A stretch of DNA of 64,000 nt. It comes from Bacteroidetes bacterium UBA1941. GTDB lineage: Bacteria > Bacteroidota > Bacteroidia > Chitinophagales > LD1. Positions 1-64,000 of this stretch are shown here, in pieces. The stretch's first letter is position 1. Each line of letters begins with the position of its first letter. The stretch lies in the NCBI GenBank assembly GCA_002336805.1, contig DDEZ01000011.1, positions 130,228-194,227 on the forward strand, written 5' to 3'. Position numbers and translations under genes: made by a program. The notes under the pieces are model-generated. The model had not been told where the DNA came from, did no database searches, and saw only the letters and a program-made list of their open reading frames with translations.

Positions 1-68
1 AAGGTTCTTTGCAGCCAATGACCGAAAAGTAGTTTGAATAGACAGGCATTAGACCTACTTTCACATAC

Positions 69-1991
69 ATGAAGTATCTCAGGGGGATAGGAGTCTCTAT
101 CGTCGTCATCTGTGTCATTCTGGTAGCTGGTTTCTTCCTGTTTCGCGGCAGGCTGCTACAGGTAGCGCTGGGCAGGGTAGAGGCACGTATGCAGGACAGG
201 TACCATGCCTCTCTCTCCGTATCCTCTGCAGCCTTCACCGGGCTGAGCCATGTGTTGGTACAGGGCATCACGCTCGTACCCGAGGGGCAGGATACGCTGG
301 CCCGCATAGAGGAAGCCGATGTAGATGTAGCCATACTTCCCCTGCTGCGCGGGCGTGCTGACTTTGACGGGCTGCGGGTCAGGGGGGCAGATATCCGCAT
401 CTACCATACACCGGAGAGGGATAATATTTCACCATTTCGCAAGGCGCAGACTCCTGCTGCCAGTGGCGATGAGGCTGTGGCTAGCTTCCGCGAGAGATGG
501 ACGGGATTGCAGTCCCGGCTGCTCAAGGTGCTGGGTACAGACCTGATGGCAGATGATATCAGGATAAGCTATCAGGATACTCTGCGGCAGGAGGAGGTGC
601 TGATACCACATTTCTTTATGACTCAGCGTGACCTGACCGGTGTGCTGATAGATGAGGTGCATGGTGATACCATGGTACTCTCTGGCCGCGTGATCAGGAA
701 GAAGCAAGAATATGAAGTGGAGGTAAAGCACATGAGCCACGATACGGCTTATTTGCCGTTTCTCGATGCTGACAGGGGGCTGAGGTGCAGGTTTGGGTAC
801 CTGAAGGCTGACGTAAAATTTGATGAGAAAGGAGACAATGCTATCATCACGGTCAATGCTGCTGCGCGGGACTTTCACCTGCACCACTGGCGCCTGGCCA
901 ATGAGGATGTGGTCCTGCCGGATGCGTCCTTCTCCGGCCTGCTACGCATCAGCGATGATGCTGTAGAACTGGATTCTGCGTCTACAGTGCGTCTGGCCCA
1001 CGCTTCCTACGGCCTCTTTGCACGCTATGATCTGAAGCCTGATACTACGCTGGCGCTGCATATCCGTATGGCGGAGACACCGGCAGATAGCTTTTTTCAG
1101 TCATTGCCCCATGGTATGTTTGGGACGCTGCAGGGCATCTCCTGCAGAGGATCACTCAGGTACGACCTCGACTTTCTGATACATACTAATAACCCGGACT
1201 CCCTGCTGTTTAACTCGGCCCTGACCAAGAAAGATCTACAGATCGTCCACTACGGTGCAGAAAACTATGCGCGCATCAATGGCGACTTCGTCTACGATGC
1301 CTATGATAAAGACAAACTGGTAAGGCGTATCACTATAGGTCCGGAGAATCCATTTTTCACCCGGCTGGATCAGATGTCTCCCTACCTGCCGCAGGCTGTC
1401 CTACAGGCCGAAGATCCTTTCTTTATGCATCACCGTGGTTTCCTGCAGGAATCATTTCGAGAATCGATAGCCAAGAACTATAAGGAGCATCGTTTTGCCC
1501 GTGGTGGCAGCACCATCAGTATGCAGCTGGTGAAGAATGTCTACCTGAGCAGGGACAAGACCATTTCGCGCAAAGCGGAAGAAGCGCTCATCGTGTACCT
1601 GATAGAAAATCTCGGCCTGGTGCCCAAGGAGCGCATGCTGGAGGTATACCTGAATGCGATAGAGTGGGGGCCCAATGTGTATGGCATAGGCGAGGCGGCG
1701 CATTTCTATTTCAATAAGCGGCCAGCCCAGCTCACGCTGCAGGAGAGCCTTTTCCTGGCCAGCATTATCCCGCGGCCCAAGTCATTTGCCTGGCAGTTTG
1801 ACCATCAGGGGCAGCTACGATTTTCCCTGAGCAACTACTTTAAAATATTGACGGAACGTATGGTGATACGCAATGTGCTCTCGCCTGAGGATACCATAGG
1901 TCTAAAAGCAGAAGTAACGCTCCTGGGTCCCGCCCGGCGGATGGTGATGCCGGCAGACAGCCTGCCACAAGAACCTGGCGAGGACGACTAA
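69..1991 (+). CDS. Membrane-anchored protein with a long AsmA-like N-terminal region and a C-terminal GT51 peptidoglycan glycosyltransferase domain (monofunctional)
   Basis: 640-aa ORF with an N-terminal TM helix. C-terminal motifs EDPFFMHHRGF and RGGSTISMQLVKN are typical of GT51 transglycosylases. No transpeptidase module. Confidence 0.75.
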   Translation: MKYLRGIGVSIVVICVILVAGFFLFRGRLLQVALGRVEARMQDRYHASLSVSSAAFTGLSHVLVQGITLVPEGQDTLARIEEADVDVAILPLLRGRADFDGLRVRGADIRIYHTPERDNISPFRKAQTPAASGDEAVASFRERWTGLQSRLLKVLGTDLMADDIRISYQDTLRQEEVLIPHFFMTQRDLTGVLIDEVHGDTMVLSGRVIRKKQEYEVEVKHMSHDTAYLPFLDADRGLRCRFGYLKADVKFDEKGDNAIITVNAAARDFHLHHWRLANEDVVLPDASFSGLLRISDDAVELDSASTVRLAHASYGLFARYDLKPDTTLALHIRMAETPADSFFQSLPHGMFGTLQGISCRGSLRYDLDFLIHTNNPDSLLFNSALTKKDLQIVHYGAENYARINGDFVYDAYDKDKLVRRITIGPENPFFTRLDQMSPYLPQAVLQAEDPFFMHHRGFLQESFRESIAKNYKEHRFARGGSTISMQLVKNVYLSRDKTISRKAEEALIVYLIENLGLVPKERMLEVYLNAIEWGPNVYGIGEAAHFYFNKRPAQLTLQESLFLASIIPRPKSFAWQFDHQGQLRFSLSNYFKILTERMVIRNVLSPEDTIGLKAEVTLLGPARRMVMPADSLPQEPGEDD

Positions 1992-2072
1992 GGCCAAATA
2001 CTGAGATAGAGGACTTTACAGATAGGTAATCAAAAACTAAGCTAAAATACCGGTGGGCTTTGCTTTAATCAG

Positions 2073-2080
2073 TAGCTTTG
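2073..2080 (+). promoter_or_regulatory. Bacteroidota-type -7 promoter box (TAnnTTTG)
   Basis: Exact TAGCTTTG, 21 nt upstream of the desaturase ATG at 2102. Confidence 0.4.
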
Positions 2081-2101
2081 TGATATAATTCACCTGAAGT
2101 A

Positions 2102-3139
2102 ATGTCTCAATCTTTCAACGCCGAGCAGGTGCTCGCAGATTTCAAGAACTGGAATCAACAGTTAAAAAAGTATCAAGTACCCAACACGCGAAAGGCAGTA
2201 GTACAGATCCTCAATAGCTTTTCTTTTTATATCGGCTTATGGATATTGCAGTTCTGGCTGTATGACAAGTCTGCTGTCTTTACCGTATTGATCGCTGCGC
2301 TGAATGGTTTGCTGCTGGGCAGGATCTTTATCATCCAGCATGACTGCGGTCACCGTTCCTTCACCCGCAGCAAGCTGGCTAACGATATCATAGGCACTGT
2401 ATCGAGCGCTTTCACCGTGATACCGTATAAGTACTGGGCCAAATCCCATGACTTTCACCATGCGCATAATGGTCAGCTGGAGGTGAGCGATATCGGTGAT
2501 GTAGAAGTCCTCACCACAGAGCAGTACAATGCGCTCAGTACATGGGGCAAGGTACGCTACCGGGTCTATCGCAGCCCGTTTTATCTTTTCACCATCGGGG
2601 GCTTTTTCTACGTTGTATTGTATAACAGGTTCGCCTTTTTGCGCGAGGGTGGTTTTGCCAAGGTGAAGAAGAGCGTGACGATCAGCAATGTGGCATTTGT
2701 GGTGCTCTACCTGGCTTTAGGTTTTTTCCTGGGGTACAAGAAATTCCTCCTTGTGCAGTTTGCTAACCTCTTCTTCTTTGGCACGTACGCGCTGTGGTTC
2801 TTTTACATCCAGCATCAGTATGAGAATATCTACAAGAACAGCAAGGAGAACTGGAACTACGTACTGTCAGCTATCAAAGGCAGTACCTACTACAGGCTAC
2901 CGTACGTAGGCCACTGGCTCACCGGCAATATAGGCTACCATCATATCCACCATCTGTGCCCTACTATCCCAAACTATCACCTGCGTGCCTGCCACAAGAA
3001 TATGCCGGTATTTGAGAAGCATGTGAATGCGCTCAGCTTCTGGCAGAGCCTGAAGACGGTGAACGCCAACCTCTGGGATGCACAGGAGATGCGTATGATC
3101 TCCTTTACCGAAAACAGGCGCCGCAGGGACGGACGCTAG
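2102..3139 (+). CDS. Membrane fatty acid desaturase
   Basis: 345 aa. Three histidine boxes (HDCGH, HDFHHAH, HHIHH) plus hydrophobic spans. Confidence 0.85.
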   Translation: MSQSFNAEQVLADFKNWNQQLKKYQVPNTRKAVVQILNSFSFYIGLWILQFWLYDKSAVFTVLIAALNGLLLGRIFIIQHDCGHRSFTRSKLANDIIGTVSSAFTVIPYKYWAKSHDFHHAHNGQLEVSDIGDVEVLTTEQYNALSTWGKVRYRVYRSPFYLFTIGGFFYVVLYNRFAFLREGGFAKVKKSVTISNVAFVVLYLALGFFLGYKKFLLVQFANLFFFGTYALWFFYIQHQYENIYKNSKENWNYVLSAIKGSTYYRLPYVGHWLTGNIGYHHIHHLCPTIPNYHLRACHKNMPVFEKHVNALSFWQSLKTVNANLWDAQEMRMISFTENRRRRDGR

Positions 3140-3190
3140 CCCACAGTTGGGTAGGCCTGTTTTGGCATAGAAAGTGCGGAGCCATTTATC

Positions 3191-3592
3191 ATGCCGTCAC
3201 TTCTCACACAGATAGCTTGGCTCTTCCTGCTCGCTATACCCATAGCCTGCGTGGCATGGACGGTGACGCATGAGGAGATATTCCGGGAGCCGCGGGAGTA
3301 CTGTATAGGCCGCTCTCAAAACTGCAAGACCATCTGGGCCCGCAAATTTTTCTACCTCTTCACCTGCGAGTATTGTTTCAGCCACTATGTGACCCTGGGA
3401 GCTGTGGCTATCACGGGATTTAAGCTACTGATAGATGACTGGAGGGGCTATTTGATAGCCGGCTTTGCGCTGGTGTGGATAGCCAATCTGTATATGAGCC
3501 TGCATGCCCTGATACGCACCAGCCTGAAGGCCGAAGGCCTGGAAGCCAAACTGGAGGAGAAGATGCTGGAGAAAGAATCCGATAAGGATTAA
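3191..3592 (+). CDS. Small integral membrane protein of unknown function (possibly DUF1360-like)
   Basis: 133 aa with 3-4 hydrophobic helices and a CEYC motif. Co-oriented just downstream of the desaturase. No confident family. Confidence 0.5.
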   Translation: MPSLLTQIAWLFLLAIPIACVAWTVTHEEIFREPREYCIGRSQNCKTIWARKFFYLFTCEYCFSHYVTLGAVAITGFKLLIDDWRGYLIAGFALVWIANLYMSLHALIRTSLKAEGLEAKLEEKMLEKESDKD

Positions 3593-4329
3593 GCCGTTGT
3601 GATGAGCGGCCAGGCACTCTTGATCAGCACAGTGATGCCTACTGCCAGTATGAGCAGCAGTACGATGCGGCGAAAATTTTCCTGTTCTATTTTCTGGAGT
3701 AGTATTTTGCCGATATAGGATCCCACCACAGATACTAATATGAGTGCTATGATCAGCTGATAGCCGGCCTGGCTCACATAGCCGCTCTCTGTATAGATCA
3801 CCGCCCTGCTCACATCTACCCCCAGGTCTATAGCTGCAGAGGTACCTACAAAGAGGTTTTTCTCCAGGTCATATGCTGCCATACACAGGCCACGCACCGC
3901 ACCGCCCGTGCCCACAAATCCTGCCAGAAACCCTGCCAGGCCACCACCTACAGTACTGGTAGTCAATGAGGGGCGCAGGTGGAAAGACGGCCGCGCCAGC
4001 AGCGTAGCGCTGAAGGTGATCAAGAAAATGCCTAGTACCAGCTGGTCAAACCGGAAAGAAATGACAGTAGTGAGCCAGGCACCGATGATAACGAAAACCA
4101 CACTCGGGATGCCAAAGGCCAGTGTGACGCGCCAGTCTATGTGGCGGCGGAATAGGACGAGTTTGCTGATATTGCTGAATACATGGAAGATGGCCGTGAT
4201 ACCGAGCACCGTCTTCATGTCAAAAAAGAATCCTGCGATAGGCACGAAGAACATGGAAGACCCAAAGCCCCCGATGGTGCCTATGACCTCAGCGATCAGC
4301 GCCAGTAGTGTAAACAGGATGATATTCAT
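3589..4329 (-). CDS. TauE/SafE family sulfite/anion exporter
   Basis: 246-aa polytopic membrane protein with the Gly-rich repeated halves characteristic of TauE/SafE. Confidence 0.8.
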   Translation of the reverse strand: MNIILFTLLALIAEVIGTIGGFGSSMFFVPIAGFFFDMKTVLGITAIFHVFSNISKLVLFRRHIDWRVTLAFGIPSVVFVIIGAWLTTVISFRFDQLVLGIFLITFSATLLARPSFHLRPSLTTSTVGGGLAGFLAGFVGTGGAVRGLCMAAYDLEKNLFVGTSAAIDLGVDVSRAVIYTESGYVSQAGYQLIIALILVSVVGSYIGKILLQKIEQENFRRIVLLLILAVGITVLIKSAWPLITTA

Positions 4330-4406
4330 AATGGTAGGCTAATATCGGTAATATTAATATCAAGCTGATGAGCGATGTCATGAGAAGGGATGATAGAGAT
4401 AGCAAC

Positions 4407-4543
4407 AAAAAAGCCGTCCTTACGGGGACGGCTGCACACCATGATGTGATGATATAGTTAGTGGGGTGATATGCACACTGGCTCAGGACTTACTGCTTCC
4501 CGCCGCGGAGAGACCGACCTGACAAATGATAGCACAGATCACC
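4407..4543 (-). ncRNA. Terminator-ended small structured RNA, possibly signal recognition particle (4.5S/ffs-like) RNA
   Basis: The minus strand carries GTCAGGTC (4523-4516) and GGAAGCAG (4500-4493), resembling the SRP helix-8 core. The 5' GGTGAT (4543-4538) pairs with ATCACC (4470-4465). It ends in an 8-bp hairpin AGCCGTCC/GGACGGCT followed by T6 (4433-4407). No ORF. Confidence 0.45.
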
Positions 4544-4698
4544 TGGAGTAGATATTTCTGATATAGCCTGATATGATTTACTGATGGAAAAATAACAGCA
4601 GCCTGTTTAGTGATTAAACGTGGAGAAAGCTTGATTTAGTATGCGTTTACGGCTAATAAAATAAAACTACATTAGCTTTCAGAAAATCAGACGATACA

Positions 4699-5844
4699 AT
4701 GAAATTTGGTACTAAAGCTATACACGCAGGCGCAGAGCCCGATCCATCTACAGGAGCTATCATGACTCCTATCTACCAGACCTCTACCTATGTGCAGGAG
4801 AGCCCCGGCACGCATAAGGGATATGCCTACGCCCGCGGCAAAAACCCTACCCGTGTAGCGCTGGAGAAAAACCTGGCCGCACTGGAAGATGCCAAACATT
4901 GCCTGTGCTTCGCATCAGGTATGGGAGCTACGGATGCGGTGATAAAAATGCTGAGGCCGGGAGACGAGGTGATCACCGGAGATGACCTGTATGGTGGCTC
5001 CTACAGGATATTTACAAAGGTCTTTGCCAACTATGGGATCAAGTTTCATTTTATCAATCTGACAGATGCCGATAACATCAGGAAGTATATCAATGCCAAT
5101 ACAAAACTGATATGGGTAGAAACACCTACTAATCCTACCATGCAGATAGTAGATATAGCTGCCTGCTCGGCCATAGCCAGGGAGCATCAGCTGACGCTCT
5201 GCGTGGATAATACATTTGCCTCGCCATACCTGCAGAATCCGCTCGCACTGGGTGCAGATATCGTGATGCACTCTGTGACCAAATACCTGGGCGGGCACAG
5301 CGATGTGGTGATGGGAGCACTCATGACCAATGATGATAAGCTGCATGCCGACCTTGCTTTTATCCTAAACTCCTGCGGAGCCAATCCCGGCCCAATGGAT
5401 TCATTCCTCGTGATGCGTGGTGTCAAGACGCTGCACCTGCGTATGGAGCGCCACTGCTACAATGGCCGCAAGATCGCTGAGTTTCTCAAGACGCATCCCC
5501 GCATAGAGAAAATATACTGGCCGGGTTTTGAAGACCATCCGAATCACGCTATCGCCAGGAAGCAGATGCGCGATTTTGGTGGTATGATCTCTATCGTGCT
5601 CCGTGGCGCCTCGCTGGAGGAGACTTTCCGTGTGGCATCATCATTCCATGTATTCTCTCTGGCAGAGTCACTGGGCGGCGTAGAGTCTCTGATCAATCAT
5701 CCTGTCACCATGACCCACGCGTCTATCCCTAAAGAAGAGCGCGAGAGGGTAGGAGTGGTAGACAACCTGCTGCGTCTCTCTGTAGGTGTGGAGGATGTAG
5801 AGGATCTGATAGAAGATCTGAAACAGGCGCTGGAGACAAAGTAA
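4699..5844 (+). CDS. PLP-dependent Cys/Met metabolism enzyme (cystathionine gamma-synthase / beta- or gamma-lyase family)
   Basis: 381 aa. The family-typical segment HSVTKYLGGHSDV contains the PLP lysine. Overall collinear with MetB/MetC/CGL. Confidence 0.85.
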   Translation: MKFGTKAIHAGAEPDPSTGAIMTPIYQTSTYVQESPGTHKGYAYARGKNPTRVALEKNLAALEDAKHCLCFASGMGATDAVIKMLRPGDEVITGDDLYGGSYRIFTKVFANYGIKFHFINLTDADNIRKYINANTKLIWVETPTNPTMQIVDIAACSAIAREHQLTLCVDNTFASPYLQNPLALGADIVMHSVTKYLGGHSDVVMGALMTNDDKLHADLAFILNSCGANPGPMDSFLVMRGVKTLHLRMERHCYNGRKIAEFLKTHPRIEKIYWPGFEDHPNHAIARKQMRDFGGMISIVLRGASLEETFRVASSFHVFSLAESLGGVESLINHPVTMTHASIPKEERERVGVVDNLLRLSVGVEDVEDLIEDLKQALETK

Positions 5845-6635
5845 TGGCCCAAGAGAAGAAGCTGAGCCGCGAGGCAGTCTATGAGCTGCTGGAGCAGAAG
5901 TACAAACAATATAACCAGGCCGCCTTTATAAAGGATGATCCGGTACTGATACCACATCGCTATAGCAAGAAGCAGGATATAGAGATAGCGGGCTTTTTTG
6001 CCGCTACGCTCGCATGGGGCCAGCGTGTCACCATTATCAGAAATACGACCCGCATACTAGAGCTGATGGATAATAGTCCGCATGATTTTATATTGCACCA
6101 TGAGGACAAAGACCTGAAGCGATTTCTGGGTTTTGTACATCGCACTTTCAACGATACAGACCTGCTCTACTTTATCGAGTTTTTCAAATGGTTTTATAGT
6201 AGTCACGATTCCCTGGAGCGGGCTTTTACCGGCTCCATGTCTCAGACTGACATTCACACAGAAAAAGCGCTGATCGGTTTTCAGGAGTTATTCTTCTCGC
6301 TGGAGGACTATCCGCACAGGACCAGAAAACATATCTCCTCACCGGCCAGGAAGTCTACCTGCAAGCGCCTCAATATGTACCTGCGCTGGATGGTGCGGAG
6401 GGATAAGCGCGGTGTGGACTTTGGTATCTGGCGCCATATCAAACCTTCGCAGCTTTTGATACCACTGGATGTGCATGTAGACAGGCATGCCCGAGGATTG
6501 GGCTTGCTGAAACGCAAACAGACTGACTGGCAGGCTGTGCTGGAGCTGACCGAAAATCTGAGAGGCTTTGATCCTGTAGATCCGGTCAAATATGACTTCG
6601 CGCTTTTCGGTATGGGTGTGCTGGACAAGCAATAG
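5844..6635 (+). CDS. TIGR02757/DUF2400 family conserved hypothetical protein
   Basis: 263 aa. The N-terminal pattern (DPVLIPHRY..KQDIEIAGF..A.LAWGQR) is recalled from this family. Its ATG overlaps the upstream stop (TAATG). Confidence 0.6.
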   Translation: MAQEKKLSREAVYELLEQKYKQYNQAAFIKDDPVLIPHRYSKKQDIEIAGFFAATLAWGQRVTIIRNTTRILELMDNSPHDFILHHEDKDLKRFLGFVHRTFNDTDLLYFIEFFKWFYSSHDSLERAFTGSMSQTDIHTEKALIGFQELFFSLEDYPHRTRKHISSPARKSTCKRLNMYLRWMVRRDKRGVDFGIWRHIKPSQLLIPLDVHVDRHARGLGLLKRKQTDWQAVLELTENLRGFDPVDPVKYDFALFGMGVLDKQ

Positions 6636-6742
6636 CAACGATGGCCACCGTGCCTGAATGTTAAAAGATAATTTTAACGGCTTAACCTATTGGTCATATT
6701 ATTTTTTTACTAGCTTTAATAGGCACAAAAAAATCTCCGATC

Positions 6743-8014
6743 ATGAAACAAGCTTACATCGTTTGTATTTGCCTTTTGACCTTTGCGCTGTCTTCTTTTT
6801 ATTCTTCTGCCCAGTGTAATAATGGCCGCTACCGGGATAAGATATTCGGCGTATCTACCAATGTGCAGCAGCAGTATGGCTCTGCGCCTAAATATGATGG
6901 TAGCAATCAGGATCTCTACATGGATATCTTCCAGCCATCGGGAGATAACTTTGCACGCCGCCCGCTGATCATACTCGCATTTGGCGGTAGCTTCACATCA
7001 GGTGTGCGTCAGAGCCCGGACATACTGCAGCTCTGTAACGATTTTGCAAAGCGTGGCTTTGTGACCGCTACCATAGACTATCGTATCGGCAAGGAGAACG
7101 GAGACGACTCTGCGATGTATAAAGCCGTACTGCGCGGCATACAGGATATGAACGGAGCTGTGCGCTATTTTTACAAAGACGTATATACTAATAACAGGTA
7201 CCGCATAGATACTAACCAGATCTATATAGGCGGTACCTCAGCAGGTGCTTTCATCGGGCTCAATAAGGCCTATCAGAACCTGAATGTATATTCCCGCCCG
7301 GTGCCATTTGATTTCCTCCTGGCTTTTGGTGCTGTAGGCGGAGCTGATGGCTTTAATAACCCTGGCTACAACTCAAACGTAAAGGGAGTGATAGACCTCT
7401 GTGGCGCCGTATTTGACACTGTATGGCTGCAGCAGGGCGGCCCTATGCTGGTGGGTGTGCATGGTACTGCCGATAATACGGTCTCTTTCTACTATGATAG
7501 TGCACTAGGCGCACAGGATATCAAGAAGCGTTTCTACGGCGGCGGAGATATCATCAATCGTATGAACCATATTGGTAGTGGTTTCACCGGGTATATTTAT
7601 CCGTTTTATGGCGCTGACCACGCTCCATTCGTTTTGCCTATACCGCTCGTACCACCGGCATCGAAGTATATGGATACTACCATACAGGTCTTGCAGGATT
7701 TCCTATATGCGCATACGGACTGCGACTCGACCCGCGTAGGGCAGACGGGTATACTGGATCCGGACTACCATATATCGGTCTCTGCACTGCCCAATCCGGC
7801 GGATGATGTCCTGACCATCTACTCGCATGAAGCGGAGGAGCTGCAGGTGCAGATATATAGCGTAGATGGCAAACTGATGCAGTCCTTTGACCTGGCTGCA
7901 AATGGCAGGCACTACGTGCGAAAAAGCGAGCTAAGCGCAGGCATGTATATCCTGCAGTATTATGACAAGACAGGCGCGGTCAAACTCCGATCGGAAAAAA
8001 TAGTTTTTGAATAA
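6743..8014 (+). CDS. Secreted alpha/beta-hydrolase (esterase) with a T9SS C-terminal sorting domain
   Basis: Signal peptide. GxSxG nucleophile elbow (GGTSAGA). The C-terminal ~80 aa (LPNPADDVLTIY...YILQYYD) matches the T9SS type A CTD pattern. Confidence 0.75.
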   Translation: MKQAYIVCICLLTFALSSFYSSAQCNNGRYRDKIFGVSTNVQQQYGSAPKYDGSNQDLYMDIFQPSGDNFARRPLIILAFGGSFTSGVRQSPDILQLCNDFAKRGFVTATIDYRIGKENGDDSAMYKAVLRGIQDMNGAVRYFYKDVYTNNRYRIDTNQIYIGGTSAGAFIGLNKAYQNLNVYSRPVPFDFLLAFGAVGGADGFNNPGYNSNVKGVIDLCGAVFDTVWLQQGGPMLVGVHGTADNTVSFYYDSALGAQDIKKRFYGGGDIINRMNHIGSGFTGYIYPFYGADHAPFVLPIPLVPPASKYMDTTIQVLQDFLYAHTDCDSTRVGQTGILDPDYHISVSALPNPADDVLTIYSHEAEELQVQIYSVDGKLMQSFDLAANGRHYVRKSELSAGMYILQYYDKTGAVKLRSEKIVFE

Positions 8015-8022
8015 AGAATAAG

Positions 8023-8046
8023 CAAAGCCCTCTACTGAGGGCTTTG
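8023..8046. terminator. Bidirectional intrinsic terminator hairpin
   Basis: CAAAGCCCT/AGGGCTTTG 9-bp stem, flanked by an A-rich run on one side and a T-rich run on the other. Lies between convergent genes ending at 8014 and 8047. Confidence 0.6.
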
Positions 8047-8373
8047 TTATTTCAGCTTTTCATTATTGCGGTGGCGCTCGCTGTCGCGCTTTGTTTTCTT
8101 GTCTATATTCTTCTCCAGCGCTGTGGTCAGATCTACTCCGGTCTGATTGGCCAGGCAGAGCAGGATCCATAGCACGTCTGCCATCTCATCTGCCAGGTCT
8201 ACGTCCTTGTCAGATTCTTTGAAAGACTGTTCGCCATATTTGCGCGCCATGATGCGTGCCACCTCACCGACCTCCTCCATCAGTATGGCTGTATTGGTCA
8301 GTTCATTGAAGTAGCGGACACCCGTCGTCGTGATCCACTTATCTACTGTCTCCTGAGCTTCTTTGATCGTCAT
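8047..8373 (-). CDS. MazG-like nucleotide pyrophosphohydrolase domain protein
   Basis: 108 aa with the EExGE...E..D acidic helix motifs (MEEVGEVARI, LADEMADVLW). Confidence 0.8.
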   Translation of the reverse strand: MTIKEAQETVDKWITTTGVRYFNELTNTAILMEEVGEVARIMARKYGEQSFKESDKDVDLADEMADVLWILLCLANQTGVDLTTALEKNIDKKTKRDSERHRNNEKLK

Positions 8374-8996
8374 GGCTTTGTGTTTTTTCTTTTATCCATT
8401 TCATCGGCTATCCTTGAGGCATCATATGCCTTCATCTCGCGCAGATGATCTATGATATTGTGGTAGCTTGCCTCGTTTCTATTCTGGCTGAGCTTACTCA
8501 CTGCCTCTATTTTGTCTACCTGTATCTCGAGGCCTACCAGGCCGTGCAGATCCTTGTCCAGCAGTGTGCGGGGGAGCTCATCATAACTCAGGGGCTGCGA
8601 GGCATGCGCCGACTCGTACCGGCTCATCAGCTGGCGGAGAATCTCTTCCAGTTGCTTGCCCTCTACGATAGTGGCACGGCCATGGAGATGCACTGCCTGA
8701 TAGTTCCACGTAGGTACATTGGCCTGATCGTACCACGAGGGGGAGATATAGCTGTGTGGCCCCATGAAAACAGCCAGCACCTCAGGCTGCCCGGCCAGTG
8801 TCCTCCACTGCGGATTGGCACGGGCTATATGGCCGTATAGCCTCCACTGATCGCCCGTCACTACCAGCTCCAGCGGGATGTGCGTAGCCCATGGCCTGCC
8901 ATCTACTACGGACATCAGCGTGGCAAACCCAAACTCGCGCACGAGCGCCTCTGCTGCCGCCATATCCTTCTCCTCAAAATGCGGGGGTATATACAT
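8370..8996 (-). CDS. FMN-binding negative transcriptional regulator, PaiB family
   Basis: 208 aa. N-terminus MYIPPHFEE... and overall PaiB-like pattern. 4-nt overlap with the downstream MazG gene. Confidence 0.75.
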   Translation of the reverse strand: MYIPPHFEEKDMAAAEALVREFGFATLMSVVDGRPWATHIPLELVVTGDQWRLYGHIARANPQWRTLAGQPEVLAVFMGPHSYISPSWYDQANVPTWNYQAVHLHGRATIVEGKQLEEILRQLMSRYESAHASQPLSYDELPRTLLDKDLHGLVGLEIQVDKIEAVSKLSQNRNEASYHNIIDHLREMKAYDASRIADEMDKRKNTKP

Positions 8997-8998
8997 AC

Positions 8999-9451
8999 TT
9001 ATTCTTTGTGGCGGGAGTCTATGTGTATCGTGACCGGGCCGTCATTGATGAGGGCTACTTTCATATCAGCGCCAAACTCGCCTGTGCCTACATTTTTGCC
9101 CAGCTCGCGCGATACGAGGAAGACAAATTTCTCATACAGTGGGATGGCCTTATCCGGCTTTGCAGCACGGATGAAAGATGGGCGGTTACCCTTTTTGGTC
9201 AGGGCATATAGTGTAAACTGTGATATAACGATGATGTCTCCATTTATATCTTTTACAGACAGATTCATCAGTCCATTTTCATCGGAGAAAATGCGGAGGT
9301 TCACCAGCTTGGCAGCCATCCACTCCAGGTCCTCTATGGTGTCTTCTTCTTCAAATCCCGCCAGCACGAGCAGGCCACGGCCCATGGCAGACTTGATATG
9401 TCCCTCTATAGTCACACTGGCCTCAGAGGCCCGCTGGATGATGACACGCAT
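8999..9451 (-). CDS. dtd: D-aminoacyl-tRNA deacylase
   Basis: 150 aa. MRVIIQR..ASV...G, SQFTLYA and GADMKV..INDGPVT motifs. Confidence 0.9.
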   Translation of the reverse strand: MRVIIQRASEASVTIEGHIKSAMGRGLLVLAGFEEEDTIEDLEWMAAKLVNLRIFSDENGLMNLSVKDINGDIIVISQFTLYALTKKGNRPSFIRAAKPDKAIPLYEKFVFLVSRELGKNVGTGEFGADMKVALINDGPVTIHIDSRHKE

Positions 9452-9496
9452 GGATGTGTTTTAGTCGCAGGTATTTCGTGAATATAATGCTTCGGT

Positions 9497-10426
9497 CTAT
9501 TCCTCCCAGTGCTTATAGTTGGCCTTGTAGTCTGCCATCATGGTGAGGTAGTTGATGTATCTTTCTTCTGCTATATGGCCGTCCAGGTAGGCCTGCTTTA
9601 CGGCGCAGCCGGGCTCATTGTCGTGCATACAGTTATTGAACCGGCACTGAGGTATGTACGGCCGCATCTCTACAAAGTAGTGGCTGATCTGCTCCGGAAG
9701 GAAATGCATGAGGCCAAACTCCCTCACCCCCGGTGTATCTATGATGCGCCCGCCAAAAGCCGTAAAATGCATTTCAGCAAAAGTGGTCGTATGCATTCCT
9801 TTGCCGGTGATGCGTGATATATCAGTGGTGCGGAGATCCAGCGCAGGGTCGAGCTTATTGAGCAGGGATGATTTGCCCACGCCGGAGTGGCCGGCTACCA
9901 GGGTGGTTTTGCCCGTGAGCAGCTCTTTGAGCTCCTCTATACCCTGCCCGGTATAGGTAGATACGAGGTGGACAGGATATCCTATGTGGGTATAGATATC
10001 GGTAGTGTATTGCTGCTTTTTCAGCCCCTTGGGGTCGAGTATGTCCTGTTTGTTAAAAATAATATGGGTGGGGATGTGATAGGCCTCTGCAGTGAGCAGG
10101 AAGCGGTCTATGAACCCTGTCGAGGTCCGCGGATTGGCCATGGTCACGATCAGGAGGCACTGATCCAGATTGGCGGCCAGTATCTGGCGGGCTCCCTTGT
10201 GTTTGGGCGAGGCGCGTACGATATAGTTTTGGCGCTCGGCTATGGCGGTGATCATCCAGTCGCCGTCCTCACTGCTCACTGTGACGCGGTCTCCTACGGT
10301 CACAGGGTTGGTATCGCGCGTCTCATCCAGGCGAAACACCCCTTTGAGCCGGCAGGATATGGTCTCACCCTGGTCCGTGCGGACCTCATACCAGCTACCT
10401 GTGGATCTGATCACTACTCCTGTCAT
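9497..10426 (-). CDS. rsgA: Ribosome small-subunit-dependent GTPase A
   Basis: Circularly permuted GTPase motifs (NKQD, GHSGVGKSSL, DTPG) and a C-terminal zinc-finger Cys/His cluster. The ATG at 10426 is preferred over the TTG at 10435 because a -7 box overlaps the TTG. Confidence 0.9.
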   Translation of the reverse strand: MTGVVIRSTGSWYEVRTDQGETISCRLKGVFRLDETRDTNPVTVGDRVTVSSEDGDWMITAIAERQNYIVRASPKHKGARQILAANLDQCLLIVTMANPRTSTGFIDRFLLTAEAYHIPTHIIFNKQDILDPKGLKKQQYTTDIYTHIGYPVHLVSTYTGQGIEELKELLTGKTTLVAGHSGVGKSSLLNKLDPALDLRTTDISRITGKGMHTTTFAEMHFTAFGGRIIDTPGVREFGLMHFLPEQISHYFVEMRPYIPQCRFNNCMHDNEPGCAVKQAYLDGHIAEERYINYLTMMADYKANYKHWEE

Positions 10427-10432
10427 AGGGGC

Positions 10433-10440
10433 CAAAGATA
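10433..10440 (-). promoter_or_regulatory. Bacteroidota-type -7 promoter box
   Basis: Exact TATCTTTG on the minus strand, 6 nt upstream of the rsgA ATG (10426). Confidence 0.4.
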
Positions 10441-10572
10441 TTCAAATAGCGTCAGCGTCCATACCACCCCTGTGGCCTTATCAACGTCTTATATATAGTG
10501 TTGATTTTTCCACGGGAGCAGTTTTTTGAACTTCGCGGAAAAAGGCTAAATTTCAATTTCAATAAGCCTGAT

Positions 10573-11613
10573 ATGAAGAAACTGTACGCAGCTATGTTAC
10601 TGCTCATGAGTGGGGGTGTGTTCGCTCAGGATATACACTTCTCAGAGTGGTGGGCTACCCCAGTAGCGATGAATCCTGCCCTGACGGGCAAATTCAACGG
10701 GCTCATCAGGGCTACTTTTGCCTATCGCAACCAGTGGTTTCTCATCCCTACACTCAATCAGACCTCTCCCTATCAGACCATGCAGGCCTCAGTAGATGCC
10801 TCTATAGCCTCGGAGCGCCTGAATAATAATAAGTTTGGTGTAGGCCTGATGTTCTTTAATGATAAAGCGGGTGACGGCTCTCTTACTACCAATTCGGCTA
10901 TGGCCTCTGTGGCCTATCATCAGGCTGTAGACCGCTATGGCAAATCGCATCTCTCTTTTGGCCTCCAGGCGGGATTTGTGATGAAGCAAGTACAGTTTCA
11001 GAATCTGATCTTTGAATCGCAGCTCGACGGATTTGGGTGGAACAGGAATATCAATAGCGGCGAGGCATTTACCGGCAAGCCGATCATCTATCCCGATGTG
11101 AATGTAGGAGCGGCCTTTGCATCGCGCCCTACTGAGAAATTTGCTTATAATTTTGGTGCCTCTGTGAACCACATAGCTGCTCCGCGCGAGAGCTTCCTGG
11201 GTGATGAGAGCAATAGGATCAACCGCCGCTTCAACGTACACGGTAGCCTCGAGATCAATTCTGGATATGACAATCAGTGGACCTTTGTGCCGACCTTCCT
11301 CTTTATGATGCAGGGACAGGCGCAGCAGTACAACTTTGGCCTGGGGGTCAACTATCAGACTGCCAATGAGCATGTGGGAGTATTCGGTGGCGCTTTTGGC
11401 CGTGCCAATAGCAAAGCTAAATTTGATGCAGCTATACTGAATGTAGGTGTAGATGTATATAGCGCCCGTATAGGTGTGGCATACGATATCAATATCTCAG
11501 GACTGAGCGGTGCGAGCAAATCACAAGGTGCGCTCGAAGCTTCTATCGTATACATATTCAAGCGTCAGAAAGACGAGTGGATACAGTATCCGATGTACTG
11601 TCCTAAGTTCTGA
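10573..11613 (+). CDS. PorP/SprF family type IX secretion system membrane protein
   Basis: Signal peptide, then QDIHFSEWW..P...NPALTG, the hallmark N-terminus of PorP/SprF beta-barrels. ATG at 10573 chosen inside the longer ORF. Confidence 0.8.
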   Translation: MKKLYAAMLLLMSGGVFAQDIHFSEWWATPVAMNPALTGKFNGLIRATFAYRNQWFLIPTLNQTSPYQTMQASVDASIASERLNNNKFGVGLMFFNDKAGDGSLTTNSAMASVAYHQAVDRYGKSHLSFGLQAGFVMKQVQFQNLIFESQLDGFGWNRNINSGEAFTGKPIIYPDVNVGAAFASRPTEKFAYNFGASVNHIAAPRESFLGDESNRINRRFNVHGSLEINSGYDNQWTFVPTFLFMMQGQAQQYNFGLGVNYQTANEHVGVFGGAFGRANSKAKFDAAILNVGVDVYSARIGVAYDINISGLSGASKSQGALEASIVYIFKRQKDEWIQYPMYCPKF

Positions 11614-11618
11614 TAATA

Positions 11619-11636
11619 GCTGCGCTTTGGCGCAGC
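11619..11636 (+). terminator. Weak stem-loop downstream of the PorP/SprF gene
   Basis: GCTGCGC-TTTG-GCGCAGC hairpin 6 nt after the stop. No T-tract, so uncertain. Confidence 0.3.
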
Positions 11637-11808
11637 AGACCTATATATCCTGCCTCTCTCAGGCCTGCCTACTCTCCTATGGCGTGCCGGGGCTGGATGA
11701 CTTTTGATCATTTCAATACCAGTGACTATGGCATCTACTTGTCCGTATTGTCACAGCGTCTACTCCGCACAGGCGGGCAGTATTTATTGCTCCAGGAGCG
11801 GTGAGGGT

Positions 11809-12672
11809 ATGGAGAAACCCGCCACCGGCACGCTGCTGATCCGAGCTCCGAAACTGGCAGAAACAGACTGGCATGTGTCCAGGCTGTCCATCAGCCGCAT
11901 GGTGAATGGAGAGGCGCGCTATAAAGTGGGTGCCCGTGACTGCACCGTGACGCCGGGCAATTTTCTGGTCATGAATCAGGGGCAGTCTTACAAGGCCTCC
12001 TTTGAGGGTAAAGAGGATGCGGAGCTGATGACAGTTGGATTCCGCCCGGGCTTTGCCGAAGGCATCTTCCAGAATCTCACCAATACAGAAGAGTGGCTGC
12101 TGGATAATCCCGCCTTTACTCCTGCGGAGCCGTTACGATTTTTTGAGAAAACGTATGAGGTAGATCCTGTGATCACGGGGGTACTACAGGAACTGCGCGC
12201 TATAGTAGGCTCAGACCATGCTGCAGCCAGGGCACCTGACCTGGAGGATAAGTACACACTGCTGATAGAGCGGCTGATGGAGATGCACTTTGATATCTAT
12301 AGTGATATACAGACCCGCGGATATGTGAAGCCATCTACAGGTGTCGAGCTATATAAGCGGATCAGCATGGCTAAAGACTACATGGATTCAAACTATACGA
12401 CTGACATCACGCTGGAAGATATTGCACAGAATTGCTTTCTATCCGTGAGCCATCTGAAGCGCCTTTTCAAGGAGTATTTCCATATCACGCCGCACCAATA
12501 TATCATACAGCGCCGGCTGGAGAAAGCAAAGACACTCCTCATACAATCTGACATGCCAGTGAGGAATATCTGCGGGGAAATAGGGTTTGAGAACACGTCT
12601 TCCTTCATCCGCCTGTTCCGGAATTCATATAATCTAACACCTTTGTCCTTCAGAGGAAGGTCTCTGGACTAA
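11809..12672 (+). CDS. AraC family transcriptional regulator
   Basis: C-terminal double HTH (SVSHLKRLFKEYFHITPHQY ... IGFENTSSFIRLFRNSYNLTP) with a cupin-like N-terminal half. Start is ambiguous (11704 TTG, 11728 ATG, 11809 ATG). Confidence 0.8.
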   Translation: MEKPATGTLLIRAPKLAETDWHVSRLSISRMVNGEARYKVGARDCTVTPGNFLVMNQGQSYKASFEGKEDAELMTVGFRPGFAEGIFQNLTNTEEWLLDNPAFTPAEPLRFFEKTYEVDPVITGVLQELRAIVGSDHAAARAPDLEDKYTLLIERLMEMHFDIYSDIQTRGYVKPSTGVELYKRISMAKDYMDSNYTTDITLEDIAQNCFLSVSHLKRLFKEYFHITPHQYIIQRRLEKAKTLLIQSDMPVRNICGEIGFENTSSFIRLFRNSYNLTPLSFRGRSLD

Positions 12673-12673
12673 G

Positions 12674-13639
12674 CTACTCCTGAAAGAGGTATACAGTACC
12701 ACCGCCACCCACTACGATACCTGAGGTAGCAGAGAACATATGTACGGCGCGAAGCCTCTCACCGGTAAAGGGTTTTACGGTTTTCCAGCTCAGGCCGCCG
12801 TCAGAGGTATGTACCATCAGGCCTGATTCTCCCACGGCGTAGCCATTGTTTTCATCTATGAAGTCTACGCCCATCAGGTGATCTACCTTGCCAAAGAAAC
12901 CATTGCCTCCCTTTACGATACGCCAGCTCTGGCCACCATCTGTACTCTTGATGATCTCGCCCTGATAGCCTACCGTATATCCGGTAGAGGTATTGACAAA
13001 TTTCATGGTTTGATAGAAGTCGCCATTCTCTTTCACCACATGATAGGTACGGCCACCATCTGTGGAGCGCACCACTGTACCGTAGCCACATACCACCACA
13101 GTGCTATCATCCAGATAGGCGCAGCCTATGAACGTATGCAGTGAGTCAAAGTAAGCCTGCCGCCAGGTATTGCCGCCATCTTCGGTATTGTAGATAGGTC
13201 CGCCCTTGTACCCCCAGCCGCAGGCAGCTACGCCACGTCGCCTGCCATAAAAGGATAACTGGTTGATAGCTATACTGCTAAAAGATAAGGTGCTAAAGGT
13301 CTGTGTGCCATCTCCCGTATAGGCCATATGGCCATAAAAACCTGCTATAAAACCTTCCTGAACGGAGAAAAAGTGCATGGTATACAGAGTAGCCTGAACT
13401 ACAGAATCAGGTACAGACCAAGAATGGCCACCATCTGCCGTACGCATAATGATACCCGATAGATAGCGTGGCCCGCCACAGATGTAGCCCACAGAGTCGT
13501 TTACAAATTTGACATCATTCAGGTCATAGGCAGTATGCGAGTCGACACGCTGTGTGTGCAGTGTCATCTCGCCTTTGTGGCAAGAGGCCAGGAGGCAAAG
13601 GAGTAAAACACTAGCGATATGTAAATGATACCTCAGCAC
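12674..13639 (-). CDS. Lipoprotein with BNR/Asp-box repeats (Ycf48-like beta-propeller)
   Basis: Lipobox LLASC. Five SxDxGxxW-type repeats (TADGGHSW, TEDGGNTW, STDGGRTY, STDGGQSW, TSDGGLSW). Confidence 0.7.
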   Translation of the reverse strand: MLRYHLHIASVLLLCLLASCHKGEMTLHTQRVDSHTAYDLNDVKFVNDSVGYICGGPRYLSGIIMRTADGGHSWSVPDSVVQATLYTMHFFSVQEGFIAGFYGHMAYTGDGTQTFSTLSFSSIAINQLSFYGRRRGVAACGWGYKGGPIYNTEDGGNTWRQAYFDSLHTFIGCAYLDDSTVVVCGYGTVVRSTDGGRTYHVVKENGDFYQTMKFVNTSTGYTVGYQGEIIKSTDGGQSWRIVKGGNGFFGKVDHLMGVDFIDENNGYAVGESGLMVHTSDGGLSWKTVKPFTGERLRAVHMFSATSGIVVGGGGTVYLFQE

Positions 13640-14817
13640 TGTGCTATCGCATTTAATATAACACTGCAGGCAAAGTCTATCTCCGCATCAGTAATGATGA
13701 GCGGTGGTCCGATACGCATAGACTGCGGGGCGAAGAGGAACCAATCTGTCAGTACACCACTGGCTATACAGGTATCTATTATCTTTTTATTCTGCTCAAA
13801 GCTGTCAAACTCCAGAGCCATCATCAGCCCTTTGCGATGCACAGACCTGATGAGCGGGTGCTTGAGCTTTGACTCAAATAGCTGGCCTTTGCGCTCCACA
13901 TCATCTATGAGCTTTTCATCCTGCAAGACCTGTAGCGCAGCCAGGCCAGCAGCGCAGCTCACAGGATGCCCGCCAAAGGTCGTGATGTGCCCCAGCACCG
14001 GATTGTCAGTCAGATCATGCATGATACGCCTGTCTGCTATAAAGGCCCCCAAGGGCATACCTCCGCCAAAAGCCTTTGCCAGCAATAGTATGTCAGGGAT
14101 GATACCATACTGCTCAAAAGTGAACATCGACCCGCACCGCCCAAAGGCTGTCTGTATCTCATCTACTATGAGCAGTGCGCCAGTCTCAGCACAGCGCTGT
14201 CGTAGCGCCTGCATATAAGCTGCAGATGGGATGGTGACCCCGGACTCTGCCTGCACAGGATCTATGACCACGGCAGCGGTGTGAGATGATATCTGCTGCA
14301 GGTCATCCATATGTCCATACTGCAGCTCCAGTACATCCGGTAGCAGCGGGCGAAAGGCCCTCTTGAAATATTCATCGCCTATCAGACTCAGTGCACCCTG
14401 AGTAGAGCCGTGATAGGAGTTTTTGAAATGAACGAATTGTGTCCGGCTCGTGTGGCGCTTGGCCAGCTTCATAGCGCCCTCTACTGCCTCCGCGCCGGAG
14501 TTGGTAAAGTAAACCGAATCCAGAGACGCTGGCAGGATATCAGTCAGCGCCTTGGCAAAGGCTGTCTGCGGCGATGCTACAAACTCACCATATACCATCA
14601 GGTGCATATATTTTGCGGCCTGATCCTGTACTGCCTTTACGATACGCGGATGAGAGTGGCCCAGGCTGCTGACGCTGATGCCTGATATCAAGTCCAGATA
14701 CCTACGGCCCTCAGGACCATACATATACACGCCCTCTGCCCGCTCTATCTCTATCAGGAGCGGGGCGGTACTGGTCTGGGCCACATGCTGCAGGAAGACC
14801 TGTCTGGGTGTAAGCAT
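13633..14817 (-). CDS. Class III PLP-dependent aminotransferase (acetylornithine/GABA aminotransferase family)
   Basis: 394 aa. Has LGHSHP, DEIQT.FGR.G and LLAKAFGGGMPLGA (PLP lysine) motifs. Confidence 0.85.
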   Translation of the reverse strand: MLTPRQVFLQHVAQTSTAPLLIEIERAEGVYMYGPEGRRYLDLISGISVSSLGHSHPRIVKAVQDQAAKYMHLMVYGEFVASPQTAFAKALTDILPASLDSVYFTNSGAEAVEGAMKLAKRHTSRTQFVHFKNSYHGSTQGALSLIGDEYFKRAFRPLLPDVLELQYGHMDDLQQISSHTAAVVIDPVQAESGVTIPSAAYMQALRQRCAETGALLIVDEIQTAFGRCGSMFTFEQYGIIPDILLLAKAFGGGMPLGAFIADRRIMHDLTDNPVLGHITTFGGHPVSCAAGLAALQVLQDEKLIDDVERKGQLFESKLKHPLIRSVHRKGLMMALEFDSFEQNKKIIDTCIASGVLTDWFLFAPQSMRIGPPLIITDAEIDFACSVILNAIAQC

Positions 14818-14961
14818 GTGATAAATATAGGAAAAGACGTGCTGACGGGTCAGCGTTTCGGTGGTGATTTCATCCGCTCCGGCCTCAAACTATCCACACG
14901 CAGGCAGCTACCATTCCACAGGTGGCCAAATTTTCCTTGCTTTGCATCGTCCACTTAGTGT

Positions 14962-16101
14962 ATGAAATATTTCTCCGCAGGGTTTTACTATGTCCGCTAC
15001 CGTATCCTGGGGCAGATCATATCCTATACCTACCGCAAGTTTAGCCTTAAGGTCTGGTTGCTTTCTATCTTTTTCATATTCATGTTCTTTCTCAATCAGC
15101 TGGGGCATATCCTGTTCAGGCTTATTGACGAGATCTTTTATCGTGGCTACCGCAAGGTACAGATCAAGCAGCCCGTCTTTATCATAGCCAATCCACGCAG
15201 CGGTACTACCTATCTGCACCGCCTGATCAGCATGGATGACCGGCGTTTTGCTTATACCAAGTTTGCACATACCTTCTTTATGACGGCCTCCTTTACCAAA
15301 CTGGCAAATCTGGTACAGTGGGTAGACCGCCACGCAGGCCGCTTCATCAGCCGCACCCTCAATAAACTGGATGATATTTTCTGGGGTGGATGGGATGATA
15401 TACATGCCATGGGATTCAATAAGGCTGAGGAGGATGAACTCATTTTTGCTCAGATGATGATGAGCATCGGTGCCTTCATTCCCTTCCCGTATTACGATGT
15501 GATACATGGCAATAAGTTTCTGGACCGCGAGCCAAAGCATGTGCGCCGCAATGTGATGGACTTTTACGAAAGCAGTGTGAAGCGATTTATGCATGCAGCA
15601 GGGCAGGACCGGACCTACATGGCCAAGAATGTGATGAGTACCGGCCGCTTCCAGTCGCTGCTGGAGCGTTTTCCCGATGCTAAGATCATCTATATCGCCC
15701 GCCATCCATACGAGGCGCTGCCATCTATGACGAGTATGTTCTCAGTCATGTATGGCAAATCTATCCCGGACAATGATCCCCGCAGGCTGGCCTTTGCAGA
15801 GCTGGGCATACAGTTTTACCTCTACCTGGCTGAGATGCGCAAGGTGATACCTGCATCGCAGTTTATCGCCCTGAAATACGACGACCTGGTAGACCATCCC
15901 AAAGACACTGTACTAAAAGTATACGAGCATTTCAACTGGCAGGTCTCTGACCAGTTTATAGCTGCGCTGGAGAAGGAAGAGCGCCGCCAAAAGAACTACC
16001 AGTCAAACCACGACTACAGCCTGGAGAAATATAGCCTGAGCAAAGAGTACATCTATGAGCAGCTCTTTGAGGTCTTCCACGAGTTTGGCTTTGAGAAATA
16101 A
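14962..16101 (+). CDS. PAPS-dependent sulfotransferase family protein
   Basis: 5'-PSB loop PRSGTTYLHRL and 3'-PB motif IARHPYEALPS. 379 aa. Confidence 0.7.
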   Translation: MKYFSAGFYYVRYRILGQIISYTYRKFSLKVWLLSIFFIFMFFLNQLGHILFRLIDEIFYRGYRKVQIKQPVFIIANPRSGTTYLHRLISMDDRRFAYTKFAHTFFMTASFTKLANLVQWVDRHAGRFISRTLNKLDDIFWGGWDDIHAMGFNKAEEDELIFAQMMMSIGAFIPFPYYDVIHGNKFLDREPKHVRRNVMDFYESSVKRFMHAAGQDRTYMAKNVMSTGRFQSLLERFPDAKIIYIARHPYEALPSMTSMFSVMYGKSIPDNDPRRLAFAELGIQFYLYLAEMRKVIPASQFIALKYDDLVDHPKDTVLKVYEHFNWQVSDQFIAALEKEERRQKNYQSNHDYSLEKYSLSKEYIYEQLFEVFHEFGFEK

Positions 16102-16103
16102 GG

Positions 16104-16922
16104 TCAGCCGTTCCGGTTGATCGTGATCGTAGCGGGGATCGGTGCCTGTATATTGTTTTCCCTGATTGCTATATTGACTGCCTCCTGCACCTCAGACATC
16201 ATAGATGCCAGGTCTGACGCCATGGCGTAGGGCTTGACAGCCAAGGTGATGCCACCACTTATCTGCACTACGTCTACAGTGGCAGCAGGAGTCTTGAGTA
16301 CTTTAGGATTTGCATTGACTGCAGCCAGGATCACTGAGCGTACGCGCGCCAGATCACTATCTCCCGTCACTACTACCTGAAATTCGCCTCGCAGATTTCC
16401 AAACCGTGATTGATTGACGATCGTGCCATTAGACACTGCACCGTTGGGTAGTATGACTGTTTTGTTATTGCCCGTTAACAGGATGGTATTGAATATCTGT
16501 ATCTCGGTCACTGTACCGGTCTGGCCTTGTGCCTCGATGGTATCTCCCACTTTGTATGGTTTGAATATGAGGATGAGGACGCCTCCGGCGAAATTGCTCA
16601 GGGAGCCCTGCAGGGCCAGACCTACGGCCAGGCCTGCTGCGCCCATCACGGCTACGAGAGAGGTGGTCTGTATGCCGAGTATCTCTGCTACGGTGATGAG
16701 CAGAAAAATTTTCAAACCAATATTGATCAGGCTGGAGAGGAAAGACTGGAGGGAGGAGTCCAGTTTCTCGCGGTGCATGGCTTTAGCGATCAGTTTGGAC
16801 AGCCGGTTCACCACCCATAGGCCTACCACAAAAAAGATAAGAGCAGCTATCAGCCGCGGTGTATAATGCATAAAGCGATCGCCGAGAGAGACCAGGTATG
16901 GCTCTATTTTTCTTTCGTACAT
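16104..16922 (-). CDS. Small-conductance mechanosensitive channel (MscS family)
   Basis: Three TM helices followed by the conserved beta domain (KPYKVGDTIEAQGQTGTVTEIQIFNT...LPNG). Confidence 0.85.
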   Translation of the reverse strand: MYERKIEPYLVSLGDRFMHYTPRLIAALIFFVVGLWVVNRLSKLIAKAMHREKLDSSLQSFLSSLINIGLKIFLLITVAEILGIQTTSLVAVMGAAGLAVGLALQGSLSNFAGGVLILIFKPYKVGDTIEAQGQTGTVTEIQIFNTILLTGNNKTVILPNGAVSNGTIVNQSRFGNLRGEFQVVVTGDSDLARVRSVILAAVNANPKVLKTPAATVDVVQISGGITLAVKPYAMASDLASMMSEVQEAVNIAIRENNIQAPIPATITINRNG

Positions 16923-16952
16923 GATGTGTGAGATGTTTGGAGGATGATACTA

Positions 16953-18611
16953 TCAAATATCAAGCCCGTATTTACGCGAGGTAGCCTTGGCTATCTCATA
17001 GCCGGCATCGGCATGGCGTATCACGCCCATAGCAGGGTCATTGTGCAGGACGCGGCCCAGGCGACGCTGAGCGTCCTCAGTGCCATCAGCCACTATCACC
17101 ATGCCCGCGTGCAGAGAGTAGCCCATACCTACGCCACCACCGTGGTGGAAGCTGACCCAGCTGGCACCACCGGCAGTATTGATCAGCGCATTCAGTATAG
17201 GCCAGTCTGCTATCGCGTCAGAGCCATCCATCATTGCTTCCGTTTCCCGGTTAGGCGACGCTACGGAGCCTGTATCGAGGTGGTCCCTGCCTATCACGAT
17301 AGGGGCCTTGACTTTACCTTCTTTTACCAGCTGATTGAATGCCAGACCTGCTATCTCTCTATCTCCCATACCCAGCCAGCAGATGCGCGCAGGCAGGCCT
17401 TGGAAAGCGATCTTCTCCTGCGCCATATCGAGCCAGCGGAGCAGGCCTGTATTATCAGGAAAAAGTTCTTTCAGTTTAGCGTCGCAGACGGCGATATCAG
17501 CGGGGTCTCCGCTCAGCGCTACGAAGCGGAACGGCCCCTTGCCCTCGCAGAAGAGCGGACGGATATATGCCGGCACGAAGCCCGGGAAATCAAATGCATT
17601 CTGCACGCCGCGCTTGTCTTTGGCCTGGCCGCGCAGGTTATTGCCATAGTCAAAGGTGATGGCGCCGCGCTCCTGTAGCTCCAGCATCTGGCGCACGTGG
17701 CGCGCCATGGTATCCAGTGAGCGGCGCTTGTACTCCTCCGGATCACTGTCGCGCAGTACGCGTGCCTGCTCTACACTGAGCCCCTCAGGGAAGTATCCTA
17801 TCAGCTCATCATGTGCAGATGTCTGATCAGTGAGTGTGTCCGGAGTGATATTGCGGTCCAGCATTCTTTGCAGCAGGTCTACGACGTTGCAGAGTACGCC
17901 TATAGATACAGCCTCTCCGTTTTTCTTTGCCTCCAGGGAGCGGTCTATAGCCTGATCTATGTCCGCGTAGTACTCATCCAGGTATCGCGTCTCTATACGC
18001 TTCTTGATACGCCACTCCTCCATCTCTGCTATGAGGGCCACGCCTTCATTCATAGTGATGGCCAGCGGCTGTGCGCCACCCATACCACCCAGGCCGGCGG
18101 TCACATTGAGCGTGCCCTTGAGTGTATTATTATAATGCTGCGCTGCGAGGGACAGGTATGTCTCATACGTACCCTGCACGATGCCCTGCGTACCGATGTA
18201 GATCCATGAGCCGGCAGTCATCTGGCCATACATGATGAGGCCTTTCTTTTCCAGCTCGCGAAAGTGCTCCCATGTAGCCCACTTGCCCACGAGATTAGAG
18301 TTGGCTATCAGTACGCGTGGTGCATCCTTGTGTGAGCGCAGGATGCCTACAGGCTTGCCACTCTGCACCAGCAGTGTTTCATCTTCTTCCAGGTTTTGCA
18401 GACATGATATGATCTTGTCAAATGCCTCCCAGGTACGTGCTGCTTTGCCTATTCCACCATATACGATCAGGTCCTCCGGGCGCTCGGCCACCTCCGGGTC
18501 GAGGTTATTGCAGAGCATGCGGAGGGCGGCCTCCTGTACCCATCCTTTGCAGGTGAGTGTAGTGCCGCGTGGAGCGATTATGATCCTTTTATCCCTAGTA
18601 GTAGCAGACAT
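16953..18611 (-). CDS. hutU: Urocanate hydratase
   Basis: 552 aa, collinear with HutU ([37 protein letters not shown] etc.). Confidence 0.95.
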
Positions 18612-18671
18612 GATTTCGATTTTATTGATGCAAAATATAAAACTTAAACAAAGAGCCTGATTTAGAGTTTG

Positions 18672-18687
18672 TTGCTTTTAAAAGCAA
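18672..18687. promoter_or_regulatory. Perfect 16-bp palindrome, candidate operator
   Basis: TTGCTTTTAAAAGCAA is its own reverse complement. Lies in the divergent region between hutU and the response regulator/bphO/bphP operon. Confidence 0.3.
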
Positions 18688-18711
18688 TTTATTCCCCATA
18701 TTGGGAAATTG

Positions 18712-18719
18712 TATTTTTG
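18712..18719 (+). promoter_or_regulatory. Bacteroidota-type -7 promoter box
   Basis: Exact TATTTTTG, 71 nt upstream of the response-regulator ATG. A TTTA lies about 20 nt further upstream as a possible -33 element. Confidence 0.3.
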
Positions 18720-18790
18720 ATTGACCGAAGGAAAAGGTGCAAATACCAAGTACTTTGCGCTTTTGACGGTGATTATGAGTAAATTACATC

Positions 18791-19228
18791 ATGAAAAGTA
18801 ATAAGCATATCTTCTACGCTGATGATGATCTGGATGATCAGGAATTGTTCAAAGAGGCAATAGAAGAAATAGATGGAACCCTTGACCTGCATATACGCAA
18901 TGACGGACGTGAACTGATAAGTCTGATACAGAGTCCACCTCCTGCGCCTGACGTCATCTTTCTCGACCTAAATATGCCTATGATGAATGGGTACCAGACG
19001 CTCACTGAGATCAGAAATAATAGTAAGACACAAGATATACCAGTCATCATCTTCTCTACTTCTGATGATGAGAAGGCCATCAATCTATCTCGCGAGCTTG
19101 GTGCAAATCTCTATGTGCCGAAGCCCACTAGCTACAAGGAAATAAGAAATGCCATCAGGCATAGCCTGGGTATAGATTGGTCCAGTTTTCGCACGGATGA
19201 TGCAAATTTTGTTTTCAGAGCTTCATAA
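18791..19228 (+). CDS. Single-domain response regulator (receiver only)
   Basis: 145 aa. Acidic pocket DDDLDD, phospho-acceptor in FLDLNMP, conserved T/S (FSTS) and K (VPKP). Confidence 0.85.
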   Translation: MKSNKHIFYADDDLDDQELFKEAIEEIDGTLDLHIRNDGRELISLIQSPPPAPDVIFLDLNMPMMNGYQTLTEIRNNSKTQDIPVIIFSTSDDEKAINLSRELGANLYVPKPTSYKEIRNAIRHSLGIDWSSFRTDDANFVFRAS

Positions 19229-19231
19229 TTT

Positions 19232-19846
19232 ATGACTGAATCCCACAGCAATACGCAACCGACCGCTACTGACTCCTTTCTGAAAAATCTACGATCTGCC
19301 ACAGGCCCCATGCATAGTGCACTGGAGGCAAATCCTGTGTCAGCATCACTGATGGCTCCGGATCTAAGCCGTGCTACCTACAGGCGCTACCTGACACTGA
19401 TGGGAGAGGTCATATCCTTTACGGAGAAAACCATCTTCCCCGCAGTGAAGGATATCATACCGGATATAGACCAGCGCCTCAAGTCAGACCATATACATGC
19501 GGACCTCGCTGCGCTGCAGGACGCACCAGCTGATAGCCCCGCCATATTTCATCCGGATGAAAAGGAATTCAGCCTGCCCTTTGCCATGGGCTATATGTAT
19601 GTGATAGAGGGTTCTACGCTGGGCGGCCGTGTCATACTAAAACATGTACAGGACAAGCTAGGCCTGAGCGAAGATCAAGGTGTAGCCTTCTTTGCCGGGT
19701 ATGGTACAGAGACAGGTATGAGATGGAAAAACTTTTTATCAAACCTAACCAACTATGCAGAGCAGAGTGGCAGTGGCGATGAGATAATAAAGGGTGCCCA
19801 GCACGCCTTTGCTGCTATTGACCGCTACTTTGCGGCTAATAGCTAG
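19232..19846 (+). CDS. bphO: Biliverdin-producing heme oxygenase
   Basis: 204 aa with a HemO/BphO-like helical pattern (ATGPMHSALE..., YVIEGSTLGG). Sits directly upstream of a bacteriophytochrome. Confidence 0.8.
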   Translation: MTESHSNTQPTATDSFLKNLRSATGPMHSALEANPVSASLMAPDLSRATYRRYLTLMGEVISFTEKTIFPAVKDIIPDIDQRLKSDHIHADLAALQDAPADSPAIFHPDEKEFSLPFAMGYMYVIEGSTLGGRVILKHVQDKLGLSEDQGVAFFAGYGTETGMRWKNFLSNLTNYAEQSGSGDEIIKGAQHAFAAIDRYFAANS

Positions 19847-19847
19847 A

Positions 19848-22115
19848 ATGAGCATCAAAGATATAGTCAATCGCGACCTGGTCAACCTGGAGAACTGCGA
19901 GAGTGAGCCGATCCATATACCCGGCTCGATACAGCCCCATGGCTTCCTGCTGGGCGTCAGTACAGCAGATCAGATAGAGTATTGCAGTGGCAATACAGCC
20001 ATACACACCGGTATGCCGGTAGAATCCCTGCTCGGAAAAAATCTCAGTGATATACTCGGAGCTAAGCAGAATACAGCGCTACATGAGTATCTCGTTACGC
20101 TCACTGGTAGCTTTGCTGCACCGATGTCCCTGACTATCGGCGAGAGAAATTTTGAGGCTACGATACACCGCACGGGTGATGTATACGTGCTGGAGTGTGA
20201 GCCTGCCATCTCGGAGCTACCGGACCTGACCGGGCTCTATACACAGACGCGCCATTTTGCCAGCTCTATGGAGCAGGCCACCAGCCTGCAGATGCTCAGT
20301 CAGGGCCTGGCAGATGAGACGCGCCGCGTGACCGGCTATGACAGGGTCATGATATACCGGTTTGATAGCGAGTACAACGGTGAGGTGATAGCCGAGAGCC
20401 GTCTGGAAGAGCTGGAGCCATTTCTCGGACTGCACTATCCACATACGGATATACCGCCTCAGGCGCGAGAACTCTACCGCCGCAATCTGATACGTGTGAT
20501 AGCAGATGTAGACTATGAGCCCGTGCCTATCTATACCTATAGCGGCAAAACAAATAAGGACCTGGACCTCACATATTCTATCCTGCGTAGCGTATCGCCC
20601 ATACACGTGCAGTACCTGCACAATATGGGGGTCAATGCATCACTGAGTATATCGCTCATGTCTGAGGGCCGGCTCTGGGGGCTCATAGCCTGCCACCACT
20701 ATCACGGCCCGCGCCCGGTCAATAGCCATGCACGCATCGCGGCGCGCCTGCAGGGCCACTTCATGTCATCTCAGATACGCGTACGAGAGATAGCAGAGGA
20801 GTTTGAGGCCACGCAGGTAGTGAGCCAATCTCTGGACCGCATGCTGGCCATGGACTTTGAGCTGGAGCGCAATGCATTTCACACCATCGCAGCCCAGCAG
20901 GACCTGCTCGACCTGTGTCACGCACGCGGGGTAGCTATCATCATAGATGATACAGTCTACAAGAACGGGCTCACTCCAGACGAAGCAGCTATACGCCATA
21001 TAGCTCAATGGGCAGGAGAGCAGTCTGTGAATGGTTACTTCAGCTCATCTCATCTATCACAGGCTTATCCACCGGCGGCCACACTGTGTGAAACGGCAGC
21101 GGGCATCGTATACCACGCGCTGGACAGATCTCACACTAATAGCATCATCTGGTTTAGGCCGGAGACGGTGCATGAGGTAAACTGGGCCGGAGATCCTGCC
21201 AAGGCAATAGAAAAGGATAAGGCGCAGCTCTCGCCGCGTAAATCATTTCAGACCTGGAAACAGGTAGTGCAATGCCAGAGTAAACCATGGGAGAAGGCAG
21301 AACTGAATACGGCTACGAACTATGCCTACTCGCTCCAGAAGCATATTAATACATTATTCCTACGCGAGGAGGAGACCAAATACAGGCTGCTGAGTGCCCG
21401 CCTCGGAGAGGCCTATCAGGAGCTCGAAAACCTCAACTGGATCAGCACGCATGACCTGAAGGAGCCGCTCAGGAAGATACAGGTCTTCGCATCGCGTATC
21501 ATAGATGCTGATAATATAGCGCTGCCGGATAATATAACAGCTCCGCTCCAAAAGATACAAGACTCGGCAAACCGTATGCAGCGACTGATCAATGATGTGC
21601 TCAGCTACTCCCGCGTGCGCAATAGTGAAGAGCGGCTGGCAGCAGTCTCTCTGGATCAGGTGATCCATGAAGTAGCCCATGATCTCAATGACGAGATACT
21701 AGCCACCGGAGCTATGCTGGACTATGATGAGCTACCGGAGATACAGGGCGTGTCGTTCCTGCTCGCTCAGCTATTCAGCAATCTGATCCGCAACTCAATG
21801 AAGTTTACGCGGGATGGTATCATACCACATATATCTGTACGCTATGAGGGGATGAAGGAGTATACCCCTATCGAAGAGCTGCCGATCAGGCTCTACCATC
21901 TCATCGCGATCTCTGATAATGGGATCGGATTTGAAGACAAGTATAGCAAGTCGATCTTCAAGGTATTCAGCCGGCTGCATGCGCACGCTGCATATGGAGG
22001 TACAGGCGTAGGCCTGGCACTCTGCAAGAAGATCATGGAGACGCATCATGGATTTATCAGTGCCAGGGGAGTACCGGGAGATGGAGCTACTTTCTATTTA
22101 TATTTTCCGGTGTGA
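19848..22115 (+). CDS. bphP: Bacteriophytochrome sensor histidine kinase (PAS-GAF-PHY-HisKA-HATPase)
   Basis: N-terminal NCESEPIHIPGSIQPHGFLL carries the biliverdin-binding Cys. GAF motifs RSVSPIHVQYL..MGV.ASL. H-box STHDLKEPLRKI. G-boxes DNGIGF and GTGVGLALCK. ATG at 19848 follows the bphO stop by 1 nt. Confidence 0.9.
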   Translation: MSIKDIVNRDLVNLENCESEPIHIPGSIQPHGFLLGVSTADQIEYCSGNTAIHTGMPVESLLGKNLSDILGAKQNTALHEYLVTLTGSFAAPMSLTIGERNFEATIHRTGDVYVLECEPAISELPDLTGLYTQTRHFASSMEQATSLQMLSQGLADETRRVTGYDRVMIYRFDSEYNGEVIAESRLEELEPFLGLHYPHTDIPPQARELYRRNLIRVIADVDYEPVPIYTYSGKTNKDLDLTYSILRSVSPIHVQYLHNMGVNASLSISLMSEGRLWGLIACHHYHGPRPVNSHARIAARLQGHFMSSQIRVREIAEEFEATQVVSQSLDRMLAMDFELERNAFHTIAAQQDLLDLCHARGVAIIIDDTVYKNGLTPDEAAIRHIAQWAGEQSVNGYFSSSHLSQAYPPAATLCETAAGIVYHALDRSHTNSIIWFRPETVHEVNWAGDPAKAIEKDKAQLSPRKSFQTWKQVVQCQSKPWEKAELNTATNYAYSLQKHINTLFLREEETKYRLLSARLGEAYQELENLNWISTHDLKEPLRKIQVFASRIIDADNIALPDNITAPLQKIQDSANRMQRLINDVLSYSRVRNSEERLAAVSLDQVIHEVAHDLNDEILATGAMLDYDELPEIQGVSFLLAQLFSNLIRNSMKFTRDGIIPHISVRYEGMKEYTPIEELPIRLYHLIAISDNGIGFEDKYSKSIFKVFSRLHAHAAYGGTGVGLALCKKIMETHHGFISARGVPGDGATFYLYFPV

Positions 22116-23267
22116 TCAGGCGCTCACCACAGGTCCATGAGTGGCTGCGATCAGCGCGCGCTCTACCGGCCGTATGGCATGCAGTGTACGGATCGCTATC
22201 TCAGATACAGTTTCATTGCCAAAGAGCCCCTGTATGGTCCTTCCCCAAAAGAGGCGCTTGCTGAAACGATGTTGCCACGTTCTGGTATATTCAGATTCCA
22301 GCGCTTTCCGCTTGCCAGCTGTCAGCTCTTCTTTTTTAATGTCCACCGCTATGATCAGTTCACTCAGTAGCTTGGCTGCGTGTATGGCCATGGACATGCC
22401 GTTGCCACACAGCGGCGTGATCAGCCCTGCAGCGTCACCGCACATCAGGATGTGATCTTCCACGGCCTTCTTAGCTGCAAATGAAAAGTCATTGATCACT
22501 TCAGGCTTAGTAAAGAGGAAATCGGACTGAGTGAAAATGCGTCGCAGTACCGGATTCTGATACATGATATGCTTCTGTATATCCGGTATGGTCTTGTAGA
22601 TTGCATTTCGCGGCCGGCGATAGAGGTAGCAAAGATTGTATTTATCATCCTCTATCCGCGATATACCGCAGTATCCTCCTTCAAAATTATCCAGGCCGAT
22701 CTCATCAGCCGGATAGTCAGTCTGTATATGATATTTCACTCCGAGGTAGCCGGTCCGCTCTTGCATGAAGTCGCGGTTAAGCTGCTTATCCAGCGTATCC
22801 CTTTTGCCATAGCTGCCTATGACCAGCGGTGCAGAATAGGTCTCGTCTGTGTTGGTTTTGATGGTAAAGTAGTTTTGCGCGAAGGCTACCTCGGAGACTT
22901 TTCTTTTGGACAGGACCTCTGCACCACTGCGCAGCGCCAGATCGCACATAGCCTGATCAAATGCGTAGCGACTGAGCCCAAAGGCACCCATATCCAGAGG
23001 CGCATAAACGTTTCTGCCAGAGGGCGTAGAGAGGCGCAGGCGGGATATGGTACTCGCACCGAGCTGGTACGGATCCATACCCAGTGACTTTAGAAATGGC
23101 AGTACCTCATTGCTGACATACTCGCCACATACTTTGTGAGACGGGTAAATACCTTTCTCCAGGACCAGCACGTCCAGGCCAGCCCGTGAGAGCATGATAG
23201 CGGCAGTCAAACCTGCGAGGCCGCCACCTATGATGATCACATCCCTATCGGTACGTGTGTCGCCCAT
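22116..23267 (-). CDS. FAD-dependent oxidoreductase/monooxygenase (geranylgeranyl-reductase-like; SrsC/AgqB-like role)
   Basis: N-terminal Rossmann motif IIIGGGLAGLTAAIMLSRAGLDVLVLEK and a later GDAAG motif. Third gene of the PKS operon. Confidence 0.8.
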   Translation of the reverse strand: MGDTRTDRDVIIIGGGLAGLTAAIMLSRAGLDVLVLEKGIYPSHKVCGEYVSNEVLPFLKSLGMDPYQLGASTISRLRLSTPSGRNVYAPLDMGAFGLSRYAFDQAMCDLALRSGAEVLSKRKVSEVAFAQNYFTIKTNTDETYSAPLVIGSYGKRDTLDKQLNRDFMQERTGYLGVKYHIQTDYPADEIGLDNFEGGYCGISRIEDDKYNLCYLYRRPRNAIYKTIPDIQKHIMYQNPVLRRIFTQSDFLFTKPEVINDFSFAAKKAVEDHILMCGDAAGLITPLCGNGMSMAIHAAKLLSELIIAVDIKKEELTAGKRKALESEYTRTWQHRFSKRLFWGRTIQGLFGNETVSEIAIRTLHAIRPVERALIAATHGPVVSA

Positions 23268-23268
23268 C

Positions 23269-23967
23269 CTATTTCCTGATGATGATCTGCCAGCGGAATG
23301 CCCACATCCAGCGCAGCGAGTATTTTTCTATCCCGGCATCGGCCAGCACGGCCTGCCACTCCCTGCGGGTGAGTGAACGTGCCACAGACAGTGCGGCATC
23401 ATAGCGCACCAGCGCATTGCGGGAGAAAAGCGCCGTCAATACTTTGATAGAATAATAGGCAAACCAATGGCGATGAATATCATTGATGATCACAGTCTGC
23501 GATGCCAGCTGGTGCATACGCCGCACAAGTGTGACCAGCTGCTCCTGGTCAAAATGGTGACAGAAAAGAGAATTGATGATCACATCTGCCTTCTCATCCA
23601 TCAGCCGGTCATCCAGCACATTCATCGTGCGGTAGTGGATATTAGGAAACACAAGAGACTCCTCACGGGCGAAAGCCGTCATCACGGGATTGCAGTCTAT
23701 GCCTATCAGGTTTACATGTCGCCTGTGCTGCAGCGCCCAGTCTGCTATAGCGCGCAGCATATCACCGCCGCCGCAGCCAAGGTCTACTATGGTGAGTGTT
23801 TTATCGGTCCATTCCAGCTTGTCCAGCGCGTCAAATATCACATTGTACCCGCCCAGGAGTTTATTGATCGTATCGATCTCGCGCAGGGCATGGCGCGTCT
23901 CTATTTCACCTGCGGTAGGCAGGTCCATCAGCTCTGTATCGAGCGCTCTAATGGTGAGGTTTGGCAT
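23269..23967 (-). CDS. Class I SAM-dependent methyltransferase
   Basis: Motif I IVDLGCGGGDM. 232 aa. Overlaps the PKS gene end by 40 nt. Confidence 0.8.
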   Translation of the reverse strand: MPNLTIRALDTELMDLPTAGEIETRHALREIDTINKLLGGYNVIFDALDKLEWTDKTLTIVDLGCGGGDMLRAIADWALQHRRHVNLIGIDCNPVMTAFAREESLVFPNIHYRTMNVLDDRLMDEKADVIINSLFCHHFDQEQLVTLVRRMHQLASQTVIINDIHRHWFAYYSIKVLTALFSRNALVRYDAALSVARSLTRREWQAVLADAGIEKYSLRWMWAFRWQIIIRK

Positions 23968-25106
23968 GTTGTATTCTTTTTGTGGGTGAGTGATATCTCT
24001 GCGATCATAGACTCCATGGTCAGGCCTGGGCCAAAGGCGTAAGCCAGCATTTTTTTGCCGGCATCGGCACGCTTTAGCTCTTTCATATATTGCTTCAGTA
24101 CAAAGAGGATGGTGACCGATGACATATTGCCATGGTCTCTCAGTACATCATACGAGTGCTTGTTTTGCTCCTTACTTATTCCTAACGCCTTCTCGCAGGC
24201 CTCTAGTATACTCACCCCTCCCGGATGCAGGGCATAAAAACTAATATCCTCCTGCGTGAGGTCTGCCCGCTCAAATATTTTCTCCATGATCGTCCTGATA
24301 TTACGCTCTATCAGGTCCGGCACATAGGAGCTTAGCTTCAGGTCAAAACCATGATCCCCTATGCGCCAGGCCATTTCTTCTTTGCCGGCAGACTCAAACT
24401 CTGCATAGAAGCTGTCAAGCGCGAGTACGGGAGCCCCATCTGTACGGCTGATAGGAGCAGCTGATATGATAGCTGCAGCCGCACCATCTGCAAATAGCGC
24501 ATTGGCCACGATCTGATCTTCGGTCTCATTTTTCTGATAGTGCAGCGTGCATAGCTCTATACCTACTATCAGCACTACAGCGTCCGGTTCGGCTTTCGAT
24601 ATGTAGTAGGCAGATTTGATAGCATTGATAGCTGCATAGCAGCCCATAAAATTCACGCAGGTACGCTCTACATTTTTATTGAGCGCGAGCCGCTCTACCA
24701 GCTGTATATCTAGCCCCGGCGCATACATACCTGTACAGCTGAAGGTGACGATGTGGCTTATACGTGCTATATCCAGCTCATCGAGCTGAGACAGGCAGTC
24801 ATTGACCGCCTGCATACACAGGTCAGGCGCTTGCTCTTCAAAAATCTTCATCCGCGTGGAAACTGGGGTCATGCGATCCTGATCGGACGGGAAAAAGAGA
24901 ATATTTTCCCCAGTCTCCGGCCGGCCAAACTCCTCCAGCACACTATGGCGGTGCTCAATCCCTGTGCGCCCATATATTTTGCGGATCTGAAGTTTCTGCT
25001 TGCGCCCTATAGCAGGCGAGGCCTGTAGCAGGTCGTGGTGTGTACGCTGAGCTATTTTGAATGCCGGCAGTGCTGTGCCTATACTGTAAATGTGAGGACG
25101 AGCCAT
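23928..25106 (-). CDS. Type III polyketide synthase (chalcone synthase superfamily)
   Basis: Cys-His-Asn triad contexts: NFMGCYAAINA, YALHPGGVSIL, DHGNMSSVTILF. Confidence 0.9.
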   Translation of the reverse strand: MARPHIYSIGTALPAFKIAQRTHHDLLQASPAIGRKQKLQIRKIYGRTGIEHRHSVLEEFGRPETGENILFFPSDQDRMTPVSTRMKIFEEQAPDLCMQAVNDCLSQLDELDIARISHIVTFSCTGMYAPGLDIQLVERLALNKNVERTCVNFMGCYAAINAIKSAYYISKAEPDAVVLIVGIELCTLHYQKNETEDQIVANALFADGAAAAIISAAPISRTDGAPVLALDSFYAEFESAGKEEMAWRIGDHGFDLKLSSYVPDLIERNIRTIMEKIFERADLTQEDISFYALHPGGVSILEACEKALGISKEQNKHSYDVLRDHGNMSSVTILFVLKQYMKELKRADAGKKMLAYAFGPGLTMESMIAEISLTHKKNTTCQTSPLERSIQS

Positions 25107-25188
25107 GAGATAGATGGTTTACTGAGATATACTAAATGGAGCGGGGTCCGGTTTTTGTAAAACAATTATTAAACCATTCCCCACGCGT

Positions 25189-26112
25189 ATGGCAGATTCC
25201 GTCACCACCCACCGTACAGGCAGGTCCCTCTTAGGTATTTTTGACCGTGATACGATCATACTATTGCGTATCCCTTTCTCTTTTTTCCTGCTTCCTATTT
25301 ATGTTTTTGGCCTTAGTCAGGCGGAGAATATTGATTGGGCGCATACACTGGTGCTTTTTTTTGTGCTGCACCTCTTCATCTATCCCGGTAGCAATGCGTA
25401 CAACAGCTACATGGATCAGGACAAAGGAAGTATAGGCGGCCTGGAGGCACCACCCAAGGCTACCAGAAACCTCTACTATGCCAGCATGGTGATGGACGTA
25501 CTCGGGCTCGCATTAAGCTTTTTGATAGGCTGGCAGCTGTGTGTCCTGATAGCAATCTACATAGCAGTATCCAAGGCCTATAGCTGGCACGGCATCAGGC
25601 TCAAGAAATATGGTGTCATAGCCTGGCTGGTGGTAGTTTTGTTTCAAGGTGCCTACACATACATGGTAGTCAATATGACGGCGCAGGGTGATTTCACCGC
25701 GCAGTGGTTTACTATGAAAAATCTTTTGTGCATGGCTATTGCCACGCTGCTGATAGGAGGCTTTTATCCACTGACGCAGATCTATCAGCATGAGGAGGAT
25801 AGCTCCAGGGGAGATATGACCATCAGCTACCGCCTAGGCATCATCGGCACCTTTGTTTTCACGGCCTTGTTATTTCTGATAGGGAATGTTGCTGCATATT
25901 TCTACTTCACTACCTTCCATTCGCTCAGCCATTTCCTGATATTTAATATCTGCCTGCTGCCAGTTACCGCCTATTTTTTATATTGGTTTGCTATCACCCT
26001 AAAAGACAAAAGCGAGGCCGATTTCGCGCATTCCGCGCGTATGACCTTGCTTTCATCCAGCTTTATGATAGCTTGCTTCAGTGTGCTATTGTATCTTAAT
26101 CAATCTCACTGA
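25189..26112 (+). CDS. UbiA family aromatic prenyltransferase
   Basis: 307-aa polytopic protein with the Asp-rich motif NAYNSYMDQDKG. Divergent from the PKS operon. Confidence 0.8.
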   Translation: MADSVTTHRTGRSLLGIFDRDTIILLRIPFSFFLLPIYVFGLSQAENIDWAHTLVLFFVLHLFIYPGSNAYNSYMDQDKGSIGGLEAPPKATRNLYYASMVMDVLGLALSFLIGWQLCVLIAIYIAVSKAYSWHGIRLKKYGVIAWLVVVLFQGAYTYMVVNMTAQGDFTAQWFTMKNLLCMAIATLLIGGFYPLTQIYQHEEDSSRGDMTISYRLGIIGTFVFTALLFLIGNVAAYFYFTTFHSLSHFLIFNICLLPVTAYFLYWFAITLKDKSEADFAHSARMTLLSSSFMIACFSVLLYLNQSH

Positions 26113-26117
26113 TCCGA

Positions 26118-26465
26118 TCAGCTGCCGAGGCTGTAGTAATTGTTTTCTTCGTCTTCGTCACCGTTTGCGCGGCTATGCTCGTCTTCACCGTTGCCAGGTA
26201 CATCCAGGTCTTCACCTGTCATATCTTCATCGAAACTTTTCTCATTAGGTGCATCCGGATCTTCATTGCGGCTTTTGCGGCGATGTGTATCATCAGGATC
26301 TACATTCGGATCTATTTCACCTTGATTGTAAATATCTTCGCTGGCAGGATACGGATCCAATGAAGCATATTTTTGATCTCCTTTAGGATTGCTCTTTGGA
26401 GACTTGTGGGTCGGAGTTGTTTCACTCTTCTTAGTGTGCGGTTGTTGTTTTTTGGTATCAGACAT
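26118..26465 (-). CDS. Small acidic, low-complexity (probably disordered) protein
   Basis: About 115 aa from the internal ATG (MSDTKKQQ...). Extremely D/E/P/N-rich, ending in EDEENNYYSLGS. No family assigned. Confidence 0.45.
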   Translation of the reverse strand: MSDTKKQQPHTKKSETTPTHKSPKSNPKGDQKYASLDPYPASEDIYNQGEIDPNVDPDDTHRRKSRNEDPDAPNEKSFDEDMTGEDLDVPGNGEDEHSRANGDEDEENNYYSLGS

Positions 26466-26553
26466 GACTTCAATTTTTATGTGTTCACAAAATGTATCTA
26501 CACATAAAGACGCCCAAACTTCATGCCTGCTCACATGGGGAAAAAAGAGGCAG

Positions 26554-27639
26554 TTATTTCTCCATCACCTTGCCCTGGTGCACGATGCTTTCATTGTGTA
26601 TTTGCTGGAACAGCTTGAGTATGAATTCTTCAGTCAGTCCTCCCGTCTTGCCATTAGACAGGGCTCGCTTTACTATGGCTGCCCAGCGCTCGCTCTGGTG
26701 TATGGCCAGGCCGTGATCCTTTTTAAACTGGCCTATCTGCTCGCTCAGCCCCATACGCTCTGCCAGCATCTCGATGATGTAGTCGTCTATGCGGTCCACT
26801 TTGGCACGCAGCTCATGCAGGGTGTGAAATTCATTTTCGGGCAGGTGTGGCTGGCGTATCACCAGGTCTCGCAGGATATTTCCGAGTACCTCAGGTGTCA
26901 CTTGTTGTTTGGCATCGCTCCAGGCTTTGTCCGGATTGATATGCGTCTCTATCATCAGGCCATCGAAACCCATGTCCATAGCCTGCTGTGAGAGTGGATA
27001 GATCAGCTCCCGTGTGCCACCCATATGAGATGGATCTACGATGATCGGGATCTGCGGGTGCCGGCGACGCAGCTCTATCGGCATCTCCCACATAGGCGGG
27101 TTGCGGTAGGTAGACTTCTCATAGGTAGAGAAGCCGCGGTGTATGGCCGCTATCTTTGTGATGCCTACCTGCGTGAAGCGCTCTATAGCACCCAGCCAGA
27201 GCTCCAGGTCAGGATTCACAGGGTTTTTGATCATGACCGGTATGTCTATGCCACGCAGCGCATCTGCTATCTCCTGCACGATGAAAGGAGAGACAGTACT
27301 GCGCGCACCGATCCAGAGCACATCTATTTCGTTTTTGAGCGCCAGCTCTACATGGCCGGAGTTGGCCACTTCTACAGATACCGGCAGCCCTACGGCATTT
27401 CCTGCCGCCTTGACCCACGGCAGGCCTATGGCACCTACTCCCTCAAAGGAGTTTGGCCTCGTGCGGGGCTTCCACACACCGGCGCGTATCATGCCTATCT
27501 GGTCAGATGCGGCCACCATGCGGCGCACGGTCTGCATCACCTGATCCTCAGTCTCGGCACTGCAGGGGCCGGCTATGATGAGAGGTTTTTTGCCTCCGCT
27601 CCAGGAGGTCATGGGGGCTATATTTTCAAAAAAGGACAT
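26554..27639 (-). CDS. Bifunctional 3-deoxy-7-phosphoheptulonate (DAHP) synthase / chorismate mutase type II
   Basis: KDSA-like type I-beta DAHPS body (IIAGPCS.E, DPSH) with a C-terminal chorismate mutase helix bundle (LRAKVDRIDDYIIEMLAERM...). Confidence 0.85.
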   Translation of the reverse strand: MSFFENIAPMTSWSGGKKPLIIAGPCSAETEDQVMQTVRRMVAASDQIGMIRAGVWKPRTRPNSFEGVGAIGLPWVKAAGNAVGLPVSVEVANSGHVELALKNEIDVLWIGARSTVSPFIVQEIADALRGIDIPVMIKNPVNPDLELWLGAIERFTQVGITKIAAIHRGFSTYEKSTYRNPPMWEMPIELRRRHPQIPIIVDPSHMGGTRELIYPLSQQAMDMGFDGLMIETHINPDKAWSDAKQQVTPEVLGNILRDLVIRQPHLPENEFHTLHELRAKVDRIDDYIIEMLAERMGLSEQIGQFKKDHGLAIHQSERWAAIVKRALSNGKTGGLTEEFILKLFQQIHNESIVHQGKVMEK

Positions 27640-27643
27640 CGGT

Positions 27644-27651
27644 CAAAGTTA
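27644..27651 (-). promoter_or_regulatory. Bacteroidota-type -7 promoter box
   Basis: Exact TAACTTTG on the minus strand, 4 nt upstream of the DAHP synthase ATG (27639). Implies a near-leaderless mRNA. Confidence 0.4.
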
Positions 27652-27839
27652 GGCTTTAATATGAAGACGAACTACATGGGAGAAATTGTTTAGCAGGAGC
27701 GTTTGTTCGCTGCGAGGGGCAGATCTGCCAGCCAGACAATATAGAGTGTGTATAAAATATTGACTACAAGCTATTTTTAACAAATCAATTATATATTTTA
27801 GAAGTAGACAATTATAGTTTCATTTCAAATTAACCCTCG

Positions 27840-29762
27840 ATGAAAAAACTCTATTTATCCCTCCTCCTGCTCAGCGGCATAGCCGGTGTACAGGCTCAGC
27901 GCAGCTGTGCTACTATGGATGTATATGCAGCTCAGCTACAAGACAATCCATCCCTGTCAGTGACCCGTCAGGAGATCGAAGAATTCACCCAGCACTATGT
28001 GGCCACGCATCAGGCTGGCTCACGTGCCACAGTGACCATACCTGTAGTGGTACATGTGGTATACAATACTACCGCTCAGAATATATCTGACGCGCAAGTA
28101 CTCTCCCAGATCACTGTACTAAATGCTGACTACAGCAAGACCAATGCCGATATCTCTGGTGTACCATCAGCCTTTAGCAGCCTGACAGGCAATCCTGCCG
28201 TACAGTTTTGTATGGCTCAGCGTGACCCTAGTGGCAATGCTACGACAGGTATCATCCGTAAGGCTACGACTACGACCTCTTTTTCTACCAATGACTATGT
28301 GAAGCAAAGCTCCAAAGGTGGTGACGATGCCTGGCCTGCAGCCTCGTATCTCAATCTATGGGTGTGCAATCTGGGCGGCGGCCTGCTGGGCTATGCTCAG
28401 TTTCCCGGTGGTGCTGCAGCGACTGACGGCGTGGTGATCAACTATACTGCCTTTGGCAATACGGGTACTGCAGCCTCACCATACAATAAAGGCCGCACCG
28501 CTACCCACGAGGTAGGCCACTGGCTGAACCTCTACCATATCTGGGGCGATGATAATGGTGCCTGCACCGGCTCTGACAATGTAGGTGATACTCCCAATCA
28601 GGGAAGCGAAAACTACGGCTGCCCTACCTTCCCACACGTATCATGCAGCAATGGCCCCAACGGCGATATGTTCATGAACTATATGGACTATACTGATGAC
28701 GCCTGTATGTTTATGTTCTCTGCCGGTCAGGTAGCACGTATGCAGGCGCTCTTTGCTACAGGTGGCGCACGCGTATCGCTGCTGTCATCTCTGGGCTGCT
28801 CAGCACCATCCGGCGGTACTACGACCTGTGGTACAGTGTCAGGCCTCGCTGCATCATCTATCACTACCACCACGGCTACGCTGTCATGGACAGCCGTGAG
28901 TGGTGCTTCATCTTATAACGTACAATACAAACCATCTACCTCATCTACCTGGACCACTACTACGAGTACTACAGCGTCTAAGGCGCTGACCGGCCTCACT
29001 GCCGGCACAGCCTACAGCTATCAGGTACAGGCAGTATGCAGCTCAGGCAGCGGTACTTATTCGGCAGCATCCTCTTTCACCACTACAGCTGCTACCACAG
29101 GCTGTACAGATGCCTATGAGACCAATAATACCCTGGCCACTGCTGCTGCTATACCTGTCAATACAGCTATCACAGCCCTGATCGGTACTGCTACTGACAA
29201 GGACTACTTCAAATTCACTAATACATCTACGCAGAAGAATATCAAGGTAACGCTGACCAATCTGCCAAAAGACTATGACCTGAAACTGTACAACTCAGCT
29301 GGTACCCTGCTCTACACCTCTCAAAACTCCGGTACTACCAGTGAGACCATCAAGTACAATAATGCTCCGGTAGGCACCTACACAGCATATGTATATGGCT
29401 ACAGCAGCGCCTATAGTGCTACGAGCTGCTACACGCTCACAGCCTCTATAGGTAGTGCAGCATGGCGCGAGGCTGAGGAAGAAAATACAGTGACTGGCAA
29501 ACTGACAGACATCACTTACAATCTGTATCCTAATCCCAATAATGGCAGGTTTAACCTCATGATATCTACTACGGAGCCTACTACTGTAGCTGTACGTGTG
29601 ATAGATATGCTGGGCAATACAGTGGCCGTAAAGGACATAGCAGATGTATCAGGCATCAGCGAGTCTGAAGTGGACCTGCAGGGTGTAGCCGCAGGTGTCT
29701 ACCATGTCATGATCTCTGATGGCAAGTCTACAGAGGTGCGCCGGATAGTCGTGTCGCAATAA
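27840..29762 (+). CDS. Secreted M43 (cytophagalysin/pappalysin-like) zinc metalloprotease with FN3, PPC-like and T9SS C-terminal domains
   Basis: HEVGHWLNLYHIWGDD zinc site. FN3-like TATLSWTAVSGASSYNVQYK. Pre-peptidase C-terminal-like block. C-terminal YNLYPNPNNGRF...VYHVMISDG sorting domain. Confidence 0.85.
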   Translation: MKKLYLSLLLLSGIAGVQAQRSCATMDVYAAQLQDNPSLSVTRQEIEEFTQHYVATHQAGSRATVTIPVVVHVVYNTTAQNISDAQVLSQITVLNADYSKTNADISGVPSAFSSLTGNPAVQFCMAQRDPSGNATTGIIRKATTTTSFSTNDYVKQSSKGGDDAWPAASYLNLWVCNLGGGLLGYAQFPGGAAATDGVVINYTAFGNTGTAASPYNKGRTATHEVGHWLNLYHIWGDDNGACTGSDNVGDTPNQGSENYGCPTFPHVSCSNGPNGDMFMNYMDYTDDACMFMFSAGQVARMQALFATGGARVSLLSSLGCSAPSGGTTTCGTVSGLAASSITTTTATLSWTAVSGASSYNVQYKPSTSSTWTTTTSTTASKALTGLTAGTAYSYQVQAVCSSGSGTYSAASSFTTTAATTGCTDAYETNNTLATAAAIPVNTAITALIGTATDKDYFKFTNTSTQKNIKVTLTNLPKDYDLKLYNSAGTLLYTSQNSGTTSETIKYNNAPVGTYTAYVYGYSSAYSATSCYTLTASIGSAAWREAEEENTVTGKLTDITYNLYPNPNNGRFNLMISTTEPTTVAVRVIDMLGNTVAVKDIADVSGISESEVDLQGVAAGVYHVMISDGKSTEVRRIVVSQ

Positions 29763-29783
29763 GATATCCCCCTGAATAGTGAA

Positions 29784-29817
29784 AAGCCCGCTGCGTATCG
29801 TAGCGGGCTTTCTTTTT
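29784..29817 (+). terminator. Rho-independent terminator
   Basis: AAGCCCGCT...AGCGGGCTT 9-bp stem (extendable), followed by TCTTTTTC. Lies 22 nt after the protease stop. Confidence 0.7.
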
Positions 29818-29839
29818 CTGTAGCAATAACCAGAGGCAT

Positions 29840-29847
29840 TATATTTG
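29840..29847 (+). promoter_or_regulatory. Bacteroidota-type -7 promoter box
   Basis: Exact TATATTTG. It overlaps the TTG start of the longest ORF at 29845 and lies 15 nt upstream of the ATG at 29863. Confidence 0.4.
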
Positions 29848-29862
29848 CATGAAAGGCTCCAT

Positions 29863-30234
29863 ATGGGAAATTACGTCAATAACAATCTGATCAAAGGCGA
29901 GAGTATCGCATTTGAGACCACTTATCACTGGATCATATTCCTGCACTGGAAGTCGATACTGACCCTTTTCATACGTCCCATATTATTGCGCTGGTCAGAC
30001 GAGTTTGCTATCACTAATCATCGTATCATCATTAAGACAGGCCTCATCAGCCGCCACACGCTGGAGATGAACCTCAATAAAGTGGAGACGGTGAATGTGG
30101 ACCAGAGCATCTTTGGCCGGATACTGGGCTATGGTACCATACGCATAGTAGGAACGGGTGGCACCAATGAGGTATTCAACAACATAGCGCATCCTGTAGA
30201 GTTTCGCAAGAAGTTTCTGGAGCTGTCTATGTGA
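29863..30234 (+). CDS. Bacterial PH domain (bPH_2/YdbS-like) membrane protein
   Basis: About 123 aa. Two N-terminal hydrophobic helices, then FAITNHRIIIKTGLISRHTLEMNLNKVETV..., the typical bPH_2 pattern. Confidence 0.7.
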   Translation: MGNYVNNNLIKGESIAFETTYHWIIFLHWKSILTLFIRPILLRWSDEFAITNHRIIIKTGLISRHTLEMNLNKVETVNVDQSIFGRILGYGTIRIVGTGGTNEVFNNIAHPVEFRKKFLELSM

Positions 30235-30298
30235 CAGGAGAGGGGCATCAGCATTGCTTTTTATTTCCTATTTTGCCCCGTAAAACCAGTCACTCCAC

Positions 30299-31810
30299 AT
30301 GGCCAAACAGCAATCCAAACCTGCGCCAAAAGAAGCTCCTAAAGCTAAAGCGAAACAAAAGGCCGAACCCACCGGACCAGGCTTTCTTAAATTTCTCATA
30401 GCGCGTGAGCAGTGGGCAGACTGGGGTCTGATAGGCGGCCTGCTGATAGCCATCCTGATATTCCTGAAACTGTACTACCCCTATCCCGGTTACGAGACCG
30501 ACTCGGGCAACTATATCCTCTCGGCTATCACCGGCAAGATCAATGGCTACAGGCCTTATGGCTACTCGGGTTTTCTAAAGTTTTTTACCGGCATATCTTC
30601 TGATGTGAAATTTGTGACGACATGGCAGTGGTTTATGACTGCGTTTTCTGTGTCATTCTTCCTATTTACTGTCAAATACATTTTCCGGAGCCTGCCGCGT
30701 GGTTTCTTCTACCTGCTATGTCTCATGGCTATACTCAATCCGTCTGTGATCTATATGGACTCTTACCTCATGAGTGATAGTTTGTTTGTGAGCCTTACAT
30801 TACTATTCCTCACTACACTGCTATGGATCATCTACAATGGTAGCTATGTAGCCCTGTTTTCTAATCTGCTGCTGCTCTGGTGGTGTATGGATGCCAGGTA
30901 TATCGGCCTCTTCTATCCACTATTCAGCGCGGTAGCTATAGCGTGGGCACTGTGGAGGCGCTTCCGCTGGGTGGCTGTGATAGGTGGCCTGATACCGGTA
31001 GTGATGTTGCTCTTCTACCGCTCATCTGCCGCAGACCAGATGAAAGAGGAGTTTGGCGTAGAGACCTTCTCATCATTTGGTGGCTGGCAGGCTGCTAATA
31101 ACGGTGTCTCTGTATTGCCATATGTGAAGGTGGATACCAATCTGATACAAGATCCGATGACGAAATCTATCCATCAGATAGTACGTCAGTTTCCTGATTC
31201 ATTTTTTAATGAAGATGCGATCATAGCTACCAGCTTTATGTGGACGCGCACCTATCCGGGCAAGGCCTGCCTGGCCCAGTATATCCAGCAGACGCGTACA
31301 CCATACCTCCAGGCATGGGCCTATATGGGTACGGAGATGCAGAAATACGGCGACTTCCTCCAGTCAAACTATAGGAGTGAATATATCAAGCATTATATCA
31401 TTCCTAATTTCAAGCTGATATTCAAGGCGCATCCGATAGGAGAGACAGACACCTTCCGCGCTGATGCTAATCTGAAGGGGTTATTTACTGCAGACCGCGA
31501 TGTCTATGGCTTCAAAAAGCATGTGTTCAAACCTCTCACGGCTATACGGCAGGTATGCGATACAGGATTGTGGATCATGTTTTTCCTCTCCGCTATAGCG
31601 GGTCTGATCATGATACGCAGGCTGGGCCTCACACTGGAGCAGAAGCTCGTCATAGCAGCACTGGGGCTGTTTGTCGGTGCCTTCGCGGCAGTGAGTACTA
31701 TCGCCGCGCCGATCAATAACTTCCGCTATATCATGCCTATCATCTATGCTGTGCAGGCAGTACCGGTGCTGATCATCGGTACGCTCATAGCTGGGAGGAA
31801 GCAGCAGTGA
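30299..31810 (+). CDS. Polytopic membrane protein of unknown function with a Lys/Ala/Pro-rich N-terminal tail
   Basis: 503 aa. N-terminus MAKQQSKPAPKEAPKAKAKQKAEP, then about 9 TM helices, a ~150-aa soluble insert, and 3 more TM helices. No confident family. Confidence 0.55.
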   Translation: MAKQQSKPAPKEAPKAKAKQKAEPTGPGFLKFLIAREQWADWGLIGGLLIAILIFLKLYYPYPGYETDSGNYILSAITGKINGYRPYGYSGFLKFFTGISSDVKFVTTWQWFMTAFSVSFFLFTVKYIFRSLPRGFFYLLCLMAILNPSVIYMDSYLMSDSLFVSLTLLFLTTLLWIIYNGSYVALFSNLLLLWWCMDARYIGLFYPLFSAVAIAWALWRRFRWVAVIGGLIPVVMLLFYRSSAADQMKEEFGVETFSSFGGWQAANNGVSVLPYVKVDTNLIQDPMTKSIHQIVRQFPDSFFNEDAIIATSFMWTRTYPGKACLAQYIQQTRTPYLQAWAYMGTEMQKYGDFLQSNYRSEYIKHYIIPNFKLIFKAHPIGETDTFRADANLKGLFTADRDVYGFKKHVFKPLTAIRQVCDTGLWIMFFLSAIAGLIMIRRLGLTLEQKLVIAALGLFVGAFAAVSTIAAPINNFRYIMPIIYAVQAVPVLIIGTLIAGRKQQ

Positions 31811-33730
31811 TCAGATACCCGTCACCACAAACTCTGTGCGCCTGTTCTTAGCCTTGCCTTCTGCAGATTTATTGTCCGATATAGGCTGCGTAGCTGCATA
31901 GCCTTTGTAGGTCAGGCGGTCCTGAGATATTCCTTTCGATACGAGATAATCGTTTACCGCCTTGGCGCGATTGGTAGATAGCGCCTCATTGTCTTTCTCC
32001 AGACCAGAGTTATCTGTATGCCCGCCTACTTCTATTTTCAGCGTAGGGTTCTTGGTCATCAGGTCTATAAGCGTATTGAGCTCAGTGCGGGATTCATTTT
32101 TCAGCTCGTAGCTATTGGTCTCAAAGAAGATATTATTCAGCACCACCTTGCTGCCCACCTTGATCTTCTCCAGCTGTATATCCATGATGTAGGCGCCGCC
32201 TTGCTTCATATCTTTCAGAGAGAAGTTGGCCGAATAGAACAGGTACCCCTCCTTAGATATCTGGCAGGCGTAGTTCTTTCCGGTAGGCAGCGTGGCCAGG
32301 TATTCGCCGGTCTTGCCATCAGATGAGGCGGTAGAGTATATCACGCCAGATGCCAGGTCAAAGAACTGGATCTTTGTGGCCAGAGGATTGCCATTGGCTT
32401 TGTCGGTCACTACACCCTTCACATAGCTCACAGGGTATGGCTTCAGGTTTTCCGGCATTTCAAATTTGTATATATCCATGCCGCCCTTGGTATCCGGCTG
32501 CTCAGAGGCAAAGTAGGCCCAGTTGCCACTCGTAGTGACATAGATGCCTATCTCATCTCCGGGTGTATTGATAGGGTAGCCGAGGTTGATCGCCTTGCCC
32601 CAGGTACCATCAGCCTGCTTGCGCGACATGAAGAGGTCTGCGCCGCCCATACCCTCATGCCCGCGGGAGGTAAAGAAGAGAGTATATCCGTCAGGGTGAA
32701 TGAACGGACGCTCTTCCTCCTGATTGGTATTGATCTCAGGGCCCAGGTTTTGTGGGGTACTCCATTTGCCATCATCTCCCAGTGTGGAGGAGTATATGTC
32801 ACCGCCACCATAGCCACCATTGCGGGAGCTCACAAAGTATAGCGTACGCCCATCACCCGTGATATAGGGTTGCGTCTCTTTGCCTGGCGTGTTGATCACT
32901 GGGCCGAGATTCTTGCCTGGTTCCCATTCTACTCCATTTCTTTTGGAGAAATAGATGTCACAGCCACCCATGCTATTCGGCCTGTCACAGGAGGTAAAGA
33001 AGAGGTATTTGCCACTCGGCGAGATGCAGTGCGCACCTTCGTTGAACTGTAGCGTATTGACAGTCTCGGATACCGGCACTGCCTCACTCCACTCCCCATT
33101 GCGGCTTTCTGATACAAAGATATTCTCATCATGCGCCCTACCTATCCGCTCCAGCCTGGTGAAGTATAGCCAATGCTCATCCGCCGTCAGCGCCGGCATC
33201 AGGTCGTCTTCAGAGCTATTCACGCCGCTGCCGAGATTGATAGGTCTGAATGCTACTGGGTGCTTCACTGCGTCTTTGGCAAAGTCGCAGTTCTTGATCA
33301 TGTTGTCTGCCGCCGTTTCCCTGTCTGGTGTCAGATGCTGCGCACGATACGCCTGAAAATACTTTTTGGCCTCATCGTAGTCGCCCTTATTGAAAAGTGC
33401 CTGTCCTAGCTGCCACCTGAGATCCGGCTGATAGTCTGGCTTGAGTTGCTCTACCAGTTTCAGTTCTGTGACCGCGCCGGTATAGTTGCGCTGGTTCTCC
33501 AGGTACATGATACCCAGCAGCCAGTGTGCATCTACGAAGTTCTTTTCACTCTCCACGGCTATGTGCAGCATGGAGTCTGCCTGCGCATACCGGCCAAAGG
33601 CATAGGCTGTATTGCCCGCATCGTAATGATTTTGGGCGCGCTTCTTTGCATGCTCGTACGTCACTCCCATCTGCGAAAAGGCCTGCACACTGATCAGTAT
33701 CGCAGCAATGGCCAGAAAAAGTTTATTCAT
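31811..33730 (-). CDS. OmpA family protein with TPR, PD40/TolB-like beta-propeller repeats and a C-terminal OmpA peptidoglycan-binding domain
   Basis: Signal peptide. Repeated S.DG..LYF.S motifs. C-terminal GHTDNSG...NRAKAV..YL...NRRTEFVV. Confidence 0.85.
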   Translation of the reverse strand: MNKLFLAIAAILISVQAFSQMGVTYEHAKKRAQNHYDAGNTAYAFGRYAQADSMLHIAVESEKNFVDAHWLLGIMYLENQRNYTGAVTELKLVEQLKPDYQPDLRWQLGQALFNKGDYDEAKKYFQAYRAQHLTPDRETAADNMIKNCDFAKDAVKHPVAFRPINLGSGVNSSEDDLMPALTADEHWLYFTRLERIGRAHDENIFVSESRNGEWSEAVPVSETVNTLQFNEGAHCISPSGKYLFFTSCDRPNSMGGCDIYFSKRNGVEWEPGKNLGPVINTPGKETQPYITGDGRTLYFVSSRNGGYGGGDIYSSTLGDDGKWSTPQNLGPEINTNQEEERPFIHPDGYTLFFTSRGHEGMGGADLFMSRKQADGTWGKAINLGYPINTPGDEIGIYVTTSGNWAYFASEQPDTKGGMDIYKFEMPENLKPYPVSYVKGVVTDKANGNPLATKIQFFDLASGVIYSTASSDGKTGEYLATLPTGKNYACQISKEGYLFYSANFSLKDMKQGGAYIMDIQLEKIKVGSKVVLNNIFFETNSYELKNESRTELNTLIDLMTKNPTLKIEVGGHTDNSGLEKDNEALSTNRAKAVNDYLVSKGISQDRLTYKGYAATQPISDNKSAEGKAKNRRTEFVVTGI

Positions 33731-33777
33731 GTAAGGGTTGTATTGTCTAATGTCTTTTGTCTAACGTCTTTAGTCTG

Positions 33778-34392
33778 CTAAGGCACATTTAGGTACTTAT
33801 GTATCTGCAGGGATATCTCCCACTGCTGGTGTTCCTTCACATACTCTATCACCATCGGCACCATCTCCTCCTCCTGCTCCCACTCCGGAGAGAGGTAGAG
33901 TTTGCACACCGGGCTCACCTGGGCTGCATACTGCTCCGCCCAGCGGAAATCATTGCGATGGTTGATCACTACTTTCAGCTCACTGGCCAGTGGCAGTATA
34001 CTAGCTACCGGCGGTTTATATCTCTTGGGAGATACCGTGATCCAGTCAAATTCACCACGCGCCGGATAGGCGCCGGAGGTCTCTATATGTGATCGGATAC
34101 CTTTTGCGCGCAGCGCGGCAGTCAGTGCCGTCAGGTCATACATCAGCGGCTCGCCGCCGGTGATGACGCAGATCAGGGCTCCGGCCTCTGCCACAGCATC
34201 TACTATCTCTGCTACAGACATCTTGGGATGCGCCTCTGCATCCCAGCTCTCTTTCACATCGCACCACGGGCAGCCCACATCACAGCCACCCAGCCGTACG
34301 AAGTAGGCGGCGCGGCCCTGGTAGTACCCTTCACCCTGTATGGTGTAGAAGTGCTCCATCACGGGGAGCAGCATTGTATCAGCAGCGGACAT
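33778..34392 (-). CDS. queE: 7-carboxy-7-deazaguanine synthase (radical SAM)
   Basis: EHFYTIQGEG and RLGGCDVGCPWCD cluster motifs. 204 aa. Confidence 0.85.
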   Translation of the reverse strand: MSAADTMLLPVMEHFYTIQGEGYYQGRAAYFVRLGGCDVGCPWCDVKESWDAEAHPKMSVAEIVDAVAEAGALICVITGGEPLMYDLTALTAALRAKGIRSHIETSGAYPARGEFDWITVSPKRYKPPVASILPLASELKVVINHRNDFRWAEQYAAQVSPVCKLYLSPEWEQEEEMVPMVIEYVKEHQQWEISLQIHKYLNVP

Positions 34393-34399
34393 TATTTGG

Positions 34400-34407
34400 C
34401 AAATTTA
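34400..34407 (-). promoter_or_regulatory. Bacteroidota-type -7 promoter box
   Basis: Exact TAAATTTG on the minus strand, 7 nt upstream of the queE ATG. Confidence 0.4.
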
Positions 34408-34518
34408 CCGAAAACCCGCCATTAGCAGGCTGGGCTACTGACCATAGATTGTGGACTGTTGACAAACATTGGCATATTGCCGCATTAGTGTAATTTCGCT
34501 ATCCAAATACAAAGTGCA

Positions 34519-36045
34519 ATGAAAAGTTTCCTCAAGGCATTAGGCCTTAGCAAAGAAAACGCCGGAGCGTCTACTGGCAATAAATGGCTCAAATCAAAAG
34601 GCCAGCTCATCCGTAGCTACTCTCCTGTAGATGGCAAAGAGATAGGTGCTGTAGTAGCAGGTACGGAGAAAGAATATAAGGTGATAGTAGAGACAGCGCA
34701 GAAAGCCTTTGATGTATGGCGCAATGTGCCTGCACCAAAGCGTGGTGAGATAGTACGCCAGATAGGTGAGGAGCTGAGAAAATATAAAGAGCCACTCGGC
34801 CAGCTCGTATCCTACGAGATGGGTAAATCCCTGCAGGAAGGGTATGGCGAGGTGCAGGAGATGATAGATATCTGCGACTTTGCGGTAGGCCTCTCGCGCC
34901 AGTTGCATGGCCTCACTATGCACTCTGAGCGTCCGCTGCACCGCATGTATGAGCAGTACCACCCGCTGGGTATCGTGGGCATCATCTCTGCATTCAATTT
35001 CCCGGTAGCGGTATGGAGCTGGAACTCTATGCTGGCCTGGGTCTGCGGTGATGTCTGTATCTGGAAACCATCTGAGAAAACCCCTCTCTGCGGTATAGCC
35101 TGCCAGAATATCGTGTCAAAGGTGTTTAAGAGGAATGGCCTGCCAGAAGGTATCTCAAACCTGATCATCGGTGACTACAAAGTAGGTGAACTGATGTCTA
35201 ATGATCCTAATGTACCGCTCGTATCGGCCACTGGCTCTACCCGTATGGGCAAGCTCGTGGCACAGGCAGTAGCAGGCCGTCTGGGCCGCAGCCTGCTGGA
35301 GCTGGGTGGCAATAATGCGATCATCATCACACCTGATGCTGACCTGGACATAGCTATGGTGGCTGTCGTATTTGGTGCTGTGGGCACTGCCGGCCAGCGC
35401 TGCACTACCACGCGGAGGCTCATCATACACGAGTCGAAGTATGACGAGGTGAAAAACCGTATCAAAAAGGCGTATGCACAACTCAAAATAGGTGACCCTC
35501 TGGATCAGCGCAACCACGTAGGCCCACTGATAGACAAGGACGCAGTGGCTATGTATGAGCACGCCATCTCTGAGGCGGTGAAGCAAGGTGGCAAAGTATG
35601 GGTAGAAGGTGGTGTGCTGAAGGGCAAGAACTACGCCAGCGGCTGCTATGTGAAGCCGGCAGTGATAGAGGGTAAAAACTCTATGCCTATCGTGCAGCAT
35701 GAGACCTTTGCACCGATACTCTACCTGATGAAATATAAGACCATAGATGAAGCAATAGCGCTGCAAAATGGCGTGGTACAGGGTCTCTCATCTGCCATCA
35801 TGACCACCAATATGCGCGAGGCGGAGGCATTCCTCTCGGCTGCGGGCTCTGACTGCGGTATAGCCAATGTCAATATCGGTACCTCGGGTGCTGAGATAGG
35901 TGGTGCATTCGGCGGGGAAAAGGAAACTGGTGGTGGCCGTGAGTCGGGCTCCGATGCCTGGAAGGCCTACATGCGCCGACAGACCAATACGATCAACTAT
36001 GGCACTAAACTGCCACTGGCACAAGGGATCAAGTTTGAGCTTTAA
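34519..36045 (+). CDS. ALDH7-type aldehyde dehydrogenase (alpha-aminoadipic semialdehyde / piperideine-6-carboxylate dehydrogenase-like)
   Basis: 508 aa. [14 protein letters not shown]..., EMGK...[19 protein letters not shown], catalytic GQRCTT and ELGGNNA motifs, closely patterned on antiquitin. Confidence 0.9.
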
Positions 36046-36066
36046 AGCCTTAAAATACGATTAGCG

Positions 36067-36094
36067 AAAGAGCAACTTAGGTTGCTCTTTTTTT
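36067..36094. terminator. Bidirectional rho-independent terminator
   Basis: AAAGAGCAAC-TTAG-GTTGCTCTTT 10-bp stem followed by a T-run. Lies between convergent genes. Confidence 0.65.
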
Positions 36095-37589
36095 ATTTCT
36101 TCTTTCCGATGACCGGTATCAGGTGGTGAAACTCAGGTACGATACGTAGCGCATATACCAGGCTGCCAAAGAGGCCAGTGATCACTGTGCCCCGGATGGC
36201 TACATTTAGAAAAGGATTGCCTGCAGATGGGATGAAATAGACAATGGCACCTGTGAGCAGGATGATGCCTACGATCTTTGGCGTGTCACGTGTGAATGGC
36301 TGCAGGTGAAAATACCTCCAGATCAGGATAAACTTTGTCACGTTGTACAGGAAAGCCGATAGCGCTGTGGCAATGGCTGCTCCATTCATGCCAAAGAGGG
36401 GGATGAATATCCGGTAGTTGATATATGCCACTATCACCAGGCCCAGCAGCAGCCATATTGTGACCTTGTATTTGTCAGAGGTGTATAGCATTCCATCATT
36501 ATTGCCCGTAGCCATATTGATCAGGGTGCCAAAGCTGATGATAAACACGACTGTTTTCGCCAGTGAGAAATCCTTGTCCGGCATGATCTGAAAGAGAGAA
36601 TCAATATTCAGGTTGACCATCAGAAACAGGAATCCACCTATCAGCAGCAGGTACCGGGCCGACTTATAGTACATCTGGCGGATATCCTCTATGTCGTTAC
36701 GCTTCCAGGCGTCAGCCATCTTGGGTGTCATGATCTTCTCCAGCGCATTCAGCGGTGCCTCTACAAAGGTGGCCACAAATGCCGCTACCGAGTAGATACC
36801 TACTATATCCAGGGCGTTGAGGTTAGCCTCCTTAGGCTTGTATGTGCCCAGCATGATCGTGTCCATATACCGGAGGCCCAGGGTAGCTATCACACCGAGA
36901 CTGAGTGTGAGGCCAAAGTAGAACATCCTCATGGGAGAATGTTCTTTGTATTGCGACCAGTTGACCCGTAGTGAGGGGCTGTCTACTATGAATATGTACG
37001 CAAACAGGGCTGCAAACTGTGTCCCATAGATGGCTACAAATAGCATCACAAACTGGTCCCTGTCTATCCAGTGGATGAAGTAAATGGTGAATAGTATGAT
37101 GCTGCCTATACGTATGAGCACGTCATTGATCAGGGCAGGCACTGAGGTGCGGAAAATGGAATAGGAATATGCCGTCAGTACATTGCTGAAGCCCAAAAAG
37201 AATGTGAGCGGGAAAACGTAATAAAAGTAGTCTGTAAAGAGCCGCGACTGGGCTACATATTGAGCTACGATATAGTCCTTGAATATATACAGGAGAGCAC
37301 TGAAGAAAAGATAACCCAGCATCGGGAATATCAGCATGAAGCCGAAGAAACCGTGATGGTTTCGCTCCCTATCCCTGAAGTATGGAAAGTACCGCAGTAT
37401 AGTAGCTGTCATACCCAGCGGGGTCAGGCTGGCCACGAGTGACGAGAAGGAGAATAAGAGCCTGGTGAGCCCCATTTCCTCCTTGGTCAGGAAGTGAGGC
37501 TGTACGATGATCAGGCTCAGCGCACCTACGGCTATGCCGATATAGGTGATGATGCTGTTTCTGATACCCTGACGCTGTATGACCCCCAA
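36093..37589 (-). CDS. Polysaccharide biosynthesis protein / oligosaccharide flippase (MOP/Wzx-like)
   Basis: 498 aa with about 14 TM helices and a typical Wzx-like N-terminus. TTG start in the track. Confidence 0.8.
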   Translation of the reverse strand: MGVIQRQGIRNSIITYIGIAVGALSLIIVQPHFLTKEEMGLTRLLFSFSSLVASLTPLGMTATILRYFPYFRDRERNHHGFFGFMLIFPMLGYLFFSALLYIFKDYIVAQYVAQSRLFTDYFYYVFPLTFFLGFSNVLTAYSYSIFRTSVPALINDVLIRIGSIILFTIYFIHWIDRDQFVMLFVAIYGTQFAALFAYIFIVDSPSLRVNWSQYKEHSPMRMFYFGLTLSLGVIATLGLRYMDTIMLGTYKPKEANLNALDIVGIYSVAAFVATFVEAPLNALEKIMTPKMADAWKRNDIEDIRQMYYKSARYLLLIGGFLFLMVNLNIDSLFQIMPDKDFSLAKTVVFIISFGTLINMATGNNDGMLYTSDKYKVTIWLLLGLVIVAYINYRIFIPLFGMNGAAIATALSAFLYNVTKFILIWRYFHLQPFTRDTPKIVGIILLTGAIVYFIPSAGNPFLNVAIRGTVITGLFGSLVYALRIVPEFHHLIPVIGKKK

Positions 37590-37692
37590 AGTGCTTCTTG
37601 TTTACTCATACAATTATAAGGCTTTGCCTCAGATACAGGAAATGGACTGATGAAGCCACCGTGCTCTTTGACTTTTATTGGCGGCTATGCTC

Positions 37693-37722
37693 AAAAAAAT
37701 AGGCCACCGCGGACGGTGGCCT
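37693..37722 (-). terminator. Rho-independent terminator
   Basis: The minus strand reads AGGCCACCG-TCCG-CGGTGGCCT followed by T7. Lies 23 nt after the stop of the Kelch/PKD gene. Confidence 0.7.
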
Positions 37723-37744
37723 ACAGATACACTATGTTGTCAGC

Positions 37745-39808
37745 TTATTTACTCACTTTGGCAAATTTCATTTTGGTAGATGAGCCATTGGCTTTCACTT
37801 CTACCACATAGATGCCGTCTGGCAGCGCTTCTACATTGATCTTGCCTCTGCTCAGGTCCGCTGTCGCGAGCAGTTGGCCATTCATATTGTAGAGTGCTGC
37901 TTCCTCCAGTTTCTGGCCATTGGTCACTATGGATATTTCCTTGCTGGCAGGATTAGGATAGAGGCTGATAGCATGGTCGCCGCTCACATCATGCAGGCCC
38001 AGGGTCACCTGCCGTGCTACAGAAAACTGCTGCATCGGGCCACCACCATACTTATATGCATAGAAGGATGAATCACAGAAGCTGAATGAGCATCCGGCAC
38101 CATCGCTCACTGTCAGGCACACGGTATAGTTGCCCGGTACGGCATAGGTATGAGTTGGAAACTGCAGATTAGAAGTAGTGCCATCACCAAAGTCCCACAT
38201 ATAGCTCAGGTTGCCCGCGCCTGTAGTGTACAGCACTGAGTAGTAAGCACCAGGTATATTAGGGTCAGGATAGACCACCAGGTATATCTGGCATGGTGTA
38301 TATACTATCGGAGTATCAGCTATGGTAGTACATGCTGAGGCTACGCAGCCGGTAGTATCAGTCACGCTCACACAGTAGGTGGCAGGAGTATAATACGGTA
38401 TGGTCACTACCGGATCCGGTGAGGTGCTGATGAATGTGCTGTCTGCAGGATTGGTCCAGGCATAATGGTATGGGCCTGCGCCGCCGGTCACGATAGTGGA
38501 GAGTGTATACAGCTCTCCATAGTTAGTATTGAGTATAGATACTGAGCAGTTATTGATATTAGTGATCACTACGCTGTCTGTTGCACTATTGCTGCAGGAT
38601 GAGGCCGTGTCATGTACTATGACCACGACAGGGTAGTGGCCTACTGCTGTGTAGTTGTGTATCACAGAGGTGCCAGTTCCGGTTTGTCCATCGCCAAAAT
38701 TCCATGTGATCTCCGCAGTAGGTGAGAAGTTGCCGCTAGCCTGGAAATTGTACACAGCATTGCTGATCTGGTATTTATTGAGCGTCACATTGCATGAATA
38801 AGGAGCCGTACCAGGGCCGAGCCTATAGAAATAATTTGCTACAGAGCTTAGGGCAAAGTTATAGCCCCCCTGGCCCATGTATCCGGCACCATTACAAGAC
38901 GTGTACATACCACCGAATGTCGCAGCCGTAGGGAAGATACCCCAGAGCGACCAGGTGTCAGTGGCAGGTGTATATTTCCAGACCTTATTATTGGAGCCTA
39001 CAGGAGAGTTGTAGAGAACGCTGTTCTGATTGTTGCCATTCATCACGTATCCTTCATCATTGATCACAAAGCTGAAGCCTCCGCTGATGGCATCACCAGG
39101 GAAGTTTCCCAGCCTGGTCCATGTATCCGTGGCAGGATCATACTTGTAGAAGTCGCTCTCCAGAAAGTAGCCACCCATGCCATTGCTGGTAGCGCCCATG
39201 CCAGCATAAGCATAGTTGCCTATCACAAAGCAAGGAAGATCCTGGCGTGCCGTACCCGGGAAGTCAGCTTTCTGCGACCAGCTGTCGCTAGCAGGATCAT
39301 AGCAGTAGACATCTTTCTTGTACGGACTGAAGCCGCATGCTACGTAGCCCTTGCCGGCTACTGCAAACGTGGCTGTAGTATAGCGTGTAGATCCTGGGAA
39401 TGCTGCCTTGGCAGTCCAGGTATCTGTAGCCGGGTCGTATTGCCAGGTCGTATTAGGACCTGAGCCGGAGCCTGTAGAGTCCCATCCCGATACCAGGTAT
39501 CCATAGCTTCCTATGGTAAAACCCTTGCCCCCGTAGGTAGCGATACCCGGGAAATCAGCCTTTCTCGTCCATGTATTAGATACGGTATTGAAATCCCAGA
39601 CCTGGTGCTCCATAGTGGCAGGGTAGCCCGTATAGGGTCCATAGTATCCACCCATCACATACACATCATTGCCTATGGCAAAGCTGGCATTACTGAAAAC
39701 CTGGGAGTGATAGGAGGGCTCCTGTGTCCAGGTGAGATTTTGGGCGCCTGCCCAGTAGCTTCCCATTACTAACAGGGCAAGCCATAATAGTTTGTTGACG
39801 TTTCTCAT
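37745..39808 (-). CDS. Secreted Kelch-repeat beta-propeller protein with two PKD domains and a T9SS C-terminal sorting domain
   Basis: Repeated TW..KA.FPG..R Kelch-like blades. WNFGDGQTG...H.Y and WDFGDGTTS...HTY PKD cores. C-terminal LYPNPASKEISI...GIYVVEVKANG. Confidence 0.8.
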   Translation of the reverse strand: MRNVNKLLWLALLVMGSYWAGAQNLTWTQEPSYHSQVFSNASFAIGNDVYVMGGYYGPYTGYPATMEHQVWDFNTVSNTWTRKADFPGIATYGGKGFTIGSYGYLVSGWDSTGSGSGPNTTWQYDPATDTWTAKAAFPGSTRYTTATFAVAGKGYVACGFSPYKKDVYCYDPASDSWSQKADFPGTARQDLPCFVIGNYAYAGMGATSNGMGGYFLESDFYKYDPATDTWTRLGNFPGDAISGGFSFVINDEGYVMNGNNQNSVLYNSPVGSNNKVWKYTPATDTWSLWGIFPTAATFGGMYTSCNGAGYMGQGGYNFALSSVANYFYRLGPGTAPYSCNVTLNKYQISNAVYNFQASGNFSPTAEITWNFGDGQTGTGTSVIHNYTAVGHYPVVVIVHDTASSCSNSATDSVVITNINNCSVSILNTNYGELYTLSTIVTGGAGPYHYAWTNPADSTFISTSPDPVVTIPYYTPATYCVSVTDTTGCVASACTTIADTPIVYTPCQIYLVVYPDPNIPGAYYSVLYTTGAGNLSYMWDFGDGTTSNLQFPTHTYAVPGNYTVCLTVSDGAGCSFSFCDSSFYAYKYGGGPMQQFSVARQVTLGLHDVSGDHAISLYPNPASKEISIVTNGQKLEEAALYNMNGQLLATADLSRGKINVEALPDGIYVVEVKANGSSTKMKFAKVSK

Positions 39809-39881
39809 AGTGCGTTTTTTAGTTTAGATGCTAATATATAACAAATGGATGCAAGTATTGTGATCGGCTCTTGTTAATACT

Positions 39882-40823
39882 TTGAAATTTCTGCTAATAG
39901 CACTAATATCGCTGTGTATGAGAGATTTTACGGCCCGGTACCGCTTTTTTGACTCGATTGTGAACCTGAACCTCTTCGGTACCCGCAAGCTGGCCCGGTA
40001 TCTCAGCTATGCCCTCATTCCCAGCCCAAACGGTGTGGAGACCATCAAAACAATGCTGGGCTTTGCCATCAATGTAGAGCCTGTAAAGGATGCCAACGGC
40101 ATCGAGCATGAGCTATACTATAAGGGCATCTATGAAAAGGCCACCATGCAGGTGATCCAGTCCTGTCTGCGGCCGGGAGATACCTTTATAGATGTCGGTG
40201 CCAATATAGGTGTCATGTCACTGTATGCATCTGTATGCGTAGGCCCTACGGGCAGCGTATTGGCATATGAGGCCAATCCGGCCACTGTCCTCTTGCTAAA
40301 GGAGAATATCGCGCTCAACGGATTTAAGAATATCACGATACATGAGTATGCACTCGGCTCACAGCCAGGTACAGGAGAGATATACCCCGAGACCGTAGCT
40401 GGCAACAGAGGCGCAGCCTCTATGCTCAAACGCGAAGGAAATACGACATTGAAATATGATATCGTCATCAAGAAGCTGGACGATACCATAGGAGATATAC
40501 GGCCTGCTATGATGAAAGTAGATGTGGAAGGCTGGGAGCTGGAGGTCCTCAAGGGCGCCCAGAAACTATTGTCTGCTGAGGATGCGCCGATACTAATAGT
40601 AGAATGCGTGCTGGAGCGTGAGAATACGATAGGCTCTCCACGTGAGATATACAGCTATCTCAAATCTGTGAATGGGTATCGCTTTTACAAATTTGACAAT
40701 GGTACTGACAGGCTGTCTACCCTCAGAGAGATCACCTCTGCGGACCAGCTACCAGATCAGGACAATATTGTGTGCATACCTTCTGCCAGGATGGCCTCAG
40801 TACCCAAAGCATTATTCGCATAA
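39882..40823 (+). CDS. FkbM family methyltransferase
   Basis: FIDVGANIGVMSLYAS SAM motif and MKVDVEGWELEVLKGA motif. The start is TTG at 39882, or alternatively ATG at 39918. Confidence 0.8.
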   Translation: MKFLLIALISLCMRDFTARYRFFDSIVNLNLFGTRKLARYLSYALIPSPNGVETIKTMLGFAINVEPVKDANGIEHELYYKGIYEKATMQVIQSCLRPGDTFIDVGANIGVMSLYASVCVGPTGSVLAYEANPATVLLLKENIALNGFKNITIHEYALGSQPGTGEIYPETVAGNRGAASMLKREGNTTLKYDIVIKKLDDTIGDIRPAMMKVDVEGWELEVLKGAQKLLSAEDAPILIVECVLERENTIGSPREIYSYLKSVNGYRFYKFDNGTDRLSTLREITSADQLPDQDNIVCIPSARMASVPKALFA

Positions 40824-40853
40824 GCACTCCTATAGGAGCTTATGCCACACTAC

Positions 40854-42035
40854 CTATCTCCCGGTCAGGATAGATCCGTATAATTCGTGGTGCTTTTTCC
40901 CTATCACTATTGCTGAAAATATTTCAGCACTATCATGTCTGATCTGCGCAGGTGAGAAGTGCTGATAACTATTCAGCATCGTAGAGATAGCTCCGGCCAG
41001 AGCATCCACATCGCGCGGGGGGATGAGCAGACCATTGGTCTCGTTTACAAAATCTTCAGGTCCGCCACAGCGCGTGGCGATCACCGGCCTGCCATAGCGC
41101 AGCGACTCGGCGGTCACTACTGACTGACCCTCAAAGTTGCTAAAGATCACATGTGCTATTGATCGCTTTATCCATTGGATCTTTTCTTCATCGCTCACAT
41201 AGCCATGAAAGAAAATAGCTTTGTCCAAAAGTTTTTTTTTCGCTGCGTACTCCTTCAGTGCAGCGAGTTCCTTGCCTTTCCCCAGGATATGTAATTCAAA
41301 ATCGTGACGGCTTTTGGCCATTATGGCGATTGCAGCTATGATGCCGTATACATTTTTCTGAGCTGTATCCAGAGAGGAGATATGGAGCAGTACCTTTTTG
41401 TCAGCGAGGCGTAGGTCATCCTCGTAGTCTGTTTCGGATACCTCTACTACATTGGATATAATGGAGACATTGCGCGACAGTCCATAGTAGTGGAATGCTT
41501 CTTTCATTGCCTCGGAGCAGACTATTACTTTTGATGCAAAGAGAGAGCAAAGTTTCATACCTATCCGCCATCTGAGCCATCTTTTGATAAGTCCATAGCG
41601 TTTGCGCATAGGTACGTCCCAGTGTTCGGAGTACACAAAGGGGATACTGTGGATGAATTTATAATACCACAGGGAGAAAATGTGGAGGGACACCACATTG
41701 AGGTGGAATACATCAGGCCTGGTCAGTACAAACTCGCGATGGATGACCCGGGCCAGTAGGAAGAATTCTTTCACTGCGTTCAGGATGATATCCAGCGGCC
41801 TGCTGCCTGTTCTGATCGCCTTGTGGTATATCTGTATGGTATCCACACCATTCGTACTGCTGCGCAGTTCGCGCCGGGAGGCCGTCAGATGTTCATCCTC
41901 GCAGGTATAGAACACGGTGATATCATCATACGGGGCTATCGCCTCTGCCATGTTTTTCAGGAAAATGCCTTCTCCGGGCCTTTGCTTATTAGGATACCAG
42001 GTGCAGACAAAGAAGATTCTTTTGCGATCCATCAT
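40854..42035 (-). CDS. Glycosyltransferase family 4 (GT-B)
   Basis: 393 aa. C-terminal EGQSVVTAESLRYGRPVIATRCGGPEDFV (E-x7-E region). Confidence 0.85.
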   Translation of the reverse strand: MMDRKRIFFVCTWYPNKQRPGEGIFLKNMAEAIAPYDDITVFYTCEDEHLTASRRELRSSTNGVDTIQIYHKAIRTGSRPLDIILNAVKEFFLLARVIHREFVLTRPDVFHLNVVSLHIFSLWYYKFIHSIPFVYSEHWDVPMRKRYGLIKRWLRWRIGMKLCSLFASKVIVCSEAMKEAFHYYGLSRNVSIISNVVEVSETDYEDDLRLADKKVLLHISSLDTAQKNVYGIIAAIAIMAKSRHDFELHILGKGKELAALKEYAAKKKLLDKAIFFHGYVSDEEKIQWIKRSIAHVIFSNFEGQSVVTAESLRYGRPVIATRCGGPEDFVNETNGLLIPPRDVDALAGAISTMLNSYQHFSPAQIRHDSAEIFSAIVIGKKHHELYGSILTGR

Positions 42036-42043
42036 TGTCTCTA

Positions 42044-43081
42044 TCAGGCATCAAAGCCTGCATACTCAGCAGGTGTGTTGGGTTTCGCCCACATATTCTC
42101 CATGCCGGAGTAGTGGGTCTCTATCTCGCCGAGTATGTCATATACCTCCTGTGCGCTCATGGTCTGCACCAGGCGGGAGCGAAAGGTCTTGATATTCTCC
42201 AATCCGCGGAAGTATGGCCCGTAGTGGCGGCGCATCTCCAGCAGGCCCAGGTTATTGCCCTTCCACTCTATAGAGTGGCGCACATGCTCGCGGCAGGCAT
42301 CTAGCCGCTCAGAGAGCGTAGGTATGGCCATATGCTCGCCGGTACGGAGATAGTGCTTTATCTCGCGAAATACCCACGGGTAGCCGATAGACGCACGGCC
42401 TATCATCACGCCATCTGCGCCATAGGTATTGATCATCTTCTTCGCATCCTCACCCGTGGTCACATCACCATTGCCAAAGACAGGTATATGCAGGCGCGGA
42501 TTGTTCTTTACTTTTTCTATCCATGTCCAGTCGGCCTTGCCGGTGTACATCTGGTGCTTGGTACGGCAGTGTATGGAGATGGCCTTGATGCCTACATCCT
42601 GTAGCCTCTCAGCTACCTCTACTACGCGTATAGAGTTGGCATCCCAGCCGAGGCGCGTCTTGACTGTGACGGGCAGATTGGTAGACTTTACTATCACCTC
42701 AGTGAGGCGTACCATCTTGTCTATATCGCGCAGGATACCAGAGCCGGCATTTTTGCAAACCACATTCTTCACCGGGCAGCCGTAGTTGATATCCAGCAGC
42801 TCCGGATTGGCGCGCTCTACTATCTTAGCACTGAGAGACATGGCCTCCTCCTCTCCGCCAAATATCTGGATGCCCACCGGGCGCTCGTCTTCATAGATGT
42901 CGAGCTTCTTCACACTCTTGTCAGCATCGCGTATCAGGCCATCGGAGGAGATGAACTCTGTATACAGCATATCAGCACCGTGCTTGCGGCACAGGCGGCG
43001 AAAGGGCGGATCACTCACGTCCTCCATAGGAGCGAGCAGGAGCGGATTTTCACCCAGGTCTATATGTGCGATCTTGGCCAT
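42044..43081 (-). CDS. dusB: tRNA dihydrouridine synthase B
   Basis: LAPMEDVSDPPFR, NYGCP, and a TIM-barrel pattern with a C-terminal helical domain. ATG at 43081 preferred over the TTG at 43093, which overlaps a -7 box. Confidence 0.9.
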   Translation of the reverse strand: MAKIAHIDLGENPLLLAPMEDVSDPPFRRLCRKHGADMLYTEFISSDGLIRDADKSVKKLDIYEDERPVGIQIFGGEEEAMSLSAKIVERANPELLDINYGCPVKNVVCKNAGSGILRDIDKMVRLTEVIVKSTNLPVTVKTRLGWDANSIRVVEVAERLQDVGIKAISIHCRTKHQMYTGKADWTWIEKVKNNPRLHIPVFGNGDVTTGEDAKKMINTYGADGVMIGRASIGYPWVFREIKHYLRTGEHMAIPTLSERLDACREHVRHSIEWKGNNLGLLEMRRHYGPYFRGLENIKTFRSRLVQTMSAQEVYDILGEIETHYSGMENMWAKPNTPAEYAGFDA

Positions 43082-43090
43082 CGTAGCCCG

Positions 43091-43098
43091 CAAAGATA
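43091..43098 (-). promoter_or_regulatory. Bacteroidota-type -7 promoter box
   Basis: Exact TATCTTTG on the minus strand, 9 nt upstream of the dusB ATG. Confidence 0.4.
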
Positions 43099-43135
43099 GC
43101 TAAAATCCACCGCCCGCGCCAATGCGCGATATGAC

Positions 43136-43519
43136 CTAATTATCGGTGGCCCCCTGCTGTATCCAGCAGTAGATCTTATTGGTCAGCGAGTCAGACAGTT
43201 TGCCTGTAGGCGGCATGATAGAGGTACCACCGCCGCCGGTCACCTTATTGTACAAGATGCTGTAGCTGGCCTGGCCTGCATGAAAGTACCCTCCGCTCAC
43301 CAGATCAGTATAGGCTACCGCAGAGTCGAGCTTGAGGTAGCCGGTAGGATTGGCGCCCGTGTGGCAGCCGGATATGGCGCAGTGAGTCTGAAAAATGGGA
43401 ATGACATCCTGTCGGAAAGATACCGTGCCCGAGCAGTTGATTCCTTCCTTTGGCCTGGAGCACTGCGCCAAGGCCAAAGAAAGGAACACCAGTAGTACTA
43501 TATAAATCCGGTAGCGCAT
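43136..43519 (-). CDS. Small lipoprotein resembling a Planctomycete-cytochrome-c (PSCyt1-like) domain but with C-x4-CH
   Basis: 127 aa. Signal/lipobox ALAQC. The layout VIPIFQTHCAISGCH...G.LKLDS...MPP...L......WI.QGA mimics PSCyt1. Its start overlaps the upstream stop (TAATG). Confidence 0.5.
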   Translation of the reverse strand: MRYRIYIVLLVFLSLALAQCSRPKEGINCSGTVSFRQDVIPIFQTHCAISGCHTGANPTGYLKLDSAVAYTDLVSGGYFHAGQASYSILYNKVTGGGGTSIMPPTGKLSDSLTNKIYCWIQQGATDN

Positions 43520-44280
43520 TATTCTTCGTACTCAAACATAGATGGGATATTGCCGGCCAGTGTGGTGGCCAGTGCAGTATTCACATCAGTGCTATTGGTC
43601 TGATTGCTTTGTATCATATCCACGTTGTTAAAGAGTTTGCCATAGTCGCCTGTGATGTGGATGGTGATGCTGCCATTGGCTGTGGCCTGATATGGTGCAT
43701 TATATGGGGCTGCAGAGTGGTCTCCGAGAGTCACGGTCTTCAGCAGGGCATCTGTACCTATCAGGTAGCTGAAGGCTTTGTTTGGCGTACCTGAGCCACT
43801 GCTATCTATCAGGCCTGCTACAGCCAGGAAGATATAACCATTGGCGGTTGTGTTATAGTTCATGATCGGATTTTGAGTAGCCAGGTCGCCACTTTGAGTC
43901 GCCGGATCTTTGTGGTTATCTGCAGACTGGACACCTACATTGAAGGAGATACTCTTATAGCTACCAGTGGGGATATTGCCTATCATATATTCTTCTATAC
44001 CCCATTGCACCAGAGTAGTACCGCTTACGTCTACTGTGGTACCATCAGTCCGGGTGAGCTTGATGCCGGAGATGTAATATTCGGCGCGAGTCAGAGTGAC
44101 ACTTTTGCCCGCCCAGTTGGCATACACGCCTCCCTGATCTACTTCATTGGTATCAATATTGGTGTGAATGTGCAGCATCAGCATAGCTGTTTGCGCCGGG
44201 TCTGCTTTCTTTTTGCAGCCGGTGGCCAATAAAATTGCAGCCGCAATGACTAGAAGGGAGACTTTAGTAGTTGATTTCAT
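43519..44280 (-). CDS. MbnP-like lipoprotein (tentative)
   Basis: 253 aa. Lipobox LLATGC. The pattern ...LTRAEYYISGIKLTRTDGT... is recalled from the MbnP family. Assignment is by memory only. Confidence 0.45.
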   Translation of the reverse strand: MKSTTKVSLLVIAAAILLATGCKKKADPAQTAMLMLHIHTNIDTNEVDQGGVYANWAGKSVTLTRAEYYISGIKLTRTDGTTVDVSGTTLVQWGIEEYMIGNIPTGSYKSISFNVGVQSADNHKDPATQSGDLATQNPIMNYNTTANGYIFLAVAGLIDSSGSGTPNKAFSYLIGTDALLKTVTLGDHSAAPYNAPYQATANGSITIHITGDYGKLFNNVDMIQSNQTNSTDVNTALATTLAGNIPSMFEYEE

Positions 44281-44305
44281 GTCAGATTTATTACGGTTAT
44301 TGAAA

Positions 44306-44713
44306 TTATGGGTTTACAGTAAAGTCTACTTTTTGAGTAGCGCTATTGGTCAGGTGATTCACTACTTCAGCCTCCAGCTCCAGCTCCTGCTGTGCAGACG
44401 GTGTAGGGAGTGTAAAGGATGTATCTATGGTATAGCTTTCCAGATCATGTACGGAAAAATCAGCCATCCATACACTGCTGCCACCAGAGTGCTGCTTTAC
44501 TGTGATTGATAATTCATGCAGAAGGTGTGCATCGTCTGTACCGGAAGCTGTGGCTGTACCCAAAATGTGAACCGTAGTTCCTCCTGTAAAACTCTGTCCC
44601 GCCGTAGGCGAGGTAATGGTCAGAGAGGGGTAGTCACTGATGGTCGCCTTCTTCTTGCAGGATGTGATGGTGAGGGCAGTAAGGGCGAGGGCGAAAAGCA
44701 AAGTGTGTTTCAT
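44306..44713 (-). CDS. Small lipoprotein, Ig-like beta-sandwich predicted (possibly DUF4625-like)
   Basis: 135 aa. Lipobox LTITSC. Beta-rich with several His residues. Confidence 0.45.
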   Translation of the reverse strand: MKHTLLFALALTALTITSCKKKATISDYPSLTITSPTAGQSFTGGTTVHILGTATASGTDDAHLLHELSITVKQHSGGSSVWMADFSVHDLESYTIDTSFTLPTPSAQQELELEAEVVNHLTNSATQKVDFTVNP

Positions 44714-44737
44714 TGTATTGATGTTTAGTTGATTGAT

Positions 44738-45646
44738 TTAAAATGTGTAAAAGGCTCCGACCTCTGCAGCCATCAGCTGCCTGTATGCCATAGTAAAAAC
44801 GCGGTTATAAACCACCGGTACTACAGCTAGGCTGAATGCAAAGTGCTTTACATAGGCCTCCATACCTGCTGTAGCAGTGAACAGGTGTGCATAGGATTCA
44901 TATACCGGCTGGCGGTGGTTGTAGTTATTCTGTGTGTAGGTATAGGAGGTACCTACCATAGGCATGAGAGTGATCTTGCCTGCCCGCACCACATAGGAGA
45001 AGCGCACCCCCGCATCCGTTTTATCTCCAAAGCGGAAACCGTATTTGTTTACGGTGTTGACCTTGTATGCGGCGCGGGCACTCATGACCAGTTTGCGATA
45101 GCTAAGCGTGTAGACCACATTGAGCAGTACATCCACGCTACCAGAGCCGAGCTGTACACTTGTATTATAAAGGTCCTTCTTACCTGACTGGTATTTGCCG
45201 GTAGGCAGCTTGAGGCCCACACCTGCGCGTAGCTGATGCTTCACTCGGCCTACACCAAATTTGGCGGGATTGAGAATCTGGTACTGTGCTAGCAGGCTCA
45301 TATCACCCAGGCCACGGTCATGCGTGTCAGACAGCGTAGAGTACTGATGTATAAAGCTGACGGGTACGAAGACGGATACCTGAAAACGCTTGGGCAGATT
45401 GAACCGGCCATATGCCTCCAGCGTATTGACCATCTCATGATTCTTGATACCATTCTGCTCTGGTATCAGGCTGAAGTTGCGATTCTCATACTGGCTGTAG
45501 GTCCACCTGAGACCTGCCATATGCTTGTCCAGATCGGGTAGTATGCTATAGTTGCACCCCGAGCCTGTAGCGCAGCATGATTGTGCTTTGCTCTCTGCTA
45601 TACCCAGCCATAGGAGGCAGAGGCATAGCATCATCTTATATTTCAT
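44738..45646 (-). CDS. Outer-membrane beta-barrel transporter (Phenol_MetA_deg-like family)
   Basis: Signal peptide, alternating beta-strand pattern, GLGD and KLPTG motifs, C-terminal aromatic residue (YTF). Unusual CC..G.GC cluster right after the signal peptide. Confidence 0.55.
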   Translation of the reverse strand: MKYKMMLCLCLLWLGIAESKAQSCCATGSGCNYSILPDLDKHMAGLRWTYSQYENRNFSLIPEQNGIKNHEMVNTLEAYGRFNLPKRFQVSVFVPVSFIHQYSTLSDTHDRGLGDMSLLAQYQILNPAKFGVGRVKHQLRAGVGLKLPTGKYQSGKKDLYNTSVQLGSGSVDVLLNVVYTLSYRKLVMSARAAYKVNTVNKYGFRFGDKTDAGVRFSYVVRAGKITLMPMVGTSYTYTQNNYNHRQPVYESYAHLFTATAGMEAYVKHFAFSLAVVPVVYNRVFTMAYRQLMAAEVGAFYTF

Positions 45647-45719
45647 TGATAAATGCTTTAACCTGAAAAATGTAATAGCTCCCTACATGATCAGTATATG
45701 GGAGTCTGGGACAGTCAGG

Positions 45720-46088
45720 TTAAGCGCAAGGTGGAGGGTCCAGTACGGTATGGGGAGATGCTATCTGCCTGCCCTGATATGGCTGCATATAGCTCACTAT
45801 AGAGTATGAGGGGATAAAAGCCGGAAGGGCTATCTCGTCATATGCGGTCACCGCTTCGTCCTTTTCTATAATAGACCGGGACTGTTTTTTTTCGTTCTCT
45901 TCTGCTTTTTTGAGTTGTTTGGAGAGGTAGCATTTACCGTTGCAATGCAGTGAGGGGTTGCTCTTATTCACGCAGAGTTTCTCAGCGATCATTTGCTTAT
46001 TGATCTCATAGTACGCCCAGAGCCCCAGGCTCACCATACCCTGTGCCAGTATAGCGATAGTCAATACTATGGATATAAGTTTCCTCAC
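45720..46088 (-). CDS. Small single-TM protein with a conserved Cys cluster (C-x10-C-x3-C)
   Basis: N-terminal TM helix, then EKLCVNKSNPSLHCNGKCYLSKQLKK. GTG at 46088 is preferred because the TTG at 46097 lies inside a -7 box. Confidence 0.45.
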   Translation of the reverse strand: MRKLISIVLTIAILAQGMVSLGLWAYYEINKQMIAEKLCVNKSNPSLHCNGKCYLSKQLKKAEENEKKQSRSIIEKDEAVTAYDEIALPAFIPSYSIVSYMQPYQGRQIASPHTVLDPPPCA

Positions 46089-46094
46089 CGGTAG

Positions 46095-46102
46095 CAAAAG
46101 TA
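46095..46102 (-). promoter_or_regulatory. Bacteroidota-type -7 promoter box
   Basis: Exact TACTTTTG on the minus strand, 6 nt upstream of the GTG at 46088. Heads the five-gene envelope operon. Confidence 0.35.
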
Positions 46103-46189
46103 GCTAATGATCCTGCAACATGCAAGATTAATACCTGCGAATACTTATTCTGTTGACTGATAATATTCATGACATGTGGGGCTAATATT

Positions 46190-46197
46190 TACATTTG
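46190..46197 (+). promoter_or_regulatory. Bacteroidota-type -7 promoter box
   Basis: Exact TACATTTG, 6 nt upstream of the CPBP protease ATG at 46204. Confidence 0.4.
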
Positions 46198-46203
46198 TGA
46201 CCT

Positions 46204-47133
46204 ATGAGGTATCCCTTTCCTGACAATAAGCAGGTCCGCGCACTAGTGGTGGCAGCTACTATCGTCGCCTCTATGCTGGTCGGTTTGTCTCTCGCATTTC
46301 TGGTGGTCAAAGTGACCCTGCCCGGCTTGTTTGGTGTGGCTGATCCTGTGGCTTTTATGGCGTCGCAGCCGGCTCAGATAGCCTACCCGCAGGCTACGCT
46401 GTATATGCAGGTGATCACCTCCTCCATAGGCCTCTTCCTGATACCTTCTATCATGTTCCTGATGCTTTTTCGCGCGGATATGGCAGACAGGCTGAGACTA
46501 TCACTACCGCCACTAAAGTACTGGCTGGTAGCGATCGTGACCATGATAGCAGCGGGGATCTTCATACAGCTGCTGGTACAGCTCATGCAGCTCATACCAC
46601 TGCCACCTACCCTTCAGTCTATGCGAGAGGCAGGCGAGGCGATCAATAAGATGCTCGACGCATTTTTTGCCGGCCGTACTCCGGGCTACTTCCTGGCACT
46701 GACACTGGCCATGGCGCTGATGCCGGCTATAGCAGAGGAGGCTTTCTTTCGCGGCACGCTGCAGAATACTCTCAGGGACTTTGGTATCACTCCTATAGGT
46801 GCTATCATGATCAGCGGCTTCACCTTTGCGGTGATACACATGGAGTTTGACAATACGCTGGGCATCTGGTGCATGGGCGTAGTACTGGGCCTGATGTACT
46901 ACTACACTGATAGCCTGTGGGTCTGTATCACGGCCCACTTCCTCAATAATTTTATGATAGTGGCCTTCAAGTACTACCATATGACAGGTGCGATAGAGAA
47001 AGACCTGGTCAGCACAGATGCGCTACCCCTATACTACACAGTGCCTGCAGGAGTGGTCATGGTGGCCGGCCTGGTCATACTATCCCGCTGGAGCGGAAGG
47101 AAGCTCACGACACCACGATTTGATTATATTTGA
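46204..47133 (+). CDS. CPBP family intramembrane glutamic endopeptidase (CAAX protease-like)
   Basis: Motifs EEAFFRG, FAVIH and HFLNN in a polytopic membrane protein. Confidence 0.85.
   Translation: MRYPFPDNKQVRALVVAATIVASMLVGLSLAFLVVKVTLPGLFGVADPVAFMASQPAQIAYPQATLYMQVITSSIGLFLIPSIMFLMLFRADMADRLRLSLPPLKYWLVAIVTMIAAGIFIQLLVQLMQLIPLPPTLQSMREAGEAINKMLDAFFAGRTPGYFLALTLAMALMPAIAEEAFFRGTLQNTLRDFGITPIGAIMISGFTFAVIHMEFDNTLGIWCMGVVLGLMYYYTDSLWVCITAHFLNNFMIVAFKYYHMTGAIEKDLVSTDALPLYYTVPAGVVMVAGLVILSRWSGRKLTTPRFDYI
47125..47132 (+). promoter_or_regulatory. Bacteroidota-type -7 promoter box
   Basis: Exact TATATTTG, 20 nt upstream of the cdsA ATG. Overlaps the end of the upstream CDS. Confidence 0.35.
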
Positions 47134-47152
47134 AAACATATAAATACGACTG

Positions 47153-48040
47153 ATGAAGAACTTTCTGGTACGACTCGCCACGGGCCTCATAGTGTCCGCG
47201 CTCTTTATCTCTGCTACGCTCTACAGCTGGCTCACATTTGGGCTGGTGATATTGATAGCGGTGACCGGAGCTGTGTATGAGTTTTACTCCATATCTACTC
47301 CTGCCCGCCATGGCAATACTAAGGGCCGCGGTCTGACTGTGGCTCTGGCCATAGCGCTCACAGTCCTGTCCATACTGTTTAATAAAAGGCCGTTCATATT
47401 CGCTGACGTCACGATACTGCTGCCGGCAGTTTTGTTCTTCTTCTTTGTCAGGGAGCTATTCACCCGGTCAGAGAACCCCTTTCAGGAGATCGGCTGGAGC
47501 ATCCTGCCTTTCATATATATAGTGCTACCCATCATGCTGCTAAACTGGCTGTACTTTGACAAAGGACCGTTGTTTGCCCTCAGTATCCTGTTCCTCATCT
47601 GGTTTTATGACTCTATGTGCTATATCTGTGGGTCACTTTTGGGCCGGACCAAGCTCATAGAGCGCATCTCTCCCAAGAAGACCGTAGAAGGCCTGGCAGG
47701 GGGGATGGTATTATCCCTCGTCTTTGTCTTCTTCTATGATAAGATCTTTGCCTACCTAGGTGCGCAGTTTCATATGAAGCTGCCGCTGGATACCTATACA
47801 AACATCAACTGGCTCATCATCGGCTTTGTCACACTGGTGTTTGCCACCTTTGGGGACCTGGTAGAGTCTCTGCTGAAGCGCAGCCTGCATATCAAGGACT
47901 CCGGCTCTATCATGCCGGGACACGGCGGCTTTCTGGACAGGCTGGATGCTATCTTTGTAGCACTGCCATTTGCAGTGCTGGTCATCTGGTTTACAGACCG
48001 GGTAGGAGAGATCAGGCTACTTATAGACTTTCTGAGTTAA
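47153..48040 (+). CDS. cdsA: Phosphatidate cytidylyltransferase
   Basis: C-terminal signature SLLKRSLHIKDSGSIMPGHGGFLDRLD. Confidence 0.9.
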   Translation: MKNFLVRLATGLIVSALFISATLYSWLTFGLVILIAVTGAVYEFYSISTPARHGNTKGRGLTVALAIALTVLSILFNKRPFIFADVTILLPAVLFFFFVRELFTRSENPFQEIGWSILPFIYIVLPIMLLNWLYFDKGPLFALSILFLIWFYDSMCYICGSLLGRTKLIERISPKKTVEGLAGGMVLSLVFVFFYDKIFAYLGAQFHMKLPLDTYTNINWLIIGFVTLVFATFGDLVESLLKRSLHIKDSGSIMPGHGGFLDRLDAIFVALPFAVLVIWFTDRVGEIRLLIDFLS

Positions 48041-48090
48041 GGAGTTATATACTATCCTGAGCGAACATTCCGCTCTTTACCCAGTTTTTA

Positions 48091-48098
48091 TACCTTTG
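48091..48098 (+). promoter_or_regulatory. Bacteroidota-type -7 promoter box
   Basis: Exact TACCTTTG, 22 nt upstream of the psd ATG. Confidence 0.4.
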
Positions 48099-48120
48099 TA
48101 GTTCGTTTATAACCGACTCA

Positions 48121-48801
48121 ATGCGTCCAAGGAAAATGTCGATCCATCGTGAAGGTCACGGGATCATAATCGTCACAGGCCTTATAGCAGTAGCTATCAA
48201 CCTGCCTCTGGCTATCATCACAAAGAGCACCTTCCTGGCGGTCATGGTGGCGCTGCTATCTACAGTAGTGATACTGGCCTTCATCTCTTTCTTTCGTATC
48301 CCTCATCGCGACTTCCGGATAGAGAATAACAAGATCATAGCGCCTGCCGATGGCCGCGTGGTGGTGATAGAGCAGGTAGAGGAGGGCGAGTACTTCAAAG
48401 ACAAGCGGATACAGGTATCCATCTTTATGTCCCCGGCCAATGTGCATGTGAACCGCAGCCCTGTGAGCGGCGTGGTGACCTACCAGAAGTACCACCCGGG
48501 CCAGTACCTCGTGGCATGGCATCCTAAGTCATCTGAGAAGAACGAGCGCAACACGGTGGTGATAGAACACCAGGACGGTATAGAGATACTGATCCGCCAG
48601 ATAGCCGGCAAACTGGCCCGTAAGATACGCTACTATGTATCTGAGGGTGACTCTATAGACCAGGCCAATGAGTTTGGCTTTATCAAGTTTGGGTCGCGGG
48701 TGGACCTCTTCCTGCCGTTAGGTACTACCATAGACGTGGACCTGAAGCAGAAGGTAAAGGGTGGTATCACCGTGATCGGCACTCTGCCTGACAAGGCCTA
48801 G
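48121..48801 (+). CDS. psd: Phosphatidylserine decarboxylase family protein
   Basis: N-terminal TM helices, a HRDF..P.DG motif, and the self-cleavage region FGSRVD. Confidence 0.9.
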   Translation: MRPRKMSIHREGHGIIIVTGLIAVAINLPLAIITKSTFLAVMVALLSTVVILAFISFFRIPHRDFRIENNKIIAPADGRVVVIEQVEEGEYFKDKRIQVSIFMSPANVHVNRSPVSGVVTYQKYHPGQYLVAWHPKSSEKNERNTVVIEHQDGIEILIRQIAGKLARKIRYYVSEGDSIDQANEFGFIKFGSRVDLFLPLGTTIDVDLKQKVKGGITVIGTLPDKA

Positions 48802-49077
48802 ATTCCCTAGATTTTAACATAGCTGCATGTGGTGGAGCCTACTCTGCCGGGAGGTGTCATGGCCTATCGGGACCAAGGTTTCCGACTGTAGGAGGAGGCG
48901 TGGGACGAAGGGCGAGGGGCGGTGATATAGCTATATGCGGGGTGAAGTCTCGAGCTTAGGGAGCACCTGAAAGATTGTTTTTCGACTGAGCGGGATGATC
49001 TGGCGGGATTGATTTTGAACCGACGATGGAATGCCAATTCACTGACAATTAAATAGTTGTGCTATATGTAGTGCAAT

Positions 49078-49107
49078 AAAAAATCCCGGCCTTCAGGGGA
49101 CCGGGAT
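49078..49107 (-). terminator. Rho-independent terminator of the rplU-rpmA operon
   Basis: The minus strand reads ATCCCGG...CCGGGAT followed by T6. Lies 30 nt after the rpmA stop. Confidence 0.7.
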
Positions 49108-49136
49108 CTGTATAATATCTTTAAGACAGGGTTGGC

Positions 49137-49400
49137 TTATGCCTCTGCTGTAGGTACTACGTGTACGAAGCGGCGGTCGTTTGCGCCCTTGCTGAACTTG
49201 ACTACGCCGTCTACTACTGCAAAGATCGTGTGATCTTTGCCCAGCATCACACCGTTGCCCGGGTGGTATGCTGTACCACGCTGACGTACGATGATATTGC
49301 CACTGTAGGCCTCCTGGCCACCGTATATCTTAATACCGAGGCGCTTGCTATGTGATTCGCGGCCGTTCTTTACTTTACCTTCCCCTTTTTTATGTGCCAT
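49137..49400 (-). CDS. rpmA: 50S ribosomal protein L27
   Basis: MAHKKGEG...NGR.S..KRLG.K..GG...[12 protein letters not shown]. Confidence 0.95.
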
Positions 49401-49436
49401 GACTTGGTTTCTCCTGTGTCTTTAGTTATAATAAAA

Positions 49437-49745
49437 TTAAGCAACGCTGTCTACGCTGATCTGGGTCAGAGCCTGACGGTGTCCGTTCAGCTTCTTGTAG
49501 CCCTTGCGCCTTTTCTTCTTGAAAATGACCACTTTGTCACCTTTCAGGTGCTTAAGGATAGTGGCCGATACAGCTGCACCAGCTACGGTAGGGACACCTA
49601 CGTTTACTGCGCTGCCATTGTCAGTGAGGAGGACCTTGTCAAAGGTCACTTTGTCTCCCTCGTTGCCTTCGAGCCTGTGGACGTAGAGCTTCTTGCCTGC
49701 TTCGGCCTTAAACTGCTGTCCTGCTATTTCTACGATTGCGTACAT
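49437..49745 (-). CDS. rplU: 50S ribosomal protein L21
   Basis: [13 protein letters not shown]...[15 protein letters not shown] at 49745 chosen inside the longer ORF. Confidence 0.95.
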
Positions 49746-49766
49746 TACTTTACTATTTTGGGACTG

Positions 49767-49774
49767 CAAATGTA
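49767..49774 (-). promoter_or_regulatory. Bacteroidota-type -7 promoter box
   Basis: Exact TACATTTG on the minus strand, 21 nt upstream of the rplU ATG. Confidence 0.4.
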
Positions 49775-49870
49775 GTCTTTTGCCGCAAATAAACAAAAGG
49801 TGGGTGGATTTTTGTTTTGGGATGCGGTTTTTGCTGGTTTATCCGGTATCCTCCGGGTGCCGCTCACCAT

Positions 49871-50653
49871 CTACTGCTGCGTATATTGATAGGTCAGGGA
49901 GTCGGTAGCTGAGCCTTCTGTGACATACATTTTGACAGGCAGGTTGTCGCTATTGTAGGTGTAGGTGGCTGTGACCGGGGTCACGTTGGTCACTGCTCCT
50001 GTGGTAGTATCGTACTCTGTAGACTTGGCTATGGTAAAGTTATTGGGGTAGGCAGAGTAGTAGATGAAAGCCTCTACGACATCGGAGAGGTATTTGCGGA
50101 AAAAGGATGCGAGGGGATTGACCTTATTATCATAGGCTGTATATTCCAGCTTGTTTGCCAGCTTATAGTTGCCCCCTATGTTCAGGCTTTTGGTCCTCTG
50201 TGCCAGTTTGCCATCTGTGTAGGTAAACTCAAACAGTACGTCATCAGTAGCGGGGTTTTCGTAGTTTACGGTAGCGGTATTGACAGTGTTGTCAGCGTTG
50301 AATGCAAAGACAGTGGTCTTTGTTTTTGTATTGGCCGGCTGATCGTAGGCTACTACTGAGAATATACGGCCACTGGCATCATAGTATACACTGTCTATCT
50401 CATTGAGGCTGCCGCTGATGGTGCTGGTGCGGCGTACCAGTTTGTCTCCGGAGTAGAAGAGGTCTATAGAAGATGTAGGACCATAGAGGCGGGTCAGCTT
50501 GCCCTGGGCATCAAAATCATAGTTGGTAGCTGTACTGCCCGTGCTGAGCTGGCTGATCAGGAAGGTCTTGGCTGGTTCGTTTTTCTTGCATCCTGTAGAG
50601 ACTGCTATGAGCGATAGTACGGCAAATGCAAAGGCTAGTGGTCTGATGTTCAT
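49871..50653 (-). CDS. Lipoprotein of unknown function
   Basis: 260 aa. Lipobox VSTGC. Beta-rich repetitive Y/T/D pattern. No family assigned. Confidence 0.55.
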   Translation of the reverse strand: MNIRPLAFAFAVLSLIAVSTGCKKNEPAKTFLISQLSTGSTATNYDFDAQGKLTRLYGPTSSIDLFYSGDKLVRRTSTISGSLNEIDSVYYDASGRIFSVVAYDQPANTKTKTTVFAFNADNTVNTATVNYENPATDDVLFEFTYTDGKLAQRTKSLNIGGNYKLANKLEYTAYDNKVNPLASFFRKYLSDVVEAFIYYSAYPNNFTIAKSTEYDTTTGAVTNVTPVTATYTYNSDNLPVKMYVTEGSATDSLTYQYTQQ

Positions 50654-50674
50654 TTTAGATTGGTTTTAGTACTA

Positions 50675-50682
50675 CAAATGTA
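50675..50682 (-). promoter_or_regulatory. Bacteroidota-type -7 promoter box
   Basis: Exact TACATTTG on the minus strand, 21 nt upstream of the lipoprotein ATG at 50653. Confidence 0.4.
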
Positions 50683-50779
50683 GTGAAAGACGGCCATACT
50701 ATGCCGCTACTGCGCTTAACGCTCACTGCGCACCTTGAGAAACTTGGTACAATGAGGGCTAATCTTTAACATTACTGCT

Positions 50780-51478
50780 ATGTCCGGTCTACCATCATCT
50801 GCACAGCAGGTACTGTATGCAGCCAGTTTCCAGGAGCTGGTCTCGTTGCCCTTTGGCGGTGTGGTGAATGCTGCCTGCTGGTCGCGGCAGCTGCGTGGGG
50901 ACTTTGGCGAGATAGTGCGGAAGGTGCCGCTGGAGGGCAATATCACCGTGCTGGAGGAGGAGGCGCTGCTGGCGCTGGACCTGAGCCCGGAGGGACAGGT
51001 GGCGCGCGAGGTGCTGCTGAGTGATATGCGGCTGCTCACAGACCACGGTGCCGCGCCGGTGCTGAACCTGATCCGGCACTATGACAGGGATGCGGCTGTT
51101 CCTTTCTTCCCCACAGATGTGTACTCCTGGCATGTGGACCGCGCGCCGGTACCGACGGCTACCTATCTCTGCACCTACTACGGCGCGGCGAGTGAGATCC
51201 TGCCCAATGCACAGGCCGAGCAAAAAATAATGGTGCCTGAAATACGCGCGGAGCTGTGGCAGCTCTATGGCGGTGGTGAGGAGGGCTTTGAGGAGTGGCT
51301 CAGTGAGCACTTCTATGACCTGCACTACCAGGCTGTACCAGATGCGCAGCCGGTGCAGCTGGGTACAGGCCACCTGTGGCGGCTGGCGGTAGACTGCCCG
51401 GGGAGTGGTGTGCTGCCCTGTGTGCACCGGGCGCCAGTGGAGGCCGATGGGAGGGTGAGGTTGCTGCTGATCTGCTGA
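50780..51478 (+). CDS. GC-rich hypothetical protein, DUF1826-like (tentative)
   Basis: 232 aa. Strong G/C at third codon positions in this frame only. Motifs SWHVDRAP...YLCTYYGAASE...VHRAP...RLLLI are recalled from DUF1826. Confidence 0.5.
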   Translation: MSGLPSSAQQVLYAASFQELVSLPFGGVVNAACWSRQLRGDFGEIVRKVPLEGNITVLEEEALLALDLSPEGQVAREVLLSDMRLLTDHGAAPVLNLIRHYDRDAAVPFFPTDVYSWHVDRAPVPTATYLCTYYGAASEILPNAQAEQKIMVPEIRAELWQLYGGGEEGFEEWLSEHFYDLHYQAVPDAQPVQLGTGHLWRLAVDCPGSGVLPCVHRAPVEADGRVRLLLIC

Positions 51479-51488
51479 CGGCTGATAC

Positions 51489-51574
51489 TTGTCGCGGAAC
51501 TAAGTTCCGCAATGTGCCTGGTAGGGAGTATGCGCTTTGTGTGAGGCACGGAACTAAGTTCCGCGCCAGTGGGG
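51489..51574 (+). repeat. REP doublet A (BIME-like composite of two palindromic REPs)
   Basis: Cores GCGGAACTAAGTTCCGC (51494-51510) and CGGAACTAAGTTCCG (51549-51563). About 85-90% identical over ~85 nt to array C (53471-53560). Confidence 0.85.
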
Positions 51575-51580
51575 GATTAA

Positions 51581-51604
51581 GGTTCAAGCGAGTAAGCTTG
51601 AACC
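51581..51604. terminator. Perfect 9-bp stem-loop between convergent genes (possible bidirectional terminator or REP-associated hairpin)
   Basis: GGTTCAAGC-gagtaa-GCTTGAACC. No flanking T-tract. Confidence 0.35.
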
Positions 51605-51619
51605 AGCGCGAGAACCTAG

Positions 51620-52165
51620 TTAATAACTCTCAGCAATAAAGTTATTTCTATCAATGTTATCTATTATCAAGCTTTCGATATGGTGGGGCATTTCACATTG
51701 ATATTCGCTTGCGGAATATGTGCATCTCGGACATTCAAAATTGGGACCAAAACTAGTTTTGTATTGTATCATGGTAGTAGTACATTTTGGACAATGAGCA
51801 GTTAATTGAGTTATTTGCCACCCTGAATTTGTGTGCTTCCATTTCCAACTCCACTTCCAATTTTTTAAGACTCCTTCCGTATAATTCAAAAATTTAGGCA
51901 AGGGTGGGGTTTGTGGTTGTGAAAATCGCCGGAGAATTACTATGAATACAAGTATAGCAGCTGCACTAGAGAGAACCCACCATAATTTTATTTCAAAAGA
52001 TAACACCCGAGTAAGGGTCTTTATAAGGTAGTTTGAAACTAAAATGAAAGTTGTTCCAAGAGGAAGTTCTTTTATATAATCGTGAATTATAGGGATAAGT
52101 GAACCTACCACAGCAGGTATAATTCCTAATGCTAATGGCGATTTTATCCACGAATCCTTTTTCAT
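51620..52165 (-). CDS. AT-rich ORF: TM-anchored protein with a Pro-rich linker, Trp/Lys-rich segment and C4 zinc ribbon; unknown family
   Basis: 181 aa with 2-3 N-terminal TM helices. Then QPQTPPLPKF, WKWSWKWK, CPKC-x16-CPRC and a following CEMPHH. About 30% GC. Lies 12 nt downstream of the preceding ORF. Confidence 0.6.
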   Translation of the reverse strand: MKKDSWIKSPLALGIIPAVVGSLIPIIHDYIKELPLGTTFILVSNYLIKTLTRVLSFEIKLWWVLSSAAAILVFIVILRRFSQPQTPPLPKFLNYTEGVLKNWKWSWKWKHTNSGWQITQLTAHCPKCTTTMIQYKTSFGPNFECPRCTYSASEYQCEMPHHIESLIIDNIDRNNFIAESY

Positions 52166-52177
52166 TTCCGACCAATA

Positions 52178-52738
52178 TTAAATATCAAATGTTTCGGTAC
52201 CTATTTGCTTGTCAATCTCTTGAATTCTTTCATCAACCATATTGAGTTCTATATGATGTTTATTCAAGGACAAAAGCAAATCCCTTTTCTTTATGTGAGC
52301 AAGTAGATATGCAAACGTCGATTCGTAAATGCTCTCAAATATTTCTTCTAATCCGACTAGCTTATTCTTTATTAATAGACAAGCACCCGCGGTTAAAACA
52401 CCAACTAAACTCCATGTTTCTAATAGTCCAGAAATATTGCATGGGACAAGATTATATTTCGTCAAAAAGTAAAAAAATCCTAATGATAACAGCAATAATA
52501 TTGTAACAAGGAGGTTGCCTAATACCCGAGAAATTTGAAGTAATCTTGACTTCAGGTTTTCCTTCGAAGAAATCAATTTATACAGTTTGGTGTATCGATT
52601 AGCTAGTAGATCTCTTTCTTTTATTAAAGTCTCTTTTATACAATTCGAAGAATTTTGATAACAATAGACTACGTACACTATTATCAATAAAATGACTAGG
52701 AATAACACGGTGTTGCGGAAAGAGTAATCGGTATTCAT
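52178..52738 (-). CDS. AT-rich ORF: 3-TM membrane protein with helical cytoplasmic segments; unknown family
   Basis: 186 aa. Hydrophobic helices at roughly residues 10-27, 72-95 and 105-125. Predicted helical/coiled segments lie between them and at the C-terminus. Confidence 0.6.
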   Translation of the reverse strand: MNTDYSFRNTVLFLVILLIIVYVVYCYQNSSNCIKETLIKERDLLANRYTKLYKLISSKENLKSRLLQISRVLGNLLVTILLLLSLGFFYFLTKYNLVPCNISGLLETWSLVGVLTAGACLLIKNKLVGLEEIFESIYESTFAYLLAHIKKRDLLLSLNKHHIELNMVDERIQEIDKQIGTETFDI

Positions 52739-52810
52739 ATAAATTTATAGAGAATAAAAGTACAAATTGATTTTTCTAAAATATAGAGCTTTGTTTTTTG
52801 TTTACAAGTT

Positions 52811-52883
52811 CCCCTACTGGCGCGGAACTTAGTTCCGTGCCGAAGCTGGGCGCAAGCTTAACGGCGGAACTTAGTTGCGCGAG
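52811..52883 (-). repeat. REP doublet B (inverted relative to A and C)
   Basis: CCCCTACTGGCGCGGAACTTAGTTCCGTG is the reverse complement of the A2/C2 unit (CACGGAACTAAGTTCCGCGCCAGTGGGG). The second core at 52864-52880 is degenerate (GTTGCGC). Confidence 0.85.
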
Positions 52884-52917
52884 TAAAGTTGCTTTCTTAA
52901 AAGTATTATATTTAAGT

Positions 52918-53466
52918 ATGAGCGACAAATGGAAAGTGCGTGATAATGCGGAGCCTTATTTTGTGACTTTTGCGGTCAATGGATGGATAGATGTTTTTAC
53001 ACGCAATCTTTACCGCAATATTTTCTGTGAGAGTATAGCCTATTGTCAGGAGCACAAAGGACTGGAGCTATATGCCTGGGTGCTGATGACCAACCATGTG
53101 CATATGATCATCGGCTCGGCCGGAGAACGCGCTATAAGTGATATTGTACGCGACTTGAAAAAATATACTTCGGTACACATCGTGAGGGCAGTGATCGCTA
53201 ATGATCAGGAGAGCCGTAAGGAGTGGATGCTTCAGATATTTGGCCAATCAGCGACTGATAGTGCGAAGCATGATAAGTTCCTTTTCTGGCAGGAGCAGTA
53301 CCATCCTATACAGCTATCTGATGCTACGATCTTCAAACAGAAAATGGATTACATTCATGATAACCCGGTTCGTGCTGGGTTTGTATCCGAGCCGGAGCAT
53401 TATCTGTATAGCAGTGCTATAGATTTTTGTGGTGGTAAGGGGTTGTTGAGGTTGGAGCCTGTGTAG
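52918..53466 (+). CDS. REP-associated tyrosine transposase (RAYT; IS200/IS605 TnpA-like HUH Y1 enzyme)
   Basis: HUH motif in LMTNHVHMIIG, catalytic Tyr context MDYIHDNPVRAG, and a family-typical N-terminus MSDKWKVRD..PYFVTF.V.GWIDVFTR. ATG at 52918 chosen inside the longer ORF that reads through REP B. Confidence 0.85.
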   Translation: MSDKWKVRDNAEPYFVTFAVNGWIDVFTRNLYRNIFCESIAYCQEHKGLELYAWVLMTNHVHMIIGSAGERAISDIVRDLKKYTSVHIVRAVIANDQESRKEWMLQIFGQSATDSAKHDKFLFWQEQYHPIQLSDATIFKQKMDYIHDNPVRAGFVSEPEHYLYSSAIDFCGGKGLLRLEPV

Positions 53467-53470
53467 GCGA

Positions 53471-53598
53471 TGTGTCGCGGAACTAAGTTCCGCAAATGTT
53501 CCTGATGTTGAGTATGCGCTTTGTGTGAGGTACGGAACTAAGTTCCGCGCCAGTTGGGGCTTTGTGTGAGGTACGGAACTAAGTTCCGAGCCGAAGCT
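53471..53598 (+). repeat. REP array C (three REP units)
   Basis: Cores at 53477-53493, 53533-53547 and 53574-53588. The unit CTTTGTGTGAGGTACGGAACTAAGTTCCG is duplicated in tandem. The right flank GCCGAAGCT is shared with array B. Confidence 0.85.
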
Positions 53599-54187
53599 CT
53601 GTTATAGTCCCCGATATCTTCTTTATTTTTATGCTACTGTTATCTTCTTCGTAGGATAAATGGAATTTGTCTAAAACCCTTATGAAATCTTGAATATAAC
53701 TCAGTGAAGTTTTCTTTGTTTCACTTTCACGCTCAAAATCGAATGTTCCAAAATGTTCCTTAACAACTAGATAGTAATCACCCATATCAAAGGGATAGGG
53801 ACTCGGAGATATTGATCCTTCATATCCAATAAGACTGATTATATGAAAAATTAAATTCTTTTCTACGACACCCCAATCTTTCAACTCATTGTACCAGTCA
53901 GCGTTACTATATGTTTCATCACGCTCCAGTTCTTCCTGCGAGAAATAATTAAGTAAATTTCCCTCAGGAGACATGAAATGATGAAAATAAATTTGTTCAG
54001 TCTGCTTGTTTGCAAGGGTAATTTCCTCTCCTCCGTTATTTATGTATTTAATATGCCCCGTCTCTTTATATTCTGGTTGATATGAATTGTAAAGTACAAA
54101 GCGGTCATTTTCATGAATCTTTTGAAGCAATGTATGCAATCCATATTTAAGTTTAGCTGCTTGTAGGGCTTTCTCGTCTATGTTCAT
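53579..54187 (-). CDS. AT-rich ORF: soluble acidic protein of unknown family
   Basis: 202 aa with no TM helix. The last ~5 codons and the stop codon (…ELRLGT*) are read from REP unit C3 and its flank. Confidence 0.55.
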   Translation of the reverse strand: MNIDEKALQAAKLKYGLHTLLQKIHENDRFVLYNSYQPEYKETGHIKYINNGGEEITLANKQTEQIYFHHFMSPEGNLLNYFSQEELERDETYSNADWYNELKDWGVVEKNLIFHIISLIGYEGSISPSPYPFDMGDYYLVVKEHFGTFDFERESETKKTSLSYIQDFIRVLDKFHLSYEEDNSSIKIKKISGTITELRLGT

Positions 54188-54368
54188 ATTATTATTTTCC
54201 TGCCTAACAATGAAACTGTGTAAGAGACACGCGTAGGCCTAAGGTAACACAAAGATTCCTCTTTCATCTTGAGGCGCTCGCCTTCCTCGCCTCCCGGTAA
54301 TAACGCACGACACAGGTAGCTTATTTTTTCCTCTAATACACCTCCCTTGCTTTTCTTACCTTCACCCC

Positions 54369-56597
54369 ATGAGCTTTTTCAGAGATAAGGTGTGGCGGCC
54401 TGCGGGGTATTTTTGGGTGATGTGGCTGATCGGCATCGTGAGTGTGGTGCTGTTCTTCTTTGTTATCGCTACGGGTATGTGGGGACGGCTGCCGTCTTTG
54501 CATGAGCTGGAGGACCCTAAGTCTAATACGGCTACCGAGGTGATCAGCGCCGATGGTGTGGTGCTGGGCAAGTACTACCGCGAGAACCGCACCAATGTGA
54601 CCTACGACCACCTGCCCAAGTGCCTGGTAGATGCGCTGCTGGCTACGGAGGATGTCCGCTTCTACGAGCATACGGGTATAGACCTGAAGGCCATAGGCCG
54701 TGTAGTAAAGGGCGTGATCAGCCGCGACTCTAAGGGCGGAGGCAGTACGATCACGCAGCAGCTGGCAAAGAACCTCTTCCCGCGGCAGAAGCGCAGGGGC
54801 AAGGTGCAGCTGGCGCTACAGAAGTTTAAGGAGTGGGTGATAGCGGCGCGGCTGGAGCATACCTTTACCAAAGAGGAGATATTGGCGCTGTATTTTAATA
54901 CGGTACCCTTTAGTGATAATGCGTATGGCATCAGCACGGCGGCAGAGACGTACTTTAGTAAGCCGGTGGACTCGCTGAATGTGCAGGAGGCGGCGGTGCT
55001 GGTAGGCATGCTGAAAGGACCATCAGAATACAATCCGCGCCTGCACCCTGAGGCCTCGCGCAAACGCCGCGACGTAGTGATCGCGCAGATGGCCAATTAT
55101 GACTTTATCACCGATCAGCAGCGGGACTCGCTTTTCAAACTGCCTATCGCGCTGAACTTTGACGCGGGCACGCATGAGGATGGACTGGCGCCGTACTTTC
55201 GCGAGTACCTGCGGCTCTATATAGCGGACTACCTGGATAAGCACCCGAAGCCAGACGGTACTAAGTACGACCTCTACAAAGATGGACTGAAGATATATAC
55301 GACCATAGATTCGCGGATGCAGCGCTATGCCGAGGAGGCACAGCGCGAGCACCTGGAAGAGTGGCAGAAGCTATTCTTTAAGATGAGTGCCAGGGACCCG
55401 TGGAAGGAGTTTCCTGAGGAGTGGGAACGGACCTACACGCAGAGTGCGCGGTATAAGCAGTACCAGGCCGAGGGCAAGACGCGCGAAGAGATAGACACGC
55501 TGATGCGCACGAAGATGGAGATGCGCATCTTCACCTGGCAGGGAGAGAAGGATACGGTAATGAGCCCGTGGGACTCGATCCGCTACCACAGGATGATCCT
55601 GCAGAATGGATTTGTAGCGCTGGAGCCGGCCTCGGGCAATGTGCGCGCGTGGGTGGGTGGTGTGAACTACAAGTACTTCCAGTATGATCACGTCAACGTC
55701 AATACCAAGCGGCAGATAGGATCTACGTTTAAGCCGTTCGTGTACCTGGCGGCGATACGCGAGAAGGGCTACTCGCCGTGCTATGAAGTGCCTAATGAGC
55801 CGGTGACCTTTGAGGCGGGAGATCCACGCTTTCACCTAGCGGAGGACTGGACGCCGCACAACTCTGACGCCAAATACGGCGGTACGCTGAACCTGAAGCA
55901 AGGCCTGGCGAACTCTGTGAATACCATCACGGCCTACCTAATGCATGAGATGAGCCCTGCTACGGTAGTGAAGCTGGTACATGATATGGGTGTGGTGAGC
56001 GAGATACCTGACCAGCCTAGTATCTGCCTCGGTACGGCTGATATATCGCTGATAGAGATGGCGGGTGCCTACACCACCTTTGCTAATAAAGGAGTGCATG
56101 TGGACCCGATATTTGTGACGCGGATAGAGGACAGGACCGGGACTGTGATCGCGAACTTTGCTGCCGAGCAGCGCGAAGTGCTGGATGAGCCTACGGCCTA
56201 TGTGATGATAGACCTGCTACGTGGTGTGGTGAGCTACGGTACGGGTGTGCGCCTGCGCTACCGCTACCACCTGCCCGGAGATATCATAGGCAAGACTGGT
56301 ACAACACAGAATAATAGTGATGGATGGTTTATGGGCTGTACGCCGGACCTGGTCACGGCTACATGGGTGGGCTGTGAGGATAGGTTCATCCGCTTCCGCA
56401 GTATGGAGTATGGGCAGGGGGCCAGTACGGCGCTGCCTATCTGCGCGAAGTTTATGCAGAAAGTATTCGCAGACTCTACGGCGCTGGGTATCTCCCCGTC
56501 GCGGCAGTTTGAGCGGCCGGAGAAGCTGACCATAGACCTCAACTGCAAGACCTACGCCGGGCAGAAGGTGGACAGGTCGGCGGAGTTTGGAGACTAG
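54369..56597 (+). CDS. Penicillin-binding protein 1A (bifunctional transglycosylase/transpeptidase)
   Basis: GT51 motifs EDVRFYEHTGID and GGSTITQQLAKN. Transpeptidase motifs STFKP, SVN and KTGTT. Confidence 0.9.
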   Translation: MSFFRDKVWRPAGYFWVMWLIGIVSVVLFFFVIATGMWGRLPSLHELEDPKSNTATEVISADGVVLGKYYRENRTNVTYDHLPKCLVDALLATEDVRFYEHTGIDLKAIGRVVKGVISRDSKGGGSTITQQLAKNLFPRQKRRGKVQLALQKFKEWVIAARLEHTFTKEEILALYFNTVPFSDNAYGISTAAETYFSKPVDSLNVQEAAVLVGMLKGPSEYNPRLHPEASRKRRDVVIAQMANYDFITDQQRDSLFKLPIALNFDAGTHEDGLAPYFREYLRLYIADYLDKHPKPDGTKYDLYKDGLKIYTTIDSRMQRYAEEAQREHLEEWQKLFFKMSARDPWKEFPEEWERTYTQSARYKQYQAEGKTREEIDTLMRTKMEMRIFTWQGEKDTVMSPWDSIRYHRMILQNGFVALEPASGNVRAWVGGVNYKYFQYDHVNVNTKRQIGSTFKPFVYLAAIREKGYSPCYEVPNEPVTFEAGDPRFHLAEDWTPHNSDAKYGGTLNLKQGLANSVNTITAYLMHEMSPATVVKLVHDMGVVSEIPDQPSICLGTADISLIEMAGAYTTFANKGVHVDPIFVTRIEDRTGTVIANFAAEQREVLDEPTAYVMIDLLRGVVSYGTGVRLRYRYHLPGDIIGKTGTTQNNSDGWFMGCTPDLVTATWVGCEDRFIRFRSMEYGQGASTALPICAKFMQKVFADSTALGISPSRQFERPEKLTIDLNCKTYAGQKVDRSAEFGD

Positions 56598-56642
56598 TAC
56601 GGGGCACTGGCAGCTCAATGATCTTTTGCCTACTTTTACGAC

Positions 56643-58481
56643 GTGATCTTAGAAGAATTTGCTACACAATACCGGGATAGCCTGCCCAATCAACCGGGCG
56701 TCTATCGCTACTATGATGAGGAGGGGACCATCCTGTATATAGGTAAGGCCAAAGACCTGAAGAAGCGGGTGTCGTCGTACTTCAATAAAAACGATCACAC
56801 CTTCCGCATCGCGCACATGGTGCGCAAGATCTATAAGATAGAGTTTACAATAGTGGATACGGAGCAGGATGCCTTCCTGCTGGAGAATAGCCTCATCAAA
56901 AAGTACCAGCCGCGCTATAATGTGAGCCTGAAGGATGATAAGTCTTACCCCTACATCGTGATCAAGAATGAGGACTATCCGCGTGTCTTCCTGACGCGGC
57001 AGCTGATACGGGATGGCTCAGAATACCTGGGTCCATATACCTCTGTAGGACAGGTGCGGATCATACTCAATCTGCTTACGACTATCTTCCCGCTGCGTAC
57101 GTGTACGCTACCGCTGTCACAAAAAAATATCGATGCCAAGAAGTTTAAGGTGTGCCTGCAGTATCATATCAAGAACTGTCTGGGGCCATGCGAAAATCTA
57201 CAGAGCAAGGAAGAATACGATGAGTCTATCCGCCAGGTGAAGGACATACTCAAGAGCAACTTCGGCTCGGTGATGTACTACCTGAAGGGTAAGATGCAGA
57301 AGTATGCCGAGGAGATGGAGTTTGAGCGGGCCAATGAGTTTAAGGAGAAGATAGACCTGCTCACAGACTACCAGAGCAAATCTACGATCGTAAATCCGAA
57401 GCTGAACAATGTAGATGTGTATGGCTATACGGAGACAGAAACGACGGCCTTTATCAACTACCTGCGCATAGGCAATGGTGTGATCATACAGACCAAAGCG
57501 CTGGAGCTAAAGCGGGTGCTGGATGAAACGCGTGAAGAGATGCTCGAGGCCGCGGTGCGCGAATGCAGCTTCTCAGATAAAATACAGATAGACGATCTCT
57601 TGTTACCGTTTCAGATAGAGATACCTGTGGAGGGGGTGAATGTGGCGGTGCCGGTAATAGGCGATAAGAAGAAGCTAGTGGACCTGGCCACTAAAAATGC
57701 ACTCTACGCAAGGCAGGAGCGTATCAACCAGCAGATGACCTCAGAGGAGAAGAATCCATCCTTCCGGATCATGAAGACGCTGAAGGATGACCTGAAACTA
57801 AAAGATATGCCACGGCATATCGAGTGCTTTGATAACTCGAATATACAGGGAACTAATCCGGTATCGTCTATCGTCGTTTTTCGCGATGCGAAGCCTTCTA
57901 AAAAGGATTACCGCTGGTTTAATGTAAAGACAGTCGAGGGGCCGGATGATTTTGCTACGATGGAGGAGGCAGTGTACCGGCGCTACAGGCGTATGATAGA
58001 AGAAGGCAATCCGCTGCCTAACCTCATAGTCATAGACGGTGGCAAGGGCCAGCTCAGCGCAGCAGTCAAGAGCCTGGAGAAGCTCAATATCTATGGCCAG
58101 GTGCCTATAGTGGGTATCGCGAAAAGGCTGGAGGAAATATACTTTCCGGAAGATAGCCTGCCGCTCTACATCAATAAGAAATCTGAAGGGCTAAAGCTCA
58201 TACAGCGGCTGCGTGACGAGGCGCACCGCTTCGGTATCACAGCACACCGCAATAAACGCAGCAAGGGGCAAACCACATCTGAACTCACAGCCATCAAGGG
58301 AATCGGAAATAAAACTTTCGAAAAGTTGATACAGCATTTCAAATCTGTGAAGAAGCTGAAAGAAGCGACGCAGAACGAGATAGCGGAAGTGATAGGAGAT
58401 AGCAAGGCTGCTCTGGTCATAGCACATTTCGCGGGGGCGGTGGATGAGGCCACTCCTCAAAATGAAACAGGGCAAGAGTAA
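56643..58481 (+). CDS. uvrC: Excinuclease ABC subunit C
   Basis: GIY-YIG (PGVYRYYDEEGTILYIGKAKDLKKRV), UVR domain (FERANEFKEKIDLL), RNase H-like and C-terminal HhH domains. GTG start. Confidence 0.95.
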   Translation: MILEEFATQYRDSLPNQPGVYRYYDEEGTILYIGKAKDLKKRVSSYFNKNDHTFRIAHMVRKIYKIEFTIVDTEQDAFLLENSLIKKYQPRYNVSLKDDKSYPYIVIKNEDYPRVFLTRQLIRDGSEYLGPYTSVGQVRIILNLLTTIFPLRTCTLPLSQKNIDAKKFKVCLQYHIKNCLGPCENLQSKEEYDESIRQVKDILKSNFGSVMYYLKGKMQKYAEEMEFERANEFKEKIDLLTDYQSKSTIVNPKLNNVDVYGYTETETTAFINYLRIGNGVIIQTKALELKRVLDETREEMLEAAVRECSFSDKIQIDDLLLPFQIEIPVEGVNVAVPVIGDKKKLVDLATKNALYARQERINQQMTSEEKNPSFRIMKTLKDDLKLKDMPRHIECFDNSNIQGTNPVSSIVVFRDAKPSKKDYRWFNVKTVEGPDDFATMEEAVYRRYRRMIEEGNPLPNLIVIDGGKGQLSAAVKSLEKLNIYGQVPIVGIAKRLEEIYFPEDSLPLYINKKSEGLKLIQRLRDEAHRFGITAHRNKRSKGQTTSELTAIKGIGNKTFEKLIQHFKSVKKLKEATQNEIAEVIGDSKAALVIAHFAGAVDEATPQNETGQE

Positions 58482-58518
58482 ACTCCCGCCCTGTTCGTTA
58501 TTGAAAACTTACCTGATC

Positions 58519-61500
58519 TTATTTAGTCACCGCGAGCACTTTAGTAAAGAAGCTGTTGCCAGCCTTTACAGTCACGTGATATACACCATCTGCGAGAGAT
58601 GAGATGTCATACTTGCGATCATTGAAGCCTGTACTCAGCTGCCACTGGCCGGACAGTACCTCGCGGCCCAGCATATCTGTGAAGCTGACACTCACCGGCT
58701 GCTCTGTAGCTGCTACGATATCTATGGTCACCTGCGCAGATGCAGGATTAGGATAGATATTGTGTATGGTGATGCCATTCTGGCTCCCAGTGAGGGTAGC
58801 TGATACGATATTGCTGTAGTCAGACTTGCCATCATAGTCCACCTGCCTGAGGCGGTAGTAGTAGATGATGCCTGTGGCTACCTGGTGGTCGTCCGTATTG
58901 TATTTGATCGTGCTGTTGCTATTGCCGTGGCCGTCTAGCCATGTGATAGCCTCGAAAGTAACACCATCTGTACTGCGCTCTACCTGGAAGCCACTATTAT
59001 TGATCTCAGAGGCGGTAGCCCACTCGAGAGCGATGTAGCGATCCTCTACAGGTGTCGCAGTCAGGTACATGAGTGTGACAGGCAGTGGCGTATTGGTCTG
59101 GTGGATACCGATGCCGAAGTCAGAGAAACCAGTCACGCCGGTACGGACCGCTGTAGCTACGCCAGCTGATATAGACTGTGTAGCATTGCTATGCGTACCG
59201 TAGGCGCTGGATTGTGCTGCGCCATTCAGCAGGCCGCAGCCGAGCCATGGTGAGCTGGCATTGGCACGCTTGATCACGCCCATGCGGGTCACGAGTGATG
59301 GTGCATTGCTGTAGCCCATAGCGTTTAGTGTGACATCGTAGGTGCCACTGGTCATCGTGCTGTTTGGCGTGAATGTCCAGAAACCGTTATTGAGGTAGTC
59401 GGCGATCTTAGAGCCATTGATCTGGCAGGTAGAGGTAGACGGTGCTGTACCGGACTGGCCGGTATTGAAGAAGCCAAGGAGGCTGGTCACGCCACTCTGG
59501 CTATTGAAATTGATCGTGCCCAGATCGTAGTATGAAGTATTGCCCACAGGGAAATCGTAAGCGCCACTGGCTGCTACATACCTCCGCAGGTTTCCTATCA
59601 CATATTTATTGAGGCCATGACCGGTGATAGATGATGTAGAGGTATTGGATGAAACCAGTTCATTGCTACCAGTAGAGATGCGGCCTTTGGTAAAGGAGAT
59701 CACACCTGTAGCTGTAGCTGTATTGGTCAGGGTCACGATGTCAGATGTACCGGACTTCTGTATATACATATTCACCATGCTGGATGGGAGGCCATTGCCT
59801 GAAACCATATCGCCATTGCCTACGAAGCCATAGCTGGCTGAGGTAGAGAAGGTGCGCGTGCCGGAGATACGTATGTTGCCATCGCTGGTGCCTGTACCGG
59901 AGGTCTTGATACCATTGGCAGAGCCGTATTTGAATGTAGCGCCTGCATTGATCGCAAAGTTGCCTGTGCCGGATATGTTATCCGTCTCGTCCAGCTGGAA
60001 TACAGCCGGAGAGTAGACGTTGAAATTGCCCTTGATACCAAAGCTGGCTGTAGGGTTTACGTTATACGCAGTAGTATTTGCAGCATCTGCATTGATATCC
60101 ATATTGTAGTAGCTGATGGTATTGCCATTGCCATCTGTAGCACGTAGCGCCTGGAGTGTAGTGGCATTGCTGCCATAAAACTCTACAGTGCCGCCGGTGA
60201 GCGAGTATGGTATAGTGATACCTGTCAGCACCGGCTGAGTTGTATTGAGGTTCTTGATCATGATCCGGCCGCCGTCCATCACGAGGCCGCCATCACCGGA
60301 GAATGAGATAGCATTGGCAGAAGCATCTACGCAGTTCACCACGGTATTGGCACCGGTGACTATCAGGGAGTCATTGATGGTCGCATCGGTAGAGAGGTTT
60401 TTGTAGTTGGTGCCATAGATATTAGAGCCGGAGAACTTCACGTTGTAGTAAGTCCTGTTGCCACGCAGGGTTTGTGCGCCAGCACCACTCAGCTCGATGG
60501 TACCACCATTGAGTGTATAGGCATTGCTCACGCCATCCATACGCGGTATCAGATCCGAGCTGCTGGAGCTGAGTGCTGGTATCTGGTAGAGCGTACCTGC
60601 GGCCATGGTCAGTGTACCGGTAGAGCCAGTGATATAGGCTGTAGCAGTCTCCAGAAACTGTCCTTTGCGGATATCTAGTTTGCCACCTGTAGCACTGATA
60701 GTAGTAGCATTGGTCAGGCCAGTAGACTGAGTGAGCGTCACGGAAAGGCTCTTATTGAGCAGGTCTATGATGATTTGCTTGCCATTTGAGCTGGTGCTGA
60801 GTGCATCTCCTGTCACCTGGTTGGCATGGCCGGTATACCAGAAGGTAGCGAGCTGGTTGAAAGTCTTGTTCGTATTAGCCATCTGTACATTGCCCAGCGT
60901 AGAAGATAGTTGTTGTATACCATCAGGTGAAGTGATCTTCAGCGTAGTATTTTGCTCTGTGGCAAAGGTATTGGTACCTGTAGCGCCGCTGGTCACCTTC
61001 TTGATCACGTTAGCAGTCAGGTTGTCCGCTGCAAAACCGAAATCAAGTGTACCACCATTTTTGACTGTGAAGGCTGATGTACGGCTGGTATTGCTGTTTA
61101 CAGTCAGGCTATGATTCACTAGAGAGACGCTAGCTCCTGAGTTGATATTCATAGGCCATGCGGTCACTGTAGGAGTGATGTCTACGAGTTGTGTAGCGGT
61201 GCCGTTGAAATTGAATACTGCGCCGGTATCTGTAGTCGCATCATTGATCACAGAGTTGAGGGTGTCTATCACGAGATTGCCGGCCAGGTTGACCTTGATA
61301 TTTCCTGCTGTACCGCCACCATTGTGGAAGAGCTTCAGTGTGCTGCCGCTGTATATTTGGGCATTCTCTGTGATATTGATCGTCTGAGTAGCGCTGCCAC
61401 TGTAGCAAGCAGACAGTGCGAAAATACCTTCGTACAGGTAGAACCTGCCCACTGTCACGTTAGGGCTACCCGTATTAGAGGTCATGCCGATCACATTGCT

Positions 61501-64000
61501 GGCAGATTTATTGTCTATCCAGAGCGTATCGCAGAGATTCACCGTGATGCCACCGCCTATGATGGTCCATGAGCTGCTGGTAGGAGTCACCACAAAGTCA
61601 AGCAGGCCAAATTTTTTGCCACTGGAATTATTGGTAATTGTCGTGGTCACATTCATAAAGCTGCCGGAGCCGCTGGCTGAGAAGCCCCAATCACCAACAA
61701 ATACCTCAGAGCCAGGCTCGAAGTTTTCGATACCATTCCACATGACGTGCGTATTGGTCACATCTGTGCTGCCCATCTCCATGTAGCCTCCGCTACGCAC
61801 GATCAGATTGGCACTGGAGTTCATCTGGATCTGACCATAGACAAACAAATTTCCGCCTGACTTGGTCTCGAGTGATTTACCGGACTTGATGAAATCCACA
61901 GTAGGTGTAGATGCTGACTCCAGATCCAGTGTGCCACCGCTCAGGATGATGATGTCATTGTAAGAGTGACTATGATTACCACCACCATATACGTATTTGG
62001 TGATGATGACGCGGGTAGGTGTAGTGCTGGCATTTTGCGGAGACTTGCCACTCGGAGTCGGTCCCCAGCTGGTACCGTCGTAGTATTCCCATTGATCTGT
62101 AGAGCCTGAGGTACTATTGTTATACGATAAATCTGTATAGTCTATGGTCGGCCTGTAGTCACCTGTCTGATATACAAAGTTGATCACTGAAAGTACCGCA
62201 CTGGATGAAGTCACCGTGCCGCAGGTGCCAGTCACCACCACTGAGTAGACGCTACCTGAGTCTGTAAGCGCCGTAGGGGATATAGTGTAAGTAGCCGCCG
62301 TAGCGCCAGAGATATTGCTGCCATTCTTCTTCCACTGATAGGTGAGGCCTGAGCCGGCCGCAGTCACGGAGAAAGTAGCCGAGCCGCCCACGCCGGTAGT
62401 AATATTAGATGGCTGGGTGGTGATAGAGGTAGCAGTATTGACAGTCACAGCCTGAGACGCGGTAGCCGTACAGCCACTCCGTGTAGCAGTCACTGTGTAG
62501 GTGCCGCTGCTGGTGAAAGTATTGGTAGCTGCCGCCGGTGTGCTGCCGCCAGACCAGGCGAACGTACTGCCTGCTGTGCTGGATGCAGTGAGCGTCACTG
62601 ATGTACAGGCAGTAGTAGAGCCTGAGAATGTCGGTGTAGCAGGAGGTGTATTGACAGTGACAGCTACGGTAGCTGTGGCGCTGCCGCATGAGTTGCTCAC
62701 GGTGACGGTATAGGTACCGCTGGTAGTGAAAGTATTGGCCGCAGTAGCCGGTGTGCTGCCACCGCTCCATGCGTAGGTAGTGCCACCAGATGCTGTGAGT
62801 GATACGCTGGTACAGCCGGTAGCAGTACCGCTGATAGATGCAGTAGGAGAGGTAGTGACAGTCACGGCCTGTGAGGCGCTGGCTGTACAGCCACTGAGTG
62901 TAGCAGTCACAGTGTAGGTGCCACTGGTGGTAAATGTATTGGCCGCTGTGGCTGGTGTGCTGCCACCTGACCAGGCATAAGTGCTACCACCTGTGCTGGA
63001 TGCTGTGAGCGATACGCTATTGCAGCCGGATGCAGAGCCGGAGAATGTAGGCGTAGATGGCAGTGGATTCACAGCCAGGGTGCCGGTCATAGCGGTGGTG
63101 AAGGTAGCCGAGCAGGAGTTATTGGTAATGCCGGTGATGACGAGGCTCATACCATTGTCTGCCGTGGTCAGCGCTCGGGTGGTAAAGCTGGCAGTACCTG
63201 TACCGCTGGCATTGACACCAGTCACAGCTGTCTGGGCTACGCCATTGATGGTATAATTGATAGTATTATTGCTGGCACTGGCTACCAGACCTGTAAGGTC
63301 GATCACTGCACCCGCGCCGGCACATGCTGTACCGTTTTGTGCAGCTGTACTTAAAGTAGGTGTGGTACAGGACGGTTTCACTACTCCGTAAAAAGTAAAG
63401 TCATTGACACTGAAAGTACCTGCAGCCGCACCGGCATTGTAGCCATACAGGCGGAATGTGATAGCAGAAGTGATACCCTGATAGGTAGCACCAGACAGGC
63501 TGATAGTAGCACCGGTAGCGGTAGGACTGCCTATGCTGGCAGTGTAGCCATCCAGGCTGGAACGCAGAGAAAAACTAGCCGGACCGGTACCTGAAGCCTG
63601 GCCGGTATAGACAAAGGAACTGAAATTGATCAGATAGCCGGTGGCCGGAGTCAGTGTAAAATCATAGTAATCTGTCGAAGCTATAGATGTAGCGGTGGTC
63701 CAGCCAGAGGCGCTGTACCTGCCGCTGGCAGTGGCTCCGGCTATACCCGCACCGCGCCCGATACCTGAGACAGAGGCGAGATTACCATCTTTGGTATCAC
63801 CGGTGATGTAGGGATTGTCAGCACTAGGATCACTGGCGGTGATAGCATTGGTCCAAATAGATGTAGTGACTGTCAAGGTAGCCGCACTGCTGGTCACAGC
63901 CGTACAAGGACTGGTGGCAGATATCACACAGCGGTACTGATAGCCGTCCATACTAGTAGTGGCGGCGCTGATAGAAAGTGTGGCTGATGTGACGCCACTG
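58519..64000 (-). CDS. Giant T9SS-secreted cell-surface protein/adhesin (partial; N-terminus lies beyond the window)
   Basis: The frame stays open through position 64000. Contains Ig-like modules (D.G.Y.C...TL.V), right-handed beta-helix-like G/N/T-rich repeats, an FN3-like module and a C-terminal T9SS sorting domain (IYPNPASAQVTI...GVYHVTVKAGN). Confidence 0.85.
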   Translation of the reverse strand, partial: SGVTSATLSISAATTSMDGYQYRCVISATSPCTAVTSSAATLTVTTSIWTNAITASDPSADNPYITGDTKDGNLASVSGIGRGAGIAGATASGRYSASGWTTATSIASTDYYDFTLTPATGYLINFSSFVYTGQASGTGPASFSLRSSLDGYTASIGSPTATGATISLSGATYQGITSAITFRLYGYNAGAAAGTFSVNDFTFYGVVKPSCTTPTLSTAAQNGTACAGAGAVIDLTGLVASASNNTINYTINGVAQTAVTGVNASGTGTASFTTRALTTADNGMSLVITGITNNSCSATFTTAMTGTLAVNPLPSTPTFSGSASGCNSVSLTASSTGGSTYAWSGGSTPATAANTFTTSGTYTVTATLSGCTASASQAVTVTTSPTASISGTATGCTSVSLTASGGTTYAWSGGSTPATAANTFTTSGTYTVTVSNSCGSATATVAVTVNTPPATPTFSGSTTACTSVTLTASSTAGSTFAWSGGSTPAAATNTFTSSGTYTVTATRSGCTATASQAVTVNTATSITTQPSNITTGVGGSATFSVTAAGSGLTYQWKKNGSNISGATAATYTISPTALTDSGSVYSVVVTGTCGTVTSSSAVLSVINFVYQTGDYRPTIDYTDLSYNNSTSGSTDQWEYYDGTSWGPTPSGKSPQNASTTPTRVIITKYVYGGGNHSHSYNDIIILSGGTLDLESASTPTVDFIKSGKSLETKSGGNLFVYGQIQMNSSANLIVRSGGYMEMGSTDVTNTHVMWNGIENFEPGSEVFVGDWGFSASGSGSFMNVTTTITNNSSGKKFGLLDFVVTPTSSSWTIIGGGITVNLCDTLWIDNKSASNVIGMTSNTGSPNVTVGRFYLYEGIFALSACYSGSATQTINITENAQIYSGSTLKLFHNGGGTAGNIKVNLAGNLVIDTLNSVINDATTDTGAVFNFNGTATQLVDITPTVTAWPMNINSGASVSLVNHSLTVNSNTSRTSAFTVKNGGTLDFGFAADNLTANVIKKVTSGATGTNTFATEQNTTLKITSPDGIQQLSSTLGNVQMANTNKTFNQLATFWYTGHANQVTGDALSTSSNGKQIIIDLLNKSLSVTLTQSTGLTNATTISATGGKLDIRKGQFLETATAYITGSTGTLTMAAGTLYQIPALSSSSSDLIPRMDGVSNAYTLNGGTIELSGAGAQTLRGNRTYYNVKFSGSNIYGTNYKNLSTDATINDSLIVTGANTVVNCVDASANAISFSGDGGLVMDGGRIMIKNLNTTQPVLTGITIPYSLTGGTVEFYGSNATTLQALRATDGNGNTISYYNMDINADAANTTAYNVNPTASFGIKGNFNVYSPAVFQLDETDNISGTGNFAINAGATFKYGSANGIKTSGTGTSDGNIRISGTRTFSTSASYGFVGNGDMVSGNGLPSSMVNMYIQKSGTSDIVTLTNTATATGVISFTKGRISTGSNELVSSNTSTSSITGHGLNKYVIGNLRRYVAASGAYDFPVGNTSYYDLGTINFNSQSGVTSLLGFFNTGQSGTAPSTSTCQINGSKIADYLNNGFWTFTPNSTMTSGTYDVTLNAMGYSNAPSLVTRMGVIKRANASSPWLGCGLLNGAAQSSAYGTHSNATQSISAGVATAVRTGVTGFSDFGIGIHQTNTPLPVTLMYLTATPVEDRYIALEWATASEINNSGFQVERSTDGVTFEAITWLDGHGNSNSTIKYNTDDHQVATGIIYYYRLRQVDYDGKSDYSNIVSATLTGSQNGITIHNIYPNPASAQVTIDIVAATEQPVSVSFTDMLGREVLSGQWQLSTGFNDRKYDISSLADGVYHVTVKAGNSFFTKVLAVTK
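62431..63063 (-). repeat. Three tandem ~200-220-nt coding repeats inside the giant adhesin gene
   Basis: Protein repeats ...SG(C/S)..V(S/T)LTAS...(Y/F)AWSGGSTPA.A.NTFT.SGTYTVT...C...A..AVTV.T occur three times (residues ~297-507 counted from 63951). The DNA motif CCA(G/T)GC...(AWSGG antisense) recurs near 62541, 62761 and 62961. Confidence 0.8.

Follow-up and report, generated by a model that had tools for sequence, protein, structure and literature searches.

Daubin and Ochman (2004) reportedly described short, AT-rich ORFans as what recently acquired genes typically look like, with mobile elements as a frequent source. REPINs settle in any dispensable intergenic space, and to our knowledge REP/RAYT systems are currently regarded as having no cargo genes. 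The REPtron, or REPIN-RAYT system, has been described in detail (Nunvar 2010; Bertels and Rainey 2011, PMC3116915; Bertels 2017, PMC5581495), and its well-studied hosts are Proteobacteria. Polymorphic toxin systems, with their orphan immunity genes, and acquired interbacterial defence arrays also comprise small, fast-evolving, compositionally deviant genes (PMC3482391, PMC3113570, PMC12247911). The locus presented here resembles each of these in part.

The window (the whole stretch of DNA analysed, 64 kb) contains three minus-strand ORFs, A (54187→53579), B (52738→52178) and C (52165→51620), of 202, 186 and 181 aa, respectively. Their coordinates, strands and lengths in the first-pass annotation were all reproduced. 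The host of the locus is a wastewater Bacteroidota. The features considered are the following:

51490..51576, plus strand: left REPIN, two inverted REP hairpins at 51490-51512 and 51544-51576 (families D1/D2, inverted pair I4)
51581..51604, minus strand: 9-bp stem-loop just past the stop of ORF C, possible terminator of B-C (-17.8 kcal/mol, z -2.07, modest support)
51620..52165, minus strand: ORF C, 181 aa, ORFan, two N-terminal TM helices (residues ~6-31 and 57-82)
52178..52738, minus strand: ORF B, 186 aa, ORFan, three TM segments (residues ~3-31, 66-98 and 105-123)
52739..52809, minus strand: AT-rich leader of B, 71 nt, with TAnnTTT-type motifs at -47, -24 and -9
52810..52882, minus strand: middle REPIN in inverted orientation, left arm of the REPtron (inverted pairs I1, I2 and I9)
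52918..53466, plus strand: RAYT, a domesticated transposase (REP-associated tyrosine transposase) of 182 aa with intact HUH and Tyr motifs
53473..53600, plus strand: right REPIN (53473-53559) and one extra REP (53569-53600), from the REP core search and inverted repeats
53579..54187, minus strand: ORF A, 202 aa, soluble, pI 5.1, one known homologue, under purifying selection

The RAYT matches the NCBIfam family REP_Tyr_transpos with an E-value of 5.8e-30 (104 bits, cut-off 80), its HUH motif being H60-V-H62 and its tyrosine region YIHDNPV. The REP core, CGGAACTAAGTTCCG, is present in 7 copies in the window, against a chance expectation of 0.07, and all of them fall within 51495-53588, at most 2.1 kb from the RAYT. 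The gene is bracketed by inverted REP hairpins, which form a 31-nt repeat with 94% complementarity (52811-52841 and 53529-53559). With an RAYT-type Y1/HUH transposase and inverted flanking REPs, the element has the make-up of a REPtron. The left REPIN lies between the convergent 3' ends of a DUF1826-like gene and ORF C, while the extra, rightmost REP provides the end of ORF A, namely its final 6 codons and its TAG stop. One 41-bp unit of the right REPIN region is absent from another assembly (L005), and contigs from Logan stop at the REP, which hints at its repetition elsewhere in the genome. The first-pass annotation had described a gene set split by the REPtron; an intact RAYT with its REPs does stand between A and B, but the REPs are not confined to that interval, the third doublet lying to the left of C.

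The three ORFs are compositionally foreign, as had been claimed, with a GC of 32-35% (A 0.348, B 0.319, C 0.355) in a 50% GC window (mean 0.503, sd 0.043 over 500-nt windows). All 500-nt windows with a GC below 0.38 are located in 51601-52601 or 53501-53801, which makes this the only such stretch in the 64 kb; the four GC values counted by hand on single lines (0.30, 0.50, 0.60 and 0.683) were reproduced exactly. The neighbouring genes have a GC of 0.452 (RAYT), 0.627 (DUF1826-like) and 0.562 (PBP1A), and GC3 is 0.32, 0.32 and 0.29 for A, B and C versus 0.58-0.73 in the flanking host genes. Within 10 kb on each side, the genes code for UvrC, PBP1A, L21, L27, Psd, CdsA and a T9SS cargo protein. 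A search for an empty site via PBP1A found none (the nearest genome has 70% PBP1A identity, and upstream synteny is not conserved), so the acquisition of these genes is deduced from composition alone. Rfam and tRNA scans gave nothing relevant.

The longest stop-free runs, of 188 and 206 codons, are above the maxima of 2000 shuffles (167 and 146, respectively), and the ORFs are therefore longer than expected by chance. For B and C, it could be argued that they are chance ORFs in AT-rich non-coding or decayed DNA, as they have no homologues that could provide evidence of conservation, and AlphaFold is confident for hydrophobic helices only. Their 186-188-codon stop-free runs in 33% GC DNA, however, beat all 2000 shuffles, the two ORFs follow each other closely on the same strand, and both the regular TM segments and the canonical CPxC-16-CPxC ribbon are protein-like, which leaves this explanation with hardly any credibility. 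A, B and C are real, extremely rare genes.

The first-pass annotation was right in its description of the proteins, with A acidic and soluble, B carrying three TM segments, and C combining TM helices with a CPKC/CPRC zinc ribbon. In B, the region between residues 28 and 70 forms a basic loop and the C-terminal tail is acidic. C contains a Trp/Lys-rich stretch (NWKWSWKWK) and, towards its C-terminus, the pairs C125-P-K-C128 and C145-P-R-C148 (nt 51722-51793). This putative zinc-ribbon motif has two CxxC knuckles at ribbon spacing, and the assignment is to a motif rather than to a family, its match to Zn_ribbon_TFIIB (E 0.013) being below the Pfam cut-off. The AlphaFold2 model of C is unusable, its pLDDT being 56 and its confident part limited to the TM helices. 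B is located upstream of C, at a distance of 12 nt; this short gap, the 71-nt AT-rich leader and the hairpin after C make B-C look like a self-contained unit, and the leader (52739..52809) probably holds its own promoter region. A scan for sigma-70 and terminator consensus sequences stayed at background level, the consensus being one that does not cover Bacteroidota promoters. Among 5.8 billion (5.8e9) protein clusters, a word-seeded search returned only self-matches for B and C. The idea of B-C as a REP-bracketed cargo mobilised by the RAYT was considered on account of a 32-nt inverted repeat (97%) around the two genes, and was rejected as evidence: each REPIN holds both orientations, so that any two REPINs match and the repeat carries no weight.

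ORF A, which has a pI of 5.1 and no TM segments, has a sole homologue (P0002, 62% identity) among about 15 billion proteins. An exhaustive profile search with the two sequences against 1.84e9 representatives recovered their own two-member family only, besides P0005, which was rejected as a relative since it is an artefact, a translated 17-copy tandem (satellite) repeat. The pN of 0.23 and the pS of 0.89 (saturated) between the homologues show A to be a real gene, subject to purifying selection. Its AlphaFold2 model, built from a 2-sequence alignment, has a pLDDT of 44 and is unusable. Both A genes are AT-rich in hosts of roughly 50% GC, although their synonymous sites are saturated, and a simple recent horizontal transfer does not fully explain this. 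In each of the two genomes, the AT-rich part extends to around codon 194-196. The DNA homology between the two loci ends at the CDS, which is uninformative on cassette boundaries because of the saturated synonymous sites. The homologue also has a prophage-like block and an R-M pair in its vicinity, which hints at a conflict context.

The loci carrying the homologue (L001-L003) have neither B nor C nearby, and the RAYT and A are all that the 20 kb of L001 has in common with the window. Both known A genes are within 0.6 kb of a REPtron. A co-inherited RAYT-A unit was nevertheless rejected, as the two RAYTs are not sisters (that of the window ranks 37th of 69 in distance from that of L001) and a homologue of A occurs in 0 of 80 RAYT loci. 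A 22-nt hairpin match, AAGCTGG(GCGC)AAGCTTAACGG, between the region downstream of A in L001 and the middle REPIN of the window (score 25, null maximum 21, 16 tests) is marginal.

This distribution bears directly on the proposal of the first-pass annotation, namely that A, B and C are one three-gene anti-phage or abortive-infection operon, later split by the REPtron, with B as a membrane effector and C as a zinc-binding sensor. The geometry of such an operon is possible: without 52811-53598, A would stay open for 207 codons and stop ~40 nt before the start of B, and all three genes have strand and GC3 in common. Defence systems often use small TM proteins as effectors, and the lack of matches to known families leaves room for novelty. 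One functional operon is, however, not supported, as the only A homologue occurs without B and C; such a lack of co-occurrence elsewhere is an outcome that the first-pass annotation itself had named as refuting the proposal, and B and C, having no homologues, lend it no comparative support. The defence role fared no better. As had been stated, no characterised family was matched: zinc-ribbon or TM noise below the thresholds was all that Pfam, NCBIfam, PHROGs and PADLOC returned. In PADLOC, A and B were unmatched and C hit HEC-08 through its zinc ribbon only (E 0.014, 12.5 bits), which does not rise above generic noise. Sequence searches of the PDB returned nothing for A or B and bacteriorhodopsin TM noise for C, and no Foldseek match of the models to the PDB had an E ≤ 0.001. 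Relatives of the locus proteins were not found in phages and plasmids by tblastn, nor in the viral contigs of IMG/VR by pattern scans. The surroundings do not form a defence island either, the neighbours being UvrC, PBP1A, L21, L27, Psd and CdsA. We consider the three-gene defence operon improbable, and the earlier interpretation as a whole partly supported.

The genomic context of the A homologue raises another explanation, in which A, B and C would be orphan immunity genes against interbacterial toxins, in an acquired array resembling interbacterial defence, A being a cytoplasmic toxin-binding protein and B (perhaps also C) providing membrane immunity against effectors that form pores or target the membrane. 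For pore-forming toxins, immunity proteins with several TM segments are known, and A is small, acidic and soluble, like many immunity proteins. In L001, the A homologue is directly preceded by a SUKH-3 immunity gene truncated at its 5' end; this match (E 1.3e-4) has 22.6 bits versus a cut-off of 23, just under the Pfam threshold (0.4 bit), and is a single case. A high AT content, fast evolution and a scattered distribution are typical of immunity cassettes (Zhang et al. 2012, PMC3482391; SUKH family, PMC3113570). Against this, neither A and its homologue nor B and C match an Imm, SUKH or other immunity family in Pfam or NCBIfam, and no toxin gene, toxin fragment or immunity gene adjoins A, B or C in the window. 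We regard this explanation as unlikely.

The proximity of both A genes to REPtrons, even though their RAYTs are non-sister, could also mean that the RAYT/REP flanks are capture sites, at which AT-rich cassettes (A and B-C) are inserted, or through whose hairpins they are mobilised, loosely as in integrons. B-C sits exactly between two REPINs, the breakpoint in A is shared by the two genomes, and in L142, a contig of 63% GC, a membrane ORF of 33% GC lies 40 bp from the REP of the local RAYT. These observations amount to just 2-4 cases, and the inverted repeat around B-C adds nothing to them. Across 22 RAYT loci with long flanks, the neighbours are mostly large genes of host-like GC; homologues of A, B or C are missing from all 80 RAYT loci, and REPINs are known to occupy dispensable intergenic space of any kind. 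Capture of this kind appears very unlikely. Its broader form is about as improbable: REPtron flanks would be landing sites for AT-rich cassettes, among them genes of the orphan-immunity type (A, the SUKH-3 fragment) and the membrane pair B-C, the REP/RAYT system would double as a hairpin-based capture platform, and members of the A family would have arrived separately beside two non-sister RAYTs, with a shared breakpoint at codon ~195.

The reading that we prefer, with a probability of about 60%, is that the locus is not one system, but lineage-specific DNA of lateral origin that came to lie among the REPINs surrounding a RAYT, between housekeeping genes, and that it consists of two separable units. 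The first would be a B-C bicistron for two small inner-membrane proteins, for which the positive-inside rule predicts that C exposes its zinc ribbon, and B its C-terminal tail, to the cytoplasm. It appears to own a leader and a terminal hairpin, and would thus be transcribed independently. The second would be A, a stand-alone cytoplasmic acidic protein whose native 3' end was probably overwritten by the REP. The three genes were presumably acquired horizontally, possibly as one AT-rich fragment. A exists elsewhere without B-C; the three genes share a strand and a similar GC3, and are contiguous once the REPtron is removed, so a single co-acquired, even co-transcribed array is possible. As to function, the two units may be left-over cargo of an interbacterial or mobile-element conflict, with A a toxin-binding protein of the orphan-immunity type and B-C a membrane toxin/immunity or abortive-infection pair. 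This is a tentative guess which we hold with considerable doubt, and it leans on the single borderline SUKH-3 match beside A in one other genome.

As it stands, the locus matters little: it adds three proteins without a known family and one Bacteroidota REPIN-RAYT locus. The finding would matter if B-C were a new membrane-acting toxin/immunity or defence pair, and if the adjacency of AT-rich cassettes and RAYTs were general, it would tie REP/RAYT systems to gene acquisition. It also illustrates that being AT-rich, small and membrane-bound with a zinc ribbon is insufficient for calling a defence system.

Compared with known systems, B-C is like the small membrane-effector modules of defence, abortive infection or toxin-antitoxin systems in being two genes for small TM proteins, one with a predicted cytoplasmic zinc ribbon; it differs from them in having no PADLOC or Pfam match, defence island or homologues, and is known from sequence alone. 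A, B and C share with orphan immunity genes and acquired interbacterial defence arrays their small size, fast evolution and deviant composition, and the homologue of A comes after a fragment of a SUKH-3 gene, whereas an immunity family, an adjacent toxin, a recombinase-associated array and a T6SS context are all missing. They are also like AT-rich lineage-specific ORFans, being short, far more AT-rich than the host, (almost) without homologues and located between conserved housekeeping genes. Unlike generic ORFans, A is AT-rich in two hosts despite saturated synonymous sites, and both of its copies adjoin a RAYT. The likeness to the REPIN-RAYT system is limited to 52810-53600 and 51490-51576 and does not cover the three AT-rich ORFs. 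There, an intact RAYT of the HUH-Y1 type has inverted REP hairpins on both sides, grouped in doublets (REPINs), more REPINs occupy intergenic space close by, at gene 3' ends, and assemblies break or differ in copy number at the repeats. Two differences distinguish this case: the host belongs to the Bacteroidota (Chitinophagales-like) rather than to the Proteobacteria, and a REP gives the neighbouring gene its stop codon.

The segment from a lipoprotein gene to PBP1A contains three AT-rich open reading frames (A, B and C) and, between A and B, a RAYT gene with its REP sequences (a REPtron):

54187 to 53579, minus strand: ORF A, 202 aa, 35% GC
52738 to 52178, minus strand: ORF B, 186 aa, 32% GC
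52165 to 51620, minus strand: ORF C, 181 aa, 36% GC
52918-53466: RAYT gene, intact, NCBIfam REP_Tyr_transpos (E 5.8e-30), HUH and Tyr motifs present
51490-51576, plus strand: left REPIN, inverted REP doublet
52810-52882, minus strand: middle REPIN, inverted REP doublet
53473-53559, plus strand: right REPIN, inverted REP doublet
53569-53600: extra single REP beside the right REPIN

The three ORFs agree exactly, in coordinates and strand, with those of the first-pass annotation, and its four hand GC counts were all reproduced exactly on recount. The window has a mean GC of 50.3% (sd 4.3%, 500-nt windows), and at this resolution values below 38% are confined to the A, B and C genes, which have a GC3 of 0.29-0.32 against 0.58-0.73 for neighbouring genes. 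ORFs of this length are unexpected in such AT-rich DNA, since the stop-free runs of 188 and 206 codons top all 2000 shuffles (maxima 167 and 146, respectively). GC peaks, for the window as a whole, in a DUF1826-like gene (50780-51478, plus strand, Pfam E 1.2e-5; 62.7% GC, GC3 0.73), which deviates in the opposite direction, so that at least three compositions make up the mosaic that runs from the lipoprotein gene to PBP1A. As no empty site was found (the closest genome of the species collection has 70% PBP1A identity, and upstream synteny is not conserved), it is composition that points to horizontal acquisition of A, B and C. A defence-island setting was not borne out, the flanking 10 kb coding for UvrC, PBP1A, the ribosomal proteins L21 and L27, Psd, CdsA and a T9SS cargo protein.

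Hydrophobicity, pI and motif analysis confirmed the proteins as they had been described: A is soluble with a pI of 5.1, B has three hydrophobic segments, and C has two, together with a Trp/Lys-rich stretch and the motifs CPKC (125-128) and CPRC (145-148). The positive-inside rule would put the C ribbon and the B tail in the cytoplasm. All three proteins resemble nothing known. Scans against Pfam, NCBIfam, PHROGs and PADLOC returned just sub-threshold zinc-ribbon or TM noise, PDB sequence searches gave no match, and searches for relatives in phage, plasmid and IMG/VR sequences were empty. AlphaFold gave no usable model: the pLDDT was 44 for A, and 56 for C with confidence limited to the TM helices. 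Fold searches gave nothing at E ≤ 0.001. A word-seeded search of 5.8 billion protein clusters, which distant relatives may escape, matched B and C to themselves only. A has a single relative, P0002 (62% identity), found in two Bacteroidota MAGs and one SRA assembly; A is a real gene under selection, pN between the two being 0.23 against a saturated pS of 0.89. An exhaustive profile search with both sequences in 1.84 billion representatives added only P0005 (1272 aa), a translated satellite repeat with 17 tandem copies. It was rejected as a relative, its E-value of 3e-14 being the sum of weak repeat matches, and is a false positive to recall when reading multi-stretch hits.

Seven copies of the REP core CGGAACTAAGTTCCG are present in the 64 kb, always inside 51495-53588 (chance expectation 0.07), and the REPs form doublets of two inverted copies each, i.e. 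REPINs. The first-pass annotation had correctly placed the REPtron between A and B, while missing the left doublet, whose presence means that B-C lies exactly between two REPINs; it had also overlooked that the last six codons of A and its TAG stop are supplied by the extra REP. A 32-nt inverted repeat around B-C was considered as evidence of mobilisation and rejected: every REPIN holds both orientations, and any two of them match in this way. In another assembly of this organism (GCA_002389745.1), one 41-bp REP unit is missing from the interval between RAYT and A (window 53519-53600, corresponding to 10596-10629 in that locus), and two short-read Logan contigs end at 52818, precisely on the REP. 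Polymorphism in REP copy number would account for this, as would an assembly artefact.

The proposal that A, B and C are one operon split by the REPtron is allowed by the geometry: with 52811-53598 deleted in silico, A stays open for 207 codons and stops about 40 nt before B, and strand and GC3 are common to all three. The co-occurrence test put forward in the first-pass annotation fails, as the A homologue has neither B nor C nearby in its three loci, and a tblastx comparison of the whole window with one of them (L001, 20 kb) gives only RAYT and A in common. B-C also looks like a self-contained unit, with its 12-nt intergenic gap, a 71-nt AT-rich leader with TAnnTTT-type motifs and, with modest support, a 9-bp hairpin 3' of the C stop.

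The A gene of L001 is likewise AT-rich (GC3 0.38, in a 50% GC host) and likewise adjoins a REPtron (RAYT at 8805-9365, with inverted repeats of 57 nt at 8669-8725 and 9401-9457). Many RAYTs are closer to that of L001 than is the window RAYT, which ranks 37th of 69 by distance, and none of 80 related RAYT loci has a homologue of A, B or C. Since the two RAYTs are thus not sisters and the 80 loci lack these genes, the adjacency of A and RAYT is, by this comparison, not a co-inherited unit. The homology between the two A genes, and with it their AT-richness, extends to about codon 194-196 in each (window 53579-53600, L001 10580-10618). The final 7-10 codons are GC-rich local sequence, which is a REP in the window and something unrelated in L001, so that the two genes may share a breakpoint or may simply have an unconstrained tail. 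A hairpin-like motif, AAGCTGG(GCGC)AAGCTTAACGG, is found in the middle REPIN spacer (52842-52863) and just past the A homologue (L001 10634-10652), with a marginal score of 25 (shuffles reach 21 at most; 16 comparisons).

Two GC-richer contigs also have small AT-rich accessory genes adjoining RAYT. In L142 (63% GC), a 92-aa multi-TM ORF of 33% GC (5676-5954, minus strand) is separated by 40 bp from the right REP of RAYT and is followed by a PIN-like gene (6532-6993, minus strand; Pfam PIN E 1.4e-3, under the cut-off). At 1524-2870 of L153 (46% GC), a RAYT of 37% GC precedes a DUF433 gene (E 1.7e-14) with a partner of 71 aa, and these two look like a toxin-antitoxin-type pair. The pattern is anecdotal; in the 22 RAYT loci with long flanks, the neighbours are mostly large and similar in GC to the host. 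A role of the REPtron flanks in capturing AT-rich cassettes appears very improbable. The closest relatives of the window RAYT (at most 52% identity, 80 loci) are nearly all on contigs of 30-43% GC, and in several GC-richer contigs (L129, L153, L154) the RAYT is 10-13 points under the contig GC, which suggests that RAYTs of this clade move horizontally.

Of the three-gene defence operon, what stands is that the genes are foreign, uncharacterised and geometrically compatible with it; the rest is unsupported. We favour, with a probability of about 0.6, the view that these are lineage-specific orphan genes of lateral origin, which form two separable units in dispensable, REPIN-colonised space around a RAYT. 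Downstream of its A homologue, L001 has (at 10997-13853 and 17121-19602) a DUF1376-like gene, a number of tiny ORFs and an HTH/S24 repressor, a block which looks like a prophage remnant, followed by a type II R-M pair (N6_Mtase and BsuBI/PstI RE). Between its REPtron and the A gene is an AT-rich ORF fragment (9455-9772, GC3 0.27) without a start codon, which begins at the REP arm and aligns with the last 57 positions, about a third, of Pfam SUKH-3 (E 1.3e-4, 0.4 bit under the cut-off). SUKH-3 is a polymorphic-toxin immunity family, and insertion of the REP/RAYT has apparently cut short an immunity gene here. This neighbour is the single positive hint of a conflict-related origin, our guess at function, though a weak one of low probability, with A as a binding protein of the orphan-immunity type and B-C as a pair of membrane proteins of toxin/immunity or abortive-infection type.

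Follow-up and report, generated by a model that had tools for sequence, protein, structure and literature searches.

Introduction

A gene that lies nested within a defence system of several genes is often a defence system in its own right, a principle that has been called 'guilt-by-embedding' (bioRxiv 10.1101/2024.01.29.577857). Embedded examples include PrrC, which lies in the type Ic system EcoprrI, and candidates embedded in Hma, BREX and type I R-M systems (Payne et al., bioRxiv 10.1101/2024.01.29.577857). Other described systems share single features with the locus that we analyze here. These are the SLATT 2TM effectors, the membrane proteins Cap15 of CBASS and PycTM of Pycsar, the zinc ribbons of TFIIS, Rpb9 and RPC10, and REPIN/RAYT loci, in which REPINs occur with a domesticated IS200-like transposase, the REP-associated tyrosine transposase (RAYT).

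The locus is a pair of genes, ORF A and ORF B, in a 64,000-nt stretch of DNA from Bacteroidetes bacterium UBA1941 (the window). B resembles embedded defence genes in that homologs occur as a small extra gene inside type III R-M operons (Mod-B-Res), where junctions are very short or overlap, and in that the family also occurs solo in defence islands; it differs in that the window copy is embedded in nothing. PrrC, a soluble anticodon nuclease, is unrelated in sequence to B, which is membrane-bound and lacks a catalytic motif, and the type III R-M host systems of B homologs are apparently not covered in the study of Payne et al. A preliminary description of the pair, made from the sequence, had implied a conflict or effector role; it was silent on the minus strand, the AT-rich islet, the REP elements bracketing the pair and the adjacent RAYT gene.

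Results

Layout of the A-B locus

In the ORF list, ORF A (52738..52178, 186 aa, three TM helices by hydropathy, with codon-position GC also examined) and ORF B (52165..51620, 181 aa) are co-oriented on the minus strand. As first described, they lie 12 nt apart: the spacer (52166..52177, minus strand) is TATTGGTCGGAA, and the junction reads TAA-TATTGGTCGGAA-ATG. The two ORFs coincidentally share a reading frame. Consensus scans called no promoter and no terminator in the spacer, and A and B are therefore probably a single operon, although these sigma-70 and terminator scans were no better than on shuffles. An Rfam scan of 48-58 kb of the window found nothing meaningful.

The A-B islet is 1191 nt long and AT-rich (GC 0.336, flanks 0.5-0.64). 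When we shuffled the islet (n = 2000), the longest stop-free stretch had a mean of 72 codons, a 95th percentile of 100 and a maximum of 181, as compared to the 186 and 181 codons of the observed ORFs. Because of these lengths, and for B also because of hundreds of full-length homologs, A and B are not chance ORFs; the genes are real. Four other assemblies are identical across the islet, except for one mismatch in L003. The islet is flanked by rplU/rpmA together with a DUF1826-like gene at one end and by PBP1a at the other, and the neighbours of A-B in the window are a RAYT gene, a second ORFan and housekeeping genes. The second ORFan (53579..54187, minus strand, 202 aa, no TM helix) is AT-rich and part of the same low-GC islet. 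Within ~10 kb of the window copy of B we recognised no defence gene, of R-M or any other type, and the 20-kb gene table contains neither Mod nor Res. The A-B operon would sit in a horizontally acquired, AT-rich islet wedged among housekeeping genes.

REP elements and the adjacent RAYT gene

A REP search found seven copies, compared to 0.03 expected. Directly 3' of B, the REP search, repeats and RNA folding place REP doublet L (51490-51578) and a 9-bp hairpin (51581-51604) within 51490..51612, a region that is strongly structured when folded as RNA (-55.6 kcal/mol, z = -7.05) and that is a probable transcript end or stabiliser common to B and the convergent DUF1826-like gene. In the 180-bp divergent region separating A from the RAYT gene, the repeat search found doublet M (52806..52882), which is inverted; the L and M arms (32 nt, 97% complementary) bracket the A-B cassette. 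Two assemblies break at doublet M. Beyond the RAYT gene, REP and repeat searches found cluster R (53473..53603), which has three copies and repeats L in direct orientation (68 nt, 88% identity).

The RAYT gene (52918..53466, plus strand) matches Pfam Y1_Tnp and NCBIfam NF047646, the latter at 104.1 bits against a curated cut-off of 80 (E 5.8e-30), and has the inverted REP doublets M and R on either side. Its longest ORF starts at TTG 52798, and gene callers choose ATG 52918. An intact RAYT between inverted REP doublets, together with extragenic REP copies, is what is seen in REPIN/RAYT loci; the difference is that in the window two REP units that face inward enclose a 1.2-kb cassette of two genes. 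We know of no REPIN that carries cargo. The idea that A-B is the cargo of a REPIN that the neighbouring RAYT mobilises is speculative, and we give it little credence.

Conservation of ORF B

To find relatives of B, we used an exhaustive HMMER scan, which returned 437 cluster representatives at E <= 1e-3, of which 205 reach E <= 1e-10; almost all are full-length (165-195 aa). The best non-self match (E 3.7e-41) spans residues 2-174, and the start codon of B agrees with the N-terminus of the family. Given this result, a word-indexed search that returned B itself only was a false negative. Alignment A1 has four invariant residues (Y95, W107, C125 and C145) and seven that are at least 90% conserved (D29, W105, W109, C128, C148, I167 and D169), all of which are kept in the window copy. 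Variability is lowest in the Trp ladder and the two Cys knuckles and highest in the ribbon loop and the segment after the ribbon; in the membrane and loop portion, D29, T39, K60 and W63 are conserved. The family is patchily distributed across Bacteroidota, Bacillota, Riflebacteria and Campylobacterota, and its genes have a GC content below that of their own loci. In IMG/VR viral contigs we found zinc-ribbon fragments only and no full-length relative, and two B queries had no match in GenBank phages; among plasmids, the window B had no match and a Firmicutes B query had one distant match.

Full-text literature searches gave no description of the family, and among Pfam, NCBIfam, PADLOC, PHROG and PDB families none matches B in more than a generic zinc ribbon. 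In the defence library (PADLOC-DB v2.0.0, 5027 models), the best match of B is HEC-08 (E 0.014, zinc-ribbon region only), and 81 family members gave weak matches only: HEC-08 in five (best 1.8e-4), PDC-S64 in two, and the 2TM and 4TM effector models in one member each (E 4e-4 to 8e-3). HEC-08, a HEPN protein of 358 aa, carries zinc fingers at its C-terminus (bioRxiv 10.1101/2024.01.29.577857), and we rejected HEC-08 and PDC-S64 as identities for B since the similarity is weak or confined to the zinc ribbon. A Lar-like restriction-alleviation identity was rejected as well (PHROG match E 0.097; Pfam scans of the 81 members gave assorted generic ribbons). Neither profiles nor gene context favoured reading A or B as an anti-sigma factor, a transporter subunit or a holin. 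By sequence comparison, the window B is an intact member of a widespread, unnamed family of membrane Trp-ladder/C4 zinc-ribbon proteins. The suggestion that the combination of elements belongs to no described system holds for B, which is absent from curated libraries.

Architecture of ORF B

All of the motifs first reported for B are present, and the membrane-tethered C4 zinc ribbon with its Trp-rich stretch is an architecture conserved across the large family. From the N-terminus, B has a basic tail, TM1 (~9-28 by hydropathy), a loop with the conserved D29, an amphipathic helix (38-56) and TM2 (~60-79). These are followed by the Pro-rich linker QPQTPPLP (83-90), WKWSWKWK (103-110), the C4 ribbon (C125-P-K-C128, 16 residues, C145-P-R-C148), CEMPHH (157-162) and a helix with I167 and D169. 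Across the family, mean hydrophobicity <H> is 0.68 for TM1 and 0.87 for TM2, helix 2 is amphipathic (<H> 0.41, muH 0.42), and the N-terminus has a mean net charge of +2.5. From hydropathy and charge alone, B is predicted to be an inner-membrane protein with a cytoplasmic N-terminus, TM1, an outer-face loop that would carry the conserved Asp and the amphipathic helix, TM2 and a cytoplasmic module. This module would consist of the four-Trp beta-hairpin ladder, the C4 zinc ribbon and the conserved helix.

The AF2 model of B, an ORF also examined in alignments A1 and A3, has three N-terminal helices, six beta strands and then a helix, with a pLDDT of 80 overall and ~90 in the C-terminal domain. 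W103, W105, W107 and W109 form a ladder in a beta-hairpin, and strands surround the Cys knuckles (E115-124, E133-137, E140-144 and E151-153; pLDDT ~90). The model places B in the zinc-ribbon structural class with a putative metal site. Of the structural checks proposed at the outset, Foldseek was informative for B, for which the best matches are the RPC10 and Rpb9 ribbons (probability <=0.99, ~36-38 aligned columns, E >= 0.11), and the model of A was too poor for a fold search. A PDB profile search with B found small zinc ribbons only. B shares with the TFIIS, Rpb9 and RPC10 ribbons the two CxxC knuckles on beta-hairpins; those ribbons have no counterpart to its four-Trp hairpin, C-terminal helix and membrane domain, and PDB and BFVD searches gave no structural precedent for a four-Trp ladder fused to a zinc ribbon. 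B also resembles Cap15 and PycTM in having N-terminal TM helices followed by a compact beta-rich domain, in B of predicted cytoplasmic location, to which a signal could be passed. In contrast to those proteins, with which it has no homology, that domain is a Trp ladder and zinc ribbon and not a beta-barrel, and no cyclase/CD-NTase or other signal generator adjoins B in the window. The Trp ladder could bind a ligand, or it may do no more than lie at the membrane interface.

ORF A

Hydropathy agrees with what had been reported for A, a 186-aa protein with three hydrophobic helices (~9-27, 70-92 and 106-124). The interval between TM1 and TM2 (~40 aa, basic) contains a charged helical stretch, KERDLLANRYTKLYKLISSKENLKSRLLQ, and the ~60 aa that follow TM3 are acidic and helical. 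The charge distribution along the sequence suggests an N-out/C-in topology. A single-sequence AF2 model is all-helical with a pLDDT of 67 and a pTM of 0.28.

Support for A consists of its ORF length, its composition and its being called as a gene in four independent assemblies. A word-indexed search of 5.8 billion proteins returned A itself only, and the same type of search missed the relatives of B. We found no A-like ORF among the 459 ORFs of ~55 B-family loci, no A-like neighbour beside the closest B homologs having context, and no match in viral contigs or plasmids. The proposal that A and B form a unit is therefore not supported, as the two are not conserved as neighbours; B itself is unaffected. 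Small TM or coiled-coil proteins adjoin some B homologs (L008, L009, L017, L022, L036 and L065); we rejected these as counterparts of A, since they are unrelated to A and to one another and are no more frequent than expected for membrane proteins. A has no Pfam or PADLOC (v2.0.0) model at E <= 1 and no NCBIfam or PHROG family. The SLATT resemblance first proposed for A was dropped, as no SLATT model is among its matches at that threshold. Like SLATT 2TM effectors, A is small and combines TM helices with helical cytoplasmic segments; it differs in having three TM helices and a 40-aa TM1-TM2 insert, and the window has no nucleotide-signalling (SMODS or SLOG), TIR or RT gene beside it. On these sequence comparisons A appears to be a lineage-specific orphan; it lacks conservation support and could encode a non-functional product.

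Genomic context of ORF B homologs

We searched for related loci using alignment subset A2 (members with HCPxCDTP), and the context sample comprised ~55 loci with 459 ORFs, ~37 of the loci being non-redundant. B homologs lie among defence genes in at least 17 of these ~37, which is a plain count and not an enrichment statistic. The neighbours include GajA (E 3.9e-264) and a UvrD helicase downstream of B (L032), KwaB upstream (L046), AbiEi/AbiEii, RT and Mrr (L014), DndB and GIY-YIG (L010), Lit peptidase U49 and DpnII (L008), TIR_2 (L009) and a RES gene; an Aliarcobacter plasmid has two DUF262 and two DUF2971 genes with its B homolog. Several other homologs lie between housekeeping genes (CorA/SSF transporter, MM-CoA mutase, response regulator). 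The clade nearest the window copy is solo, as is most of the family; these genes have an upstream region of their own and lie beside unrelated genes, and the neighbours of B homologs are hypervariable.

In at least seven independent loci of one clade (L025, L026, L027/28, L029, L030/L053-60, L062 and L064), B lies between the Mod (N6_N4_Mtase) and Res (ResIII+RE_endonuc) genes of a type III R-M system. In most of these loci, 10-15 nt separate Mod from B; L025 carries an additional 258-aa gene between them, and in L029 the gap is 188 nt with an ATG-only gene caller. B-to-Res spacing ranges from -11 to +122 nt, and in several loci the B stop overlaps the Res start by 4-11 nt. In that clade, B is apparently translationally coupled between Mod and Res. 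The closest B homolog has a Type_ISP_C enzyme 11 nt upstream (E 1.6e-44; PADLOC REase_MTase_IIG 5.8e-46).

This arrangement raises the alternative that B is a restriction-enzyme accessory rather than an autonomous effector. B would tether or regulate Res or Mod at the inner membrane, which could, for example, place restriction at the DNA-entry site or temper Res activity, and the solo copies, including that of the window, would be remnants or act in trans. The tight Mod-B-Res order, the overlapping B/Res junctions and the independent second R-M association, with the type ISP/IIG enzyme, all favour this alternative, as does the common role of zinc ribbons in contacts with proteins or nucleic acids. 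On the other hand, the R-M-embedded proteins are one clade of a mostly solo family, the window has no R-M genes near B, and the conserved D29, T39, K60 and W63 suggest more than a passive anchor. We consider this alternative unlikely.

Discussion

We put forward B as a candidate membrane-anchored anti-phage or anti-mobile-element protein, with A as a lineage-specific partner and A-B as an islet operon, a reading that we regard as evenly balanced between right and wrong. B has no homology to a characterised effector or sensor, and we infer the defence role and each mechanistic step. The role is proposed because homologs lie in defence islands, because B is nested between Mod and Res, because the family is patchy across taxa and because embedded genes offer a precedent; the conflict or effector role implied earlier fits these contexts. 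It is weakened because the window copy has no defence neighbours and several homologs lie between housekeeping genes. The Trp-ladder/zinc-ribbon module would sense a cue, for example a nucleic acid or protein of an invader, or the state of an R-M complex or another partner. In response, the conserved membrane portion would permeabilise the membrane, as in abortive infection, or interfere with the entry of DNA. On the simplest view, A, an ORFan with three TM helices and a coiled coil, would be a lineage-specific co-effector or regulator from the same cassette. A bolder version, which we find conceivable although doubtful, is that the family is a new membrane-anchored sensor that acts solo in defence islands, that the type III-wired clade triggers a membrane abortive response when restriction is bypassed or inhibited, and that the window copy recruited A. 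In its logic, B as a built-in second line of type III restriction would resemble PrrC guarding EcoprrI.

The same features of B could be read as superinfection exclusion, in which B, alone or together with A, would use its outer-face loop and amphipathic helix to stop DNA from being injected or translocated across the inner membrane, leaving the cell alive. B is a small protein of the inner membrane, residues of its predicted outer-face loop are conserved, and its homologs occur in defence islands. However, classical Sie proteins are prophage-encoded and neither IMG/VR viral contigs nor GenBank phages contain a full-length relative of B, and the best-conserved part of the protein is the cytoplasmic Trp-ladder/zinc-ribbon module, for which an injection blocker has no obvious need. 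We therefore think it quite improbable. A toxin-antitoxin-like addiction cassette, with one protein toxic and the other neutralising, would stabilise the islet and not act against phage. A tight, AT-rich, islet-borne two-gene operon adjoining mobile-element sequences would suit it, as would the holin-like 3-TM, N-out/C-in layout that A may have. Yet in essentially all other loci B has neither A nor any other conserved small protein as its partner, and no TA family matches A or B; this explanation is more improbable still. That A and B do ordinary non-conflict membrane work, for example as an anti-sigma factor or transporter accessory, is barely credible: one source labels a B homolog 'Ca2+/Na+ antiporter', CorA lies 73 nt downstream in one B locus and zinc-binding membrane anti-sigma factors exist, but no sigma factor occurs among annotated neighbours in the window or of homologs, no conserved transporter partner occurs among the annotated immediate neighbours of homologs, the zinc ribbon of B is C-terminal to its TM helices, unlike the N-terminal cytoplasmic HxxxCxxC that precedes the TM in zf-HC2 anti-sigma factors, and neighbours are hypervariable and taxa patchy.

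An indexed search missed the B family that HMMER found, and 'ORFan' calls from indexed searches are therefore untrustworthy for short membrane proteins. If B is a defence protein, it would represent a compact family of ~180 aa that lies outside current defence catalogues and is common in Bacteroidota and gut Firmicutes. The four-Trp ladder joined to a zinc ribbon is without structural precedent in the PDB and BFVD searches, which would make a candidate ligand one of mechanistic interest. As a gene nested in type III R-M operons, B would, if this reading is true, be a test case for restriction coupled to membrane or abortive responses.

Two adjacent ORFs in a low-GC islet flanked by REP clusters

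On the minus strand we found two ORFs, A (52738..52178, 186 aa) and B (52165..51620, 181 aa), joined by the junction TAA-TATTGGTCGGAA-ATG. The spacer of 12 nt agrees with the preliminary description, and every motif and helix that it listed for the two proteins is also present. A has three hydrophobic segments (about 9–27, 70–92 and 106–124). A basic helical stretch of ~40 aa separates segments one and two, and segment three is followed by an acidic helical tail of ~60 aa. In B, hydrophobic helices at about 9–28 and 60–79 are followed by QPQTPPLP (83–90), WKWSWKWK (103–110), the zinc-ribbon knuckles C125PKC128-x16-C145PRC148 and CEMPHH (157–162). A and B are not chance products. When the 1191-nt A-B interval (GC 0.336) was shuffled (n=2000), the longest open stretch had a mean of 72 codons and a maximum of 181, and the same genes are called in four independent assemblies of the source organism, a wastewater-metagenome Bacteroidota-like MAG. 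The start codon of B falls at the same position as the N-terminus of its homologs. A and B share one frame across 52165–52180 (stop, four codons, ATG); because the B N-terminus matches the family N-terminus, this is probably a coincidence and not a split gene or readthrough.

The pair occupies a low-GC islet (~51550 to ~52900, GC 0.29–0.40) within DNA of GC 0.5–0.64. Its neighbors are rpmA/rplU, a lipoprotein-like gene and a convergent DUF1826-like gene in one direction, and in the other a divergent gene for a REP-associated tyrosine transposase (RAYT; NCBIfam NF047646, 104 bits vs a cut-off of 80), an AT-rich 202-aa ORFan and PBP1a. Within ~10 kb of A-B we found no restriction-modification (R-M) or other recognizable defense gene.

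The palindrome CGGAACTWAGTTCCG occurs seven times in the 64-kb window, all from 51490 to 53592, where 0.03 copies are expected. These REP palindromes fall into three clusters (51490–53603) around the intact RAYT gene: L (51490–51578), M (52806–52882, inverted) and R (53473–53603, a direct repeat of L). A-B is positioned exactly between L and M, and RAYT between M and R. L and M face inward. Their 32-nt inner arms, 97% complementary, lie 1233 nt from each other, and the GC of the A-B cassette drops at these REP arms. Such a layout could reflect the ordinary build-up of REPs around a RAYT, or else a REPIN-like unit that carries cargo. Two other assemblies of the organism (L002 and L004) end inside the REP doublet M (window 52845), and in a third (L003) the alignment is interrupted for a few bases within cluster R (near 53551–53559); together, these breaks imply that REP is present in several copies elsewhere in the genome. 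The RNA 3' of the B stop (51480–51625, minus) is very strongly structured (–55.6 kcal/mol, z = –7), with a 9-bp hairpin inside a longer stem in which a degenerate REP half next to the stop codon pairs with REP-b; no T-run follows this structure. Just beyond cluster R sits the 202-aa ORFan (53579–54187, minus), which has no TM segment and matches nothing in Pfam, NCBIfam, PADLOC, PHROGs or PDB. In a 15-billion-protein collection it forms a singleton cluster. It may belong to the same acquired islet as A-B.

B belongs to a widespread family of small zinc-ribbon proteins

Searches of Pfam, NCBIfam, PADLOC and PHROGs with B gave only sub-threshold zinc-ribbon matches. B matched only itself in a word-indexed search of 5.8 billion proteins, whereas an exhaustive HMMER scan of 1.84 billion representatives returned 437 cluster representatives at E <= 1e-3 (205 at <= 1e-10 and 11 at <= 1e-30, query included), nearly all of 165–195 aa and aligning end to end. 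For a short, low-complexity membrane protein such as B, the index misses relatives at 25–42% identity. In an alignment of 81 family members, Y95, W107, C125 and C145 are invariant, and conservation reaches at least 90% at D29, W105, W109, C128, C148, I167 and D169. The window B keeps every one of these residues. The consensus runs KWxKSPW, TM1, D..K..PxLST, a helix, LNFxxKVWW (TM2) and the linker, and then PxFxxYxxDxxKxWxWxWxW...WxIxxLxxHCPxCDTPL...CPRC...IExxIxDNIxR. By entropy, the Trp ladder (W103/105/107/109) and the Cys knuckles vary least; the linker, the ribbon loop and the residues that follow CPRC vary most. All 81 members gave only generic ribbon or noise-level matches in PADLOC, NCBIfam and Pfam, and a profile search of PDB found only small zinc ribbons. 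One copy, in a Labilibaculum MAG (L031:58-692), is split over two reading frames, through either a frameshift in a pseudogene or faulty assembly. There is strong support for B as a member of a real, widespread and undescribed family.

An AlphaFold model of B (15-sequence alignment) has a pLDDT of 80 overall and ~90 for residues 90–175, with predicted helices at 10–31, 38–56, 59–82 and 160–180 and strands at 97–100, 103–112, 115–124, 133–137, 140–144 and 151–153. By beta-strand geometry, the four ladder tryptophans, which alternate along a single strand, should all point to the same side of the hairpin. As family means, TM1 (<H> 0.68, muH 0.18) and TM2 (<H> 0.87, muH 0.12) are clearly hydrophobic, helix 2 is amphipathic (<H> 0.41, muH 0.42), the N-terminus carries a net charge of +2.5 and the segment after TM2 has about 2.5 K+R. 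From these hydrophobicity, hydrophobic moment and charge statistics, we infer that B probably has its N-terminus inside and spans the membrane twice, with a loop and an amphipathic helix on the outer face and the Trp-ladder/zinc-ribbon module in the cytoplasm.

Some B homologs are embedded in type III R-M operons or found beside defense genes

We sampled the context of ~55 B-family loci. The strongest pattern is B inside a type III R-M operon in the order Mod-B-Res, where Mod is the modification gene (N6_N4_Mtase, about 620–706 aa) and Res the restriction gene (ResIII + RE_endonuc, about 1000–1076 aa). These loci (L025, L026, L027/28, L029, L030/L053-60, L062, L064) come from Firmicutes, Riflebacteria and gut or fermentation metagenomes, and their B proteins form one clade. 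Most have a Mod-to-B gap of 10–15 nt (exceptions L025, L029), and the end of B lies just before Res or overlaps it. In L025, Mod and B are separated by an additional gene (3572-4348) for a Cys-rich protein of 258 aa that has no match in Pfam. A gene for a type ISP/IIG enzyme (Type_ISP_C E 1.6e-44; PADLOC REase_MTase_IIG 5.8e-46) ends 11 nt before the start of P0004, the closest homolog of the window B (41–42% identity).

B homologs also neighbor GajA and a UvrD helicase (Gabija, L032), KwaA-like and KwaB genes (Kiwa, L046), AbiEi/AbiEii, a 584-aa reverse transcriptase and Mrr (L014), DUF6602, DndB and GIY-YIG (L010), Lit peptidase U49 and DpnII (L008), TIR_2 and PAPS reductase (L009), an OLD-type ATPase (L030), Hypoth_Ymh (L026), RES and RhuM (L044), T5orf172 (L047), PhdYeFM/PIN (L077) or, on an Aliarcobacter plasmid (L074), two DUF262 and two DUF2971 genes and Tn3; integrases, WYL and AAA_21 also recur. 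A recognized defense or R-M gene lies within three genes of B in at least 17 of ~37 non-redundant loci by raw count. Solitary copies sit between housekeeping genes in L020/L079, L019 and L039, as in the window. The GC of B genes tends to be below that of their loci, and searches of IMG/VR and GenBank phages returned no full-length relative.

In two Bacteroidota loci (L021:5277-5996 and L024:2121-2867), a homologous GNAT acetyltransferase gene ends 10–11 nt before B, a second recurrent, tightly coupled upstream partner. Directly downstream of B in L036 (1415-2305) is a gene for a 296-aa protein with N-terminal TM helices, whose C-terminal 'YYYDIFLSF...' region looks TIR-like by eye with no Pfam match at E <= 0.01.

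A is provisionally an orphan

A found only itself in the indexed search, and had no match in profile libraries, PDB or viral, phage and plasmid collections. Against 459 ORFs of B-family loci, blastp and phmmer --max found nothing, and no A-like gene lies beside the closest B homologs with context. A-B as a conserved two-gene system is not supported, and we provisionally regard A as an orphan. A single-sequence structure model was uninformative; the charge distribution suggests an N-out/C-in topology with both helical segments cytoplasmic.

Possible roles of the B family

Four features in combination suggest to us that B acts against phages or MGEs: a conserved membrane part, a highly conserved cytoplasmic Trp-ladder/zinc-ribbon with hypervariable loops, hypervariable, defense-rich neighborhoods with patchy taxonomy, and R-M operon embedding. 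This overall reading has in our judgment roughly an even chance of being right; the specific mechanism that we favor, in which B would be a membrane-anchored sensor-effector and A its local partner, is tentative and less likely than not. That B is a membrane tether or regulator of restriction complexes seems unlikely. A role in blocking injection is quite improbable, an A-B addiction cassette slightly more so, and an ordinary membrane function very improbable indeed.

Genes nested in multi-gene defense systems are often defense systems themselves (bioRxiv 10.1101/2024.01.29.577857). The sole mention of 'type III' in that study is a DRT system, so the type III R-M embedding apparently lies outside it, and the B family is absent from PADLOC, whose models take in that study's candidates. 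The preliminary description had matched the combination to no described system, and for B we likewise found no curated family, no solved structure and no description in the papers retrieved. Small TM-anchored proteins of defense islands and genes nested within R-M operons are familiar kinds; the same does not hold for the B family, for its Trp-ladder/zinc-ribbon module or for the embedding in type III operons. The interest of the finding rests on the B family and not on the A-B pairing.
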